From: an uncultured delta proteobacterium
Lineage (GTDB): Bacteria > Desulfobacterota > Binatia > Binatales > Binataceae
Direction: 5' to 3'
NCBI GenBank assembly: GCA_963794325.1
Contig: CAWCDG010000002.1
Span: forward strand, 192,001 to 256,000
DNA: 64,000 bases
The position numbers were made by a program, and so were the translations under genes. Below, piece after piece: positions 1-64,000 of the stretch. Each line of letters starts with the position of its first letter. The stretch's first letter is position 1. A model generated the notes under the pieces. It was given only the letters and a program-made list of their open reading frames with translations. It did not search any database and was not told the origin of the DNA.

Positions 1-622
1 CGCAAAAGTAGTTGCGGGCGCTGCTGCCGCGTTCGGCACCCTGGTCAGTGAAGTGGTCGATCGGGGTCTTGAGGGGCTCGAATTCGGCGAAGGTATTCCG
101 GGTACGGTCGGCGGCGGATTGGTGATGAACGCAGGCGCATTCGGCGGCGAGATCGCGAAGGTGGTCACGCTGGTGCATGGCGTCACAGAGGCTGGCGAGG
201 CGATCGCGCTCAGTAAGGACGAGGTCAAGTTTGCATACCGGCGCACCGAGTTGCCGCCGCACTTCATAATCACGCGCGTCGATTTCGAGCTGGCACGCGG
301 CGATCGCGAACGGCTCTCGGCGCGAGTCGCGGAGCTGAAGGCCAAGCGCGCATCGCGACAGCCGCGCGGAGTTCCCAACGCAGGATCGATTTTCAAGAAC
401 CCGCCGGGCAACTTCGCAGGCAAGCTGCTCGAAGGCGCGGGACTGAAGGGGACCCGGCTCGGTGGTGCGGCGTTTTCCGATCAGCATGCCAACTTTATCG
501 TGAATCTTGGCGGCGCTCAGGCCGCGGAAGTGCTCGCCCTGATCGACATGGCGCGGGTCAAGGTGAAAGAGCAGAGCGGCGTCTTGCTCGAACCGGAGGT
601 CAGATTGGTCGGCGACTGGTAA
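1..622 (+). CDS. murB: UDP-N-acetylenolpyruvoylglucosamine reductase (5' end outside window)
   Basis: GLEFGEGIPGTVGGGLVMNAGAFG, RASRQP..PNAGSIFKNP, SDQHANFIVN and LEPEVRLVG motifs; dcw context. Confidence 0.96.
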   Translation, partial: AKVVAGAAAAFGTLVSEVVDRGLEGLEFGEGIPGTVGGGLVMNAGAFGGEIAKVVTLVHGVTEAGEAIALSKDEVKFAYRRTELPPHFIITRVDFELARGDRERLSARVAELKAKRASRQPRGVPNAGSIFKNPPGNFAGKLLEGAGLKGTRLGGAAFSDQHANFIVNLGGAQAAEVLALIDMARVKVKEQSGVLLEPEVRLVGDW

Positions 623-629
623 AGACGGA

Positions 630-1433
630 TTGAGGTGCGGGGTGGCGGTTCGCGGAGGAAATAAAGCGGTGGCGGGGTGGAGCGCGCGGATGGGCGGGCT
701 GGTGGTATGCGCCTTTTTCGCGCTCGGGGTGATGACCGGATTCAGCACGACCGGCCGTGCGGTGGCTCTCAGAGCCTCCACGAGTCTCACCTCGTATCGC
801 AATCAAATTCTGGACTCGCTCGCGCCCGCGCGCACGACCGCCTCGAACTATTCGGCGGTGCTCGTCCAATGGGCGGGGCGCGCCGGGATTTACCGTCAGG
901 CAGGGCACGCAACCAGGGCAGCGGAGATCTCGGCGGGGAATATGCGCGACGGCGCGATTGCGATCGTCGAGCGTCACGACGGCTTCTACCAACTCTTCAG
1001 CGGCGGCGAACTGCGCGGGCCGGTCTCGATCGGCAAGCAGGGCGATCTGCCGGTCCTGAGCGGCGATGCTCTCGACAACGCGCGTGGAACGCAGATGGTC
1101 GACTATGCGGCGGTGCTGGTGCGCGCCGAGACCCAACTGTCCGAGATCATTTCGGAGATGCACGTCGGGGATGACGGCACGGCGTCGCTGTTTCTCGAGC
1201 GCGAGCGCACCGAGGTCGTGATCGATCTCGATCGCGCGACGACTGAAATTCAGCGCGCTATCAAAGTGCGGCAGCAATGGCAGGGGCGCGAGAATTTGAT
1301 CGCGGCGCTCGACTTGACGACGCCGGGATTTGCGGTCGTCCGGCTGCATGCCGCCGAGAACTCTCATTCGAAACATAAAAGCGGGCTTCGCAAAGTTTCG
1401 TTCAAGCCGGCCGAGGAGTCCGTGACGCGATGA
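630..1433 (+). CDS. Divergent FtsQ/DivIB-like cell division protein (start uncertain)
   Basis: N-terminal TM segment, DLPVLSG and C-terminal IAALDLTTPGFAVVR (compare FtsQ YIDLR..VVVR); ATGA overlap with ftsA. Confidence 0.65.
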   Translation: MRCGVAVRGGNKAVAGWSARMGGLVVCAFFALGVMTGFSTTGRAVALRASTSLTSYRNQILDSLAPARTTASNYSAVLVQWAGRAGIYRQAGHATRAAEISAGNMRDGAIAIVERHDGFYQLFSGGELRGPVSIGKQGDLPVLSGDALDNARGTQMVDYAAVLVRAETQLSEIISEMHVGDDGTASLFLERERTEVVIDLDRATTEIQRAIKVRQQWQGRENLIAALDLTTPGFAVVRLHAAENSHSKHKSGLRKVSFKPAEESVTR

Positions 1434-2647
1434 GAAATCTGCTCACCGGCCTGGACGTCGGCACCAGCAAGGTCTGCGCGATCGTCGGCGAGTCGCTGCC
1501 CGACGGGCAATTGGCGACGCTGGGCTTCGGAATCGCGCCGTGCACCGGGCTGCGCAAGGGAGTCGTCGTCAATATCGAGGCGACGGTCGAGGCGATCAAG
1601 GCAGCGGTCGAGGAAGCGGAGAAAACTTCCGGCGTGCGAGTGGGGTCGGTGGTGGTCGGCGTCGCCGGACCGCATATCAAGGGCCTCAACAGTCATGGAA
1701 TCGTCGCGGTGCGCGGCGGCGAAGTCAGCTCGCGCGACGTTGACAGGGTGATCGATGCGGCGCGCGCGGTTGCGATCCCGCTCGATCGGCAGGTGCTGCA
1801 TATTCTGCCGCAGCAGTTCGCGGTCGATGAGCAGGAAGGTGTGCGCGAGCCTTACGGGATGGCGGGCGTCCGGCTCGAGGCGCGCATCCATATCATCACC
1901 GCCGCGCAGAGCTACGGACAAAATCTCACCAAGTGCTGCGAGCGCGCGGGCGTGACGCCGTCCGAGATGGTTTTCCAGCCGCTGGCGTCGGCGGATGCGG
2001 CGCTGTTTCCGGAGGAACGCGAGCTCGGCGTCGCGCTGATCGACGTTGGCGGCGGCACCACCGACATCATCGTGTTTCACGGTGGCGCCGTGATGCATAC
2101 CGCGGTGCTGCCGATTGGCGGGAATCATCTCACCAGCGATATCGCCGCCGGATTGCGCACGCCGATATCGGAGGCGGAGCGGCTCAAGATTACCTTCGGC
2201 ATCGCGACCAACCAGGTCGTGCGGCGCGACGAGATGGTGCAGGTGCCCGGCGTCGGCGGACGCGAGCCGCGAGTGATCGCGCGCCGGCTGCTCGGAGAAA
2301 TCATCGAGCCGCGCATGGAAGAGATCTTCACGATGGTGCAGCGCGAGCTGTTGCGCTCGGGAGTTTCGGACGGGCTCGCGTCGGGCATCGTGCTGGTCGG
2401 CGGGACCTCGCTGCTCGAGGGCACACAGGAACTGGCCGAGCGAATCTTCGGCGTGCCGGTGCGGCGCGGACTTCCGATCAACCTGAAGGGACTGCCCGAA
2501 GAACTGATGAAGCCGATGTACACGACGGCGGCGGGCCTGCTGCTGCATCAGAGCGCGGCGGGCGGAATTGGAAATGGAGTTGGAAAAGCGGGCCGGCTGG
2601 GACGGCTGCGCTCGCGGCTTAGCGATTGGGTGAGGGACTTCTTTTGA
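1430..2647 (+). CDS. ftsA: Cell division protein FtsA
   Basis: [33 protein letters not shown] motifs and a C-terminal amphipathic helix. Confidence 0.98.
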
Positions 2648-2715
2648 GGAGTCGCCGAAGCAGTAAATCAAATGGGCAACAAACTTTGCCGGTAGGTGGT
2701 GGAGGAGGATCTGTG

Positions 2716-3996
2716 ATGATTGAGTTGGTGAGTAATCCCGACCCGGGCGCGAGGATAAAGGTGATTGGTGCAGGTGGATGCGGCGGCAACGCGGTCAACC
2801 ACATGATCAATGTGGGGCTGCGCAACGTCGATTTCATCGCCGTCAATACCGACATCCAGGCGCTGCAGAATAATCACGCGCCGCTGCGCCTGCAGATCGG
2901 CGACGAGATAACCCGCGGACGCGGCACCGGCGGCAATCCGGAAATCGGCCGCAAGGCCGCGCTCGAAGACGAGGAGCGAATTCGCGAGATCCTGTCGGAA
3001 GCCGAGATGGTGTTCGTGACCGCCGGGATGGGCGGCGGCACCGGAACCGGCTCTGCCCCAGTGATTGCGCGTATCGCACGCGAGCTGGGCGCGCTGACCG
3101 TCGGCGTCGTGACCAAGCCGTTTCAGTTCGAAGGACGCCGGCGCATGACGCAGGCCGAAGAGGGATTGCGCGAGCTGAAGAACGCGGTCGACACGCTGAT
3201 CACGATTCCCAATCAGCGCCTGCTCTCGGTAGCGAGCAAGAATACGTCGCTCAAGGAATCGTTCCAGAAGGCCGACGACGTGCTGCTGCAGGCGGTGCGC
3301 GGAATTTCGGAGTTGGTCACGGTGCATGGATTGATCAACCTCGATTTTGCGGACGTGCGATCGATCATGGCCGAGATGGGCATGGCGATGATGGGTGCGG
3401 CCACCGCTTCCGGCGAGAATCGCGCGGTCGAGGCGGCGCAGCGCGCTATTTCGAGTCCGCTGCTCGAGGACGTTTCGATCAAGGGCGCGCGCGGTCTGCT
3501 GATCAACGTGACGGGCGGCTCGGACATGGCGCTCTACGAAGTGAACGAGGCGGCGAGCCTGATCCAGGAAGAGGCGCACGAGGACGCCAACATCATCTTC
3601 GGCGCGGTGATCGACGAATCGATATCCGACGAGATTCGCGTCACCGTTATTGCGACCGGCTTCGGCGATCTCGACCGCGGTTCTTCGTCGCGCTATTCGC
3701 CGTCGGGCGCGCCGGTCACCACGCCGATCGCGGCGGCCTCGACCCGGCCGGTCGATCCGATGGAGGTCAAGCAGCCTGCGCCGGCCGCGCAGGCGGGGCA
3801 AGTGCGGATGTTCCCCGGCAAGCCGGTGCGCCGCATGGGGCTGGTCGTCGACGACAGCACACTCGACATCCCGGCCTTCAGGCGCCGCGGCGAAGATGCG
3901 GGCCTGGCGGAGGGCGAAAAGCTCGAGCCCAACTCGCTGCTCGACGGCGACGACAAGCTCGACATCCCAACCTTCCTGCGCAAGCATCTCGACTAA
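2716..3996 (+). CDS. ftsZ: Cell division protein FtsZ
   Basis: GMGGGTGTG tubulin motif, NLDFAD, C-terminal LDIPTFLRK; RBS GGAGGAGG at 2701-2708. Confidence 0.99.
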
Positions 3997-4022
3997 GCGG
4001 AAACCGCAGGAATCAGTGCGAT

Positions 4023-4057
4023 GCCGGAGTCCGAAAGGGCTCCGGCGTTGTTTTGTT
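4023..4057 (+). terminator. Rho-independent terminator after ftsZ
   Basis: GCCGGAGTCC-GAAA-GGGCTCCGGC hairpin followed by a T-rich tract. Confidence 0.85.
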
Positions 4058-4092
4058 GTGCGCGAGTATTTGAGAAGCTTAGAGCGAAGCTC

Positions 4093-4431
4093 ATGAAATC
4101 CATTTCCCTTAAAGTTCAAGAAGAGCTGCTGCGAACCAGCGAGCGATGCGCGCGTGCGCTCGGAATCCCTCGCGCTGAATACATCCGTCGCGCCATCGAG
4201 CGAATGAACCGCGAATCCGAAGCTCGCGCTCGCGCGCAACGAATGGCGCGGGCGTCGCGCAAGGTCCGCAAGGAAAGCATGCGAGTGAATGCCGAGTTCG
4301 CCGCGATCGAGCGCGACCCGGGACGCAGAACATTTAAAGCCTTGCTCGCCTCGGCGCCGCTGGATGGGGTCGAGATACGCCGGTCGCACGACGTCGCGCG
4401 TCCTCGACTGTCAAAGGGATCTCGATCTTAG
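4093..4431 (+). CDS. Ribbon-helix-helix (CopG-like) antitoxin, orphan and apparently chimeric
   Basis: MKSISLKVQEELL...LGIPRAEYIRRAI RHH pattern; no toxin gene adjacent. Confidence 0.7.
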   Translation: MKSISLKVQEELLRTSERCARALGIPRAEYIRRAIERMNRESEARARAQRMARASRKVRKESMRVNAEFAAIERDPGRRTFKALLASAPLDGVEIRRSHDVARPRLSKGSRS

Positions 4432-6263
4432 CGAGCCGATGCAGCCTGGCGGGCGGGGGCTTCGCCGTTGAGGGATTTGAGGATTGCCTCGCGCCGTTCT
4501 TTCAAATCCTTCGGCATCGTTGGACCGATCTTTTCGAAAAACTCGGCCTCGGATTCTATTTCAGCTTTCCATTCTGTGGGATTTATCGCGAGCGCGTCGT
4601 GAACTGCGCTCTTGGATAGATCGAGGCCCTTCAGATCCAGTTCGGATTCATCGGGAACGATTCCGACCGGCGTCGCGCGGCCCTTGGCGCGTCCGTGGAT
4701 TCTATCGAGCATCCATTTCAGCACCCGCAGGTTTTCGCCGTAGCCGGGCCAGATGAAATTTCCGGAGGCGTCCTTGCGGAACCAGTTCACCATAAACAAA
4801 CGCGGCGCCTTCTTGAGTGCGCCGCGCATCTTGAGCCAATGGGCGAAATAATCGCCCATGTTGTAGCCGCAGAACGGCAGCATCGCCATCGGATCGCGCC
4901 TGAGCACGCCGACCGCTCCAGAAGCGGCCGCGGTGGTTTCCGATCCCATCGTCGCGCCCATGAAAACGCCGTGCGTCCAGTCCATCGATTCGAGCACCAG
5001 CGGCACCGTCGTCGCGCGGCGTCCGCCGAAGATGATCGCCGAGATAGGCACGCCGCGCGGATCATCGGCGTAAGGGGACCACGCCGGATTGTTGCGCATC
5101 GGCGTCGTGAAGCGGCTATTCGGATGCGCCGCCTTTTCGCCCGACTCTTTTTTCCAGGGGCGGCCCTGCCAGTCGATCAGGCCGTCGGGCGGCGGCACGT
5201 CCATCCCTTCCCACCATACGTCACCGTCGGGCGTCATCGCGACGTTGGTGAAAATTGTGTCGTGCTCGACCATCTTCATCGCGTTCAGATTCGATTTTGC
5301 GCTGGTGCCCGGCGCTACGCCGAAGTATCCGTTCTCGGGATTGACCGCCCACAGCCCGCCGTCGGGACCGACCCGCATCCAGGAGATATCGTCGCCGACG
5401 GTAGTAACCTTCCAGCCTTTCAGCTCGGCCGGCGGCGTGAGCATCGCGAGATTGGTCTTCCCGCACGCGCTGGGAAACGCGGCGGCGATATAAGTGGCCT
5501 CGCCCTCGGGGCTCTGCAGGCCGAGGATCAGCATGTGCTCGGCGAGCCATCCTTCGTCGCGGCCGAGGACGCTGGCGATTCGGAGCGCGAAACATTTCTT
5601 GCTCAACAGCGCATTGCCGCCGTAACCGCTGCCAACCGAGATGATCATGTTGTCCTGCGGGAAGTGGCAAATCAGGCGGCGCTCGGGATTCAGATCGAGC
5701 GTGCAATGAATCCCGCGATTGAAGTCGTTCGAGTCGCCAAGTTGGTCGAGCGCGGCTTTGCCCATCCGCGTCATGATTCGCATGTTCAGCACGACGTAGA
5801 GGCTGTCGGTCAGCTCGACGCCGACTTTCGAGAGCGGCGACCCGAGCGGACCCATCACGTACGGCACGACGTACATCGTGCGCCCGCGCATCGAGCCGTC
5901 GAGCATGCCGTGCAACTTGTCGTAGGTGGCGGTGGGATCGGACCAGTTGTTAGTCGGGCCCGCGTCGATTTTGTTCGGCGTGCAGACGAAGGTCAGTTGT
6001 TCGGTGCGTGCGACGTCGTTTGGATTCGAGCGATGGAGGTAGCAGCCGGGGCGCTTCTTCTGATTGAGCTCGATCAGTATTCCCGCATCGACCGCCTGCT
6101 TGGTAAAGCGCTTTTTCTCGTCTTCAGAACCGTCGCACCATACGATAGCGTCGGGCTTGGTGAGCGCGGCAACTTCCTTAACCCAATCGCGCAACGCGCG
6201 GCTGGTGGTGGGCGAACTCTTTTCGTTTTGCTTGGAATCGGGCGTCACTTCAATCCGCTCCAC
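4428..6263 (-). CDS. pckG: Phosphoenolpyruvate carboxykinase (GTP)
   Basis: FPSACGKTNLAM, VGDDISW, AAHPNSRF and RRDPMAMLPFCGYNMGDY motifs. Confidence 0.97.
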   Translation of the reverse strand: MERIEVTPDSKQNEKSSPTTSRALRDWVKEVAALTKPDAIVWCDGSEDEKKRFTKQAVDAGILIELNQKKRPGCYLHRSNPNDVARTEQLTFVCTPNKIDAGPTNNWSDPTATYDKLHGMLDGSMRGRTMYVVPYVMGPLGSPLSKVGVELTDSLYVVLNMRIMTRMGKAALDQLGDSNDFNRGIHCTLDLNPERRLICHFPQDNMIISVGSGYGGNALLSKKCFALRIASVLGRDEGWLAEHMLILGLQSPEGEATYIAAAFPSACGKTNLAMLTPPAELKGWKVTTVGDDISWMRVGPDGGLWAVNPENGYFGVAPGTSAKSNLNAMKMVEHDTIFTNVAMTPDGDVWWEGMDVPPPDGLIDWQGRPWKKESGEKAAHPNSRFTTPMRNNPAWSPYADDPRGVPISAIIFGGRRATTVPLVLESMDWTHGVFMGATMGSETTAAASGAVGVLRRDPMAMLPFCGYNMGDYFAHWLKMRGALKKAPRLFMVNWFRKDASGNFIWPGYGENLRVLKWMLDRIHGRAKGRATPVGIVPDESELDLKGLDLSKSAVHDALAINPTEWKAEIESEAEFFEKIGPTMPKDLKERREAILKSLNGEAPARQAASAR

Positions 6264-6440
6264 GTCGGTCCTTGTGAGACGTAACTCCTCTCAAACGCAG
6301 GTGCCAAATGCAATCTGGTCGTCATGAGAAGGTAATATTTAGATTAGCAGATTAGAATAATCAAGGGCAGAAGTATAAGTAGTTCTTTTGGACGGCCGAG
6401 CACTGCGGACCGTCGAACCCTCGGTCAGCTCGAAGCCGCT

Positions 6441-7112
6441 TTACGATGAGGACAGAGTTTCCTCGCAGGCGGGCGCACTCCATTTATCCGGCGTTGTCTT
6501 CAGTTGTGAAATCAGCGCGTCGTTTATGGCGACGGTGCAAGTGGCGGTCTGAGGCTTTTCTCCATAGATGTTCGCGATCAGATTGAACTTCAAAACGTCC
6601 CCGGACTTAATCGATCGCAGGAAGCTGTCCCACGTCATGAAATTTGCCGCCGGATTGCAATTGGATCCGCTGACCCCTTTGCAATCGATCGGCCATGGAG
6701 CGAAGTACGTCTCATGCGTTATCGCGTCGCCACCATCTATCGGCGTCGGCACCGCTTCCGATAAGTCCCCGAGGCTCAGGCTCTTGCCGTCGGGAGAACT
6801 GGAATGGATGAAGCTCTGCCAGGTTTGCGCGTACGGACTGCCACCGATCTGAACTTGCAGGAACTCGCGTCCGATCACCGCGTTGTATCCGATGTCGCCG
6901 GAGTTTATGAAAGACATCCGCGCCGCGAAGCGGACGTAGTCCTGGCCGTCGATATTGTCGCCGTGGATCAGGATCTGCTCAGGTCCGAACAACTTGACCT
7001 GCGGGCCGCGGAAGTACTCGGTGACCTGGTAGGCCACTGCGGCAAAAGCGAGGATGAAAGCAGCCAGCGCCACCATATCGGTCTCGCGCTTGACTGTCAG
7101 GAATGGGGCCAA
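6441..7112 (-). CDS. Hypothetical membrane-anchored protein
   Basis: N-terminal hydrophobic helix followed by a beta-rich domain with four Cys; no family recognised. Confidence 0.65.
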   Translation of the reverse strand: MAPFLTVKRETDMVALAAFILAFAAVAYQVTEYFRGPQVKLFGPEQILIHGDNIDGQDYVRFAARMSFINSGDIGYNAVIGREFLQVQIGGSPYAQTWQSFIHSSSPDGKSLSLGDLSEAVPTPIDGGDAITHETYFAPWPIDCKGVSGSNCNPAANFMTWDSFLRSIKSGDVLKFNLIANIYGEKPQTATCTVAINDALISQLKTTPDKWSAPACEETLSSS

Positions 7113-7127
7113 TGAACGGTCGCGATT

Positions 7128-7898
7128 CTAGTACGCGGCGCTCTTGCGCGCGGAATTGATCAGCCGCTGGATTTCTTCTTCGGTGAACCCGGCCAGCATG
7201 CGCGCTTCCTTCGCGATCGACACGACCTGGCCGTCGTCGTTCTGGATATCTTCCTGCGCGAGGCGGCCGCCGCGGAAGTTGAACACCTCGTCCACCATGT
7301 CCTGGAACGCCTGCGCCTTGGCGAGCCGCTCGGGGTCGCCTTCGGTCAGCTTGCGCATCCACTTCGATCCCATCCGCACGTGCGTGATTTCGTCGGCGAG
7401 CACGTAATCGACGGAGCGCTCGATCACCTCGTCGCCGTTGCGCTGCGCAATACGAATCAGCTGATCGAAAACGTCGCACGCAAGGCCCTCGAGCCCGCGA
7501 TTGATTCCGGCGACGCGCGCCGCAGGATCCATCGCCTGCGTGCATCGCCACAGAATCTCGGTCTCGACGTAATCACCAGGATGACCGCCCATGTACTCGA
7601 CGAGGCGCTGGAAAATCTCGCTGTGACGCGCCTCGTCCCACACCTGGCGCGCCATGTCGAGCTGGAATTCCCACGGCGCGTCGGGAAAATCGAACAGCGT
7701 GCGTCCCGCCGCTTCCATCGCCTGCAACTCGCCGGTGTAGATACCGTGCAAGCGCGAGCGCAGCGTCTCTTCGTCGAACGGCATCGGACGCCCGCCTTCG
7801 AGGCCTTGCTCTTCGCGAATCTCGCGGACCTGGCGGCTGCGGAGCACGACCCAATTGTCGGGACGGGCGAGACGGTCAACAGGAATACATTTTTCCAT
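7128..7898 (-). CDS. Ferritin-like (DUF455-type) diiron protein, paralog 2
   Basis: GELQAME, WDEARH, GLEGLACD and ADEITH diiron ligand pattern. Confidence 0.85.
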   Translation of the reverse strand: MEKCIPVDRLARPDNWVVLRSRQVREIREEQGLEGGRPMPFDEETLRSRLHGIYTGELQAMEAAGRTLFDFPDAPWEFQLDMARQVWDEARHSEIFQRLVEYMGGHPGDYVETEILWRCTQAMDPAARVAGINRGLEGLACDVFDQLIRIAQRNGDEVIERSVDYVLADEITHVRMGSKWMRKLTEGDPERLAKAQAFQDMVDEVFNFRGGRLAQEDIQNDDGQVVSIAKEARMLAGFTEEEIQRLINSARKSAAY

Positions 7899-7960
7899 AT
7901 TTTTATTGAATTGCTTCTTTCAGTAAGACGTTTCGAGCCCTTTAGTATGCTGCAATTGTT

Positions 7961-8761
7961 TCAGTATGCGGCGCTCTTGCCGAAACCTTTGACGAGCCGA
8001 TCGATCTCTTCTTCGGTGAAGCCGGCCAGGAGGCGAGCTTCTCGCGCGATAGTGATACCCGAGTCGATCTCGATTTCCTTGCCATTGACGCGCTGCTTGA
8101 CGTGATCGACATCCTCGACATGCTTGCGGCCGGGGCCGAAGTTGAACAGCTCGTCGATCCGGTCCTGGAACTCCTGCGCCCGCTTGTAGCGCTCGGGGTC
8201 TCCCTCGGTCAGCTTGCGCATCCACTGTGATCCCATCCGCACGTGAGTGATCTCGTCGGCCAGCACGTAATCTACCGATCGTTCGATAATCGTGTCGCCC
8301 ATCTTCTGCGCGATACGAATCAGTTGCTCGAAGACGTCGCACGCGAGCCCCTCGAGTCCGCGATTGATTCCTGCCACGCGCGCCGCGGGATCCTCGGCTT
8401 GCGTGCACGACCACAGCACTTCGCCTTCGGGAAATTCGCCGTAGTAGGATCCGACGTACTCGAGCAGCTTCATGTAGATTTCAGCGTGGCGCGATTCGTC
8501 CCACACCTGGCGCGCCATGTCGAGCTGGAACTCCCACGGCGCGTCGGGAAAGTCGTAGAGCGTGCGGCCGGCCGCTTCCATCGCCTGGAATTCGCCGCCG
8601 CAGATTCCGTGCATGCGCGACTTCAGGAAATCATCTTCGTACGGCATCGCGTTGCCGGGCGACAATCCCTGCTCGCTGCGCGCGTTGCGCGTGCGATTCG
8701 CCGGCAGCAGGATATGGTCCTCGGGACGCGCCAGCTTATCGACGGGAATCATTCTCTGCAT
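7961..8761 (-). CDS. Ferritin-like (DUF455-type) diiron protein, paralog 1
   Basis: GEFQAME, WDESRH, GLEGLACD, ADEITH; long identical stretches shared with 7128-7898. Confidence 0.85.
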   Translation of the reverse strand: MQRMIPVDKLARPEDHILLPANRTRNARSEQGLSPGNAMPYEDDFLKSRMHGICGGEFQAMEAAGRTLYDFPDAPWEFQLDMARQVWDESRHAEIYMKLLEYVGSYYGEFPEGEVLWSCTQAEDPAARVAGINRGLEGLACDVFEQLIRIAQKMGDTIIERSVDYVLADEITHVRMGSQWMRKLTEGDPERYKRAQEFQDRIDELFNFGPGRKHVEDVDHVKQRVNGKEIEIDSGITIAREARLLAGFTEEEIDRLVKGFGKSAAY

Positions 8762-8815
8762 CGCGATGTCTCCTTTTTCAGGTCCCTGTCTTACTATTCT
8801 GATCTGACCGGGTTG

Positions 8816-9202
8816 CTACCTGCTCCATGCTGATCTGCGACCGGTCAGGTTCAATGCTTCTCGGACGGTCCACTTGCCATCGGTCTCGCCGAGCCGAAAC
8901 TGAAACTTGAACGGTTCGACGTTGGCCCCGACCAGCTGCGCTTTCAAAAAATAATGTTGCGCGACACGCGCGCGTCCGATCAGCTCGAACCTATCATACT
9001 TGTTCGGCGGAATCTCTTTGGCGACGAGCATCATCTCGTCACGCACGTGCGCCGGGGTCATCGCCTCGACGCTCGCATGGTCGCCGCGAATGAGCGCATT
9101 CAGCAGATGCTCCGCCGCCGCGAGCATCTCGGCCGGCGGCTGTACGATCGGCGCAATCGGCTGCGGGCCCATCACATTGCCGCGTTCTCCGAGATCAGGC
9201 AT
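8816..9202 (-). CDS. Small hypothetical protein, paralog of 9195-9590
   Basis: C-terminal ETDGKWTVREALNLTGRRSAWSR aligns with the neighbour's EADGKWLIVGVEDTTGKRSSWSD; start overlaps the upstream stop. Confidence 0.7.
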   Translation of the reverse strand: MPDLGERGNVMGPQPIAPIVQPPAEMLAAAEHLLNALIRGDHASVEAMTPAHVRDEMMLVAKEIPPNKYDRFELIGRARVAQHYFLKAQLVGANVEPFKFQFRLGETDGKWTVREALNLTGRRSAWSR

Positions 9203-9590
9203 TTCCGTTCCCTGCCCGAGCTTGCGCCACCGCGGCCGCAAGATCGGGAATGTCGCTCCACGATGAGCGCTTGCCGGTGGTGTCCTCGACGCCGACGATC
9301 AGCCACTTGCCGTCGGCCTCTTTGCGCCATCGGTAGAGCACCCGACGCATCGCGGCGGCGTTAGTGAATCGCAGCTTCGAGATGTACTGAAAGCCGATCT
9401 TAGCGAGCGCCAGTTTTTCCAGTGTGCGCGGCTGCGGGATTCGCGCAATTTCCGCCGCAGCTTGCCGATGCAATTCGATCGCCTGCGGCAGCACGAACTT
9501 CTCGGCCGCCGCGCTATCGTTCGCCGCGAGCGCCGCCGCATGCGTCGCGATCGCATCGCGCAGATCGCTGATGTCGTCCAACTTCTTCAT
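9195..9590 (-). CDS. Small hypothetical protein (possible NTF2-like alpha+beta fold)
   Basis: Tightly packed in the operon; two helices then strands ending DGKWLIV. Confidence 0.7.
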   Translation of the reverse strand: MKKLDDISDLRDAIATHAAALAANDSAAAEKFVLPQAIELHRQAAAEIARIPQPRTLEKLALAKIGFQYISKLRFTNAAAMRRVLYRWRKEADGKWLIVGVEDTTGKRSSWSDIPDLAAAVAQARAGNGNA

Positions 9591-9595
9591 AATCC

Positions 9596-10216
9596 TCAGC
9601 TACGCCCGACTTTCTTGCGCGGTTGTTCGGCCTCCGCTTCAAAGCCGGTCACGCCGCCCGACGCGCCGAGCAATCCTTCGAGATGCGATTGCCAATTTGC
9701 GGCGCGCAGATGCTTTTCCTTTGAGTCGAGCAACTCGTTGAGCAGCACGCTGCCGCGCTCGACGTGCGCCTTCTCTTCTTCGACCAGCCGCCCGAGAATT
9801 CGCAGGGTAGGGGGCTCGTAAACCGGATTCATCGCAGTGAGATGCGAGCTGTAATGCGAAATGAGATGCGGCTTCAGCACGCGATAAATTCCGACCAGCC
9901 GCTCGATCGTATCCTCCCACTCTTCTTTATCCTCGATCGCGTTCATGAACGTGACGAACGCGTCGTTGGGCGGCTTGGAAATTTGCGGCTGCGCGCGAAG
10001 CTCGGGCAGTCGCTTGCCGAGCGCGTCGGTATGCAGCGCGTCCTCGTACACCTGCTTGGCCATCTCGAGCTTGACCGCGAGCTCGGGCGTGAGCGCGATC
10101 CAGCCGGCCATCATGCGCATCATGCGCTCTTCGGCGTAGCGATAATTCTGGATGTAGATGACGCTCTGGCGGACGCTGTAAACGCCCTCGAGAGTTCGCC
10201 TGTCGTAAAGTGCCAT
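9596..10216 (-). CDS. Ferritin-like four-helix-bundle protein
   Basis: YAEE, YEDALH and EEEKAH motifs. Confidence 0.78.
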   Translation of the reverse strand: MALYDRRTLEGVYSVRQSVIYIQNYRYAEERMMRMMAGWIALTPELAVKLEMAKQVYEDALHTDALGKRLPELRAQPQISKPPNDAFVTFMNAIEDKEEWEDTIERLVGIYRVLKPHLISHYSSHLTAMNPVYEPPTLRILGRLVEEEKAHVERGSVLLNELLDSKEKHLRAANWQSHLEGLLGASGGVTGFEAEAEQPRKKVGRS

Positions 10217-10250
10217 TCGAAAAAAACTCCTCGATAAAACTCGCGCCGCG

Positions 10251-10913
10251 TCAACGCGCGGATGCGGCTACGCTCGCGCCATTGGCAGATCCGAAAAAGC
10301 GGCCTTCGACCAACGCCGCAATCTCGCGCCAGTAAGTTTCTTTGTCAGTGCCCTTGAGGTTGTTCGCGCCCATCGCCCATCCGGCGCACAGCATGTGAAT
10401 CGCATGGACCGCGCTGCGCGAATCTTCGAAATGAATCACGCCGATGCGCCGGCCGCGCTCGATAATCTCGGCCACCGCGCCCAGATAGTCGCCGCCAATC
10501 TTCTTCATCGCGGCGCGATACTGCGGACGCCGCTCGAGGTAGCGGGCCTCATGATGGAGCACGTTGAAGGCCTCGCGATAACGATCGATCACGTCGAGAA
10601 TCGCGCGCATCACGTCGATCAGCTCGCGGCGCGGGTCGCCGACCGTGCGCTCGCGAATCGCAGGCAGCATCTCGACGAACTCCGCGACCATCGACTCCGC
10701 AATCAGCGGAATAATCTCGTCCTTGCTGTCGAGATAAAGATAAACGGAACCGGCAGCGATGCCGGCCTCGAGCGCGAGCTCCTTCACCGACGCTTCATGA
10801 AACGATTTCCGCGCCAGCACTCGGCAGGCAGCCAGAAAAATCTGCCGCCGTCGCGCCTTGACGAGTTTCTCGTCCGGCGCGGCCGTGCGTACAGCTTCAG
10901 CGATTCGTGGCAT
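10251..10913 (-). CDS. TetR/AcrR family regulator
   Basis: RRRQIFLAACRVLARKSFHEASVKELALEAGIAAGSVYLY HTH. Confidence 0.92.
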   Translation of the reverse strand: MPRIAEAVRTAAPDEKLVKARRRQIFLAACRVLARKSFHEASVKELALEAGIAAGSVYLYLDSKDEIIPLIAESMVAEFVEMLPAIRERTVGDPRRELIDVMRAILDVIDRYREAFNVLHHEARYLERRPQYRAAMKKIGGDYLGAVAEIIERGRRIGVIHFEDSRSAVHAIHMLCAGWAMGANNLKGTDKETYWREIAALVEGRFFGSANGASVAASAR

Positions 10914-10952
10914 TCGATACGGACCGAGATCTGCGATGGCCTAAATCTACTG

Positions 10953-10966
10953 AATGAACGTTCATT
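10953..10966. promoter_or_regulatory. Putative TetR operator
   Basis: Perfect palindrome AATGAACGTTCATT about 40 bp upstream of the TetR start. Confidence 0.65.
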
Positions 10967-11136
10967 TGTCCAGCCCTGAATCGGAATCCGGCAAATGTTG
11001 TCTCCCACCAGCCGCGCGCGGACGCGCGTCGACGGGGCCTCCCCCACGTGGGCGAGGGGAAGATCGCTTCGCTCAAGAATGACACTAAGAAAAGAACCTC
11101 CGAGCAAAATGGCGTCCTCGCCATTTTGCGATTAAT

Positions 11137-11195
11137 ACTGGGTGCAGGGGTCACCCCTGCCGCGGAAGCGTGAAACCCGCGGAGGGTTTCACATT
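11137..11195. repeat. Left inverted-repeat / REP-like double hairpin
   Basis: ACTGGGTGCAGGGGTCACCCCTGCC (11137-11161) is the exact reverse complement of 13078-13102; second hairpin GTGAAACCC..GGGTTTCAC. Confidence 0.85.
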
Positions 11196-11230
11196 AAAAT
11201 TAACGTTCGTTAATCTTCGCATCCTTATAT

Positions 11231-11686
11231 ATGCTCACCCCCATGCCCGAGACTTTTCAGAAGGAAAGCACCCTCGATCGATTCTTCAACCGATTCATGG
11301 GGCGACTGCTCCGGCTCGGATTCGCGCCCGCGTACATGCGGCTGCTCGAAGTCCGCGGCCGCAAATCGGGCAAACTCTTTACCACTCCCGTCAACGTGCT
11401 CGATTTCAATGGCAAGCGATGGCTGGTGGCGGCGCGAGGCGAGACTGCATGGGCGCGCAATGCGCGCGCGGCCGGACGCGTCGTGCTGCGGCGCGGCGCG
11501 AGTACCGAGTCGTTGACGATTCGCGAGCTTGCCGATGCAGACAAGCCCGAAGTCATCAAGGCGTTCCTCGATCGCTTCAAATCGCAGGTCCAGCGTTTCT
11601 TCGACGTGCCCGCCGGATCGCCCGCCGACGCGTTCCGCGCCACCGCATCGCGCACGCCAGTGTTCGAGCTCGTCGACCCAGCCTAG
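11231..11686 (+). CDS. Nitroreductase-family deazaflavin (F420)-dependent oxidoreductase
   Basis: LLEVRGRKSGKLFTTPV, WARNARAAG and PVFEL motifs. Confidence 0.85.
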   Translation: MLTPMPETFQKESTLDRFFNRFMGRLLRLGFAPAYMRLLEVRGRKSGKLFTTPVNVLDFNGKRWLVAARGETAWARNARAAGRVVLRRGASTESLTIRELADADKPEVIKAFLDRFKSQVQRFFDVPAGSPADAFRATASRTPVFELVDPA

Positions 11687-11698
11687 GTTCCGCGATTT

Positions 11699-13008
11699 GT
11701 GGATTCTCCCGCTCCGACACCGAGTCAGACCCCTGGGGAAGAGCAACTAGCTGCCGAGTCCGCCGCGCACGAAAGCGCGTCACCGTTCTCGCACTGGTCG
11801 CGATGCTCTTTTACCAGGGCTTTGCAGTCGCAATCGTCTCGGTCGCGGCGCCGTGGATCGGAACGAGCTTCCATCTCGACGGCAGTGGAATCGCGCGCCT
11901 GTTCGCGTGGATCTCGCTGTCGGCGCTGGGCGCACTCGCACTCTCGCGCATGATCGATCGCTACGGACGCCGCCGCATGATCCTGTGGTGCATGGCCGCG
12001 ATTCCCATTTGCAGCATCGGCGCGGCAGTATCCTCCAGACTGATTTGGTTCGCGATATTTCAGATCGGGCTATACGCGGTGGTCGGCGCCGCCGGCTCGG
12101 GATGCGTCGTGATGCTCTCCGAAACGCTCCCGATCGCACGCCGCGCACGCGGACAAAGCTTCGGCGGGCTGGCGGCCTCCGTGGGCGCCGGCCTCTGCGT
12201 TTTCCTGATGCCGATTTTCGACGCCTACGGATGGTCGTGGCGATGGATGTTCGTAATCTCTGCGTTGGGCATCGCGATGCTGCCCGCGATGGCGCGGCTT
12301 CTCCCCGAGAGCGGGCGATGGCAACTTTCCGACGCCTCCGGAATCAACACCAGGACGCGTTTCTACGACGTCTTTCAGCCGCTCTATCGCAAACGCTCGA
12401 TCACGATGATCGTATGCGCACTCGCCGCCGCAATCTCGACCACCGCCGCGAACGCATTCGGCTACTATCATGCTGTGTCAGTAGTCGGGATGTCGGCGAC
12501 GGCGACCAGCACCTTGACCATCGTCGCCGGCGGCCTGGCATTGTTGGGCTTTCCACTAGGCGCATGGAGCGCAGAGCGCTTCGGCCGTGTGCCGACAGTG
12601 GTCTGTTTTGGAATTGCAATCACCGCGGGACACCTATGGTACTTCTGGGGACCGCCGACGCATCTGACGTGGCCCTTGATGTGGCTGTCGATGGGCTACT
12701 TCTGGTTCAACGCATGCGACAACGGCGGCACCGTCGCAATCAACGCAGCCGCAACCGAACTATTCCCAACTCCTCTGCGCGGCACGATGATAGGATGGTT
12801 CGCCTTGGTAAGTGCAATCGGCGCAGTAATCTCCAACGCCGCAGTAGCCCTATTGGCAAACAAAATGGGCGGCCTATCAATAGTAGTAGGCGCCCTATCA
12901 ATAGTAGGAATCCCGGCAGCAATCCTATTCGGCCTAATGATAGACGAAACCCGCGGCCTATCATTAGAGATGGCCGCCAAAGAAGAAGAATTCACCTCCG
13001 AGAACTAA
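11699..13008 (+). CDS. MFS transporter (probable frameshift near 11765, or start at 11803)
   Basis: About 12 TM segments; DRYGRRR motif A, ERFGR, ELFPTPLRG, ETRGLSLE. Confidence 0.85.
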
Positions 13009-13042
13009 CTGGCGGGCCGGGGAAGGGTAAATCACTTTATTG

Positions 13043-13102
13043 AATGTGAAACCCGCGGTGGGTTCCACACCTCCTTGGGCAGGGGTGACCCCTGCACCCA
13101 GT
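13043..13102. repeat. Right inverted-repeat / REP-like double hairpin
   Basis: Mirror image of 11137-11195. Confidence 0.85.
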
Positions 13103-13164
13103 GAAGAGTGAAAAGTGAAAAGTGTTAATAGTTGAAAGCTAGGACCGCGCACCCCCTGCCGTGT

Positions 13165-13328
13165 TCCCTTTTCCGCAACCGGAAGCGGGGGTAAGGCGGG
13201 TGGGACGGACTGCTCTGCCTCTGTGCCCCCTTTCCGCATCGGAAAGGGGGTGAGGGGGATAGGACGCCACACTCCGACGAAACCTCCGGTTCCCCTTCCC
13301 ACTATGGGAAGGGGTTAGGGGTTAGGTC
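13165..13328. repeat. Cluster of REP-like CCCCTT(T)CC..GGAA(A)GGGG hairpins
   Basis: Three related palindromes (e.g. 13226-13250, 13292-13314) between convergent genes. Confidence 0.7.
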
Positions 13329-13395
13329 GCCCGCATCATTCGCGCTCCCCAATTTGTCATTCTAAAACTGCCACGCCGAGCTAATGCCTCCCCGG

Positions 13396-14211
13396 CTATG
13401 GCCTTGAGTTCGCAATCGCTGGCATCTTCTCGAACATCTTCATCATCATGTGCCGAGTCACGCTGGCGGGAAGGATCGCACCCATGATCCGATTCATCCG
13501 GCCGGGAATGATGATTGCCTTATTGACGGCGAGCGCATTCAGACCTTCTGTGACTGCCTGATCGACCTTCATCGCCTTGATCGGCATGGTCTTGAGATCG
13601 AGCCCGAACCTGGCGAGCACCGGCGTGTCGGTCATACCCGGCGGCAGCACGGTCACATAGACCCCGCGCGGCTTGAACTCCTCGTGGAGCGCCAGGCCAA
13701 GGCTCTGGACGTAGGCCTTGGCGCCGGCGTCATGCGCCATGAACGGCAGGCCCGTGTCAGCACCCATGGCTCCAACGAAAAGAAGGCCGCCAGTCCCGCG
13801 CTCGGCGAGCTTGCGGCCGAAATGTAGCGCGAGTTCGGCATGGGCAAGCGCGCTCAATCGCAGCGTCATCGCGAGCTCTTCGCGATCCTTGTCGATAAAC
13901 CTTCCTGGATTGCCGGTGCCCGCGTTCGAGATAACGAGACCGATGTCCAGATCGCGAGTCGCGTCGGCCAATCCGGCGATGAATCCCTCGTTCGAGAGAT
14001 CGGCAACGACGACGCGATGCTTCACCCCGAAATCCAGCGAGAGTTCGGTGCCGAGTGTGTCGAGCAAGGCTTGCCGGCGGGCAACCAGCACAACGTTGAT
14101 GTTTGAGGCGGCGATCTGGCGTGCGAATTCGCGCCCGATACCGGACGAGGCGCCGGTGATGAGCGCCCACGGACCAAACCGCTGGCGGTCCACTCTCGCT
14201 TGCATTTTCAA
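13396..14211 (-). CDS. Short-chain dehydrogenase/reductase
   Basis: TGASSGIG and NAG motifs; the catalytic YxxxK appears as HDAGAK. Confidence 0.9.
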   Translation of the reverse strand: MKMQARVDRQRFGPWALITGASSGIGREFARQIAASNINVVLVARRQALLDTLGTELSLDFGVKHRVVVADLSNEGFIAGLADATRDLDIGLVISNAGTGNPGRFIDKDREELAMTLRLSALAHAELALHFGRKLAERGTGGLLFVGAMGADTGLPFMAHDAGAKAYVQSLGLALHEEFKPRGVYVTVLPPGMTDTPVLARFGLDLKTMPIKAMKVDQAVTEGLNALAVNKAIIIPGRMNRIMGAILPASVTRHMMMKMFEKMPAIANSRP

Positions 14212-14289
14212 TCGACCTCCGTAGTCGTTCTCGCGTCGCTTATGGAGCAGCGATCTCGGCGCTGCCGCGCAGTCGCTGACCGAACAGGC

Positions 14290-14368
14290 TTTTTATAGTG
14301 ACCGCTACAAAAATAGCGGTGCTTGCGTGAGCTTGTCAAGAGATTTATATATCGATCGCTAAGAATAA
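14290..14368. promoter_or_regulatory. Divergent promoter with two imperfect TetR-type operators
   Basis: TTTTTATAGTGACCGCTACAAAAA and TTATATATCGATCGCTAAGAATAA; TTGACA on the minus strand at 14334-14339. Confidence 0.55.
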
Positions 14369-14369
14369 C

Positions 14370-15056
14370 GTGACAGCATCGGCAAAACAGCGCGGCCGGC
14401 CGCGCGGCTTCGATCGCGACGAAGCACTCGAAAGTGCCATCCGTCTGTTCTGGGGCAGGGGCTATGAGGCTACATCTATAAGCGATCTCACGCAGGCTAT
14501 GCACATCACGCCGCCAAGCCTCTATGCCGCCTTCGGCGATAAGAAGCGCCTCTTCCTCGAAGCGGTGGAGCGCTACGAACACGAAACCGGTTGCTTTGCT
14601 CGCAGGGCGCTCACGAGCGAGCCGACGGCGGAACTGGCTATTCGTCGCCTCCTCCTTGACGCCGTAAAGTCCTTTACTGACCCGAAGAATCCAAAGGGCT
14701 GTTTGATCGCGCTCGGCGCGACAAACTCCGCCATCGAGTCCACCGACATCTTTGAGGCGCTTGCCGAACGCAGGCGCATCGCGGAGAAGGCTGTGCGAGC
14801 TCGCATTGCGACCGGTCAGAAGGCCGGTGAGCTGGCTGACAATGCGGACGTCGACGCAATCACCGGCATGGTGACGGCGACCCGCTACGGTCTTGCCATC
14901 AAAGCGCGTGACGGTGTGCCGCGAGCACGCTTGCGGAGAATCGTCGAGCAGCTGATGAAGACCTGGCCGCGCCGAGAGCCCGCCGAAGCCGGCGCCGCTC
15001 CGCGTATGCGCGTCAGCTCCCGGCCGCGAAGATCGTCTTCAGCGAGAGGCGGTTGA
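14370..15056 (+). CDS. TetR family regulator (ComR-like)
   Basis: RGRPRGFDRDEAL..FWGRGYEATSISDLT..SLYAAFGDK; PKGCLI. Confidence 0.92.
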   Translation: MTASAKQRGRPRGFDRDEALESAIRLFWGRGYEATSISDLTQAMHITPPSLYAAFGDKKRLFLEAVERYEHETGCFARRALTSEPTAELAIRRLLLDAVKSFTDPKNPKGCLIALGATNSAIESTDIFEALAERRRIAEKAVRARIATGQKAGELADNADVDAITGMVTATRYGLAIKARDGVPRARLRRIVEQLMKTWPRREPAEAGAAPRMRVSSRPRRSSSARGG

Positions 15057-15076
15057 GCGGTCTCTCTTCTGTTGGC

Positions 15077-15496
15077 TTACTGATATCGGCCTGTTTCGCG
15101 ACTTAGCGTATGGAGCGACCCAGTATGAGAGCTCGATATCGCTGTTGCTGGGTGACGTGCCGAACAGAAGCGCTTGCACTGGGCGTCGTGCTCACCGACG
15201 ATACCGTCTCTTTTCCCGACGCATCTCTTTACCCGGGCCCCATGCTCCATTTTGCGGGGTTGAGCCAGATCGAATGCAAGCTGCATTCGCTTCAGGTGAT
15301 CCATCTTCGGGCCGAACGCCTTCTCGACCCGCAAGCCCATTTCGCTCGTAAGCGCCGCTTTCCCATTCAGCAGGCTCGAAAGCGCCTGCCGCGCAACGCC
15401 TAGTACCTTCGCGGCCTGGGTTACTGTCAGGCCAAGCGGCTCGATCACCTCGCGGCGGATAAGGCCGCCGACATGCGGAGGATTCTTTATCGCCAT
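15077..15496 (-). CDS. higA: HigA-family antitoxin (orphan, possibly degenerate C-terminus)
   Basis: MAIKNPPHVGGLIRREVIEPLGLTVTQAAKVLGVARQALSSLLNGKAALTSEMGLRVEKAFG. Confidence 0.85.
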   Translation of the reverse strand: MAIKNPPHVGGLIRREVIEPLGLTVTQAAKVLGVARQALSSLLNGKAALTSEMGLRVEKAFGPKMDHLKRMQLAFDLAQPRKMEHGARVKRCVGKRDGIVGEHDAQCKRFCSARHPATAISSSHTGSLHTLSRETGRYQ

Positions 15497-15552
15497 AATT
15501 TTTGATGCTCTCGTCAACGATTCGTGTTTTGTTCTCCTGAACTAAACTGCCA

Positions 15553-15576
15553 AAAACGTTTCACGTGAAACGTTTT
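15553..15576. other. parS-like palindrome
   Basis: AAAACGTTTCACGTGAAACGTTTT contains the GTTTCACGTGAAAC core of the chromosomal parS consensus. Confidence 0.7.
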
Positions 15577-15663
15577 GGCCCGAAAGCCTAATATTAACAG
15601 GGACTTGCGAAAATCGAGTCCCCGTTTCACGCGCAATTTTAGTGACTCGTTGCGGGCGCTGAA

Positions 15664-16140
15664 TCAACTAATCGTCAGCGGCGTCTCGGCGAATTCCTTC
15701 TTCTCGGAATCCCAGGCGAAGGCGGCGGCTCTCGCGAATTTGCCGGAGCGGATCGACAGCACGATATAAATGGTGTCGGGGTAGTCGGGCTCCGACGGGT
15801 CGAAGGAGCATGCTTGCGCGCGGTCGGTCGGCGAAAAGTACGCGTCGTGATCGGGATGCGAATGGTAAACGACGCGCAGCGCCAGCTTGCGCGCATCGAG
15901 TTCGTTCATCACGGCCAGATGCTGCTTCGGGTCCATCAGGAATGCGGTTCGCGCGTCGCGCGGGAACGCGCACGGGCTGCTTGGCGTGCATCGCGTTCTG
16001 GATATTGGCGATGGGGCGGACTTCCTCGACCGCATCTTGTTGTCGCCGATGATGAAGCCGCAGCACTCGAACGGGAACTCGCGCTCAGCCTGTGCGACGA
16101 TCGCGTCCATCGTCGCGCGGCGTATCGATGCGGTCTTCAT
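15664..16140 (-). CDS. JAB/MPN (Mov34, Mec-like) metalloprotease; two compensating frameshifts near 15975-16035
   Basis: PFECCG and YHSHPDHDAYFSPTD JAMM motif; the natural-looking segment VEEVRPIANIQNAMH lies in another frame. Confidence 0.85.
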   Translation of the reverse strand: MKTASIRRATMDAIVAQAEREFPFECCGFIIGDNKMRSRKSAPSPISRTRCTPSSPCAFPRDARTAFLMDPKQHLAVMNELDARKLALRVVYHSHPDHDAYFSPTDRAQACSFDPSEPDYPDTIYIVLSIRSGKFARAAAFAWDSEKKEFAETPLTIS

Positions 16141-17117
16141 CGGTCCTCCTTCCTTTGAGTGATGCGTTCCGCCGCTCGGATCAGCCGGGTGAGCATCCGA
16201 TTCGTCTCCGCGTCCAGGCCGTGCTGATCGGCGAGCTCGACGATTTTTCCATTGAGCGCGCCGATGTCGGTGCGTGCGCGGACGTGAAGATCGTGGAGCA
16301 TCGTCGGACGATGGCTGGCCGTCGGCGGAATCAACTGCTCGTAAAATACTTTTCGATATTCTGCCGCGCTCGAGTAGGGCAGGGCGACGCCGATCGCGCG
16401 CGCGACCGCGAACGCCTCTTCGATCGCGCGATCCATGATCGCCCGCACGTCCGGATCGCCGGCGAGCGCGCCGTAGGTCTGCTGCAGAAGCGCGCCGAGC
16501 GGATTCAGCGCGACGTTGTACAGAATCTTGGCCCACAGCACCGGCGTGATGTCCTCGACGCTGACGGTGGGAACGCCGGCCGCATCGAGCATCGCGGCAA
16601 TCGCGCGAGCGCGCGCTGCGAGCGCGGGCGAGTCCTCGCGATGAATCGCGGGTGCGGGTCCAATCGCGACTGGTTGCGCGAAGACCGTCACGTGCGCGCA
16701 TCCGGGCGACGGAATTTCAGCGCCGAAGATCACCCGCGCGCCCAGCACGCGCCGCCGTCCGAAGCGCTCGATCAACGACTCGATATTGCCGAGTCCGTTT
16801 TGCATCGAGACGATCACGCCGTCGTCGGTCAGACGATCGGCCAGCGCCGCCGCGATCGATTCGGTGTCGTAGCTCTTCGCCGTGCACAGGATCAGACCGA
16901 ATTGCTTCCCGAGCTTCGCGGGATCGTCAGCCAGCTTGATGCCCGCGACAGTTCGATCGCCGAGCAGTCCCGAAATTTTGAGACCCTCGCGCGCGATCGC
17001 TTCCATATGAGCCGGGCGGCCGAGCAAGGTGACGTCCCGGCCGGCATCGTGCAGCATGCCGCCGACGATCGAGCCGATCGCACCGGCGCCCGCAATCAAA
17101 ATGGAAGCGTCGTTCAT
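16137..17117 (-). CDS. panE: 2-dehydropantoate 2-reductase
   Basis: GAGAIG, AKSYD, SMQNGLG, WAKILYNVALNP, TMLHDL..TDIGALNG motifs. Confidence 0.88.
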   Translation of the reverse strand: MNDASILIAGAGAIGSIVGGMLHDAGRDVTLLGRPAHMEAIAREGLKISGLLGDRTVAGIKLADDPAKLGKQFGLILCTAKSYDTESIAAALADRLTDDGVIVSMQNGLGNIESLIERFGRRRVLGARVIFGAEIPSPGCAHVTVFAQPVAIGPAPAIHREDSPALAARARAIAAMLDAAGVPTVSVEDITPVLWAKILYNVALNPLGALLQQTYGALAGDPDVRAIMDRAIEEAFAVARAIGVALPYSSAAEYRKVFYEQLIPPTASHRPTMLHDLHVRARTDIGALNGKIVELADQHGLDAETNRMLTRLIRAAERITQRKEDR

Positions 17118-17202
17118 CGTGTCGAAGTTATCGGTCGCCGAATCATTAGACAACGTATTCGGGCGCTTGCGGCCAAGCGATTGCGCGCAGTAGGAAGTAG
17201 TC

Positions 17203-18045
17203 ATGGAACGGACTTCGATTCGATTAGGCGGGGTCGAGCTGGCGTCGTCGGTGATGAACGCGTCGGGCGCGCGATCGGCCGAGCGTGGCGAAATTTATGA
17301 ACTGTGCGCGGTGCACGGCGGCGCGATCGTTTTCAAATCGTGCAACCGCGCCGGACTCGATACGCCTGAGAACCTGAAAAATAAAGGCGTCGATTATTTT
17401 GCCGAGATTGCGCACGAGCTGGTTCCACGCGGCAAGAAAAGTATCGGCAGCGTGGTCGGCGCCAGCGAAGATGAATTCGTCGATGTTGCGAGAATCCTCG
17501 ATCGCGCCGGCGTCAGTATCGTCGAGCTGAACCTGGCCGACGATTACGTGACGAAGTCCGTGGCGCCGTTCGGGTCATTCGAACGGCTGAAATCCCTGAT
17601 CGGCAGAGTTCGCGGCGAGACCCAGTCCGTACTGGCGGTGAAGGTGCCGCCGCGCGCGACGTTCGAGCCGCGCGCGATCGCAGACCTGTTCAAATCGATG
17701 CGCATCGCGATCGCGGTATGCGCCAACGATCTGCCGAAGGATCTTTCGATCGACATCGCAAGCGGCGCAGTCCAGGGGTCGTCGCGAGCGCTGTCGCAGG
17801 CGCACGCGTTTTTCAAGGAGAGCGAAAACTTGCTCGACGTGGTGGCGGTCGGCGGAATCAACACGGGACGCGACGCATACATCGCGCATCTGGCGGGCGC
17901 AAAGGCCGTGCAGGTCGGATCGGCGCTGATGAAAGAAGGCGCGGGCGCGCTGGGCCGAATCGATCGCGAGCTGGATGCGCTGCTGGGCGAGAATGGCCAC
18001 AAGTCGGTCTCTGAAATCGTCGGCGGGGTTCGATTTTCAGGATGA
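17203..18045 (+). CDS. Dihydroorotate-dehydrogenase-like FMN TIM-barrel protein
   Basis: VMNASG, VELNL, AVGGINTGRDA, AGAKAVQVGSAL; catalytic loop is atypical. Confidence 0.78.
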   Translation: MERTSIRLGGVELASSVMNASGARSAERGEIYELCAVHGGAIVFKSCNRAGLDTPENLKNKGVDYFAEIAHELVPRGKKSIGSVVGASEDEFVDVARILDRAGVSIVELNLADDYVTKSVAPFGSFERLKSLIGRVRGETQSVLAVKVPPRATFEPRAIADLFKSMRIAIAVCANDLPKDLSIDIASGAVQGSSRALSQAHAFFKESENLLDVVAVGGINTGRDAYIAHLAGAKAVQVGSALMKEGAGALGRIDRELDALLGENGHKSVSEIVGGVRFSG

Positions 18046-18163
18046 GCGCTCGCGCATCGCGACCGCCGGCCGGGGCGACTTGCTCCGCTTCTTGCGGCTC
18101 TGATACTTTCCACTGTCGGGCGCGCGCACTGCGCGCGTTCGTATTTTCAGGGTTCGCGCCAAC

Positions 18164-18241
18164 GTCCCCGTCGTCTAGCTCGGCCTAGGACACCGGCCTT
18201 TCACGTCGGTAACACGGGTTCAAATCCCGTCGGGGACGCCA
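18164..18241 (+). tRNA. tRNA-Glu (TTC)
   Basis: GTCCCCG/CGGGGAC acceptor stem, CT-TTC-AC anticodon loop, GGTTCAAATCC T-arm, encoded CCA. Confidence 0.97.
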
Positions 18242-18852
18242 TCACCCAGCCTCACTGGCAGAGCCACTTCGGCGCTTTCCAGCAATTCGCCGCTTCGACC
18301 TATATCTTACTCTAGTCAGTCCACCGAAACTCACATTGTACGCCCGTATTCATCCCCTTGGTGGTCAAGGTGGTGGTCAGAATTCCGTGCGCCGAATTCG
18401 GCCCTGATCTCGATCACTGGGAACCACCGATCAAGCGGGAACTCTTTTGAAGCTAGCGGCACCCAGGTTCTTTGGGGCCGGTGCTGGGAAGGCGGCGGCG
18501 CTCCTGCCTACTGGCCGTGGATTCAGGTGATTCGTACTTTACTCGGTGCGCTAAACCCCGAAGAGAGCGTAGTCTCTTTGTGGAGTCTGAGGTCGCCCTT
18601 GCGATGATCCGCGATCTGGCGCAGATCGTTCCTGAACTGCGGCTCTCACAATCGTCGCTGCGAACTCCAGTAACCCAAAAGCTCGAGCCAAGCGAAGCAC
18701 GCTTTCGGCTGTTCGATGCAGCGCGCAGCGCGCGAACCCTTGACGGTGTACCGGCGCGGAGGTTATCGGCAGTTGCATCACGCTCTCCAGATCCAGCTAC
18801 GATCGGGCCCTCTCGGCGCGCGCTCGCGGGGACGACAGCGCGCGCCGGTGCG

Positions 18853-21800
18853 CTAAGGCGTATACCGGTAGAGGCGCTGGCAGTTGGCCTCGACCATGCT
18901 GGTCTGCCAGTCGACCACACCGCCACAGTTATCCCCGTTCACGAAAAGCGAGCTGGTCCCCGCTAGCGGTACACCCGGGACGTCGTCGTTGCCGACGTTT
19001 GACGGGGACAGCAGGACGAGCTCTCCGTTGCGATAGGCGAAAGACTTCGCCGTAAGGATCGCATGTACCGGCGAGAGAGCGCCCCGCATGAGGAGCCAGC
19101 CGGACGCGGCGTCGTATCTCCACCCTTGCGCCGGCCCGGCCGTTCCGAACTCGGTTTGGCTGCTGGCGAGCGCCGGGAACGGTACCTCGAAGCCCGGGAA
19201 CGCTGTGTGGCTAGGTGTCGTGGACATGTACGTACACAGATCCGTGCCCGGATTGTACGCCCAGAAGTACTGGACCCCGTCGGCGACCAACCGGAAGTCG
19301 CCGTAGAGGGAGCACGCCTTCAAGTACTGGGTGGAGGTGCTGCTGATGGGGAAATACTGCACGGTGGGTGAGCTGCCGATCGGATACCCCTCCCGGATGT
19401 ACTGGACGCCCCCGCCGCCCGGCCCCTCGTAGACGATCCCGTCGACCACCGTGGCGTTGAACGGCACAAGGTAGTAGGCGCCCTGGTACTGGACGATCCG
19501 ATCGCCCTCGCCCTGGATGTTGGCCAGCGCGTCGCCCGGGCCGATCGGCACCGGCGAGCTGGCGTCGATCTCGTACGCGCCTCCCCCGGCCGCTGTGAAA
19601 AAGAGCTTCCCGTTGATGACGGACGAGTCGCCGCCGTGGCGCTCGGTCGGGTTCCAGACCGGAGCGTCGTCGCCGCCGGGGACGATGTCCGTGCGGTTGG
19701 AGCTGGCTAGGACGGGCGGGTCGCCAGGCGCCCACTTGTAGATCTTACTGTTGCCGTTGACGGTGCCCTTAAAGAAGAGCACCCCTCCGACGTTGGTCAG
19801 CAGCGAGATCTCATCACTACCGCCCGGCACGAGATTGCTGATGGCGTTCGCGGCGACCAGCGGGCCGTCGCCCACGGTGTGCTCGAAGAGCTTGTATTGC
19901 GGGTTGCCGGCGGAGCCGATGTCGCCGATGAAGTACAGCGTGTTCCCGATCGCGAACATTGGGATGTTGGGCATCTGGAAGTCGGCGTTGATCTTGACGG
20001 TGGCCAGCCCCTCGCCCGGGGCGTGCGAGAAGAGCCCGTACTGCGGGTTCGAGTTTCCAGGCACGGTGTCGCTGCGCGCGCGGAAGTACATCCGGTCGCC
20101 GACCTGCGTCAGGGCACTCGGGTACTTCGTGCCCGAGGCGACGTCATCGCCGTCGCTGTCGATGTCGACGGTGTCGAAAACCTGCTGCGCCGTGGTCGAG
20201 CCGGCCGGCAGGACGTAGAGCTCGTGGTTCCCGTACCCGCTCCGTCCGTTGCCTCGCTCGAAGCCGTAATTGGGGAACTTGTCGCTGTGCAAGTACCCGA
20301 CGAAGCCCTCGTAGGACAGGAAGTAGACCGCATCGCCCAGCGTCGCGGAGGTGACGACATAGGACATTGGGGCGGTGTTGACGGTGAACGCCGGGCTCGC
20401 GCTGACGCTCGACGAGACGGGCCACGCCGTCTGGTAGAACTTCAGGCCCTTCGAGGAGTCGCGCCCGTTAAAGTAGAACTGGTCGCCGATCAGCCCGACC
20501 GGTGTTGAGGGCTCGCTGCACGGACTGCTGCACGTGGCGACGAGGGGCGTCGTCACCGTCGCCAGTCCGCCGGGCGTGTAGGCGTAGATCTCGCGCTCTT
20601 GTGTGTTGTCGAGCGCGGAGAACACCACCGTGCCGTTGATGACGCCGAGGTCGGCGATGTTGCTGATTCCCGCCGAGAGCATGGTGGGCGCGGCGTCGCC
20701 GATGGTCCAGCTCGCGAGCCCCCCGCCGTTGTCGAAGTAGTTGACGTTGTTCAGGAGGATACCGGTGGCGACCTCGATGCCGACGGGCGGGGTGCCCGGC
20801 GTCGTCGGCGCGGTCACCGGCGGACCTCCCGGTGTGTACCGGTAGATCCCGTCCGCGGTGGCGAAGACCAGCTGGCCCGCGTTGACGCCAAGGAGGTAGA
20901 GCCCGTCGGGAGTGACGACGGGCGTCGGAAGGTTCGTGATCGCGCGCGTCTTCCGCATCTGCGGGTTGTACTCGTAGACGTCGTAGCGCGATCCGTTGTT
21001 CGCCACGAAGTAAACGAGCGTGCCGACGCCGATCGGCGCGAAGTAGCCGGGGGCAGGCGTATCATTGCCGAGATTAAAAGGAATCGATCCCGTCTGGCCG
21101 TTCCCAAGCGCAAGGTCGGGCTCGGTCGCGATCTGGTCGGGGATCGGGTTGCACATGTCCTTATTCACGTTCGCGATCGGGTCAGTCACCATCGGATCTC
21201 CGGGCGCGTACTTGTAGATCTTGATGCAGCCCTTGTTCGAAAACGCGTTGAAGTAGATGACGCCGTTGACCACGCGGACGCCCCCGGCCCACTGGTGGTC
21301 CGGGCCGGTCGGGTTCGTGTTCGATCGCTGCTGGACGCCGCCGACCGGGTCGTAGGAGTAGAGCTTGCCGCCCATGCCGTTGCTCGCGAAAAAGTAGATC
21401 TGCCCGTTGAGCGAGATCCCGCCATCGAGCGCGCCGTCGTCGATCACGTTGTTGTTGGTCGGGATCGCGACGAGCTGTTTCCGCTTGGGCGTGACGAGCG
21501 TGGAGATACCGGGCTCGACCGAGAGTGAGTTGGTGCTCACCTGGATGCCGGAGATCGTCGTGCTCGCCTTCCCGACCGCGACCGTCACCGACTGCGTGGG
21601 GCCGGTGACCAGCGCGAGCTCGAAGAGGAAGCCGCCGTCGCGTGGCAAGAGCAAACTCGCCCGCTTGGCCTTGCGGTCGGTGGTCGTGATGTTGATCGGC
21701 TTGGCGCAATCGACCGGGCTGGTTCCGTTCAACAGCGTGACCTGAAGCTGCGCCGGGACGCCGGACTCAACGATCATGGGATACGTCGCCTCGACCGACG

Positions 21801-21909
21801 TGACGGTGCACGGCGGGGGCGGGGGGCCTTTGGTTTGCGCTTCCGTGCCCCCCAGAACCAGAAACGCCACAAGGCTCAGGAGAGAGCTTGTCCGAACGAG
21901 CTTTCGCAT
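18853..21909 (-). CDS. Large secreted beta-propeller repeat protein (ELWxxDGT-like repeats)
   Basis: Signal peptide; repeated hYFxA...(K/E)(L/I)Yx(Y/W)xP units. Confidence 0.75.
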   Translation of the reverse strand: MRKLVRTSSLLSLVAFLVLGGTEAQTKGPPPPPCTVTSVEATYPMIVESGVPAQLQVTLLNGTSPVDCAKPINITTTDRKAKRASLLLPRDGGFLFELALVTGPTQSVTVAVGKASTTISGIQVSTNSLSVEPGISTLVTPKRKQLVAIPTNNNVIDDGALDGGISLNGQIYFFASNGMGGKLYSYDPVGGVQQRSNTNPTGPDHQWAGGVRVVNGVIYFNAFSNKGCIKIYKYAPGDPMVTDPIANVNKDMCNPIPDQIATEPDLALGNGQTGSIPFNLGNDTPAPGYFAPIGVGTLVYFVANNGSRYDVYEYNPQMRKTRAITNLPTPVVTPDGLYLLGVNAGQLVFATADGIYRYTPGGPPVTAPTTPGTPPVGIEVATGILLNNVNYFDNGGGLASWTIGDAAPTMLSAGISNIADLGVINGTVVFSALDNTQEREIYAYTPGGLATVTTPLVATCSSPCSEPSTPVGLIGDQFYFNGRDSSKGLKFYQTAWPVSSSVSASPAFTVNTAPMSYVVTSATLGDAVYFLSYEGFVGYLHSDKFPNYGFERGNGRSGYGNHELYVLPAGSTTAQQVFDTVDIDSDGDDVASGTKYPSALTQVGDRMYFRARSDTVPGNSNPQYGLFSHAPGEGLATVKINADFQMPNIPMFAIGNTLYFIGDIGSAGNPQYKLFEHTVGDGPLVAANAISNLVPGGSDEISLLTNVGGVLFFKGTVNGNSKIYKWAPGDPPVLASSNRTDIVPGGDDAPVWNPTERHGGDSSVINGKLFFTAAGGGAYEIDASSPVPIGPGDALANIQGEGDRIVQYQGAYYLVPFNATVVDGIVYEGPGGGGVQYIREGYPIGSSPTVQYFPISSTSTQYLKACSLYGDFRLVADGVQYFWAYNPGTDLCTYMSTTPSHTAFPGFEVPFPALASSQTEFGTAGPAQGWRYDAASGWLLMRGALSPVHAILTAKSFAYRNGELVLLSPSNVGNDDVPGVPLAGTSSLFVNGDNCGGVVDWQTSMVEANCQRLYRYTP

Positions 21910-22627
21910 GCTCCCACCCCTAAGAACAGGTTGTCCGCAGTTCTCTTGAGAATGCTTTGCTAGTTCTCATGATCGCCGTCTTCCTTTGTCATAACTCCAT
22001 GACATCGTCAAGGCGCTCATTCGAACGCTCATTCTTGAGAATACCTAGTCACCAATAGTTGGCTTCGCTGCTCCCGTCTGACGACGTTTTCCAGCCACCG
22101 CGGCTGAAGACTCGCCATAGACCCAATCCTGCTCACATCGCAAATCGAAACCACGAAAGTGACAAGCGCGATGGACGACGCCAGCCACTTCATTGTTCCC
22201 GAAATATGATGGCGAGCAGTTGCGGCTAGATCGCTCTGTACTCCGCTTCGCATTTTTTCCGGATTATTGATCTGCTGCGTCCGTTGCGTCATCCGCTGCT
22301 CGTGCTGAGTCTCTGGCAGACTCGGCTTGATCTAATGCGTCATCAGCAGCGTCTTTCGCTTTATCTGACGCGTTTGAGATACGCGGATGCCAAAATGTGG
22401 AAATGGTTTCGTGACTATCGCGACCGGTTGATTTGAAAGAGCGCCGCCACAGACCAGCATTAGCTTAACGGGACAGGGTCGACCCGGGCCAGCCGCAGCG
22501 CTCCCTTCCGTTGACTCAGTCCTTGCTTGAGCGTTCGGCTTCGGCGATGAGCGCAGAGAGCTTCTTTCCGAGGGCGTGGGCGACTCGCTCGGCAACTTGA
22601 AGCGGCACGTCGTGAATTTGCGCTCCG

Positions 22628-23089
22628 CTACGCCGAGGCACCGACCTTCGCGAGCCAGCTCTCTGGGGTCATCTTGAACGTTCCCAGAAGTTGGAGCAGT
22701 CGCTCGCTCGGCGCGGTTGTAACGAAGATGCCGCCTTCCGTCCAGGATCCCGTCTTCGTCCAGCCCATCTCGTCGGCGAGACGGATCGCCTCTCCGTACG
22801 TGAGGCAGTAGCAGACTGCCCGCGGCAGATCTGCGACGTGCCAAACATAGGCGATCAGGAGATCCGGAAACTTCTCAAGCTTGCGCCAGATCCCGAAGCT
22901 CCGCTCGCTCGACGCCTTCATCTGGATAGGCCGCCCGATGAAGTGGCCGCTCTCGTCGAGGTCGACGAACGCTATCAGGTCGATACCGTGGTCGCGTTCC
23001 GGGCGCGCGACCTCGAGCCCGCTCCGGTAGAGCTCGGTGACGAGCCAGTTGCGCCCGACGATCTCGACGATCTGGGAGTCCTGCCGCAT
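22628..23089 (-). CDS. Small PD-(D/E)XK-type nuclease-like protein
   Basis: RPERDHGIDLIA...PIQMKAS pattern. Confidence 0.65.
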   Translation of the reverse strand: MRQDSQIVEIVGRNWLVTELYRSGLEVARPERDHGIDLIAFVDLDESGHFIGRPIQMKASSERSFGIWRKLEKFPDLLIAYVWHVADLPRAVCYCLTYGEAIRLADEMGWTKTGSWTEGGIFVTTAPSERLLQLLGTFKMTPESWLAKVGASA

Positions 23090-23099
23090 CTTGCGATGT

Positions 23100-23125
23100 T
23101 ACTCATAGTCTGTAGACCGATAGGC
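23100..23125 (+). promoter_or_regulatory. C-box-like operator
   Basis: TACT-CAT-AGTC TGTA GACC-GAT-AGGC resembles the tandem GACT-N3-AGTC boxes of R-M controller proteins; 26 bp upstream of the XRE gene. Confidence 0.65.
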
Positions 23126-23151
23126 CGCAAGAGACGCTTAGCTAAGCGCGC

Positions 23152-23394
23152 ATGGACTTGCGCCGTCAGGTTGGCCTCAACGTCAGACAGGCCCGCTCCC
23201 GAAAGGGGTGGTCGCAGGAGGAGCTTGCCTTCCGTTCGGGGCTGCACCGCACGTATGTCAGCGGGGTCGAACGTGGGACGCGGAATCCCACAGTGCTGGT
23301 TATCGGCCGGCTGGCGGCCACCCTTGGTATCGCGCCGGCGGAGTTGTTGGAGCCGGTCTCTGACACACGACGACCACGGCCAAGGGAGCGCTAG
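23152..23394 (+). CDS. XRE-family HTH regulator (R-M controller C-protein-like)
   Basis: SQEELAFRSGLHRTYVSGVERGTRNPTV motif. Confidence 0.9.
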   Translation: MDLRRQVGLNVRQARSRKGWSQEELAFRSGLHRTYVSGVERGTRNPTVLVIGRLAATLGIAPAELLEPVSDTRRPRPRER

Positions 23395-23523
23395 TCGTTC
23401 GCGAGTTACCGACCTCGGGGACTTCGCCCACTGAAGGAGCCGAACCGCCAGTCTCGCCAGAGCGATGCCGTCGGAAGATGAGTAGGTCGATGAGTCCCAA
23501 ACCGGGTCAACTCCAGAATTTGG

Positions 23524-24789
23524 TCAGACGTTTGATCGCACCAAGTCGACGAGAGGCTTGCAGGCGCACCACGCCGACGCGATCAGATCAATCGCATCAG
23601 CCTTTCGAAGCTCTGGGCAGCGCACATAGTCAAAGACCACGCCCATTTGAAACTCGTAGTTCGAGCCTTCTTTGTTGACGAAAGACCCGTAAGCAGCGGA
23701 CAGCCATCTTGGCTGTGTCTTCGGCGGCCCACCAGACGGAATCGCCGTGCGCAAGTCGAATTCAATGCTCGCATCGACGAACGGCGCTTCACGCTGTGTC
23801 CGCCACCGCCGCTGAACGCCCCTGAACCACGGCGCTGCGCCCTTGTGATTACGGAGCAATGGTTTCAGGTTGCTGACGATATCCTCTACCAACGCTTGAA
23901 ATCCGGCCTCACCCGATCCTTTGAGCTTCTGTTTCGTGACCCTGTTTACGTTGTCGGGCACAGTCACCATCGCTCGAACGTCTTGAGAACCGACGCGTAG
24001 GGTCAAGTGGGGATAGTTGGTAAACTTAGACTCGTCTGAGGCCATGGAGAGCGAGAGAAAATCCCAAACGGCGTCTCCTTGGCGGCCGGTGATGCTCGCC
24101 CGTCCTGGCGATTTTGGATTGATGCCGAGGCGATGCAAGAGGTCGCGACGGGTTCTTAGCTCATTCAGTGCCAACTTAAGAACACGTTTGCCTTCAAGGT
24201 AGGTGAACTGTTGATCGGGCCCAAAAGGAAATCCTGAAAACATCGTCAACGTGCCCTCTCGGAATTGTCCAGTGTCAATAAGCTTCGCCTCGGCGATTTC
24301 CAGATAATCTGCCGCCATTGCTGCCCACTTGCTGTCGGATCCACGTCGCCGGAGCCACGCATACACGTTCCGCCATTCGAGCGGTATTGTGCCTGACGGA
24401 AGGGGTGCTGGAAGTACCGGGGCAATCGCCACCGCTATAATATGTTCGAAGCCTCGGTTTTCGGCGGTACGCCGGTGGCGACGGATTTGGTCTGAACCCA
24501 GCTTCGCGATTACTTTGGTTTCAATAAAAATACACCAGCTTTCTTCATCGAAAATCCAGCCGTCGGGAATGCCTCGGCGTTCAAGCTCGTCCTCGCCCGG
24601 CTCCTCTTCTCCTGGATATTGCTGTTCCAACACCAAAAGCTTGCGCGGGTTTGTGGGAGGATTCACTTCTAAAAGTTCGCGCAGAAAGTGGCTCAAGAGG
24701 ATTCGATCTTCGTTGAGCGCAGTCATCAACGCATGTGTGACGCGATTTTCAGGCTGAGAATATTGATCGAAGACGTTTCTCAAGAGCAC
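23524..24789 (-). CDS. PD-(D/E)XK nuclease-domain protein
   Basis: ENRVTHAL, GIPDGWI and IFIETKV motifs; lower GC than flanking genes. Confidence 0.7.
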   Translation of the reverse strand: MLLRNVFDQYSQPENRVTHALMTALNEDRILLSHFLRELLEVNPPTNPRKLLVLEQQYPGEEEPGEDELERRGIPDGWIFDEESWCIFIETKVIAKLGSDQIRRHRRTAENRGFEHIIAVAIAPVLPAPLPSGTIPLEWRNVYAWLRRRGSDSKWAAMAADYLEIAEAKLIDTGQFREGTLTMFSGFPFGPDQQFTYLEGKRVLKLALNELRTRRDLLHRLGINPKSPGRASITGRQGDAVWDFLSLSMASDESKFTNYPHLTLRVGSQDVRAMVTVPDNVNRVTKQKLKGSGEAGFQALVEDIVSNLKPLLRNHKGAAPWFRGVQRRWRTQREAPFVDASIEFDLRTAIPSGGPPKTQPRWLSAAYGSFVNKEGSNYEFQMGVVFDYVRCPELRKADAIDLIASAWCACKPLVDLVRSNV

Positions 24790-24877
24790 TCACTCCCAAA
24801 AAGTGTTATTTGGGGCCGCGCCACGCACGCGCGGATTGGACAGACGTTAGCCAGAATTCTAAACCTCCGTCGGTACC

Positions 24878-25282
24878 TTAGACCATTACATAATCCATAG
24901 CCTTGAGCCGGGCGAATATCTTCTTGCACTCCGCTGCGCGCTGGTCGCGCTCTTGCTGCCGAACCTTGGCAGACACCTTTGGGGCCTTTTGCCGCCGAGC
25001 TTCGTCATCGATGTTGAACTGGAGAAGGTCGTGGTACTCCTCCTCCCCGATTAGCTCTTCCCAAGGCTCGAACTGCTCACACGAGTCGAGTGCCGCCTGC
25101 ACCCGGCCGGCAGCAGCCCGGCGGCGCAGGCTCGCGATGGTATCGAGATGGTTGTCGAATTGAGCCTTCAGCTTGCGACCGTTGTATTCGCGACCGCGCT
25201 CGCGCTGAAACCAGCGCTCCAGCCGGTCGAGCCGAGCTGTCAAGTCCCTGAGAAGAGCCTGGTCGTGCGCACGCTTGGGCAT
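24878..25282 (-). CDS. Hypothetical protein
   Basis: Charged helical ORF starting MPKRAHDQ just inside the att-like repeat. Confidence 0.5.
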   Translation of the reverse strand: MPKRAHDQALLRDLTARLDRLERWFQRERGREYNGRKLKAQFDNHLDTIASLRRRAAAGRVQAALDSCEQFEPWEELIGEEEYHDLLQFNIDDEARRQKAPKVSAKVRQQERDQRAAECKKIFARLKAMDYVMV

Positions 25283-25300
25283 CACGCCGAGCGTGCAACA

Positions 25301-25314
25301 CGTCGGGGACGCCA
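25301..25314 (+). repeat. att-like duplicate of the tRNA-Glu 3' end
   Basis: Exact 14-bp match to 18228-18241. Confidence 0.8.
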
Positions 25315-25420
25315 AGGGTTCTTGAGTTTTCGGGGCGTTTGAACCGTCACGGGATCTTGCGCCGGAGGTATCGGTGAGCAAGAGGGGTTTGGGTCAGGGG
25401 CTCAATGAAATTGCAGGCCG

Positions 25421-26221
25421 TCACTTCCTCATTCTTCCCCTCACGTAACTCACCGCGAAGGCCAACGCCAGAAACGCTACGATCGTCGGTCCGGTCGGAA
25501 GATCAAACCAGTACGATGCGAATATCCCGAGCAGGCTGCACGTCAGTCCAAGACTGGTAGCGACTACGAATGCGACGCTCAAACTTCCCGCAACGCACAA
25601 CGCCGCCGCGCCCGGCGCCACCAGCATCGTGAACGTCAGTAGCGCTCCGACGCCGCGAATCGCGATGGCTACCGCAACTCCCGCCGTCACGTAGAAAATC
25701 GTGTTCCACAGATCGACCCGGATTCCGAGTGCACGCGCCATGTCCGGATCGTACGCGACGATGAGGAATTCCTTGTACGCGAAATATTGAATCGCGATCA
25801 CCAGTGCGAACGCCAACAGCATCGTCCAAAGCAGCGGCACCGGCACGGTCAGAATATTTCCGAACAGGACGTTTACGATATCGGCTTCGCCGCGCGGCGC
25901 TTTGACGATCAACAATACCGCCGCCGCCGACCCGCCCGCGTACAGCATTCCGATCAGCGCTTCCAGCGGAAGCCGCGGCGAGTCCGCAACCCGCGACAGA
26001 ACCAGAAACGTCAGCACCGTCAATACCAGCGCGACCGCGAACGGTTCGTATTGCAGCAGGACCGCCAGCGCCACTCCGGCCGAAGAGATCTCGGCGACGG
26101 CGGCGCCGACAAATACGATTCGCCGCAACACCACGTACACGCTAAGCGGCGCCAGGCCGAGCGCCACCAGGACGCCGGCGAACAGCACGTGACGCATGAA
26201 GGGAATCGCGAGGAGATCCAT
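25421..26221 (-). CDS. Zn/Mn ABC transporter permease (ZnuB/MntB-like)
   Basis: VVLRRIVFVGAAVAE, LFGNILTV, YDPDMARALG, DLPTGPTIV. Confidence 0.92.
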   Translation of the reverse strand: MDLLAIPFMRHVLFAGVLVALGLAPLSVYVVLRRIVFVGAAVAEISSAGVALAVLLQYEPFAVALVLTVLTFLVLSRVADSPRLPLEALIGMLYAGGSAAAVLLIVKAPRGEADIVNVLFGNILTVPVPLLWTMLLAFALVIAIQYFAYKEFLIVAYDPDMARALGIRVDLWNTIFYVTAGVAVAIAIRGVGALLTFTMLVAPGAAALCVAGSLSVAFVVATSLGLTCSLLGIFASYWFDLPTGPTIVAFLALAFAVSYVRGRMRK

Positions 26222-26938
26222 CTATTCCCCTCCCTCGTACGCGCGCGCCAACATCTCGGGCGACAGCATCGTTTGCTTGTCGCCGATCAGCATCCCGCCG
26301 CCGCGCGTGATCAACGCCACCCGCCGCGCAAAGTGCTCGATCGCGCTCTGCAGATGAGTCACGAAGACGATTGTCGTCGATCGTTCGCGCTGCAAGTCCA
26401 GCAGCAGCTCCATGATCGCGCGCTCAGCCTGCACGTCCATGCCGTTGGTGGGCTCATCGAGCAGCAGCGCTTCCGGCTCTCCCGCGAGAGCGCGCGCGAT
26501 CAGCACGCGCTGTTGCTGTCCGCCGGAAAGTTGCCGATAGGGCTTATCGAGGCGGTCGGACATCCTGACCCGCGCCATGCATGCGCGTGCAATCTCGAAA
26601 TCGCGGCCGCTCGCCGCGCGCATCGTGGGGATCAACCCGTAACGCCCCATCACCGCCACTTCCAGCGACGATAGCGGAAAATGCGGATCGAGCCGCTCGC
26701 GCTGCGGGACGTAGCCGAAGCGCAACGCGTCACCGTTGTTCCCGGGAAATTCGATCGCACCTCGAAGCGGCGGCACCAACCCCAGGATCGCTTTGATCAG
26801 CGTGGTCTTTCCCGACCCGTTGGGACCCATCACGCCAAGGAAGTCACCACGCTCGATCGTAAAGTCGAGTTTGTCGAGCACCACGTGTCCGCGGTAGCCG
26901 AGCGTGAGGTCGCGGCCGCGAACCAGATCAGTTGCCAT
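26222..26938 (-). CDS. Zn/Mn ABC transporter ATP-binding protein
   Basis: GPNGSGKT, GYVPQ, LSGGQQQR, LLLDEP. Confidence 0.95.
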   Translation of the reverse strand: MATDLVRGRDLTLGYRGHVVLDKLDFTIERGDFLGVMGPNGSGKTTLIKAILGLVPPLRGAIEFPGNNGDALRFGYVPQRERLDPHFPLSSLEVAVMGRYGLIPTMRAASGRDFEIARACMARVRMSDRLDKPYRQLSGGQQQRVLIARALAGEPEALLLDEPTNGMDVQAERAIMELLLDLQRERSTTIVFVTHLQSAIEHFARRVALITRGGGMLIGDKQTMLSPEMLARAYEGGE

Positions 26939-27837
26939 GGCCGAACGCCTTTACGAACTGGTTCACGACGTAGTCGATCATCGAGATATAGTCCTTCTGC
27001 TCGGACGTTCCACCGACATCGATGGTGAGATTGAGGCACGGCACACCCGCCTGAGTCGCGATCAGTTGCGCGATCGAAACGTCATAGTAAGGCTCGGTGA
27101 CTATGGCGCGCACCTTTTCCTTCTTGGCGATCTCGATCACTTCCTGCACGCGCGAGGGCGACGGCGCGAAGCCCGGCTTGTTCTCGATCGTAGTCGGAAT
27201 CGTGAGCTTGAAGGCGCGCGCGAAGTAGCTCCACGATTCGTGGTACGGAATGATCGCAGCGCCCGCGAACGGCGCCATCTCGGCGTCCCATTTTTTCTCT
27301 GCCGCCGTCAGCTGGTCGTCAAACGTTTTCAGATTGCCCGCGAAGTAGTCCTTGTCGGCCGGGTCGGTATACGAAAGCGCGTTGAATACGTTCTGCGCCA
27401 TGATTCGTCCGGCTTCAGGGTCGAGCTGGTAGTGCGGATTTCCGTAAGGGTGAATATCGCCGAAGCTGTAGTCGACGCGCCCCTTCGGCACGTCCATCAG
27501 CGGAATCCCGACCGAGACCTGCGCCTTGACGAGGTCGGAGTTGTTGGCTTCGCTGACGAGGTCGCGCGACCACTCCTCGAGGCCGAGTCCAATTTGTATG
27601 AATAGTTTCGCGCGATGAATTTTGAACAGATCGCTCGGGCGCGGCTGGTAGAAATCCGCGTTGAAGCCGCCCGGCACCAGCGCCTCGACCTCGATTTTGT
27701 CGCCGCCCACGGTAGTAACCAGCGAGGCAAGGTCGGTGGTGGTGGTTACTACCCGCAGCGGCGCCGCGTCGCATCGGGAGGACCATCGTCAGCACGATCG
27801 CAATCGTCGAAAGAATTCTCGCAACAGCTTTTTGCAT
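26928..27837 (-). CDS. Zn/Mn ABC substrate-binding protein (frameshift near 27770)
   Basis: Signal peptide in one frame; LRVVTTTTDLASL..DIHPYGNPHYQLDP..YHESWSYF in another. Confidence 0.88.
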
Positions 27838-27841
27838 TCGA

Positions 27842-29288
27842 TTAGTCCAGTGGTTTCAGGTTGCCGAGTGAGAACGTCGCCTGCAGATACACCAGGTCGG
27901 CCGCGCGCAACGGCGCGTTCGCGGCCTGGGTTCCCGTATTATGCGTGTACTGCAAGCGCAGCCGGGTGTTGTCGGAAACGAAGTAGGTGAGGATCGGCGA
28001 GAAATCGACCTCGGTCCCCCTGGGCACGCCCGGAACGTCAGCAACATCGACGAGCGCTCCCGCATGCCAGCGCAGCGCGAAGTTGTAATCGAGCAGGCTG
28101 TAGATACCGCGCTTCACGCCGTGGTCGTTGTCGCCGGTCCGCTCGGAGAGCAGCGCCTCGAGGTTCCAGGTCCACACCTGCCGCTGCGTTGGCGCATAGC
28201 GCACCTGGACAAACGGATCTTCCATGTAGGTCGCGCCGCCCGGCCCCGGACCGCCGGCGAAACTCGCACCGGCCGTCAGCGCGCCGGTAGTGAACAGGTC
28301 GCGCGAGTAGTCGAGCGATCCGATATACGCGAAGTCGTAGTTGTGGTTCTGGTTATGGTCGAAGGCGGTCGGGTTGATACCGCTGACGATGTTGAAATCG
28401 GCCTTCAGCGGGAGGTCCCACGGATTCGGGATGTAACCCTTGAGATTCACTCCCGGCTCGACCAGTCCGTCCTCACCGAGATAGAACGCGAGCGCGTTGG
28501 GCCGGTTCACCATCGGCAATTGAAAGGTGTCGGTCTCGTTGAGCAGTCCGAACTCCGGCCGGAACTGTCCCGCGCGCAAGGACAGGTCATACGGCAGCTT
28601 GTTGAAGAGCCAGGAATGCTTCCTCGATATCGAACGGGCCGTTGTTGGGCTTGTCGATCGAAATCTGCGCGGTCGTGTACGGATCAATCGGCGAGAAAAA
28701 GATCAGCTGCGTGTCGCGCGGCTGAAACTTGTCGTCGGCGGGATCGTAGCGCGCGTCGCCCTTGCGAATGTCGCTCTGCCTGAAAGTGAAATCGCCGACC
28801 GCGCTGATATCCGGGATAAACGTCTTCGAAACGCCCTCCAGTCCCGGGACGATCACGCCTTGTCCGCCGGGCTCCGCGTTGGCATAACCGGGCTCGAGCG
28901 AGGTCGGGCCCACGACCGGGCCGGGCATCAGATTCTTGACCGCGGTTCCAAGCGTAACTCCCGCGGGAGGATTTGCTGGAAGCGGCTCGCCCGCGGGCGT
29001 TATACCCGGCGGCGCTCCGCTCTGCGACGACGCCGTGCCGGCAGACGCCGCGCTGCCCACCGATGGATCTTTCGCGGCGCCGGCGTTGACGCGCGCCTCG
29101 AGCGCTTCCATCCGCTGATGCATTTCGCGGAGCTCGGTCTGAAACTCCGCCAGCTCTTTTTTCAGTTCAACATTTTGCGCCTTCAGCGAGTCGTCGCTGT
29201 CCGCGTACAGCGGATTTGCGAAAACGATTAGAAGACCCGCATTCAGCACCCAAATCCATCGTCCAACATTGGCCGCACTTCTCATCAT
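27842..29288 (-). CDS. Outer-membrane beta-barrel/porin associated with metal uptake (frameshift near 28610)
   Basis: Signal peptide, coiled coil, PDISAVGD, IDPY..EEAF joined to LRAGQFRPEFG..RLRLQY..YLQATFSLG. Confidence 0.75.
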
Positions 29289-29384
29289 GGTCACTCCTTT
29301 CCGCACAGATTTCGCGGAACGGCGAAGCGTGAATCCTCGTCACGCAACGAAATAGACCGATATGTTCGCAAACGAAGGGGGAAT

Positions 29385-29723
29385 CTATGCGGCGGAGGGG
29401 GGCGCCTGCGTCGGCGCCGATGCGGAATCGAACGGAGCGAAACCATGCCAGGAATCGGTGCTCGTGACTACGCTTCCGATCTCGAGAGGCTCGACGAACA
29501 GCGCGCTGGCTGGATTGAGACTCGAATGGAACGCGAGCTGGCAGAGTGCGCAGAATCCGGTATCGAGGGACGGTCGCGCCGACACTACCGTCGTAGCCGA
29601 CGGTGTCGGCGGATGCGAATGCACGACGGCGACAAATTGCGCAACCAGAATTAATGCCGCGCCGAAAACGGCAATCGATCGCCTAAGGCTCAAACGAGTC
29701 GAACTCTTGCGTGAAATTGCCAT
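29385..29723 (-). CDS. Small HxH/CxxC protein (DUF2946-like)
   Basis: TM segment, HSH, CALCQ and C-terminal QAPP; first gene of the metal-uptake operon. Confidence 0.6.
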   Translation of the reverse strand: MAISRKSSTRLSLRRSIAVFGAALILVAQFVAVVHSHPPTPSATTVVSARPSLDTGFCALCQLAFHSSLNPASALFVEPLEIGSVVTSTDSWHGFAPFDSASAPTQAPPSAA

Positions 29724-29909
29724 TCAGTCGCGAGGCCCCGCGCGAGAGCCTCAATCAAGCATGTAACAGGGTTTGCGCAACTAATGGAATCGAGAGTGCG
29801 AAGCGCTCGTGCCAGAGTCCACGGAGAGCGGCGGGACAAACTCTATCGTCTTTCCGTCGCTGACAGCCGCGGGAATTGAGCTGAGAGAGCGGATACTCAG
29901 GTCGAGGTG

Positions 29910-30323
29910 CTAGCGCGGGGTGAGCATGACTACGGGGATGTTGCGTTTCGTGCCGGCCTGGTACTTGTCGTAGTCGGGCCACTGCGCTGTCATGATCGGC
30001 CACACGCGCTTCTTTTCTTCGGCCGTCGCAGTCCGCGCACGGACCGGAATCACCTTGTCCCACACCTGGATCTTCACATCGGGGTGGGCGAGCAGGTTTT
30101 TGTACCACCCGGGATCGTCGGGCGCGCCACCTTTCGAAGCGACAATCAGATAGTTGTCGCCGTCGCGCCCGTAGATCAGCGGGAATTTTTTCGTCTCGCC
30201 AGATTTCCGCCCGATGGTGTGCAACACCAGACAACTGGTGTTGTTCCAATCGTGGCCAGTCTTACCGCCGGTCGTCTCGTACTGGCGGACGTGTTCGTCT
30301 CCGAACAAGCTGTAGTCAGGCAT
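29910..30323 (-). CDS. Nitroreductase-family deazaflavin (F420)-dependent oxidoreductase (Ddn-like)
   Basis: LHTIGRKSG, VASKGGAPDDPGWYKNL, YQAGTKRNIPVV. Confidence 0.9.
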   Translation of the reverse strand: MPDYSLFGDEHVRQYETTGGKTGHDWNNTSCLVLHTIGRKSGETKKFPLIYGRDGDNYLIVASKGGAPDDPGWYKNLLAHPDVKIQVWDKVIPVRARTATAEEKKRVWPIMTAQWPDYDKYQAGTKRNIPVVMLTPR

Positions 30324-30373
30324 GGGTATCAGACTGCCACGTTGGCAACCCTCTGGCCAACCCTGTCGCGAAA

Positions 30374-33300
30374 TCAGCCGAGAACAATTCGCACTCGATG
30401 GGTGACGCTGTCGTCGGCGAGGGCGATTTGCGCCGGGCGTGCTGGTAGCGCGTTGCCGTCCAGCTCGAGGATGCTCACGCCGCAACTGACGCCACGCGGG
30501 TTTTCGACCGCGATTTCGTAGCGTGTCGTGCGGTATCGATAGACGATATCGAAGCGCGGCCACTTCTTCGGGATGCACGGATCGATCTGCAACGTTGTGC
30601 CGCGCAGACGAAAGCCCAGTATCCATTCGAGACCCGCGCGGTACATCCAACCCGCGGAGCCCGTGTACCAGGTCCATCCTCCACGCCCGACGTGCGGCGG
30701 CATCGAGTAGACGTCGGCGCACACGACGTAAGGCTCGACTTTGTAGCGTTGGATTCCGGCGCGAGTGTTCGCGTGATTGATCGGGTTCAGCATCGAGAAC
30801 AGCTCGTTCGCCCTATCGCCATCGCCGAGCATCGCAAACGCGATCACCGACCAAAGTGCGCCATGCGTGTATTGGCCGCCGTTCTCCCGGAGGCCGGGCG
30901 GATAGCCCTTGATATAGCCGGGATCCTGCGCCGGGTGATCGAAAGGCGGGGTGAATAGCAGCACCAGGGCGTCCTCGCGTTTTACCAGGTACTCGTCGAC
31001 CGCAGTCATCGCGGCCGCAGCGCGGACCGGATTCGCGGCGCCGGAGATTACGCTCCACGACTGCGCGATCGAATCGATGCGGCACTCGATACTGCCGGCC
31101 GAGCCGAGCGGCGTGCCGTCATCGAAGTAGCCGCGCCGATACCAGTCGCCGTCCCATCCGTCGCGATCGAGCGCTTCCGCAAGCGCCGTCGCATGACTGC
31201 GCCAGGTCGAAGCGCGCGCCTCTTCGCGGCGAAGATCGGCCAGCGGCGCGAACGCCTGGAGCGTCGCGAGGAGGAACCATCCGAGCCAGATGCTCTCGCC
31301 TTTGCCTGCCTCGCCAACGCGATTCATGCCGTCGTTCCAGTCGCCGGATTCGAAAAGCGGAATTCCGTGGATTCCAACCGCGAGGCTTCGGTCCAAGCCA
31401 AGCGCGCAATGTTCGAAGATGGTGCCGCGCTGTTCGGAGACGGTGGGCTGAAAAAACGATTCAACCTCGCCAGGGTGCAGCGGCGGGCCGTCGAGGAACG
31501 GGACCGTTTCGTCGAGTATGCCGGCGTCGCCGGTCACCTCTATATAATGAGCGACCGCATACGCGAGCCAGACGCGGTCGTCGGCGATGCGCGTACGAAC
31601 TCCCTGTCCCTTGGGCGGCAGCCACCAATGTTGCACGTCGCCTTCGACGAACTGTCGCGATGCGGCGCGAATCAGCTGCTCCCGCGTCAGCGCAGGCTGG
31701 GCCACCGCCAATGCCATCACGTCCTGGAGCTGATCGCGGAAGCCGTACGCGCCGCCCGCCTGGTAGAAGGCCGATCGCGCCCTCACGCGGCACGCCAGGG
31801 TCTGATACAGCAGCCATCGGTTCAGCATGAGGTCCATCGAGCGGTCCGGAGTCCGCACCTGCACCGTGCCCAGCAAGTCGTCCCAGTATTGCGTGACCGT
31901 GGCCAGGACGGAGTCGAGGTCGGCGGCGCGATATTTCTTGATCGAGGCAATCGCGTCCGGCCTGCTCGCCGCCTCGCCGAGGAAGAAAACGACCTCGCTC
32001 GCGGCGTTGGGTTTGAGCGAAACGGTAGTCCGCAAGGCCGCGCATGGATCCATCGCGGCGCCAGCCTTGGCGGACAACGGATTGCCCGCTGCGAGGGCGG
32101 CGGGATTGTCGAGCGTTCCGTTACGGCCGAGAAACGCGGTTCGGTCCGCCGTCCATGACAGTGGATTGCCGCGCAAGTCGGCGAATGCGACCCGGCTTCC
32201 GTACTCGATGCTGAAAGAGTTGTGCGCGAGTATCGCGTGAGTTTCGGGCTCGGTTTCGGTGACGATGTATGGGGCGGAGGCGCCGCGCGAAGTGCCGAGC
32301 ACCCATTCAACGTACGCGGTGACCGACAGACGCCTCGCGCGCGGCGTGAGATTTCGAATCTTCAGCCGCGAAATTTTGATCGAGTCGTCCAGCGGCACAT
32401 ACTGCGTCAGCTCGAGTGAAATTCCGTGCGAGGTATGCTCGAAGACGGTGTAGCCGTGGCCGTGACGAACGACGTACGGGGCGCCATCCTCGCGGATTGG
32501 CAACGCGGTCGGTCCCCACAGTTCGCCGGTATCGAGGTCCTGAACGTAGAGCACCTCGCCCGGACGATCGGCCACTGGATCGTTTGACCATTGCGTAATC
32601 TGATGCTGCTGACTGTTGATTGCCCAGGTGTAACCCGCGCCTTCGACCGAAACCTGGAAGCCGAATGAGGCATTCGCGATCACGTTGATCCACGGCGCCG
32701 GCGTCCATTGTCCTTCGCCGAGAATCGTTACGTACTCATTGCCGTCGGCGGCAAACCCGCCAAGCCCGTTGAAAAATTCGAGGTCGCGCCGCGGCATGAC
32801 GACATCCGCGCGTCGTATCGCGGCAGTTCGACGCGGCGGCGGCCCGGCCGCGGGCTCGAACATCTCGATCCGTTTGACCTGCTCGGACAGGGTCCCGCGG
32901 CGGCTGAGCAACACCGCCCGCGCCACGGTCTGCAGAACGCTGCGCAGCTCGGCCGACACGAGGTCGACGCGCAGCACGAAGACATTTCCATACGAGGTTT
33001 GCCCATCCGCCGGCACCGGCGCGCTCCGGACAAGACCCTCGAGCGCGGACTGGAGTTCCTGATGGTACGACGGCGGGCGCTCGTTCAGTATCACGAGATC
33101 GACGGCGAGCCGCTTCATCCGCCAGTACTCGTGCGCGCGGACCAGCTCACGCACGATCTCCATATCCTCGGTCTCGTCGATTCGCACGAGCACGATGGGC
33201 AGGTCGCCTGAAATTCCCGCCGGCCATAGCTTCGATTGTCCACCCTCGCCGCGCCGCAGCAGGTCGGACGAAGGGCGCAGCGTCGGGTCGGAATAGATCA

Positions 33301-36300
33301 CGCGATTGGCGATGCGCTGAAAAAGATGCGCTTCGTCGGCGTCAACCCGCAGGTGATGCAGTTGCACTTGCGCCTGCGTCCACGCCAGCGTCACCGCGCG
33401 TTCGAAGGCGTTCGAGTCGCGATGCTTGTCGACCAGGTCGAGCGCTTCGGTGCGCGACGGTGCGATGATAGTCCAGAACGCGACGCGCGCCGTCGCGCCG
33501 GCCGGGATGCGCACACGACGGCGAACGCTGAAGATCGGATCGAGCACGGTGCCGACAGTATCCGAGAGCGGCCGCCCGTCGATCACCGAAACAGCGTCGC
33601 GGAGGTTGCGCCCGCGCCCAAGAAATCGCGCGCGGTCGGTCTCGAATTGCATCTCTCCTACCGACTCACCCTGGACCACCGCCAGATGCGCCGCCCAGAC
33701 CGGCACTTCGGTGGGCGAGCGGAGTCGCCGCGTGGCGAGAATCGCGCCGGCTTCGGCGTCGAACTCCGTCTGCACGAACATCTTGGAGAAGGCCGGATGC
33801 GCAGTGTCGGACGCCTCGGTCGCCAGCACGATTTCAGCGTACGAGGTCAGCTCGACTTCGCGCATGCGAGTGCCAAGATTGGAAATCGATACGCGCCGCA
33901 CTTCGGCGTCGTCCTCGGCCGACACTGCGACTTCGAGCGTGGTCGTCATGATGCCGTCGCGCCGCACGATTTCCGCGCGGTCCTCGGAGAACTCGACTTC
34001 GTAGCTGTCCGCCTCGACGCCGGCAGGCTGGAAACCGGCCGACCAAACCTTGCCGCTCTGCACATCGCGAACGAAGATGTAGGAACCCCACGAATCGCAG
34101 GTGACGTCTTCGCGCCATCGGGTGACCGCCATCTCGCGCCAGCGGCTGAAGCCCGATCCGGCCGCGGTGATCATCACGGTATAGTTGCCGTTGGACAGCA
34201 AATGGGTGCGCGGGATCAGATCGTGCGGCGAGTGGAAGCGGCGAACGGTGGGCGGAGCGATCTCGCGAATATTGACGTCCGCCTCGGCCTCTTCGGCCCG
34301 TGGGCGCGCCACCGCGACATCGCGCGGCGTCCGCTCCTGCAGCAATAACTCGGTCGCCTGAATAATAGGTTCGGCGTGAAATCGCGCGCGCATCACGCCA
34401 CGGTTGAGCGCGTCTGCAATCGCCACCAGCGTCATGCCCTGGTGATGCGCCATGTATGCGCGCACGACGGCAACGCTCTGGCCTTCGGGCACGCGCGACG
34501 GCGTGTAGTCCAGCGCCTCGTACCAGCCAAAATGACCGAGGCCGCCCGCGGCCAGCAGCGCCGAGAAGTTTTGTGCGGCAGCCTCCGGATCGACCATCGC
34601 CGCCAGCGCCGTCGCGTACGGTGCGATCACTGCGTTCTCGCTCAGCCCGCGCTTGAGTCCGAGTCCGGGCACGCCGAAGTTCGAGTACTGATAGGTGAGC
34701 TCGAGGTCGCGCGCGTTGTAGGCGGACTCCGAGATTCCCCACGGCATCCCGAGCTCGGCGCCATACTTCATCTGACGGCGCACCACCAGCCGACTGGTCT
34801 GCTCGAGCAGGCTGCCGACCGGCGCGCGCATCACCAGCGAGGGCATCAGGTACTCGAACATCGAGCCCGACCACGAGATAAGAGCCGATCCGCGATCGAC
34901 CGGCGTCATCGCGCGTCCGAGCCGGAACCAGTGCCGCGCTGGAACTTCACCCTTCGCGATTGCGACGAAACTTGCGAGCCGCGCCTCCGACGCAAGCAGG
35001 TCGTAACAATTTGATTCGAGGCTCCCGTCAGTGACGCGGTAGCCAATCGAAAGAAGTTGGCGCGCGGGATCGAGCAGGAAGTCGAACTTCATGGCATCGA
35101 ACATCTTGCCCACGGTCGCGGCGAGTTCGGTGATGCGCCGCTCGAGCGCTACCGCCGCCTCGCCCATGTGTGCGACGGCGGCTTGATCGATCGTTGAGGG
35201 CTGGTTGGCGGCTCCGTTGTACAGATCCGGCAGATCGCCCAGCGCCGGTATCGAGTCGAGCGCCGTCCGATCGCTTGCCAAGGGCTTCAACAATTCGACG
35301 TCGCGTTGATGACTGCCGATGCACGCTCGCAGCGCCTCCGCCCGTGCGAGCACATCGTCGGCCGCCGGGTCGTCGCGCTCGAGCTTCAACGCGCGCGCGA
35401 TGTCGGTGATTGAATCGCTGTCGGCTGCGAGTTCCTCGAACTTTGCGCGCAACTGTGACGCGGTATGCGGATTCGACGCGATCAAACGCGCCATGGTATC
35501 GAGCGCCTCCGCGAGCTGCTTTGGCGTGACGGTGTGACTGCGCCGGTCGTCGCGCAAACCACCCAGCGACTCGCGCAGGAGCGCGATGGAGTCTTCGATC
35601 CCGTTGAGCCAATTCCGGTCCACCACCGGCCGCGCGATCATCTCGCGCAATGCGTTGCCGAGCGCGATCAGATGTCCCGCGAGGTTGCCGCTGTCCACCG
35701 ACGACACGTATTTCGGATCCAGCGGCCGCAGGTCGCGCGTGCCGTACCAGTTGTAGAAATGACCGCGAAACTGCTCCATCCGCTTCATTGTGTCGAGCGT
35801 CGCGCCCAGCCGATCGACGGTCTCAAACGTTCCGATCCAGCCGAAGTCGTGAGCCGCGATGACCGACAGCAGATACAGGCCGAGGTTGGTGGGCGACGTC
35901 CGATGCGCCAGCACGGGCTTCGGGTCTTCCTGAAAATTGTCCGGCGGCAGCATATTGTCTTCGGCGGTCACGAACTTCTCAAAAAATTGCCACGTCCGGC
36001 GCGCGGTCAGGCGAAGCGTCATCGTGTCGGCGGGCGATAGCGGGGTTGCGCCCGCGATCGGCGGCGGCAAGCTGACCCATCGCGCGACTGCCGGCGAGAG
36101 CATCCACAAAATCACGAAGGGCGCGGCAACCATTGCGCCGCCGCGACCTTCGAAAGCGACCAAGACCGCGGCCGCCGATGCCAGGACTATTGCGCCAGCC
36201 ATCGTCGCGTAAAACCCGCGAACATCGAGACGCCTGGTCCCCTTCGCCTGCGCCGCAGTCGTCCACTCGAGCATCAACCGATGACTCACGTACACGCGGT

Positions 36301-39079
36301 AAAGAGTTCGCGAAATTGCGTCGGTCATCAGCCAGGCCTGATGCGCGAGCAGCATCAGCATCATCGCGAGCTGCGACATTCCTCCAACGAAATCCTTGGC
36401 GACGGCGAGGATATGGCTGCGCTTGGAGATGTCTCGGCGTCGCGGGATGATTCCGGTCACGAACGGGAGCATCGGCGCCGTCGCGATCGTCGCGACAATG
36501 AACGCGGTCCACATCGCGGCGGCGGCCAGCGGCAACGTCCACCCAGCGACCAACGCCAGGAACACGAATGGCGCCGACAGCGTGCGGCGCAGGTTGTCGA
36601 TCATTTTCCAGCGCCCGAGCGGCGGCATCGACGATCGGCGCTCACGCGGCTGCAAACCAGCCGGGTCGGCGTCGGAAGCGTGCGCACGGCCGAGAATCCA
36701 CGGCAGCAGTTGCCAGTCGCCGCGGGCCCATCGATGCTGCCTGCCTGCGGCAACGTCATAACGCGACGGAAACTCCTCGACCAGTTCGATGTCGGAGGCC
36801 AATCCCGAGCGCGCAAAAGTTCCTTCGAAAAGATCGTGGCTCAGGAGCGTGTCGTGGGGAACGCGGCCCGCGAGCGCGGCCTCGAACACATCGACATCGT
36901 AAATCCCCTTGCCGCTGTACGAACCTTCATCGAGCAGATCTTCGTACACGTCGGAGACGGCGAAGGCGTAAGGATCGATTCCCGCAGCGCTCGAGAACAC
37001 CCGCTGGAAAACCGATCCGTCGCGCCCGGTCGGCAGTGACGCAGTGATTCGCGGCTGAAGAACTGCGTGGCCTTCGACCACCCGGCCGAGTTCCCGGTCG
37101 AATAGTGGGGCGTTCAGCGGATGCGCCATTTTGCCTACCATCCGCTTCGCGGCGCCGCGCGGAAGACGCGTGTCGGCGTCGAGCGTGATCACGTAGCGCA
37201 CGCCGTCGGGGACTGCCGGCGGGTGCCCGTCTGAGGCGACGAACGTCGTATCGGTTCCGCCGCGCAGCAGGCGATTCAGTTCGTGCAGCTTTCCGCGTTT
37301 GCGCTCCCGACCCATCCACACGCCTTCAGCTTCATCCCATGCACGCCGGCGATGGAGCAGCAAGAATCGCGGGCTGGCCAGTCCCGGTCCGTGACGCTGA
37401 TTCAGGCGCGCGATTCCCACCGCCGCCGCGGCCAGCAGATCCTCGTCGCCGAGCGCAGCTTCGGTTGCAGAGTCGGTCCAGTCCGACAAGAGTGCGAAAT
37501 ACAGCTCGCCGTCCGGACTTGCCAGGTAATGAACCTCGAGACGCTCGATCTGCTCATCTATCTCGGCGCGCGTAGTCAACAGAGTCGGCATAACGACTAT
37601 CGTGCGCAGACTCGCCGGCACACCGTCGAGAAGTTCGAGCGCGGGAATCATGGCCGGACCGATGACGGTCGTGACGGCGCGGTTGACGATCGCGACCGCC
37701 GCGTCCATCGCCGGAATTATCGCGAGCATCGCCAGAATGAACCGGGTCCGTTCACCGATGTGAACGCCGGCAATCGCAAACAGGCCGTCCCCGACGATGA
37801 CTGCGGTGACGACCGCGATGGTGCCGAGGTATCCCTTGATTCCAGCGGCTGCGTTGGCGCGAGCAATCCAGTCGCGGACCGGCGCCCGAAATCCCAACTT
37901 CGCTTCGAGCGCGCGGCGACCTTCAGAAATAAGGTAGTAGCCCGGATGATTTCTGCGACGCGCGATCACTCCGTCGCCATTCGGCGGTTCAGCCGTCGCA
38001 CTTTTTGCCGATTCGATCGCGCACTGTGCAACCTCGATTTCGGTATGTCCCGAACCTAGCGCAAGTTTTTCGATCGCATGGCGGTAGCGATCGCGCGTGG
38101 CAAAATCCATCGCGCCAAAGTCGCTGTCGGTGCGCAGCACCGCGTCCACCTGGCTCACGCTCTCGAAGAAATCCGCCCAATCGACCGCCGACATCAGGCG
38201 CATGCTGGTGATAACGTTGCGCACCGTCACGTTCATCGCGCCCTGTCCCTGATGCACCTGGCGCACGATCTCTTCGGCGGTGGTTCCTTCCTCCGCCAGC
38301 CGCCGGTGCAGCCAATCCAGCGCAGGCGTCACTTTGGAATCCTGATCGCGCAGGCGCTGAACCATCTCGACCGCGAACGCCGCCGCAATCGGCGACCGAT
38401 CGAAATCCTTGAACACGGCGTCGGCCGGCTCCGGGTCGCGGCCGTTCGATCCCAACAGGCGGTCCGCGAGTGCGTCCGCCTTTTGGCGTTGCGCACGGCC
38501 GCGGCCAATCTCCTCGGCCCCGCGCCGCAAATTTTCGACCAGCACGATTCGAAGCGTGATCGCCACCGCCCACAGTTCGCCGATAGTCAGCGGCTGCACG
38601 CGCTGGTAAGCCTGCACGAACCTCACGAGCATCTGCGTATCGAAGTGACTGTCGGTATGCGCGACGTAGGCCCACGCGATTCCGAACACGCGCGGATACC
38701 CTTCCAGCGGACCCTCCGCGAGCTTGGGCAGTTGCCGGTAGAATCCGCGCGGCAGGTCGTCGCGAATTTCGCGAATCTGCTCTTCGACCACGTGAAAATT
38801 GTCGACCAGCCACTCCGCCGCCGGCGTGATTGCACGCTCCTCACGAATCGCGACCGCGGTACTCCGATATGCGTCGAGCAGTACGCGTCCGTTTTCCCGC
38901 ACGCGCGCCACTATCGGCCTGCCGCGCCCCGGAGAGTCCGTCACGCGCTGCGCTACCGCGAGCGTCTCGCCGTGCTGCTCGAGGCGCTCGACGCTGAACA
39001 GTTCTGCTCGGATAGGCTCTTCGGGATGCGCGAAGCCGGGCGGCGGTGCTTTAGGCGAACGGAGAAACAACAGACTCAA
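30374..39079 (-). CDS. ndvB: Cyclic beta-1,2-glucan synthase (NdvB/Cgs/ChvB) with C-terminal GH94 domain
   Basis: 2901 aa; EWLVDNF, ERKRGKL, TLDADT, LLSHD, RQHRWARGDWQ, YDLLASEARL, GDWNDG, GRGGWTWYTGSAGW. Confidence 0.95.
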   Translation of the reverse strand: MSLLFLRSPKAPPPGFAHPEEPIRAELFSVERLEQHGETLAVAQRVTDSPGRGRPIVARVRENGRVLLDAYRSTAVAIREERAITPAAEWLVDNFHVVEEQIREIRDDLPRGFYRQLPKLAEGPLEGYPRVFGIAWAYVAHTDSHFDTQMLVRFVQAYQRVQPLTIGELWAVAITLRIVLVENLRRGAEEIGRGRAQRQKADALADRLLGSNGRDPEPADAVFKDFDRSPIAAAFAVEMVQRLRDQDSKVTPALDWLHRRLAEEGTTAEEIVRQVHQGQGAMNVTVRNVITSMRLMSAVDWADFFESVSQVDAVLRTDSDFGAMDFATRDRYRHAIEKLALGSGHTEIEVAQCAIESAKSATAEPPNGDGVIARRRNHPGYYLISEGRRALEAKLGFRAPVRDWIARANAAAGIKGYLGTIAVVTAVIVGDGLFAIAGVHIGERTRFILAMLAIIPAMDAAVAIVNRAVTTVIGPAMIPALELLDGVPASLRTIVVMPTLLTTRAEIDEQIERLEVHYLASPDGELYFALLSDWTDSATEAALGDEDLLAAAAVGIARLNQRHGPGLASPRFLLLHRRRAWDEAEGVWMGRERKRGKLHELNRLLRGGTDTTFVASDGHPPAVPDGVRYVITLDADTRLPRGAAKRMVGKMAHPLNAPLFDRELGRVVEGHAVLQPRITASLPTGRDGSVFQRVFSSAAGIDPYAFAVSDVYEDLLDEGSYSGKGIYDVDVFEAALAGRVPHDTLLSHDLFEGTFARSGLASDIELVEEFPSRYDVAAGRQHRWARGDWQLLPWILGRAHASDADPAGLQPRERRSSMPPLGRWKMIDNLRRTLSAPFVFLALVAGWTLPLAAAAMWTAFIVATIATAPMLPFVTGIIPRRRDISKRSHILAVAKDFVGGMSQLAMMLMLLAHQAWLMTDAISRTLYRVYVSHRLMLEWTTAAQAKGTRRLDVRGFYATMAGAIVLASAAAVLVAFEGRGGAMVAAPFVILWMLSPAVARWVSLPPPIAGATPLSPADTMTLRLTARRTWQFFEKFVTAEDNMLPPDNFQEDPKPVLAHRTSPTNLGLYLLSVIAAHDFGWIGTFETVDRLGATLDTMKRMEQFRGHFYNWYGTRDLRPLDPKYVSSVDSGNLAGHLIALGNALREMIARPVVDRNWLNGIEDSIALLRESLGGLRDDRRSHTVTPKQLAEALDTMARLIASNPHTASQLRAKFEELAADSDSITDIARALKLERDDPAADDVLARAEALRACIGSHQRDVELLKPLASDRTALDSIPALGDLPDLYNGAANQPSTIDQAAVAHMGEAAVALERRITELAATVGKMFDAMKFDFLLDPARQLLSIGYRVTDGSLESNCYDLLASEARLASFVAIAKGEVPARHWFRLGRAMTPVDRGSALISWSGSMFEYLMPSLVMRAPVGSLLEQTSRLVVRRQMKYGAELGMPWGISESAYNARDLELTYQYSNFGVPGLGLKRGLSENAVIAPYATALAAMVDPEAAAQNFSALLAAGGLGHFGWYEALDYTPSRVPEGQSVAVVRAYMAHHQGMTLVAIADALNRGVMRARFHAEPIIQATELLLQERTPRDVAVARPRAEEAEADVNIREIAPPTVRRFHSPHDLIPRTHLLSNGNYTVMITAAGSGFSRWREMAVTRWREDVTCDSWGSYIFVRDVQSGKVWSAGFQPAGVEADSYEVEFSEDRAEIVRRDGIMTTTLEVAVSAEDDAEVRRVSISNLGTRMREVELTSYAEIVLATEASDTAHPAFSKMFVQTEFDAEAGAILATRRLRSPTEVPVWAAHLAVVQGESVGEMQFETDRARFLGRGRNLRDAVSVIDGRPLSDTVGTVLDPIFSVRRRVRIPAGATARVAFWTIIAPSRTEALDLVDKHRDSNAFERAVTLAWTQAQVQLHHLRVDADEAHLFQRIANRVIYSDPTLRPSSDLLRRGEGGQSKLWPAGISGDLPIVLVRIDETEDMEIVRELVRAHEYWRMKRLAVDLVILNERPPSYHQELQSALEGLVRSAPVPADGQTSYGNVFVLRVDLVSAELRSVLQTVARAVLLSRRGTLSEQVKRIEMFEPAAGPPPRRTAAIRRADVVMPRRDLEFFNGLGGFAADGNEYVTILGEGQWTPAPWINVIANASFGFQVSVEGAGYTWAINSQQHQITQWSNDPVADRPGEVLYVQDLDTGELWGPTALPIREDGAPYVVRHGHGYTVFEHTSHGISLELTQYVPLDDSIKISRLKIRNLTPRARRLSVTAYVEWVLGTSRGASAPYIVTETEPETHAILAHNSFSIEYGSRVAFADLRGNPLSWTADRTAFLGRNGTLDNPAALAAGNPLSAKAGAAMDPCAALRTTVSLKPNAASEVVFFLGEAASRPDAIASIKKYRAADLDSVLATVTQYWDDLLGTVQVRTPDRSMDLMLNRWLLYQTLACRVRARSAFYQAGGAYGFRDQLQDVMALAVAQPALTREQLIRAASRQFVEGDVQHWWLPPKGQGVRTRIADDRVWLAYAVAHYIEVTGDAGILDETVPFLDGPPLHPGEVESFFQPTVSEQRGTIFEHCALGLDRSLAVGIHGIPLFESGDWNDGMNRVGEAGKGESIWLGWFLLATLQAFAPLADLRREEARASTWRSHATALAEALDRDGWDGDWYRRGYFDDGTPLGSAGSIECRIDSIAQSWSVISGAANPVRAAAAMTAVDEYLVKREDALVLLFTPPFDHPAQDPGYIKGYPPGLRENGGQYTHGALWSVIAFAMLGDGDRANELFSMLNPINHANTRAGIQRYKVEPYVVCADVYSMPPHVGRGGWTWYTGSAGWMYRAGLEWILGFRLRGTTLQIDPCIPKKWPRFDIVYRYRTTRYEIAVENPRGVSCGVSILELDGNALPARPAQIALADDSVTHRVRIVLG

Positions 39080-39286
39080 ATTTGGCCCTCTATCCGAATG
39101 ACCGGCTACGAGATGTACTAAACGCTTGAGCGGCGCCGCTCGACGTGGCGGATGGATCGCGATAGTGCGCCGCCTAGCCTAGCAGAACGCGGATGGAGAA
39201 CCTCGACTTCGGCTCCTGCCCGATTTACGTACAGGCATGGCGGCCTACCGCGTCGGTCGTCGATTCGCAGCGAGGAGAGGCTCCTC

Positions 39287-39790
39287 CTAACTTTTCTGAG
39301 AGCTATCGAAAGTCGCAGGCGACGCGTCCTTATCGGCGTGATTCATCGGCTTAGGCTGCAATTTCGCGATTTCCCTTGTGATACAAGTTCTCTCTTCTGC
39401 GATCTTTCTTTGCGCATCCTGAGCAACGACAAAGGCATAGGTTGCTTGATCCAATTCCCTCTGAAAGCTACTGACAGTCTCGCGCGCTGACAGCGAATCC
39501 AGAACAGCTTGCGTCCTCGCGTTGTAGAAGCTGGTCAATTTTTCCTGCATCGGCGCCGAATGATCGTCTGGACGAGTATTCAGATAACTCAGCCAGTCGA
39601 TGTATGCCTGGCGCGCTTTGCTTTCCTCAAGGACAGCCAGGTCCACGCGTTCCTGCGCGGCCTGAACGTTAGCCCTTGCTCTTTCCAGCTGAGTCCGGCA
39701 CTCCGCCGAACGTCTGTCGCTGGCTGCGATTCGCTCCGTCGCCAGCCTGAGCATTTCGTTAAACGTTATGAGACGCGTGTCGCAAGGCAT
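39287..39790 (-). CDS. Hypothetical coiled-coil protein, copy 1
   Basis: Heptad-rich; paralog at 41893-42210. Confidence 0.6.
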   Translation of the reverse strand: MPCDTRLITFNEMLRLATERIAASDRRSAECRTQLERARANVQAAQERVDLAVLEESKARQAYIDWLSYLNTRPDDHSAPMQEKLTSFYNARTQAVLDSLSARETVSSFQRELDQATYAFVVAQDAQRKIAEERTCITREIAKLQPKPMNHADKDASPATFDSSQKS

Positions 39791-39830
39791 ATCAATTATT
39801 TGCCCTTTACACCTTGGTCAGATTTTTCGG

Positions 39831-40010
39831 CTATTTTTTCGCCCGCCTGTTTACAACACTCGTCGCCTTATCGATCCCGCGCTCCACGACGTCTTTGATC
39901 TTGCCGGTGGCTTGATCCACCTTTCCTTCGTTCTTCAGACGGCGGTCATCCGTCAAAACTCCAACTGCTTCTTTCACACGGCCTTTGATCTTGTCGCTTG
40001 TTCCACTCAT
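39831..40010 (-). CDS. CsbD-family stress protein, copy 1 (not in ORF track)
   Basis: Manual translation MSGTSDKIKGRVKEAVGVLTDDRRLKNEGKVDQATGKIKDVVERGIDKATSVVNRRAKK; GAGGAG RBS. Confidence 0.9.
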   Translation of the reverse strand: MSGTSDKIKGRVKEAVGVLTDDRRLKNEGKVDQATGKIKDVVERGIDKATSVVNRRAKK

Positions 40011-40135
40011 CGCGTTGTTCTCCTCTTGGTCAAATCATTGCTTGGATATAGTTCCCGGTCGCCTCAATGGTCAGCAGGCTCACTCCACACCGATCGTCCG
40101 GCCATGGAGATGAGTCTTTGGGAAGGTTTTTCCGC

Positions 40136-40390
40136 TCGAATTGTAGACGATATCACCGAGCGGTTTTTTGCACCACCAAATGTATCGCGCGGAACTATTT
40201 AATGTTCTCCTGGATACAGATGAGCGGACTCGGAAGAGCCAGGAATCTATCTTGAATCGCAGACCGACGATTTATCGCGCGAGATGGGTTGAGTGCTTAG
40301 GCCGGGGGCAGCCTGCGGTTCCGAGTGTTCGAATCACGTCGCGATCTCCAACGAGCGCCTTCTGCACCGCGTCGGTCGTCGACCCGCACG
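40136..40390. repeat. Duplicated non-coding segment, copy 1
   Basis: Homologous to 45256-45505; core 40250-40363 matches 45372-45485 at 112 of 114 positions. Confidence 0.9.
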
Positions 40391-40470
40391 CTTGAGCGGC
40401 GCCGCCCCGACGCGACGAACGATCGCGATAGTGTGCCGCCTCGCTTATCAGAACGCGGACGAGGAAGCCG

Positions 40471-40695
40471 TCACCGCCTCTGGTAGAGGCCGGCGCCGAT
40501 AAGGACCACACCCAATACTAATGCGCCGGCGCTCAAAGCCTGCGGAACCACATGCGTGGATTGCTCGGTGTTCTGTATTTTAAGACTTCCGACATTTACC
40601 ACGTCCTTTGTTTGCGAGGTCGTGAACACCGGAATCGCGAGACCCAAAATTCCTAGTGACGCAACCAGCAGACCGAGCCATGTAATCGATTTCAC
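40471..40695 (-). CDS. Small two-TM membrane protein
   Basis: TM - FTTSQTKDVVNVGSLKI - TM architecture. Confidence 0.7.
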   Translation of the reverse strand: MKSITWLGLLVASLGILGLAIPVFTTSQTKDVVNVGSLKIQNTEQSTHVVPQALSAGALVLGVVLIGAGLYQRR

Positions 40696-40720
40696 AGTAT
40701 TACTCCACTAGACGCACCGC

Positions 40721-41860
40721 CTACGATTTGTCGTTGCCGTTGCCGTCGTGCGGCTTGGCCTGTTGCTGACCCGGCGGCGGCTGCTGATGTTCTGGCCGGG
40801 TCGTCGCCTGCTCTGGCTTCTGGTTCTGATCGTGAGCCGCTTGCTGTCGCTGGTTCTGCTGTTGGTTCTGCTGATTCTGCTGGTGCGCGGCCTGCTGCTG
40901 CTGAGTATTCTGCGGCTGCTGTTCGCGCGACGCCTGATGCTGCTGCTCCTGTTGCGGATTCTGCTGGCGCACGGCCTGCTGCTGCTGAGTATTCCGCGGC
41001 TGCTGTTCGCGCGACGCCTGACGCTGCTGCTCTTGTTGCTGATTCTGCTGATTCCGCTGATTCTGTTGATGCGCAGCCTGCTGTTGCTGAGCATTGCGCT
41101 GCTGTTGCTCCCGCTTCGCTTGCTGTTGCTGGTTCTGCTGATTTTGCTGGTGCGCGGCCTGCTCTTGCTGTTGAACGTTTCGCTGTTGCGGTTCGCGTGC
41201 TGCTTGCTGCCGCTGGTCCTGCTGTTGGTTCTGTTGTTTCGACGCTTGGGTTGTCCAATTCTTGTGTTGCTTGATCCAATCCGGATGACGACTATTCACC
41301 CAACCTGGATCCTTCTGGTACCACCATTGCCCGTAGTGCCATACGTGTTGTTGGTCGTAGTCGCCGTCACGATCACGCCAGCGCGGGACAAGTGAGACCC
41401 ATTCGGGGTGATTGTCATAGAACCAGTCGGGATTGTTCTGATGCCACCAATAGGCGTCGCGCCATTGGTGTTCGTCATCGTAGTCACCCCATTGTGTTTC
41501 GGCTGGTCCGGTTGACCAGTATTCGTTGTTCAGGGCCTGCCAGACATAGGGATGGTTTGCGAGGTACTGCTCTAACTGTGGATGCTGCCTGCGCCAATTG
41601 GGATTGTAGAGCAGCTCCGGATTCCGCGCGAGTACACGCGCGAGATCCGGATGATTTGCCAGAAACCAGCGAAAGCTTTGCTCTCTCTGATACTGTGGGA
41701 CATCGTTGAACCATGGATAGTAGTTAGAGAAGCCGGGCACCTGCGGCGTGCCAATCTGGATAGTGACCTGCGCCAGGGCAGGGGACGCGAGCGCAAGCGC
41801 GAACAGTGCCGCGCCGAACCACGCAATCGATTTCAGCTGAGTTTTTCTTGAGCGCGACAT
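40721..41860 (-). CDS. Secreted protein with Trp/His/Asp-rich repeats and a Gln-rich tail
   Basis: Signal peptide; FLANHP/YLANHP and GDYD..H.W...WW...P.W repeats; low-complexity Gln-rich C-terminus. Confidence 0.8.
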   Translation of the reverse strand: MSRSRKTQLKSIAWFGAALFALALASPALAQVTIQIGTPQVPGFSNYYPWFNDVPQYQREQSFRWFLANHPDLARVLARNPELLYNPNWRRQHPQLEQYLANHPYVWQALNNEYWSTGPAETQWGDYDDEHQWRDAYWWHQNNPDWFYDNHPEWVSLVPRWRDRDGDYDQQHVWHYGQWWYQKDPGWVNSRHPDWIKQHKNWTTQASKQQNQQQDQRQQAAREPQQRNVQQQEQAAHQQNQQNQQQQAKREQQQRNAQQQQAAHQQNQRNQQNQQQEQQRQASREQQPRNTQQQQAVRQQNPQQEQQHQASREQQPQNTQQQQAAHQQNQQNQQQNQRQQAAHDQNQKPEQATTRPEHQQPPPGQQQAKPHDGNGNDKS

Positions 41861-41892
41861 TTGCCTATCCTCCTGGGTTTGTCGTTTGAGAG

Positions 41893-42210
41893 CTATCGAG
41901 AGTCGAAGGAGCGTTTAGAGGGCGGCGGCGTGGAGTGAATTGATCGACTCAGACTGCTCAATTTCGCGATTTCGCTTTCAATGAGCTCTCTCTCTTCTGC
42001 GGTCTTTCTTTGCGCATCCCGAGCAAACGTAAAGGCGGCAGTTGCTTCATCCAATTCCCTTTGAAAGCTACTGACAGTCTCGCGCGCGTTAGCCCTTGCT
42101 CTTTCCAGTTGCGTCCGGCACTCGGCTAAATGCTTCTCGCCGGCCGACAGTTGTTCCGTCGCAAGCCTGAGCATTTCGTTAAGAGTTATGAGACGTGTGT
42201 CGCACGGCAT
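41893..42210 (-). CDS. Hypothetical coiled-coil protein, copy 2 (internal in-frame deletion)
   Basis: MPCDTRLIT..ERARAN joined directly to ARETVSSFQREL. Confidence 0.55.
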   Translation of the reverse strand: MPCDTRLITLNEMLRLATEQLSAGEKHLAECRTQLERARANARETVSSFQRELDEATAAFTFARDAQRKTAEERELIESEIAKLSSLSRSIHSTPPPSKRSFDSR

Positions 42211-42245
42211 GAGAATTATTTGCCTCAATTGATCGGATGACCGCC

Positions 42246-43238
42246 CTATTTCTGCGCGGCAACGGTCGCTTTGTTCGCTGGTTGCCACGTCGTATCCGGA
42301 TCGTACGACACCATTGTGCTGGCTATCTGCTCGGTGTTGGGACCCAGATCTTTTTGATACACCTGACCGTCCTGATCGACGACGAAAGTCATCACTCCTG
42401 ATACGCGATAGTTCACCGGATAAGCCACCAGCGCGAATCCTCCAGTCATCTTCCCATCGACGATATAGCTTCGAGCGCCACCCGCTGCGTTGGCTCCTTG
42501 ACTGGTTAGCATCCGATAGACATAGCCGTGAAAGGGATGCGGTTCGGTGTTGGTGTGGTGTTGGTAGCCTTCGTAAGCCGCTTCAGCGACAAGGGGTCCC
42601 AGCGGACTCTCCGGTTGTGTGCCTGCCTTGACCACCCAAAACAATCCGTCCTGCGTTCCTTCCGTGCTCCGGAACTTCTGAGCGTACTGATGTAGCGACG
42701 CGCCGTCGTGCAGCGTGGAGTAATAGTCTCGCTGAGCATCGGCGATTGCTCCACAGACTTTGATTGCATCTATCTCATTGGAGCCGATCCGCCGATATAA
42801 AATTTCCTGCTTACCGTAGTCCGTGTCGAAATACCATTGAGATCCATTTTGCCGCAGAGGTATAGGAGTCGGCCAATTCTCGGTGCCTATGTAGAGGAAG
42901 GTTCGTCCGTCGCCAGCAGCAGCAAACTGATGCGACGCATGATACTTGGCGGCAAAGGAATCCTGTTTATTCTTGTCGACGACCAGATCGCCGGACGAAA
43001 TCAGGTCCTGGCCGGATGGACCTAGAATCGCCAGCATCGCCGCATCATCATGATTCTGCACGGCCGCGTCCAAAGCGTCGCCCGCCTCTGCAGCCGAACT
43101 GAAGGTCTTCTGGCCCGGCTGTTGTGCCAGTGCCGCGGGGCCGCTTCCAAGCCCAAGTACGACGAGGCAGAAAGACAAGAAGCGGATAGCTTTCAAACCG
43201 GTCGTTATTTTTCGATTACCATCCATTGAATGAAGCAT
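42246..43238 (-). CDS. DUF2950-family periplasmic protein
   Basis: QKTFSSA, WPTPIPL, EILYRRIGSNE, SPLGPL, PFHGY, GGFALVAYP, VYQKDLG. Confidence 0.88.
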   Translation of the reverse strand: MLHSMDGNRKITTGLKAIRFLSFCLVVLGLGSGPAALAQQPGQKTFSSAAEAGDALDAAVQNHDDAAMLAILGPSGQDLISSGDLVVDKNKQDSFAAKYHASHQFAAAGDGRTFLYIGTENWPTPIPLRQNGSQWYFDTDYGKQEILYRRIGSNEIDAIKVCGAIADAQRDYYSTLHDGASLHQYAQKFRSTEGTQDGLFWVVKAGTQPESPLGPLVAEAAYEGYQHHTNTEPHPFHGYVYRMLTSQGANAAGGARSYIVDGKMTGGFALVAYPVNYRVSGVMTFVVDQDGQVYQKDLGPNTEQIASTMVSYDPDTTWQPANKATVAAQK

Positions 43239-43260
43239 TGCTTTTTCTAGACGTCGACGA

Positions 43261-43698
43261 TTAGTGGCCATGATCGCTGCCTCCCTCATGTCCGGCTTCG
43301 GCTCCGGTGCCACCGTGTCCACTGCTCTCGCCGCCAGCATGTTCAGTCCTTCTGGCGCCGCCATGTTCACCGCTTTCGCCGCCGCCGTGTCCTCCGCCGT
43401 CATAGCTGGTCCGGCCCCGGCTGCTATCGTCCCAAGCTTCGTGAGCTGGAGCGTAGCCGCCGAACAGTCCGGGCTGCGGATAACTGCCGTATCCTCGGTA
43501 GACATTCTTCGAGTAGTAGGTGTTTCCACCGTAGCCCGGACTTGAATAGTAGCCCGGGCCTCCGTAATAGCTCGAATTTCCGTAGTAGCCCGGACCCCCT
43601 CCTCCCCAGCCTGAGTCGTAACAACCCGCCAGAAGGGTTGCGGAGAGCAGCACTCCAAGGATCCTTATGTGCCGACTGCCGATAGATCCTTTTTTCAT
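43261..43698 (-). CDS. Gly/Tyr-rich lipoprotein
   Basis: LLAGC lipobox followed by low-complexity G/Y/H-rich sequence. Confidence 0.7.
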   Translation of the reverse strand: MKKGSIGSRHIRILGVLLSATLLAGCYDSGWGGGGPGYYGNSSYYGGPGYYSSPGYGGNTYYSKNVYRGYGSYPQPGLFGGYAPAHEAWDDSSRGRTSYDGGGHGGGESGEHGGARRTEHAGGESSGHGGTGAEAGHEGGSDHGH

Positions 43699-43790
43699 TC
43701 TAACCTCGATTCCGCCCTTACTCGCTGCCTTCAATTTGGCGATCACCGGCAAATTGCGATTCGACGTTGTACCTTCATGAAATGTTTTGG

Positions 43791-43970
43791 CTATTTTTTC
43801 GCGGGCCTGTTTACAACACTCTTTGCCTTGTCGATCCCGCGCTCCACGACCTCTTTAATCTTGCCGGTGGCCTGGTCCAGTTTTCCTTCGTTCCTCAGAC
43901 GCCGGTCATCCGTCAAAACACCAACTGCTTCTTTCACACGACCTTTGATTTTGTCGCTTGTTCCGCTCAT
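43791..43970 (-). CDS. CsbD-family stress protein, copy 2 (not in ORF track)
   Basis: Close copy of 39831-40010, offset by 3960 bp. Confidence 0.9.
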   Translation of the reverse strand: MSGTSDKIKGRVKEAVGVLTDDRRLRNEGKLDQATGKIKEVVERGIDKAKSVVNRPAKK

Positions 43971-44055
43971 CGCACTGTTCTCCTCTTGGTCAATAGCTAT
44001 TGCTTAGATGTAGTTCCCGACCGCCTCGAGACGCAGATCGTCTTCGGCAGCAAGC

Positions 44056-44217
44056 TCACCCCATCATTCCGCCGCCCAGCACCAGCCAGACCACCAGGAC
44101 GATAAGAATGATGGTCAGCAGGCTCATTCCACCGCCGCCATAGTAACCGCTGCGATATCCGTAGTAGCCACCGCCGCCACCGAACAGCAGGATCAGCAGG
44201 ATAATCAAAAGCAACAT
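44056..44217 (-). CDS. Small Gly-rich membrane protein (DUF3309-like; not in ORF track)
   Basis: Manual translation MLLLIILLILLFGGGGGYYGYRSGYYGGGGMSLLTIILIVLVVWLVLGGGMMG; GGAGG RBS. Confidence 0.82.
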   Translation of the reverse strand: MLLLIILLILLFGGGGGYYGYRSGYYGGGGMSLLTIILIVLVVWLVLGGGMMG

Positions 44218-44285
44218 AGGACACCTCCCAAATCAGTTATTCTCTTTGCCAGATAGTCGTGTTCTTTCTTCCATGGAAAAGTAGC

Positions 44286-45152
44286 TCAGGCCCTCGCGGA
44301 CAAATTGCTCGCGCGACGAGATAATGGACTGGCGAATCGTCCATTTGCCGGCGCCTTTACCGAGCCAGCCTCTGCCATCGAACGTGTACGATAGAGTTGG
44401 CCGACGTTCGGAAACTGCAGTGGTGCACCAGCTCTGGCTAATGAGTCGCTCGCCTTGCGCAGTGGGACGTTGATCGAACTCTCGAGATTGTCCAGACGCA
44501 CAATCATTTGCCGCCCTTGGCGTAGCAGCAAATGTTCGCGCTCGAACTCTGCGATGTGCTCAGTGACTCTCGGCCGTGACGCACTCACCAGGCCCGCCAA
44601 ATCCTGGTGGCTGAGAAAGACTCGCAAGAGCGTACCGCGGGACTCTTTGACTCCAAAGATCGAACACAGTTGAAGAAACGTGAACAAAAGGCGTTCGCGG
44701 AGGTCGAGGCTTCCTCCGAAGAACCGATACCATTGTGTCAGATTGCTTTCGTGAAATTTTCTTAAATCAGATCTGGGTGCGTCTCTGGTGATTACGTCGA
44801 ATTGGTCCCAGCTCACGCTGCCGACCCTGCAATCGGTATGAGCCTCGCATCGAAAATGCCATCTGCTCACTGGGAGAGAAACAAAATGGGGGATTGGACC
44901 TGGCGCAAGTAACGCTGTGGGTACACGCTGGCCCGCCGGATTCAGGCAAGTGATCTTCGCCACGCCTCTCAGCAGGATATGGACACCTGCCGCGAGCTCT
45001 TTTTCAGGAAAGATGACTACGCGCCTTGTGAAGTTTGCCGAACTGAGCGACATCGCGAGTTCGTGCAATGCAACAGTTGAAAGAAACGAGAAGGACTTCA
45101 ACTGATTCAACAAATCAAAGTCCGTGGGAGCCGCGTTCTTCTGTCTGTCCAT
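44286..45152 (-). CDS. Crp/Fnr-family regulator
   Basis: ILLRGVAKI cNMP-like barrel; LSHQDLAGLVSASRPRVTE HTH. Confidence 0.88.
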   Translation of the reverse strand: MDRQKNAAPTDFDLLNQLKSFSFLSTVALHELAMSLSSANFTRRVVIFPEKELAAGVHILLRGVAKITCLNPAGQRVPTALLAPGPIPHFVSLPVSRWHFRCEAHTDCRVGSVSWDQFDVITRDAPRSDLRKFHESNLTQWYRFFGGSLDLRERLLFTFLQLCSIFGVKESRGTLLRVFLSHQDLAGLVSASRPRVTEHIAEFEREHLLLRQGRQMIVRLDNLESSINVPLRKASDSLARAGAPLQFPNVGQLYRTRSMAEAGSVKAPANGRFASPLSRRASNLSARA

Positions 45153-45255
45153 CGGCTTTCCTTTTCTGGCGACCAAAATACCTATCGAGAGTAAGGCAAG
45201 GACCATACCAATCGTCCGGGGCTGCAGGATTACTTTTTCGGGAAGTTCCGGGCGT

Positions 45256-45505
45256 TCGAATTGCAGACGATATCACCGAGCCGTTTTTTGCCCCATTAAA
45301 GTGTCTCCTTTGGAACCAACGCCGGGTTCTTTTGGATACAGATGATCAAATCCAAGAGAAGCTGGAATCTCTCTTGAATCGCAGACCGACGAGTTATCGC
45401 GCGAGATGGGTTGAGTGCTTAGGCCGGGGGCAGCCTGCGGTTCCGAGTGTTCGAATCACATCGCGATCTCCAACGAGCGCCTTCTACGTCCGTCGTCGAC
45501 CCGCA
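45256..45505. repeat. Duplicated non-coding segment, copy 2
   Basis: Homologous to 40136-40390. Confidence 0.9.
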
Positions 45506-45688
45506 GCGCCGGCGTCCAAGCGCGCAGCATTGATGCCAAAAGGCACAACCGTCCGTATCCGATCGGAACATCTGCGCGAGTTGCCTCTAATCTTGCGAGG
45601 GAAAACGGTATTGGATTTGGGAAGAAAGTGAGGCACAGAACATGCCTGTTCACATAGGAGTAAATCCTTGGAGGATGGAGGTTCTCAT

Positions 45689-46039
45689 ATGCACAAAGGT
45701 TTATCAGCAATCATCATGAGTTTAGCGTTCGCGGGTGCGCTGGTTGTAGCCGGATGCTCTGGGCAGCCGCTCACGACTCGTGAAAAAGGCACCATAGGAG
45801 GCACGGCATTGGGCGCAGGAGCTGGAGCAATCGTAGGTGCCGCCGTAGGTCATCCGCTCGCGGGCGCCGCGATTGGAGGTGTTATGGGCGGCGGCACTGG
45901 CTACGTAGTTGGGAATTCGATGCAGAACCAGGAAAACGCCAACGCGCAGACCCAGCAGCAGGTACAGTCTCAACAACAGGAAATCGAGAATCAGCGCCAG
46001 CAGATCCAGCAGCTCAAATCGCAGTCGGAAACCGAGTGA
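45689..46039 (+). CDS. Glycine-zipper lipoprotein
   Basis: VAGC lipobox, GTALGAGAGAIVGAAVG zipper, Gln-rich coil. Confidence 0.85.
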   Translation: MHKGLSAIIMSLAFAGALVVAGCSGQPLTTREKGTIGGTALGAGAGAIVGAAVGHPLAGAAIGGVMGGGTGYVVGNSMQNQENANAQTQQQVQSQQQEIENQRQQIQQLKSQSETE

Positions 46040-46060
46040 TCGGAATCCGGCAATCGAACA

Positions 46061-46093
46061 AAAGGGCGGCGCCATCCGGCGTCGTCCTTTCTT
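46061..46093 (+). terminator. Probable terminator
   Basis: AAAGGGCGGCGCC-ATCC-GGCGTCGTCCTTT hairpin. Confidence 0.7.
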
Positions 46094-46349
46094 CTCGCGG
46101 ACGGCTCGAATTTCGACTCAAATAGAGTGTTTGGTAAGAACGTGTTCTTCCTAGCACCAAAGGTTTAGACCAATACGCGTAATTGCTTTGACGGTACTCC
46201 CGCAACACATCATGCTTATCGCGTCGGGATCGAAACATTCTTCGAGACCGAGCTTGATCCAGCCGTAAAGTGGGCCACCCCAGGCCTTCGACCACGATGC
46301 GCTAGACCAACCCTACGCATCGACAGTAAAGGCCTCCGGGAGTACCAGA

Positions 46350-46757
46350 TTGAAATTCAAAGGTGTTACGTTATTGGCGATCGTGACTGCGGCTACTCTG
46401 ACCGTCCTACCTATGAAGCAGGCGTTCTGCCAGGACAGCGCCGCCGGTCAGGAGATGCACACGAGCGGACAGGATCTTAAGGGCGCCGCATCGGCGACCG
46501 GTGAATCCGTCGAGCATGCGTTTCACGGGGCGACTAATCAGATGAGCGATGCGACGCTCACGACCAAAGTCAAATCAACCCTGCTGAGCAACGAGCGCAC
46601 TCGCAAGTACTCGATTCACGTTGAATCGGATCACGGCAACGTTACGATCGACGGCGCAGTAGGCTCACGCTCGAAGGCAAAATATGTTGCTTCGGTTGTC
46701 GCTTCAGTAAGCGGTGTCCGCAGTGTCGAGAACAAACTAAGCTGGCCGAATTCGTAA
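46350..46757 (+). CDS. BON-domain (OsmY-like) protein
   Basis: Signal peptide; SDATLTTKVKSTLL..IHVES..VTIDG..VSGVRSVENKL. Confidence 0.9.
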   Translation: MKFKGVTLLAIVTAATLTVLPMKQAFCQDSAAGQEMHTSGQDLKGAASATGESVEHAFHGATNQMSDATLTTKVKSTLLSNERTRKYSIHVESDHGNVTIDGAVGSRSKAKYVASVVASVSGVRSVENKLSWPNS

Positions 46758-46873
46758 CTTCGTAAGAATGACCGATGTCGTCAGTCCTTGCGATCTCGGC
46801 GAGGCTGACGACGCCGGCCAACCGATCAACGGCTCGGGCGCGTCGCTGTGACGAGGTGGCTGACTAGCGACCT

Positions 46874-48088
46874 TCAAGCGTTCGAGCTGTTCGACGAACC
46901 GCGGAACAGGCGGGGACCGTATTGTGCCGCCATGCGAAACGGCCGAATCACCCAGTAGAGCGGGAAGAGGGCGGCCGGCAGCGGGATTAGTTCGTAGTCG
47001 CCCATCGTCGGCGCCAGCATCCGGCGGACAATATATCTCAATCGCGCGCGCCCACCCTCGATCGAGCGAAGAGGAACCTCCCACGGATCGAAGTCTGTCC
47101 GCCCCTGCGCGGCACCGCTGAACAGTCGGCTCGCGATGCGCGATGCCAATGCCTGGGCGGCGCGTTCGCGACGAGCTATCTCGACAACGTTCGCAGGAAT
47201 CGGCGCGTCAAGCAGGTCGTGCGCAAGGCAGATGCCAGTCAGGAACATCCTGCGGCTGCCGAGAGCGGTCGCCTCGTCGAGGGTGTCCATCAATGCGATG
47301 CCTGGCCGGGCGCGAATAGTCTCCGCAACATCGCAGATCACGCCAAGCGTGACCCATCCGTGCTTGGCGGCGTGAACGCATAGATACAGCAGCAGGTCCT
47401 CCGGCGCGATCGCGGTCACGGTGCCGAATTTCAGATCGACGGCACGCGCGCGCCGCCACAGCGCCTGCTCGTCGGGCGCGAAACGGAACGCGCGCGGCGT
47501 GATATTCCAATGAACGTCCACCGCACCCATCCCGCCCGCGGCAAAAAACGCGTCCTCGTATTCCTGGAAGTATCCGGTCGCGAGTCCCTCGCGCCTGGAA
47601 TGCGGCGACAGATACCCTTGCGCGCTGAGTATCTCTGCGATCCGGGGCAGATCCGTCTGACGCACCAGAAGATCCAGGTCGCTGAACTGGCGCAGCTCGA
47701 TCGATCCGTATGCCATCGCGGCCAGCACCGGACCTTTGAAGGTGACCGCGGGTATCCCGGCCGCTTCCAGCAATCCCATCAGCCGCACAAGTTCAGCCGT
47801 GAGATGACGGTTGTAGAGGATGATCAGCTGCCACTCCGTTCGGAGTCTCGCCATCGCTTCTTCCGGCACGGCGTCCGGACATTCGCCCTTCAGATATCGA
47901 TGGACCAGCGGGAGTACCGCATGGCGTTTTGCAATGTCGATGACGCGGTCCCAACTTTGGACGCGTGCCGCGGTTTCGGAGGCCAACGCCGTGCGTGCGG
48001 GCGTCGCCGCCGTCGTCGCGCAGTACAGCACAAGCGCCGCTTCAGTGGGCAAGTGGGAACGGTCGAGGAGAACGTCGTCGGATGCCAC
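46874..48088 (-). CDS. Nucleotidyltransferase (NTP_transf_5-like), lasso-cluster associated
   Basis: FKGPVLA..YG..LRQFSDLDLLV, VDVHW, LLYLCVHAAKHGW..CD. Confidence 0.88.
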   Translation of the reverse strand: MASDDVLLDRSHLPTEAALVLYCATTAATPARTALASETAARVQSWDRVIDIAKRHAVLPLVHRYLKGECPDAVPEEAMARLRTEWQLIILYNRHLTAELVRLMGLLEAAGIPAVTFKGPVLAAMAYGSIELRQFSDLDLLVRQTDLPRIAEILSAQGYLSPHSRREGLATGYFQEYEDAFFAAGGMGAVDVHWNITPRAFRFAPDEQALWRRARAVDLKFGTVTAIAPEDLLLYLCVHAAKHGWVTLGVICDVAETIRARPGIALMDTLDEATALGSRRMFLTGICLAHDLLDAPIPANVVEIARRERAAQALASRIASRLFSGAAQGRTDFDPWEVPLRSIEGGRARLRYIVRRMLAPTMGDYELIPLPAALFPLYWVIRPFRMAAQYGPRLFRGSSNSSNA

Positions 48089-48191
48089 GGAGTTATCAAC
48101 AATAGCTGGAAGCGATTGCGTCTCGAAAGTCCGCTCGATAACTTTCAGTGATTCTTATAGTCTTCGACGTGGGGCCGCCTTCATCCAGTAA

Positions 48192-48635
48192 ATGACCCGG
48201 ATTGGAAAATTTTTCGCGCTGGCGTCGTCTGATCGGAGGCTGCTCTTGAGGACGATCGCGCCTCTGGTCGCGATGCGTGCCGCGGTCTTGGCGCTGAACT
48301 TCGCGCGAGTGCGGCGCATTGCCGAAGCGATGAGCCGGCCGTTGCGCATCGATGCGGACGCGGCCCGTCCTTCACCGGACAGGATTGCGTGGGCGGCGGC
48401 GACGGCGAGCCGGGTCGTCCCGGGCGGGAGCAACTGCCTGGTCCGCGCGCTCGCAACCGGCATCGTGCTCAAGCGCTACGGCTATCCGAGCGAGCTGAAG
48501 ATCGGCGTCACCAAGCCCGCGAGTGGCCGCTTCGAAGCGCACGCGTGGCTCGAGAGCGACGGCAGCGTCGTGATTGGCGATTTCCAGCTCGATCGATACA
48601 CGGCCATGGCAGCGCCGGATACCGTCGCGCGATAG
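48192..48635 (+). CDS. Lasso peptide leader peptidase B2 (transglutaminase-like)
   Basis: NCLVRALA, LKIGV and EAHAWLE motifs. Confidence 0.93.
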   Translation: MTRIGKFFALASSDRRLLLRTIAPLVAMRAAVLALNFARVRRIAEAMSRPLRIDADAARPSPDRIAWAAATASRVVPGGSNCLVRALATGIVLKRYGYPSELKIGVTKPASGRFEAHAWLESDGSVVIGDFQLDRYTAMAAPDTVAR

Positions 48636-48660
48636 TATCACCCGACGCTTGCGCTCGCTT

Positions 48661-48945
48661 CCGATACCCTAACAAAGAGTAGGGATTTACGTCAGTAAGC
48701 CTAATTGGCGACTTCTAACGGTTAATAGCCGATAAAGAAACCATCAATACGGGCCATAAATCCGCTTGATGTATTAAGAATTTTCGAAAACAAGTACGTG
48801 CGGTCCTTCCTCGTTGTGTATTGCGAATTTAACAAATTGTAGGAATTTACGTCACTTAGCCTAAGTAACAACTTCTAACTGCCACCAAAGCAGTCAATGA
48901 GGGTTATAAATCCGTTTGACGTAAGGAAGGCAAAGTGGAATCATT
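48661..48945. promoter_or_regulatory. Tandem conserved upstream motifs and putative promoter of beta-helix gene 1
   Basis: Two TAACAAA..GTAGG.ATTTACGTCA..GCCTAA..ACTTCTAAC units (48670, 48830); TTGACG-17-AATCAT. Confidence 0.7.
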
Positions 48946-49080
48946 TCGCCTTCGCTCGCAAAACCATAGGTCAAATTTATCATGACGTGTCTAAACCCAA
49001 CGTCCAAGATCCAAGAGTCACGCAGACAATTGCTACTGATTCATCGCAATGGAAGACGAAATAAAAGCGAAGGAGAGCAT

Positions 49081-50022
49081 GTGAGTACAATCAAACGAGG
49101 CTTGCTTATGTTGGCCATTCTTGGCGGTCTGGGCTTGTCTGGACCGCAGGGTGCGTGGGCCAAGACGAAACTGCAGCAGGTCGATCCCATGACCATTGCT
49201 CCCTGCACGTCGAGTACCACGACGCTGAGTGGGAGCAACATTGTCTACACGCTGTCGACGAGTTTCTCGACGACCTTCACCGGCACTTGCATTAAAGTGA
49301 CGGGCAACAATGACCTCGTGATCATCGGTCCTTCGGTCACGATCTCCGGAGCCGGAGCCGGAATTGGCATCGACGTCGAGGGCAGCAACGATCTGATAAA
49401 CGGCCGTTCCAGCACAATAAGCGGGTTTGCGACGGGGCTCCTGGATCATGGGAGCAACAATTTGGGGGACAATCTGAATTTCTCCGGCAATGGAACCGGA
49501 CTGAAGCTGACGGGGACTACACTCAGATACATCAATTTGAATTCGAGTTCTAACACTGGGGTCGGCATTTGGCTCAGTGGATGCGGCGATGAGTGCGCCG
49601 TCTCGGATTTCTTCGTTGGGAGCAATGGCGGTGATGGACTGCTTATAAACGGCAGCAGCCCAGCCGCCGTTGCGAGCCTATTCATATCTCAAGACAACAC
49701 CGGTAACGGAGTCCACGTAGGCGGTCCCTCCGGCGATAACGTCGGTAACGTCTTTATAGATGATGCGGCCCTCGACTCGACACTAGCCGTCAACAACAAC
49801 GGCAAAGACGGAGTCTTTCTGGATGCGAGTGAAAACGGAGCAATAGACATGGTGACCGGGGTTATCTCTGACCTGAACGGGAGCGGCATCGATATGCACG
49901 ACGCAACCGCCAATTGCGGATCGAGCGGTCACTTCAATCTCTGGTCTTCACTCTCTTTCGGTACTTCGAAAGCGGGTGGTACGTCCAGTCCTGCCTGCAT
50001 TCCGAATCTGCCGGCCGAATAG
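49081..50022 (+). CDS. Secreted right-handed beta-helix repeat protein, paralog 1
   Basis: GTG start after GAAGGAG; signal peptide; N.G.G(I/V).(L/I) repeats; conserved Cys residues. Confidence 0.8.
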   Translation: MSTIKRGLLMLAILGGLGLSGPQGAWAKTKLQQVDPMTIAPCTSSTTTLSGSNIVYTLSTSFSTTFTGTCIKVTGNNDLVIIGPSVTISGAGAGIGIDVEGSNDLINGRSSTISGFATGLLDHGSNNLGDNLNFSGNGTGLKLTGTTLRYINLNSSSNTGVGIWLSGCGDECAVSDFFVGSNGGDGLLINGSSPAAVASLFISQDNTGNGVHVGGPSGDNVGNVFIDDAALDSTLAVNNNGKDGVFLDASENGAIDMVTGVISDLNGSGIDMHDATANCGSSGHFNLWSSLSFGTSKAGGTSSPACIPNLPAE

Positions 50023-50035
50023 GCTGGGGTTCATG

Positions 50036-50070
50036 ACTATGGCGGCGCCGGATAACCGTCCCGCCATAGT
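50036..50070 (+). terminator. Hairpin after paralog 1
   Basis: ACTATGGCGG...CCGCCATAGT. Confidence 0.6.
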
Positions 50071-50091
50071 TTCACCAACTGGTTGACTGCG

Positions 50092-50340
50092 TCCGATACT
50101 CGTAACAAAGAGTAGGGATTTACGTCAATCAGCCTGACTGACGGCTTCTAACAGCTAAGGGCCGATGAAGAAGCCAAGTACGTCAGTCCTTCCTCGTCGC
50201 GCGGTGCCGACCTAACAAATTGTAGAAATTTACGTCAATCAGCCTAATTTACGACTTCTAACGGCTAGAGGCCAATACCGGAGTGGTCAATGAGGGCTAT
50301 AAATCCGCTTGACGTAAAGAGGGCAAAGTGAAATGATTCG
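50092..50340. promoter_or_regulatory. Tandem conserved upstream motifs and putative promoter of beta-helix gene 2
   Basis: Units at 50103 and 50213; TTGACG-17-AATGAT. Confidence 0.7.
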
Positions 50341-50469
50341 CGCTGCTCGCAAAACCATAATCAAATCCGTCACTGCACGTCTTAAATCAACGTCCAAGAT
50401 CAAGAGTCACGAAGACAATTGTTACTGATGCACCGCAATTAATAACGAAATAAAAGCGAAGGAGAACAT

Positions 50470-51429
50470 ATGAGGACATTTAAACGAGGCTTGCTCATGT
50501 TGGCCATTCTTGCCGGGCTCGGCTTGACAGGATCGCAGGCGGCGTGGGCGAAGAAACACAACGACGGCGGCGGGCAGGTTGATCCCACAACCATTACCCC
50601 CTGTACATCGGCCACAACGACGCTCGCAACGAGCAATATTGTCTACACGCTGTCAACGGGTTTTTCGACGAGCTTCGTCGGCACGTGCATTAAAGTGACG
50701 GGCAACAATGATCTCATAATCATCGGTCCCCAAGCCACGATCACTGGCCCAGGTTCCGCGACCGCATCAATTGGCATCGACATTACGGGCACCAACGACA
50801 CGATCAACGGTCGTGCCAGCACAATAAGTTCGTTTGGAACCGCAGTGCTGGATGCCGGGACAGACACCTTGGGAGACAATCTCGACTTCACGGGTAATGG
50901 AGTCGGGCTCAAGATGACCGGGCACACAACCAAATGGGTCAACCTGAATTCGAGCAGTAACACCGGTAGTGGCGTTTGGTTCAATGGATGCCAAGATACC
51001 TGCGTCATCAACGATTTTTTCACTGGGAGCAATGGCGGTGATGGAATGCTCATAAACGGCCAAAGCCAGGGAACCGTTGCGAGCGTATTCATTTCTCAGG
51101 ATAACACCGGTTACGGAGTCCACGTAGGCCAAGCAACTGGCCAGGGCAATGGACCCACGATCATCGATGACGCGTCTCTCGACTCGACATTGGCGGTCAA
51201 CAATAACGGCAGCGACGGGGTTTTCCTGGACGTCAGTGAAGCCGGCGCTCTGGATGTGGTCACGGGCGTCGATGCAGAGAACAACAGCGGTATCGATATG
51301 CACGACGCGACAACCAATTGCGGATCGGGTGCCGGCCATTTTAATCTATGGTCGTCAAACTTTTTTGGTACTTCGAAAGCGGGTGCCACGACCAGTCCTG
51401 TTTGCATTCCGCTACTCCCGACCGAATAA
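50470..51429 (+). CDS. Secreted right-handed beta-helix repeat protein, paralog 2
   Basis: Colinear with paralogs 1 and 3 (VDP.TI.PCTS, CIKVTG.NDL, HDAT.NCGS, FGTSKAG...P.CIP). Confidence 0.8.
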   Translation: MRTFKRGLLMLAILAGLGLTGSQAAWAKKHNDGGGQVDPTTITPCTSATTTLATSNIVYTLSTGFSTSFVGTCIKVTGNNDLIIIGPQATITGPGSATASIGIDITGTNDTINGRASTISSFGTAVLDAGTDTLGDNLDFTGNGVGLKMTGHTTKWVNLNSSSNTGSGVWFNGCQDTCVINDFFTGSNGGDGMLINGQSQGTVASVFISQDNTGYGVHVGQATGQGNGPTIIDDASLDSTLAVNNNGSDGVFLDVSEAGALDVVTGVDAENNSGIDMHDATTNCGSGAGHFNLWSSNFFGTSKAGATTSPVCIPLLPTE

Positions 51430-51451
51430 ACTCTTCATCGTTTGTCGGCGA

Positions 51452-51482
51452 CCTCCGTCGGATCCACCGGATCCGACGGAGG
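51452..51482. terminator. Hairpin after paralog 2
   Basis: CCTCCGTCGGATCC-ACC-GGATCCGACGGAGG; the same hairpin follows paralog 3. Confidence 0.65.
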
Positions 51483-51539
51483 GCCGGCGAGAGTTCCCAC
51501 CCGCAAGATCCTTCGCTCCAGTCGATTTTGAGACACATA

Positions 51540-51665
51540 TAACAAATTGTATGAATTCTCGTCAATTTGCTTAAGGTACGACTTCTAATTACTAGAAGCC
51601 AACGCCAAAGCGGTCAAAGGGAGTCATAGCTCGCTTGACGCAAAGAAGACAATGTGAAATGATCG
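51540..51665. promoter_or_regulatory. Single conserved upstream motif and putative promoter of beta-helix gene 3
   Basis: TAACAAATTGTATGAATTCTCGTCAA..ACGACTTCTAA; TTGACG-17-AATGAT. Confidence 0.65.
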
Positions 51666-51729
51666 ATTTGGGTCTAAAACCGCACATAAATCTATCACAG
51701 CACGTCTTAAATCAGAGGAGAATAAGTAA

Positions 51730-52692
51730 GTGGCAGTAATCAAGCGCGGTTTGTTCATCCTGGCGATCCTGGTCGCCGTAGGCTTAACCGGCTCACAGGC
51801 TGCGTTAGCCAAGTCTCATGGGCCGGCCATGGTTGATCCGACGACCATTGCCCCCTGCACATCGGCTACCACAACACTCAGTGCAAGCAATACGGTCTAT
51901 ACGCTGACATCGAGTTTCTCGACGACCTTCACCGGCATCTGTATTAAAGTTACGGGCAGCAACGACCTCTTGATGCTCAGTTCCGACGTCACGATCACTG
52001 GTCCCGGAGCCGGGACTGGTATCGACATCGAGGGTAGCAATGACACGTTAAACGGCCGTGCCGGCACCGTGAGCGGGTTTGCGACGGGGATCCTGGATCA
52101 CGGCAAAGGCACTTTGGGAGAGGACGTCGATGTCACCGGGAATGTAACCGGTCTGGAGCTGACGGGGCGCACAGTCAGATGGGTGAATGTGGCTTCGTTT
52201 TCGAACACCGGCAACGGCATTTGGTTCAATGGATGTGCGGGCCAGGATTCGTCGCAAACTGCGGGATGCACCATTGCGGATTTTTTCACCGGCAGCAATG
52301 GCCTTGATGGACTGCTCATAAACAACGGCAGCGATGGCGCGAGTGCGGCCGTATTCATCTCCATGAATAACACCGGCAACGGAGTCCACCTGGGCGGTAC
52401 GGTTGGAGGTAGCGGTAATTCCGAGGTGGTGTTGGATGACGCGGCGGTCGAGTCGCCGACAATCGCTGACAACGGCCTGGACGGGATTTTTCTGGATACC
52501 AGTGAAAACGGCGCTGCAGACACGGTCACGGGGATTATTGCCGGCGGCAACACCGGTATCGATCTCCACGACGCGACCACCAACTGCGGCTCGAGCGGCA
52601 GCTTTAATCTTTGGTCCTCCCTCATATTTGGTACTTCGAAAGCTGGTGCAACGACCAGCCCCGTCTGCATTCCGCAAATCCCGAATTTGTAA
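51730..52692 (+). CDS. Secreted right-handed beta-helix repeat protein, paralog 3
   Basis: Same motifs as paralogs 1 and 2; GAGGAG RBS, GTG start. Confidence 0.8.
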   Translation: MAVIKRGLFILAILVAVGLTGSQAALAKSHGPAMVDPTTIAPCTSATTTLSASNTVYTLTSSFSTTFTGICIKVTGSNDLLMLSSDVTITGPGAGTGIDIEGSNDTLNGRAGTVSGFATGILDHGKGTLGEDVDVTGNVTGLELTGRTVRWVNVASFSNTGNGIWFNGCAGQDSSQTAGCTIADFFTGSNGLDGLLINNGSDGASAAVFISMNNTGNGVHLGGTVGGSGNSEVVLDDAAVESPTIADNGLDGIFLDTSENGAADTVTGIIAGGNTGIDLHDATTNCGSSGSFNLWSSLIFGTSKAGATTSPVCIPQIPNL

Positions 52693-52722
52693 GCTCGCTT
52701 CTTCCATCGTTTTGTCGACGAA

Positions 52723-52751
52723 CCTCCGTCGGATCCCGGATCCGACGGAGG
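52723..52751. terminator. Hairpin between convergent paralog 3 and kinase
   Basis: CCTCCGTCGGATCC-C-GGATCCGACGGAGG. Confidence 0.65.
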
Positions 52752-52791
52752 CCTCGCGAGCTTCTCACTAGCCACCGGCGAGGAGTCGGGA

Positions 52792-53775
52792 TCAGCGGCC
52801 GCGGTCGCTCAAGTCGCGCAGGACGGCCTGCTTTACGTCGGCGAGTGCGGCGAAGTCGTTGGGCATCACCAGCTGTTTGATCGGCACCTGCTCGGCAACG
52901 CTCGCCAGGAAATGGAACTGACGTTTCAGCATCGCCGTGTCGGTAATATCGAACCGGTAGGCCGCCTTGACCAATCCCATAAGAGCTTCTGCGGGGGCGA
53001 GCACTCGAATTGTGACGCGGGTCGACGGTCTGCTCGAGTTCGAGCGCTTGAGCAAATAGACGCGTGCGAGCCGCCGTGGCTTCGTGTAGAACTCGGTGGG
53101 GCGGGAATACGTTGACCAGCGCGACTTTCCCGTATAGTGGGCGACCGGCTTCAAATTCCGCGAGGTCGCCCCGACACCCCGAATCGAATCATCCCAAAGC
53201 CGCAAGCCCGGGTACCCGGGAAGCCCCACAATAGTCTTGCGTTCGGTAACCGCCAGACAATCGTCGCAGACCAGCGGGTAGCCCGACAGGACGAAGCTTG
53301 CCGCGAGAGTCGATTTGCCCGATCCTGCCGGCCCGGTGAACGCACAAATTCCTTTCGGGGTCGCAACGGCAGTGGCATGCAGCGCTTCCCCGCCGCGCAG
53401 GTTTACGATGAGTGGAAGCACCTGGTCGATCAGGAGATGACGGATGGTGCGAATAGTCGCGTCGCCACTGGCGTTGCAACAGACTATCCGGCTTCCAACC
53501 CGGTCAACGACGAAGTCGGCAAGATTCGGGAAGGAAAGGACGTAACCATCCGGGATTTTGCCGTAACGAAGCCAGGGCTTGCCTCGTGGTTGCCGCGATT
53601 GCAGATACCATCGAGGAGTAAGGTGAGCGCGCTCGAAGCGCCGGGCAAGACTCACACGGACTGCGTTCCGGTGCGACGACGGCTTCAGCGTCGCGAGCTC
53701 GGGAATCGACATGTCCGCGACGATCTGTAGGCCGTAGGCCCGGTTATCGAAGGTTCGGATCCTCGTTTTGCTCAA
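52792..53775 (-). CDS. HPr-kinase-like P-loop kinase (lasso-associated)
   Basis: LHATAV, GPAGSGKSTLAA, LVCDD, PGLRLW; N-terminal YGL. Confidence 0.88.
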   Translation of the reverse strand: MSKTRIRTFDNRAYGLQIVADMSIPELATLKPSSHRNAVRVSLARRFERAHLTPRWYLQSRQPRGKPWLRYGKIPDGYVLSFPNLADFVVDRVGSRIVCCNASGDATIRTIRHLLIDQVLPLIVNLRGGEALHATAVATPKGICAFTGPAGSGKSTLAASFVLSGYPLVCDDCLAVTERKTIVGLPGYPGLRLWDDSIRGVGATSRNLKPVAHYTGKSRWSTYSRPTEFYTKPRRLARVYLLKRSNSSRPSTRVTIRVLAPAEALMGLVKAAYRFDITDTAMLKRQFHFLASVAEQVPIKQLVMPNDFAALADVKQAVLRDLSDRGR

Positions 53776-54019
53776 AGTCAGCTACGGGGGCGCGCCGAGC
53801 GGAGCATCCCACGTGGAGGCTCGCCCGGCGCGATACCGTTGAAGCCGGACCCGAACTCTACCATTCCGAGAGTCGCCGGGTTCACTACATTTTGAACTAA
53901 TTGCCTACAACATTGAATGACGCGAAGACGAGCGAAGTTCGTTACACATCCTGGAACTCCCCACCAGCCGGAAGTTGAGTTCGCACCCAACCCGGCCCGC
54001 CGCCCCTCGAACTTCTAAT

Positions 54020-54190
54020 CTACAGGCAAATCGACGACATCATTGTATTGGTGCCGTCAGGCGAATTTACGGTTCCACCCGAGGCGGTGAGCTTCGCGAC
54101 GCTTCCGTATTCGACCAAGCGAGGACGAATATACTGTCGCTTTGCTCGCTCTTCCTTCTTTTTCGCCGGTTGTGGTGTGCTTTTGGTCAT
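54020..54190 (-). CDS. Lasso peptide precursor, 56 aa (not in ORF track)
   Basis: Manual translation MTKSTPQPAKKKEERAKRQYIRPRLVEYGSVAKLTA-SGGTVNSPDGTNTMMSSICL; YxxPxLxxxG....LTx leader motif; GGAGAGG RBS; Asp at core position 9. Confidence 0.92.
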   Translation of the reverse strand: MTKSTPQPAKKKEERAKRQYIRPRLVEYGSVAKLTASGGTVNSPDGTNTMMSSICL

Positions 54191-54267
54191 TTACCTCTCC
54201 CTAAATCCAGTGCCGTTAAAGATAGCAAGACCCACAATTACTGTCAAGAAAGTGCCGGGATGACTCA

Positions 54268-55470
54268 TTAACGTGTTTCTTTTTTGAAACGCGCCGGAAC
54301 CTCAAGCGAAGGTTTGGCGGTATGTGTCCCCTCGAGGCCGTAGGGAATCAGAACTTCGGTCGCATACTCGGAGGCCTTGGCCAGCGACGGAAAGAGGTCG
54401 CCATGAACCCGGAACAGTTCCTTTTCTATTTCTGCAACCGTGCGCTTTCCATCGATCAGGTTGACCGTTGTCCGCCTGGCCTCGCCCCAAACCGAAAGCT
54501 GCGGGACAAAATCGGGCCGCGTCTTCGCCAAATCCTCGGGCGCCAGCAACATCCCTTTGAGCGTCGAATGAATGAAGCGCGCCTTCTGTTCACCCCTGGA
54601 ATTGCGGATGGTCACCGTCCAGCTGAGCATCGTCTGCGCCGCGATGATGCCCATCTTGATCTTCACGCGGTCGCCCTTCCGCAGATCGACCGGCTTTTCA
54701 ATTGGCAGGAATGCAGCGCGCCGGGTGATCCGTCCTTTGCTGAAGGGCGAGTTGGTCATGTTGATGCCGGGCGCGAGCTCGGCAACGAACCATCCGCTGA
54801 GGCCGTGCATAACGCCAGCCGCGGAAACTTCGATCTCAGCTTCGGCATGAACGTGTTCCGGCGTCAGTTCGGTAAGATCGAAGGTGACCATCCGCGCCGG
54901 CTTGCCCAGCATTCGACGCGGGCTATTCTCGGCGGGGTATCCGGTGTTGAATGCGATGACGTGCGCGGGCGCCATATTCAGCCCGGCAGGCTTTTTGTCC
55001 CAGAAACTCACGGCGTCCCACATTTCGGGAAAATTCACCGGCGTAACGAACAGCTCGATGCGTCGAGGGATGGTCCGGCCGCCGGGCTTGAGGAAACGCT
55101 GGCGCGCGTCGTTGAAGATCTCGGGCATCCCTCCGCCAATTCCGAAATGGCTCAGCTGGTCTGCGATAACGACGTCGACCTTCTCGGGCAGCGTGGCGCG
55201 ACTGGAGACTTGGCGAATCCCTGTCGCGGTTTGCCCGCAACCATTGGCTCGGGCCACGTCGCGGGCTATTTGGATCATGCCGGTCAGGTCAACCTGGTAG
55301 AGTCGTGCGGCTCCCGCTTTCATCGCCAGCATGCCAAGCACGCCGGTCCCGCAGGCGAGGTCGAGAACGACGTCACCCGGCTTGACCACTGCGTTGATTG
55401 CCCGGCGAAACAATGAAGTCCTGGTCCGGTCGGTAAGGTACAGGCGGTGCTCATCTAGCATCAATGACAT
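54268..55470 (-). CDS. SAM-dependent methyltransferase with PRMT-like fold
   Basis: HRLYLTDRTRT..AI, VVLDLACGTGVL, LPEKVDVVI, FLKPGG..IP, HGLSGWF. Confidence 0.85.
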   Translation of the reverse strand: MSLMLDEHRLYLTDRTRTSLFRRAINAVVKPGDVVLDLACGTGVLGMLAMKAGAARLYQVDLTGMIQIARDVARANGCGQTATGIRQVSSRATLPEKVDVVIADQLSHFGIGGGMPEIFNDARQRFLKPGGRTIPRRIELFVTPVNFPEMWDAVSFWDKKPAGLNMAPAHVIAFNTGYPAENSPRRMLGKPARMVTFDLTELTPEHVHAEAEIEVSAAGVMHGLSGWFVAELAPGINMTNSPFSKGRITRRAAFLPIEKPVDLRKGDRVKIKMGIIAAQTMLSWTVTIRNSRGEQKARFIHSTLKGMLLAPEDLAKTRPDFVPQLSVWGEARRTTVNLIDGKRTVAEIEKELFRVHGDLFPSLAKASEYATEVLIPYGLEGTHTAKPSLEVPARFKKETR

Positions 55471-55539
55471 TGGGTGCGTTCCATCTCGTTCAATTCAAAA
55501 TAGGCAGGTTCAAATGTGGGCGGCTGGCGAGTGACAGAC

Positions 55540-57489
55540 TCACAGCGCCGCTCCGCTGGCCGCGGTCACTTGATCGAACGGCTCGCTGATACCCAGGAAC
55601 ACGACATTGAGCCACAGTTCAATCGCAAGGACCATCCATAGAAAGAATACATTCTCCGCGTAGGAGGGATCGCCGCGCGAATACGCGGCAGCCATCGAGT
55701 GGTATAGCTTCCGAACCGCTTCCCCGTCCACCCATCCGTTTTTGACACTGCTCAGGCGATCGAACAGCCGCTCTCCACCAAGCGCGATTAGCGCGTTGGC
55801 GTAAAGCTCGGTGGGGTCGGCCTTGTCAGGCCGCATCCGCAACCGTTCTGGCAGGATTCCGCGCATCGCTTCGCGCAGTACGATCTTGGTGAAGTTGCCC
55901 CGGCATCGTTGGCTGTAGGGGATCGCGAACGCAAACTCCATCACGCGGCGGTCCAGGAACGGATGGCGGCCCTCAACTCGGAAACCTGCTTCCCAGCGTC
56001 CGATCATCTCGAGAGCGTAAGCGAGAGATCCGGAAGAGTAAACGCCGTAGACATCTCGCTGTGCGAAACTGCGGCATCGCGGCAACGATGGCCGCGTGGA
56101 CAGCCGCTCCGACAGCCTCGTCCGGGCGGCAAACTCGCGCGAGACCACCGCGTTGGGCTCCGCGGGATTCCTCCACTGCCTGAGCACGGACTTCAGGCTG
56201 TCCGGAACCAACGGCAAGACTCCATACGGCAGCAGAGTTTTGACGTAGCCCGGAAAGGGCCCGAACCCAATTGGAGGATTCCGATGAATCCGCAACGTCT
56301 CCAACAGCGCCGGAATCCGCAACTGTTTGATCAGATCGGCATAGACGAAGTAGGTCCCCGACAGCCACTCGTCGCCACCCAGTCCGGTCATCCGAACTCT
56401 CAAGTCGTCGCGCTTGCCCAGCAGCGGCGTGTAGTCGGCGCACGCCGTGTTGGGATAGTCAGGCAGGTCCATGTAGTGCGCAACTTGCCGCATGAGTTCG
56501 GTGAGTGGAGCCATTCCGGGCGAGAGATAGGTATGGCGATGAGGGTACTTATGCAGGACCTCATCGACGTACTCATCTTCGGCGGCGGGTCCGGGCGCGA
56601 AGCGGACCGAGAAGCTTTCGAAGTTGTCGACTTGCACCTCTCGGTTGCGGCGCAAGGTCTCGGTCATACAGACAATTGATGAGGAATCAAGTCCGCCGCT
56701 AAGGTCCGACGCCACTCCTTTGACGCTCCGCAGCCGGCACCGCGTAGCTTCCTTGAAGAGCGAGAGAAAATGTTCGCCGTACTGCTCATCGGTGGAATAG
56801 GAAATTTCGCGCGAGGGATCGAGATCGTAGTAGCGCCGGCATTCCACGCCGCGCGCGCTGACGCGCAGGTAATGCGACGGCTCGAGGCGGCGAATGCCTT
56901 CAAAGAGGGTCTCAACCCGGGAGACGGGCGCTCTTACCAGGATGTCGGCGATCGCAGGCTCGTTCGGCCTTCGCGGTACTCGCGGGTCCTGAAATAGTTG
57001 ATGAACCTCCGATGCGCAAAGAAAAAAACCCGAACCTTGGTAGTAATAGAGACTCTTTACTCCCAGTGGGTCGCGGGCACAGTACAGTGTTCGCGTCGTC
57101 TCGTCCCACAAAGCGAACGCGAAATCGCCGATCACTTTCGCCGGCGCATCCGTGCCCCAACACTGCCAACTGCGAAGCATGATCTCCGCATCGGTCCCGG
57201 TATGCACGCGATGACCATGCGCCGTCAGCTCCTTGATGAGGTCGTCGCGGTTGTCCAACCGCCCGTCCATCGAGAGCACCAGCCCCGCGTTGTCGTCCAC
57301 GAAAGGGCTGGTTTCCGCTGAAGCTTCAACTGTCGTGCAGAGTCTTGCGTGGCCCATCGCGACGGGACCACGATGCCAGACGCCAAGGCCGTCAATCCCT
57401 CGATAAGGGACGACCGCGAGCATCCGTTCTACCGTCGATCGTTCAGCCGGGGAGCCCTCGGTATGAAAGAGCGCCGCGATGCCGCTCAC
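55540..57489 (-). CDS. Lasso cyclase (asparagine-synthetase-like, full length)
   Basis: N-terminal SGIA (no Cys nucleophile), DGRLDNR, GDFAFALWD, ARDPLG, LSGGLDSSSI, TGLGGDE, HPFLDRR. Confidence 0.9.
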   Translation of the reverse strand: MSGIAALFHTEGSPAERSTVERMLAVVPYRGIDGLGVWHRGPVAMGHARLCTTVEASAETSPFVDDNAGLVLSMDGRLDNRDDLIKELTAHGHRVHTGTDAEIMLRSWQCWGTDAPAKVIGDFAFALWDETTRTLYCARDPLGVKSLYYYQGSGFFLCASEVHQLFQDPRVPRRPNEPAIADILVRAPVSRVETLFEGIRRLEPSHYLRVSARGVECRRYYDLDPSREISYSTDEQYGEHFLSLFKEATRCRLRSVKGVASDLSGGLDSSSIVCMTETLRRNREVQVDNFESFSVRFAPGPAAEDEYVDEVLHKYPHRHTYLSPGMAPLTELMRQVAHYMDLPDYPNTACADYTPLLGKRDDLRVRMTGLGGDEWLSGTYFVYADLIKQLRIPALLETLRIHRNPPIGFGPFPGYVKTLLPYGVLPLVPDSLKSVLRQWRNPAEPNAVVSREFAARTRLSERLSTRPSLPRCRSFAQRDVYGVYSSGSLAYALEMIGRWEAGFRVEGRHPFLDRRVMEFAFAIPYSQRCRGNFTKIVLREAMRGILPERLRMRPDKADPTELYANALIALGGERLFDRLSSVKNGWVDGEAVRKLYHSMAAAYSRGDPSYAENVFFLWMVLAIELWLNVVFLGISEPFDQVTAASGAAL

Positions 57490-57517
57490 CAGCCGGCGCG
57501 CTCCTTGGCGCAAAGCA

Positions 57518-57805
57518 TCATCGCGAGCGAGGCTTGGATTCCCGGTTCAGTCGCACGAGTCCTTTGTCGGCCAGTTGCTGCAGAAGATCCTCGAGGTCGC
57601 GTCGGAGTTGATCCGGCTCAACGTCGAACTGCTTCTTGAGGGACTCGAGAGCCTTTTCGAGCGAGGGCTGTTCGACGAGTTGATGCCACATCTGCTCACC
57701 GGCCCCGTCCAATCCAAAATATACACCGGTGGCGAGGTTCAGGATGACGACCTCGTCGCTGAGGTCGCGCCAAATTACGTCGTCACAGATTTCAACCCGC
57801 GTCAC
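57518..57805 (-). CDS. PqqD-like RiPP recognition element (lasso B1)
   Basis: DEVVILNLATGVYFGLDGAGEQMW..DLEDLLQQLADKGLV. Confidence 0.93.
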   Translation of the reverse strand: MTRVEICDDVIWRDLSDEVVILNLATGVYFGLDGAGEQMWHQLVEQPSLEKALESLKKQFDVEPDQLRRDLEDLLQQLADKGLVRLNRESKPRSR

Positions 57806-57926
57806 AAAACTCCTCCGGGAGAGAGCCGAGTCACACTACCGTCAAGCTGGAGATGGAGTCAAATCTTGATCGGAAACAGACGCCTCAGGCGCGCTAGAGG
57901 TTCCGGATTGCGAAATAGGGTTCGCG

Positions 57927-58418
57927 TTATTCCGTCATCGCCGATTCAGTAAACGACAGGTTGGTCGGAAAGGTTATTCCCAGCAAAGTGTTAGAAGGTA
58001 GAAAGATCCTGCTGGATGCATCGTAGGTGATCGCGACACTGAACTGGCAACCGAATGTGCGTGGCGGGCCGCAGTTCGCGGTGTTTGCGGCAGTCAGGGT
58101 GACGGTGGCGCCGCTGATCGTTGGCGACATCTGGTTCGAGATCGCAGTCTTGAGCGTTGCGCTGGTAAGGGCAGCATTGATTTGAGCGGTGCGCGCCCCG
58201 AGATAAGACGCCTGACTGACGGCGAGCGCTGCCTGGCCGATTAGGGCGAACTGGACTCCGACCAACATTATAACCAGGACCAGAGGTACGATCAGCGCGA
58301 GTTCCACCGCCGACTGACCACGTTTGAAACGGCGTCTCCGTCCGCCGCTGCCATCATCACGTGCCCAGGCTCTCGCGCCTGACAGAGACGCTCTGATGCT
58401 AGCGTATGACACCATCAT
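57927..58418 (-). CDS. TadE-family pseudopilin
   Basis: RGQSAVELALIVPL prepilin motif, ASYLGAR. Confidence 0.88.
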   Translation of the reverse strand: MMVSYASIRASLSGARAWARDDGSGGRRRRFKRGQSAVELALIVPLVLVIMLVGVQFALIGQAALAVSQASYLGARTAQINAALTSATLKTAISNQMSPTISGATVTLTAANTANCGPPRTFGCQFSVAITYDASSRIFLPSNTLLGITFPTNLSFTESAMTE

Positions 58419-58484
58419 ATCCCTCGGATTAATGAATAGCCGATTCATCTGCTCCGCCGAACCAAGAGCCACTGCTTGAATTCA

Positions 58485-59462
58485 CTACTGGATTAAAACC
58501 GGTTTCGTGGTACCAGTTACCGGCCCATTCGCATCTGCGATGTCGGCGGAAATGTTGGTCGAGACCACTTCGGCGTAAAATTGGCCCGGTGCGCCGGGCT
58601 CAGGGACGATCAGCGCCGTGATAAATCCAGTGATATCGACGGTCTTCTTGCCATTCGGAAGCGAAGCAACCATCGGGATAACGATCACTCGAGGATCGTT
58701 GGGATCGGTTAGAACGCTGGGATCGCTTGCATTCGGCACTTCAGTCCCGAGGTTGTAACGATCTTGTACACCTGGCCCGCCGTGAACGTTCACGTCATTG
58801 CCAGTGACTGTATCGACATCGGTAGTGCCAACCAAAATTGGCGTAGTTCCGCCGTAGCCATTTTCAATTGCCGCCTCATAGTGACTGCCTGTATATCCCT
58901 GGGTGGGATCTTGGGCACTGAAATCCAAGCCTCCCCAATTGCCCGGTGTTTGCTTAATGGCGTCCCCAGGAAGACCGAAAGTCTGGCCGGGCGCTGCGTT
59001 CGCACACGGCGGGGCTGCGCACACAAAGCCGAACGGGACTAGATGAGTCCCACCTGCGCCGACAATCGGTTGTATCTGCGCCTTGGCGGTTACTTGAACT
59101 GGAGCACTGCCTAGTCCTAATGCCTGTCCGAAAAGATACGGCACCGTCCGTTGAACCGTAAGCGAGATAGTCTGGTGGCCGACGACCGTTGGTCCACTAA
59201 TAATCTCGCCCGCCTGAATTCCGTTCGAGGTCGCGTAGGTGGTCGCCGTCGCGATGGCATTGTTGTCGCCGGTCGAGTCCGTGCCATTGAGCATGCCGGC
59301 TCCAGACAGCACCGCCTGATCAGCGGCCTTCTGGATTCCCTGCCAGTTCATGTACATTACGGCGACGTCGCTCCCGAGCGCTACCGCGCCCAGAAGCACC
59401 GCAAGGATCCCAGCGTACAGAACGATTACCTGCCCGCGTGGCTTACCAAGTATCTTCATCAT
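58485..59462 (-). CDS. TadG-like Flp pilus protein
   Basis: RGQVIVL..ALGSDVA..IQKAADQAVLSGA; PGNWGGLD. Confidence 0.85.
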   Translation of the reverse strand: MMKILGKPRGQVIVLYAGILAVLLGAVALGSDVAVMYMNWQGIQKAADQAVLSGAGMLNGTDSTGDNNAIATATTYATSNGIQAGEIISGPTVVGHQTISLTVQRTVPYLFGQALGLGSAPVQVTAKAQIQPIVGAGGTHLVPFGFVCAAPPCANAAPGQTFGLPGDAIKQTPGNWGGLDFSAQDPTQGYTGSHYEAAIENGYGGTTPILVGTTDVDTVTGNDVNVHGGPGVQDRYNLGTEVPNASDPSVLTDPNDPRVIVIPMVASLPNGKKTVDITGFITALIVPEPGAPGQFYAEVVSTNISADIADANGPVTGTTKPVLIQ

Positions 59463-59639
59463 TTGTATCGACCTCTCGGATCCGGTCATCGAACCCACGA
59501 CGAGCGGATTCTGCTAAAAACCCCTTTGTTCCTCCTTTTCGTATCACCTGTCCTACTTTATGGCAAGTATGCAACAGGTGGTCGGTTGAAGGAGAGCGCG
59601 TGATGCGAAAACACGCTTAAATCCATCGTGTCGACCGTT

Positions 59640-59668
59640 AATCTAACAAGACTCAAGATTTACGTCAA
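59640..59668 (-). promoter_or_regulatory. Sigma70-type promoter facing the TadG-like gene
   Basis: Minus strand TTGACG-17 nt-TAGATT with an extended TG. Confidence 0.6.
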
Positions 59669-59842
59669 GAATCAATCGTAGCAGGTATGCTACTTTGAGT
59701 AGTAGAAGATGCCAAGCTTGTAGGATACCGGGAGGCTGGTCGAAGTAGTCAGTCTAATACTGAAGTCCGAATGCCCGCAAAGGGGCGGACCCAGGCCCGC
59801 CCCTCGCGCGCTTCTGCTTCTGAACCCGCTCGCGGCCGGCTG

Positions 59843-60801
59843 CTAGCTCCGGCAGAACGCTTTGATGGCATCCTGCAGGTCGTCCACGCTTGGATACCCC
59901 AAGTCATGGGATGCCTTCTTGATGCCTCCGTCCGTGGTGGCCAGGTAGGACACACACTTGCCGTGACAGTTCGGTTTTCCGGGGATCGCATCGGTAGCAC
60001 CGAAACAGCCGGGCAGGGGGAGTGAGATATCTTCACACTGGTCAGGTGCTACACCCTGATTCGCGATCAGAGTCCCGGCGAAGGTCGTTTGGGTGAAGCT
60101 GTCAAAGTCGGTTTGAAAGAACAGCGAGATTCCATCGGTCTCAACGCCGGTGGATGACATGGCACCCGGGACAACAATCGTCGTGGCGGGAATCACGGCA
60201 CCCGTCGAGGGATTGTATTGGTCGTAAACGGGGATACCGTCGCCTTCGTTGATCAGGAAGTTGCCGTTCGGCAGGATGTTGAAGCCATCAGAATCTGTCG
60301 CGGCCGGCGCGGAAATACTGATGGGGCCGCTCACGATCGCCCCGGTAGACGGATTGAGTCCAAAGACTTCCGGTGTATCGTAGGGATAGCCCGTCAATAC
60401 GTAGAGCACACCACTTCGGAAAGCGATATCCTGAATCCCGAAGCCCGGCCGAGGGTTGGGTAGGGTCCCGATGTCTGCGCCTCCAGCCCCGCCGTTAAAC
60501 GGCGCGATTCGGATAAAATCCGTCGCTCCAAACTGATCGGTTAGCTCCGTGTAGTAAACTCTGTTGCCGATGATCTCGATGCCGCGGCCATTTTGTTCGT
60601 CGAAGGCGCCGGTCGGAACGAAGGAGCCTACGACTGCGCCGCCGTTGAAGTCGTAGGTGGTAATCGGTCCGCCGCCGTTCAGCGCTGCATTGTTGCACGT
60701 GATTAGGGGTTGCGCCTGTGCCGTGGCGGCCCAGAGTGCCACGATGAGGGTGAACGCCATCGCGAGCAGACCACTCGCTTTCAATGCGAATTCCGTTTCA
60801 T
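59843..60801 (-). CDS. Secreted beta-propeller-like protein with a small Cys-containing C-terminal domain (probable frameshift near start)
   Basis: Signal peptide; ATG at 60801 with a GGAGGAG RBS is out of frame with the ORF body. Confidence 0.7.
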
Positions 60802-61103
60802 AACTCCTCCGACGTCTTTGAATTTCAAATTTGTAACTCGTATCACGCCCGTTGCTTGCCGGTATCAGTGGAGGTACCCGACATTGAAACGCCCCGGGGC
60901 AGATACTGACTGAATGAAAGCCTGCGACCAGTCAGTTCTACGAAGCGCTTTATCTCATCGGTCCGTCTGATAAGTCAAATCAAGCGGTGGTCTAGTTGGT
61001 TAACCTTTGATGATCCGAAGCAGAGTGCCTCGGCAATCGGGCCGGTCATAGCCACCAATGAATTCGTGCGGATCAGGTTTTGAGAAGGGACAGCGTACCG
61101 AAT

Positions 61104-61518
61104 CTACTGCGAGACGAGCATCTGCGAGCTGCTGGTCAAGGTCAGCGGGACGGCAGACATTAACGGAATCGTCTGAGTGTAGTTGTGGGTGATCGTCACC
61201 AGCGCATCCCGCTGCGTTGGAAGGGTCGCATCGGCTGGAAAAGAAACGCTGACTTCGGCCGTGCTCAGGAACGGCGCGTAGCTTACGGCTACGGCCTGAA
61301 TCTGCGCGGTGGTGGCCGGGTTCTGACTGGTAGAACTATGAACGATCGCGTAGCGGGCGGCTTCTCGCGCTGCATCGCTCACGGTGTTGTATCGATAGAC
61401 CACGATGCCCATTCCCATAATTGCGAAGAGCAACAACAAGAAGGTTGCAGCCACCACCGCAAACTCAGCCATCGCCTGTCCGGAAGACTTCCATCAGCAA
61501 GGAAAATCGCTCGTTCAT
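61104..61518 (-). CDS. TadE-family pseudopilin (frameshift near the 5' end)
   Basis: GQAMAEFAVV, AAREAARYA. Confidence 0.85.
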
Positions 61519-61992
61519 TATTGCTGAACCTGCATTATCGCTTGCCCGTCAGCGTGTACGACGAAGTGATTCCAGGATAATTCAAGATGGTATTATAGGT
61601 TGCAGAGGTATTGACCGTTACATAGGTCGCCGTCGGCGCGTGGGTGCAGTAGCTTGTAGCACACAGCGGAACCGTCTGCGGATTCGCCACAATACAGGTG
61701 CACTGCGATGCGGTCGGCGTGTTCCAATTGGAAATGTTCGCAGCATCAGCACTAGCCGCCGCCACCATGCCGGCCGAATTGGCCGCGTTGGTGACGCTTT
61801 GGGAGCCGAATTGTGCGCCCGCGCGAGCCGCGTTGTTGACGGCGACGCTGACGAAGAAGACCCGGGCGAAATCGGCGATCACGACCAGCAAGAGCAGCAG
61901 GACGGGCACGACGATCGCAAGCTCAACTGCGCTCTGGCCCGTTCCAAAGGCCAGCGTCTGCGATCTTTCATCTTTTCTGTCTGGAACCGCAC
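61518..61992 (-). CDS. TadE-family pseudopilin (frameshifts at both ends)
   Basis: GQSAVELAIVVPVL, AARAGAQFG. Confidence 0.8.
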
Positions 61993-61994
61993 CT

Positions 61995-63312
61995 CTATTG
62001 GTAAAGCCTGGCTGGTCGTGATCGGTGGTCCGCCTCCGAGTGCCGCTCCAGGGGCAGCCAGATACGAGCTGCCGCCGCTGATCGTTAATCTTCCAGGCGT
62101 CCAGAATCACATCCTGAGGGTTGGTCGAGCTCCCTCCCGAAAAAGTCAGCATCTGGGCTGTAGGGAAATAGAGCGCGCCCTGGAAGTTCCCGGAGCTGCC
62201 TCCGCTGATCGTGGCCTGCCGAGTGTTGGCCGGGTCCTGAAAGAAAAGAACACTTGGAATCCCACCGGCAGATGAATCGACTGGCGCAGTCATATTCGTG
62301 GTGCTGCTGCCGCTGATATCCATCTTACCGGTGCCGGTATTGTAGATGGTAACGCCGCTAGCGTTGACCGTCGAACCGCCGCTGACAGCTAAGCCCTTTG
62401 TTGCCGGTCAGGATATATAGTCCAGGATTAAGGTTGAGCGTGTGCGCCACCCGCGTCACGTTGATGCCGCCACAGTAAGTGCCCGGACCAATCGTCGCGG
62501 TCGTATTTCGGCGCAGTGTAGATTGGTCCTGATGTGCAAGTACCTGCTGGCGTCGGCTCCGCTGATTGCAGGTAGGCCAATGGATCCGGAGCTAGGCGCG
62601 ACTGCGGTCGGGGACAACTGGCTGTGCTCCCCCCGCAAGTCGGCGGTGCTCGACGCCGTCCCGTAGCTGTGCTGGAGACTAATCCGATCGACGATGCGGC
62701 GACTGGCGAGCCGCCGCTGACGTCCATTCCATCGCCGTTGGTGGACTCATCCAAAATACCGCAATTCGCGTTGATGACTGAGCCGCCGCTGACGTCAAGG
62801 TTTTCGAAACAGTTACCCGGATCTAATGATATACACGCAGTTGGGCGTGGGGGCATACCCAGCGACCGCTGTGGTGCTTACGCTCACCGTGTTGTAGCCG
62901 AGCGCGCGCAAAAAATATGTCGGCACGGGTTGCGTCACATCAGCTTCGACGTAAACTCCGGTGGCCGGGTTGGGCTTGGTCGCGGGGGTCTTAACCGTTA
63001 CGTCACGTTATTTGTGCCGCCGGTATAGCCGTTGAGAGTAGCGACATCCTGAGCGGCCGACGTGCAAACCGATTCACTCTCGCAAGTGCAACCTGAATTG
63101 GTGCCGCAAGTTGTTTCAAGTGCGTTAGCGCCGGCGACCGCCGCGGCATCCGCCGCCGTCTGCATGTTCCGTCGCGTCGCGTAGAGAGAGCCGACATCGA
63201 CTGCCAATGCGGCCATCCCGATGATTAAGAGCATCGCGCCGGCAGCCAGTACCATGACCTGCCCTGATTCGGACTTCCGGTATGCTCGACATTTTTTTTC
63301 CCGCGAAATCAC
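61995..63312 (-). pseudogene. TadG-like protein broken by several frameshifts (sequencing error or pseudogene)
   Basis: ESGQVMVL..LAVDVG..MQTAADAAAVAGA; PDPLAYL; VLFFQD..GALYFP fragments fall in different frames. Confidence 0.75.
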
Positions 63313-63660
63313 TTACGGTTGAAAAATGCGCGCTGTTGAGAACTGACCGGAAACCGCGTCTGAGTTTTCTCAAGTTCCGCGATCGGTTCTCGACAACACC
63401 CATCTTTGAGTTTCGAAGCCAATCCGCCAGTCACACTTCGACGCCTTGGCGTTATTGCGGTTTTACTCGTCTCAAGACGAATACTGGACGGTATAACTAG
63501 CATTTCTCGCTTCTGACAGGCAACCGTCATACCTACAAATTAGTCAATATTTCCTACCATTAGTAGGTGAATATTCGCCGATTGATGGGAAAACAGTGGG
63601 GTGAATGACGCAGGGCCGGTCTCGTGGACCGGCATGCGCAATACAGCGCGTCTGTGGTCG

Positions 63661-64000
63661 TTATTCTGCCAGTGCCGATCCCAGTTTGACTACGCCGCCA
63701 TCGGCGAGCGAGGAGAAGTCGGTGTTTACCGTCAAGTTGGTAGTGATTTGAAGCTTCTCGGCGATGAAATAGTTGTATGCGCCGCCCGTCCCGCCGAAGC
63801 CAAGTATGCTTGGCTCGAAGTAAAACGTCCCGGTGTAGGTTCCGCCGTAGATGAGATTCTGCGCGCACGCACCTAGCGTGCGGTCTTGAAAGAAAAGGAT
63901 TCCTTCCGCGGCTGAGGGCCCGCCAGTGGTCGGCGCGGAGAGCGACGAACCCGAAGTAGCGAAGTATACGGATCGGGCTAAAAGAAGCTGAAGTTCCGGT
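63661..64000 (-). CDS. 3' end of another TadG-like protein
   Basis: Manual translation ..LSAPTTGG..GILFFQDRT..TGTFYFEPS..SALAE*, similar to the C-terminal part of 61995-63312. Confidence 0.7.
   Translation of the reverse strand, partial: PELQLLLARSVYFATSGSSLSAPTTGGPSAAEGILFFQDRTLGACAQNLIYGGTYTGTFYFEPSILGFGGTGGAYNYFIAEKLQITTNLTVNTDFSSLADGGVVKLGSALAE

Follow-up and report, generated by a model that had tools for sequence, protein, structure and literature searches.

The described systems closest to the locus analysed here are the paeninodin-type lasso-peptide clusters (pade, thco and syan), which share with it a split B1/B2 pair, an asparagine-synthetase-like cyclase and an HprK-like kinase (PadeK, ThcoK or SyanK) that acts on the precursor (PMC9266682). 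PadeK, ThcoK and SyanK are described as needing a conserved C-terminal Ser, whereas the precursor studied here ends in ...ICL and, among 116 related precursors, only 1 has a Ser at its C-terminus; moreover, the window (the whole 64,000-nucleotide stretch of DNA that was analysed, to which all coordinates refer) is without an ABC exporter and encodes a methyltransferase (MT), a gene that paeninodin-type clusters are not reported to have. The pseudomycoidin cluster (psm) of Bacillus pseudomycoides, with PsmK and PsmN, is likened to our locus by its annotation as kinase plus nucleotidyltransferase (NTase), but differs in its C-terminal Ser chemistry, in its Firmicute host and, as described, in having neither an MT nor a beta-helix gene; PsmN is reported to add hexoses to phospho-Ser (reviewed in PMC9266682). 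In the bsf cluster of Bradymonas sediminis FA350, which also has an NTase gene, the kinase BsfK, helped by B1, phosphorylates a ring Ser (Ser3), its proven target (PMC10368454); bsf differs from our locus in having Ile at −2, an ABC exporter and, in the published description, no MT.

Lasso peptides or their precursors are also methylated by SAM-dependent enzymes, among them LasF and StspM of the lassomycin type and the PIMT-type enzymes of cellulonodin-2 and lihuanodin; these, however, belong to other methyltransferase families and target the C-terminal carboxylate or Asp6, and lassomycin-type O-methyltransferases and PIMT homologues are the only lasso methyltransferases listed in the review passages that a term search brought up (PMC9266682). 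In longipeptin A, from the lop cluster of Longimycelium tulufanense, the tail plug residue Met13 is S-methylated to a sulfonium (PMC10664482), the chemistry that we propose below; the enzyme proposed for it, LopH, is similar to the MTHFR domain that binds SAM and not to a PRMT, and, as described, lop has P450s and no kinase. The MT of the window resembles the eukaryotic type I PRMTs (PRMT1, 2, 3, 6 and CARM1) in joining a Rossmann domain to a PRMT beta-barrel, but has an altered double-E loop, a replaced THW loop and an added C-terminal helical domain, and the core peptide that it accompanies is without Arg. The secreted proteins of the locus have the fold of NosD and of pectate-lyase-like beta-helix proteins (Z 24.4 for NosD, Z 28.3 for an alginate epimerase/lyase), and the ESM Atlas clusters nearest to them are assigned to NosD and Beta_helix (score 0.95). 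However, their sequence match to NosD is under the Pfam cut-off (17 vs 23.6 bits), their genes are without NosF/NosY partners, and they make up a small family that is bound to one lineage and has many conserved Cys.

Results

A sequence-only reading of the window had proposed a lasso cluster of ten genes with a kinase, an NTase and a PRMT-fold MT. An ORF check of the window found all ten frames open, full length and at the positions first given, and family searches identified each gene, bearing out the proposal. Five genes form a row on the minus strand, in the order (5′ to 3′) B1, cyclase, MT, precursor and kinase. B1 (57518-57805, minus strand) is a PqqD-type leader-recognition protein (PF05402, E 7.6e-16); the asparagine-synthetase-like lasso cyclase (55540-57513, minus strand) matches PF00733 (E 1.9e-40) and scores 437 bits on NF033535, under the model cut-off of 525. 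B2 (48192-48635, plus strand), a transglutaminase-like leader peptidase, matches NF033537 with 98 bits (cut-off 33), and inspection by eye gives C82, H117 and D123 as its Cys-His-Asp triad, the usual one of B2 peptidases. A genome-wide search returned one copy of the cyclase and one of B2. B2 is the movable part of the system: five relatives have exactly one B2 each, encoded at another place in the genome, distant from the cluster and mostly next to a second B1. Together with the NTase, from which it diverges with 103 bases between, B2 forms a second module that adjoins the cluster in the window genome. Among the 56 window ORFs scanned, no member of the isopeptidase families was found, and the ABC genes were solely those of a ZnuABC-type importer (25421-27710), with no lasso-type exporter, in agreement with the earlier reading.

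The precursor (54020-54190, minus strand; 56 residues) matches the NF033521 lasso leader (22 bits, cut-off 19) and has orthologues in 9/9 genome loci. Several Arg residues are present in its leader (...YIRPRLVEYGSVAKLTA), and its core, SGGTVNSPDGTNTMMSSICL, is without Arg, Lys or His. The core does end in ...SSICL and not in Ser, as had been read, but this is no oddity, a C-terminal Ser being found in 1/80 MT-bearing and 0/36 MT-free precursors. By analogy with established lasso systems, B1 would bind the YxxPxL leader, B2 would cleave after Thr(−2)-Ala(−1) and the cyclase would link the Ser1 amine to the Asp9 side chain, and the predicted product has a 9-residue ring and an 11-residue tail. 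The precursor gene seems to have a promoter-like site of its own, TG-extended (TTGACA-17-TATCTT; 54219-54247, minus strand) and just upstream of it, followed by GGGAGAGG before the ATG; this is a pattern match, of which the region has 5 against 4.4 expected by chance.

The kinase (52792-53775, minus strand) is HprK-like by its match to TIGR04352 (E 6e-9; 35 bits, cut-off 200). Its motif, H133/G148/K154/S155/D171/D172, has exactly the spacing of the residues H148/G163/K169/S170/D186/D187 reported for BsfK. As a C-terminal Ser is absent, a ring residue is proposed as the target: we give about even odds that the kinase, like BsfK, would phosphorylate a hydroxyl residue of the ring, namely Thr4, Ser7 or Ser1. 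The NTase (46874-48088, minus strand) matches PF14907, to which the lasso tailoring gene PsmN belongs, over its full length (E 1.6e-58), and orthologues 71-82% identical to it adjoin related clusters. Somewhat doubtfully, it may then decorate the kinase-made phosphate, as proposed for PsmN.

The assignment of the MT (54268-55470, minus strand) to the PRMT fold of SAM methyltransferases held up in profile searches of the PDB (PRMT2/6/1/3 and CARM1, E 1e-40 to 1e-34), in Foldseek (TM 0.72-0.84, normalised to target) and in an AlphaFold2 model (pLDDT 87), which has an extra C-terminal three-helix domain at about residues 327-378. In the double-E loop of PRMTs, an invariant Asp104 takes the place of the first Glu, and a Gly that of the second catalytic Glu, with a nearly invariant Glu117 four residues on. 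In place of the THW loop the MT has I-x-R-R, in which R250 is invariant; R332 is invariant also. More than 1000 members of the family are in the databases, and the combination of kinase, MT and NTase, which the earlier reading did not recognise from characterised lasso peptides, is common: the MT lies among lasso genes in 77/80 metagenome loci (all fetched by MT) and was found in 40/151 genomes of the same order. Literature searches returned no characterised product of the lasso type with kinase, PRMT-fold MT and NTase, and no paper that characterises this subfamily.

The tails of 116 distinct precursors, 80 with MT and 36 without, were compared; most of the MT-bearing precursors come from an MT-baited scan across many phyla and all the MT-free ones from a single order. 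A tail Met is present in 72/80 precursors with MT and 5/36 without, a tail Cys in 54/80 and 0/36, either residue in 78/80 and 5/36, and a C-terminal Cys-Leu/Ile in 54/80 and 0/36. Within the single-order subset, Met or Cys occurs in the tails of 20/22 precursors with MT vs 5/36 without. The exceptions are two MT clusters (L155 and L156) without tail Met or Cys and five MT-free clusters with Met. The link between MT and sulfur is a correlation among relatives: on well-supported branches there are 4 independent MT-present/MT-absent pairs, of which about 3.2 go in the same direction and 0.1 in the opposite one (sign-test p at best 0.125). In the beta-helix clade described below, MT-free clusters have R/K at +5/+6 or +8/+9 past the ring Asp, and MT clusters have Met at +5/+6 or, where the ring closes at D8, at +9; aligned examples are GTNTMM (window, MT) vs GAALRK (L100) and ..QIMIG (L009, MT) vs ..LIRKV (L098). 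A replacement of Arg/Lys by Met is limited to this clade, since K or R also occurs in 16/22 MT-bearing tails of the order.

Three plus-strand genes, bh1 (49081-50022; longest ORF from 48982), bh2 (50470-51429) and bh3 (51730-52692), encode secreted right-handed beta-helix paralogs with pairwise identities of 62-71%, six invariant Cys residues and, read by eye, a signal peptide ending A-x-A in each. The start of bh1 is most likely the GTG at 49081, because this codon lines up with the start codons of bh2 and bh3 and, like them, is preceded by the GAAGGAGA site. The AlphaFold2 model of bh2 (pLDDT 87.5) is a right-handed beta-helix, and VIA-align matched it to lyases, epimerases and tailspikes of the beta-helix type, many in number (Z 28-20); the fold, shared at these scores with dozens of unrelated enzymes, singles out no function. 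Upstream of bh1 are a promoter-like pattern match (TTGACG-17-AATCAT; 48916-48944) and a near-palindromic element of 25 nt that is present twice (48670-48694 and 48830-48854, plus strand), with more copies at 50103, 50213 and 51540. The element also precedes the beta-helix gene at 17 further beta-helix loci (loci fetched twice included), and 2 lasso loci that have no such gene contain it as well. Strong beta-helix copies numbering three are found only in the window genome, all at this locus, where the gene has been triplicated in tandem along with its upstream element, a local novelty.

In relatives, 9/9 genome loci fetched by MT have B1, cyclase, MT and precursor followed by a convergent beta-helix gene, with a kinase in 8/9 and the NTase next in 3/9, and nine metagenome loci have the same layout. 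Of the genomes with a strong beta-helix gene, eight gave no MT match; in 8/8 of these the same cluster is present but has no intact MT, and one (L097) retains an MT remnant. Of the 30 genomes whose MT match was strong (E at or below about 1e-136), 18 have no strong beta-helix gene. A 90-row cyclase tree groups the beta-helix clusters in a single clade of 18 rows (support 100), 12 with MT and 6 without. The beta-helix gene between kinase and NTase is a fixed feature of one Binataceae cyclase clade (18/18 tree rows), and the cluster is not split by these genes, as had been supposed: one convergent beta-helix gene between kinase and NTase is the clade's normal layout.

Discussion

We conclude, with a probability of roughly 0.78, that the locus is a genuine lasso-peptide cluster, intact and from an uncultured soil bacterium of the Binataceae type, belonging to a large uncharacterised subfamily with kinase, PF14907 NTase and PRMT-fold MT. 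That it is instead decaying or silent, with no peptide made, would fit the lack of an exporter in the window and the clear decay of relative L097, with its MT remnant, split kinase and precursor reading past the stop. We regard this as improbable, as the ten frames are open and full length, the kinase keeps its catalytic motifs and the precursor every invariant leader residue, and the genome has the one B2 and one cyclase needed.

For the MT we tentatively favour, at somewhat less than even odds, action on the sulfur-rich tail, most likely S-methylation of Met14/Met15 to sulfonium and/or of Cys19, by analogy with longipeptin A. Methyl esterification of the C-terminus, as in lassomycin-type clusters, with recognition of the conserved Cys-Leu end, would agree with the confinement of that end to MT-bearing precursors and with the known C-terminal methylation of a lasso precursor by StspM (PMC9266682); a C-terminal carboxylate is present in every precursor, so that tails without Cys would be covered, and the invariant R250 and R332 could hold it. 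However, 26/80 MT-bearing precursors have other ends, StspM was modelled by its authors on mitomycin 7-O-methyltransferase and not on a PRMT (PMC9266682), and esterification leaves unexplained both the near-universal Met of MT-bearing tails and the retention of the acidic pair, so we consider it unlikely. The same pair, D104 and E117, together with the PRMT1/2/3/6 and CARM1 matches, would suit a true peptide arginine N-methyltransferase making an arginine-methylated lasso peptide; Arg occurs in 29/80 MT-bearing cores, and the leader could also offer it. This is very improbable: the other 51/80 cores have no Arg, the second catalytic Glu and the THW loop are both replaced, and in the window methylation of a core Arg is excluded, the core being without one.

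The beta-helix proteins could, and we put it only tentatively, be an extracytoplasmic partner of the system, in binding, immunity or processing. They might also be ordinary neighbours, such as a secreted polysaccharide lyase/epimerase, co-inherited and with no role in peptide making, export or resistance, a rather doubtful reading in our view. Their closest solved folds are indeed alginate epimerases/lyases, pectate lyase and phage depolymerases, their transcription opposes the biosynthetic operon, and the family is limited to one lineage (24 database clusters, 20/151 genomes) and absent from most MT-bearing lasso clusters. Against this, the place between kinase and NTase is kept across the clade despite sequence identities of 35-54%, the gene persists with or without MT, in relatives it shares with the NTase gene a short divergent spacer holding the conserved 25-nt element, and none of the window genome's three copies lies outside the lasso locus. 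The subfamily to which the cluster belongs is widespread yet unstudied; in it the MT accompanies sulfur-rich peptide tails, and the window locus carries three copies of the secreted protein.

Gene content of the cluster

An ORF list combined with Pfam and NCBIfam scans bore out, in gene identity and position, all members of the lasso peptide cluster that a sequence-only reading had placed at 46874-57805. On the minus strand lie genes for the leader-binding protein B1, a PqqD RRE (57518-57805; PF05402, E 7.6e-16), the Asn-synthetase-like cyclase (55540-57513; PF00733, E 1.9e-40), a PRMT-like SAM methyltransferase (MT) with profile and fold matches to PRMTs (54268-55470), a precursor of 56 aa (54020-54190; NF033521, above cut-off) and an HprK-like kinase recognized by its catalytic motif (52792-53775). 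On the plus strand are genes for three paralogous secreted proteins, here called bh1 (49081-50022), bh2 (50470-51429) and bh3 (51730-52692), and for the leader peptidase B2, a transglutaminase-like protein (48192-48635; NF033537, 98 bits vs. a cut-off of 33); a nucleotidyltransferase (NTase) gene follows on the minus strand (46874-48088; PF14907, E 1.6e-58). The window thus holds the B1, B2 and Asn-synthetase-like cyclase of a split-B lasso system, the cyclase scoring 437 bits with the cyanobacterial cyclase model NF033535, under its cut-off of 525. Among the 56 window ORFs scanned, a lasso-type ABC exporter (D) was absent, the only ABC genes being those of a ZnuABC-type importer at 25.4-27.7 kb, and none matched an isopeptidase family; both absences had been noticed by the earlier reading. 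The source genome (4.45 Mb, 10 contigs, 85% complete) carries a single cyclase and a single B2, both in this cluster. The lasso cluster is real and intact, of a known kind, and a threaded macrolactam is its predicted product.

The leader (...YIRPRLVEYGSVAKLTA) and core (SGGTVNSPDGTNTMMSSICL) of the precursor follow the lasso pattern YxxPxL...T(-2) with an acidic core residue at position 7-9. The core has Ser1 and Asp9, which are predicted to close the ring and leave a tail of 11 residues, and ends in ICL. A strong, TG-extended promoter-like site (TTGACA-17-TATCTT) and a ribosome site (GGGAGAGG) lie 5' of the precursor gene, both as pattern matches only. The numbers of sites found in the scan were not above chance (promoter-like, 5 vs. 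4.4 expected; terminator-like, 5 vs. 12), and we used only the site before the precursor and those conserved between the three repeat units of the secreted-protein array. A search of 44000-60000 with Rfam returned nothing at gathering score.

The stretch is covered by contigs of four DNA sequencing runs, all from one soil study, and no RNA sequencing run containing it is listed. Together these contigs span the stretch apart from a break at 51456/51473, which falls between the genes of bh2 and bh3. One of them, 3741 bases long, runs from the 5' end of the NTase gene across B2, bh1 and bh2, and the run to which it belongs is a possible source sample. A contig from one soil run (X1) fuses position 48019 to 53660 with 11 other letters between, and could come from a relative or variant without B2, the secreted-protein array and most of the kinase, or else be an assembly chimera. 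The G+C content is 0.52-0.55 across 48000-52000, the region of B2 and the array, vs. about 0.60 on either side.

Spread and layout of related clusters

More than 1000 relatives of the MT are in the database, and those bearing a name come from Candidatus Binataceae, Acidiferrales and Acidobacteria assemblies. A reference-genome scan with the MT gave nine loci, all in Binataceae-type or 'delta proteobacterium' assemblies, and in all nine a homologue of the secreted proteins, in convergent orientation, comes after B1-cyclase-MT-precursor; the kinase is found in eight, and an NTase 80% identical to that of the window comes next in three. B2 adjoins the MT cluster in none of the nine, the sole B2 match belonging to a second, upstream lasso cluster at one locus (L010). 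Five of the nine genomes have exactly one B2 each, located away from the MT cluster; in four of them a second B1 adjoins it, and in two it is accompanied by a further NTase or by both a kinase and an NTase. In the relatives the system is therefore divided between two loci; for B2 and the NTase to adjoin the cluster, as they do in the window, is unusual. The tandem clusters of L010 (213-12552) consist of B2-cyclase-precursor-kinase-NTase, with the core GTTGSHTDKGSHAGIHGQG, and of B1-cyclase-MT-precursor-beta-helix gene; as the second is without a kinase of its own, parts may be shared between them.

When the MT alignment was used as bait on metagenomes, 495 of 600 candidates encoded a relative. 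Further lasso genes lie beside the MT (tblastn) in 77 of the best 80 loci, which were kept, and the other three are contigs of at most 2 kb. The usual order in distant metagenome loci (45-50% identity) is B1-B2-cyclase-precursor-MT-kinase, often followed by the NTase. In 151 genomes of the same order, counts that include four flagged as unpublished (G118, G107, G071 and G033) on which alone no claim rests, 40 have a match to the MT at E 1e-60 or lower, and 92 have the kinase. The lasso context of the MT is thereby borne out, in metagenomes as in all nine genome loci; the suggestion that the gene combination marks an undescribed subclass survives in part, in that it is uncharacterized in the literature searched, but the combination is common. 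In the literature searched we found no paper joining lasso peptides with a PRMT-type enzyme, and prior work could exist in subscription papers and supplements; the passages on methyltransferases in one review name only lassomycin-type O-methyltransferases and PIMT homologues (PMC9266682). As far as searched, the subfamily is common in nature but uncharacterized; what sets the window itself apart is that a B2/NTase module adjoins the cluster and that the secreted-protein gene is triplicated.

Several features of the surroundings were recorded. Genes for TadE-like and Tad_C-like pseudopilins lie at the flank of the cluster (57927-62323, minus strand), and TadE-like ORFs adjoin it also in L003 and L005. 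Two MT-free sister clusters, L101 and L102, have between precursor and cyclase an ORF for a 573-aa hydrophobic protein on the opposite strand (12144-13865, plus strand, in L101), which by eye looks like a polytopic membrane protein. Farther away in the window are a 2901-aa ORF (30374-39079, minus strand), whose product combines a glucoamylase-like domain with GH94 supersandwich and catalytic domains and resembles cyclic beta-1,2-glucan synthases, and two DUF455 paralogues side by side (7128-8761, minus strand).

A PRMT fold with a remodelled substrate pocket

Over positions 8-278 the MT matches type I PRMTs in profile searches (E 1e-40 to 1e-34), with TM scores of 0.72-0.84 normalized to the target, and it has their architecture of a Rossmann SAM domain followed by a PRMT beta-barrel. 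The double-E and THW loops define the PRMT family. In the MT the arginine pocket is remodelled: in the double-E loop the first Glu is replaced by an invariant Asp104, Gly takes the position of the second and a nearly invariant Glu117 stands four residues farther on, and the THW loop is replaced by I-x-R-R, in which R250 is invariant. The three C-terminal helices appeared PqqD-like by eye, and a fused RRE serving as the enzyme's own leader-binding domain was considered. This idea was dropped, as alignment of the domain with the local B1 alignment (hhalign) gave a probability of 0.6%, Pfam gave no match at E values up to 10, and no score from the ESM Atlas reached 0.9, a PKMT winged-helix family at 0.78 being a lead. 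Prediction of a complex of MT, precursor and SAM scored 0.05 vs. a mark of 0.32, and gives no verdict either way.

Association of the methyltransferase with sulfur-containing tails

Precursors adjoining a cyclase or kinase were collected from the related clusters (116 distinct sequences, 80 with the MT and 36 without). The tail contains Met in 72 of 80 precursors with the MT and in 5 of 36 without, Cys in 54 of 80 and in none of 36, and either residue in 78 of 80 and 5 of 36; the exceptions to the link are accordingly two MT-bearing and five MT-free clusters. Lys shows the reverse, occurring in 24% of tails with the MT and 83% of those without. The MT itself served as bait in collecting the MT-bearing set, and the link is a correlation among relatives. 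Within one order it holds at 20/22 vs. 5/36, and a test on independent pairs was underpowered, with four pairs on well-supported branches and p no better than 0.125.

There are two nested cases. In the clade of clusters with a beta-helix gene, the MT-bearing window (tail GTNTMMSSICL) and L003 (tail GSNAMMSSTCL) fall within a group of MT-free clusters whose tails are GAALRKPGP, GSSIRKPGP and GAALKKPG; here Met-Met (with MT) and Arg/Lys-Lys (without) occupy the same positions, +5/+6 after Asp9. In the opposite direction, the MT-free L098 (..FLIRKVTP) is nested among the MT-bearing L009, L025 and L027 (..QIMIG, ..QIMIR and ..QIMV).

The PRMT fold might lead one to expect an arginine-methylated peptide. 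The window core is without Arg, Lys and His, and arginine methylation of the core is ruled out there because it holds no Arg, leaving the Arg residues of the leader as possible targets; 51 of the 80 MT-bearing cores likewise have no Arg. S-methylation of the tail, on Met and/or Cys, is the reading we favour, at a probability of roughly 40%, since the MT goes with Met/Cys tails, Met stands where MT-free relatives have Arg or Lys, and there is a precedent in longipeptin A, a published lasso peptide with an S-methylated Met (a sulfonium) at the plug position (PMC10664482), the proposed enzyme being unrelated. A serious rival, although we rate it as rather improbable, is that the MT esterifies the C-terminal carboxylate of the Cys-Leu end with a methyl group: a C-terminal C[LI] is present in 54 of the 80 precursors with the MT and in none of the 36 without.

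Kinase and nucleotidyltransferase

The window kinase has the HprK-like His/Lys/Asp/Asp catalytic set, and its residues H133, G148, K154, S155, D171 and D172 have exactly the spacing of the important residues of BsfK, the ring-Ser kinase of the bsf cluster of Bradymonas sediminis, which were shown there to matter (PMC10368454). With TIGR04352 it scores 35 bits, far below the cut-off of 200, and is thus not an equivalog. The sequence-only reading had remarked that the core does not end in Ser; a C-terminal Ser is found in 1 of the 80 related precursors with the MT and in none of the 36 without, so that the paeninodin rule of phosphorylation at a C-terminal Ser cannot apply. The ring of the related precursors always has Ser or Thr, the window ring having S1, T4 and S7. 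Ser1 is invariant in nine aligned orthologues and in the beta-helix clade, where 19 of 22 precursors have Ser or Thr at position 4 and three have Gly. A ring Ser/Thr without a C-terminal Ser is common to the window and the Bsf type; leader position -2, however, is Ile in Bsf and Thr in the window. By analogy with BsfK, the likeliest role of the kinase would be phosphorylation of the ring, and the NTase, by analogy with the pseudomycoidin tailoring gene product PsmN, may extend the phosphate. NTase orthologues are 71-82% identical to that of the window beside cassettes whose cyclases are only 36-37% identical; in L113, L119 and L138 the values are 71-79% for the NTase and 39-43% for the kinase. 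This far stronger conservation of the NTase fits an enzyme recognizing the phosphate rather than the peptide.

Secreted beta-helix proteins and a shared upstream element

AlphaFold2 models bh2 (pLDDT 87.5, alignment of 24 sequences) as a signal peptide followed by a right-handed beta-helix. Compared by Foldseek and VIA-align, the model resembles many beta-helix lyases, epimerases, hydrolases and tailspikes (Z 28-20; NosD, Z 24.4), and as no match stands out, these comparisons gave no specific function. The nearest ESM Atlas clusters are of the NosD and Beta_helix families (score 0.95). Although the right-handed parallel beta-helix fold is shared with NosD/CASH proteins, the window proteins fall below the Pfam NosD gathering score (bh1, 17.4 bits vs. 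23.6; bh2 and bh3, no match), and no NosF/NosY partners are encoded in the ORFs beside the cluster (39287-64000). The family is small, with 24 clusters among 5.8 billion proteins in a word-based search, and has six invariant cysteines.

The sequence-only reading saw the cluster as split by this array. Comparison argues otherwise: a beta-helix gene is a regular member of the cluster in 9/9 MT loci and in the loci of all eight genomes that have a strong match to it but no MT, and in a cyclase tree (FastTree, 90 rows) the clusters with it form one clade of 18 rows with a support of 100, 12 with the MT and 6 without. Strong full-length matches (E 3e-70 or lower) occur in 20 of the 151 genomes of the order, eight of which have no MT match; the loci of all eight consist of B1-cyclase-precursor-kinase, beta-helix gene and NTase, without an intact MT. 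One of these loci, L097 (4800-8400), is a decaying sister cluster with an MT remnant (7568-8026), a precursor reading on to 110 aa, a kinase in two pieces and an inserted ORF that is FAD-oxidoreductase-like by eye. Only the source genome, among the 151, has more than one strong copy, all three in the window locus. These copies are 62-71% identical among themselves vs. 36-54% to orthologues, which suggests that the gene was triplicated in tandem in this lineage.

The repeat unit includes about 350-450 upstream bases with a promoter-like site (TTGACG-17-AATGAT) and a near-palindromic 25-nt element, TAACAAATTGTAG[AG]GATTTACGTC[AG], of which five copies lie upstream of the bh genes on the plus strand (48670-48694, 48830-48854, 50103-50127, 50213-50237 and 51540-51564). 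The element recurs in 17 further beta-helix loci (duplicate fetches counted), upstream of the beta-helix gene in a short divergent spacer shared with the NTase gene, and in L119 and L124, two lasso loci that have no beta-helix gene. It looks like an operator for some regulator, and because it sits in their shared spacer across loci, the NTase and the secreted protein probably form a conserved, co-regulated module. In L119 the place of the beta-helix gene (8245-9457, minus strand) is occupied by small ORFs for secreted products of 91 and 182 aa, and the element lies between these ORFs and the NTase orthologue; the 91-aa product has a signal peptide (..FKRGLFILAVLV..) similar to that of the beta-helix proteins.

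Significance

Lasso peptides, which are stable and bioactive, have been mined heavily, and few decorations of them are known; the cluster represents a very large environmental subfamily that extends over several phyla and for which we found no product or enzyme activity described in the literature. The most useful result is a testable link between a putative PRMT-fold tailoring enzyme and Met/Cys-rich tails. It offers chemists a concrete and cheap prediction, +14 Da on the Met/Cys tail with a 62 Da loss of dimethyl sulfide as the mark of a sulfonium, a loss reported for longipeptin A, and removes the obvious but wrong expectation of an arginine-methylated peptide. A joint reading, doubtful as a whole, is that the MT would be a peptide S-methyltransferase converting tail Met14/Met15 to a cationic sulfonium that takes the role which Arg/Lys have at the same tail positions in sister clusters that lost the MT, and that the beta-helix proteins would be a dedicated extracellular partner of the peptides, as receptor or in immunity or processing. 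Should the S-methylation be confirmed, it would mean that a ribosomal peptide is methylated on sulfur by an enzyme whose PRMT fold has taken on a new task, and what the modification is for could be read from the natural exchange of Met plus MT for Arg/Lys. The lineage-bound secreted beta-helix partner, with its shared regulatory element, is a second, independent lead, and these proteins may show how exporter-less clusters work outside the cell.
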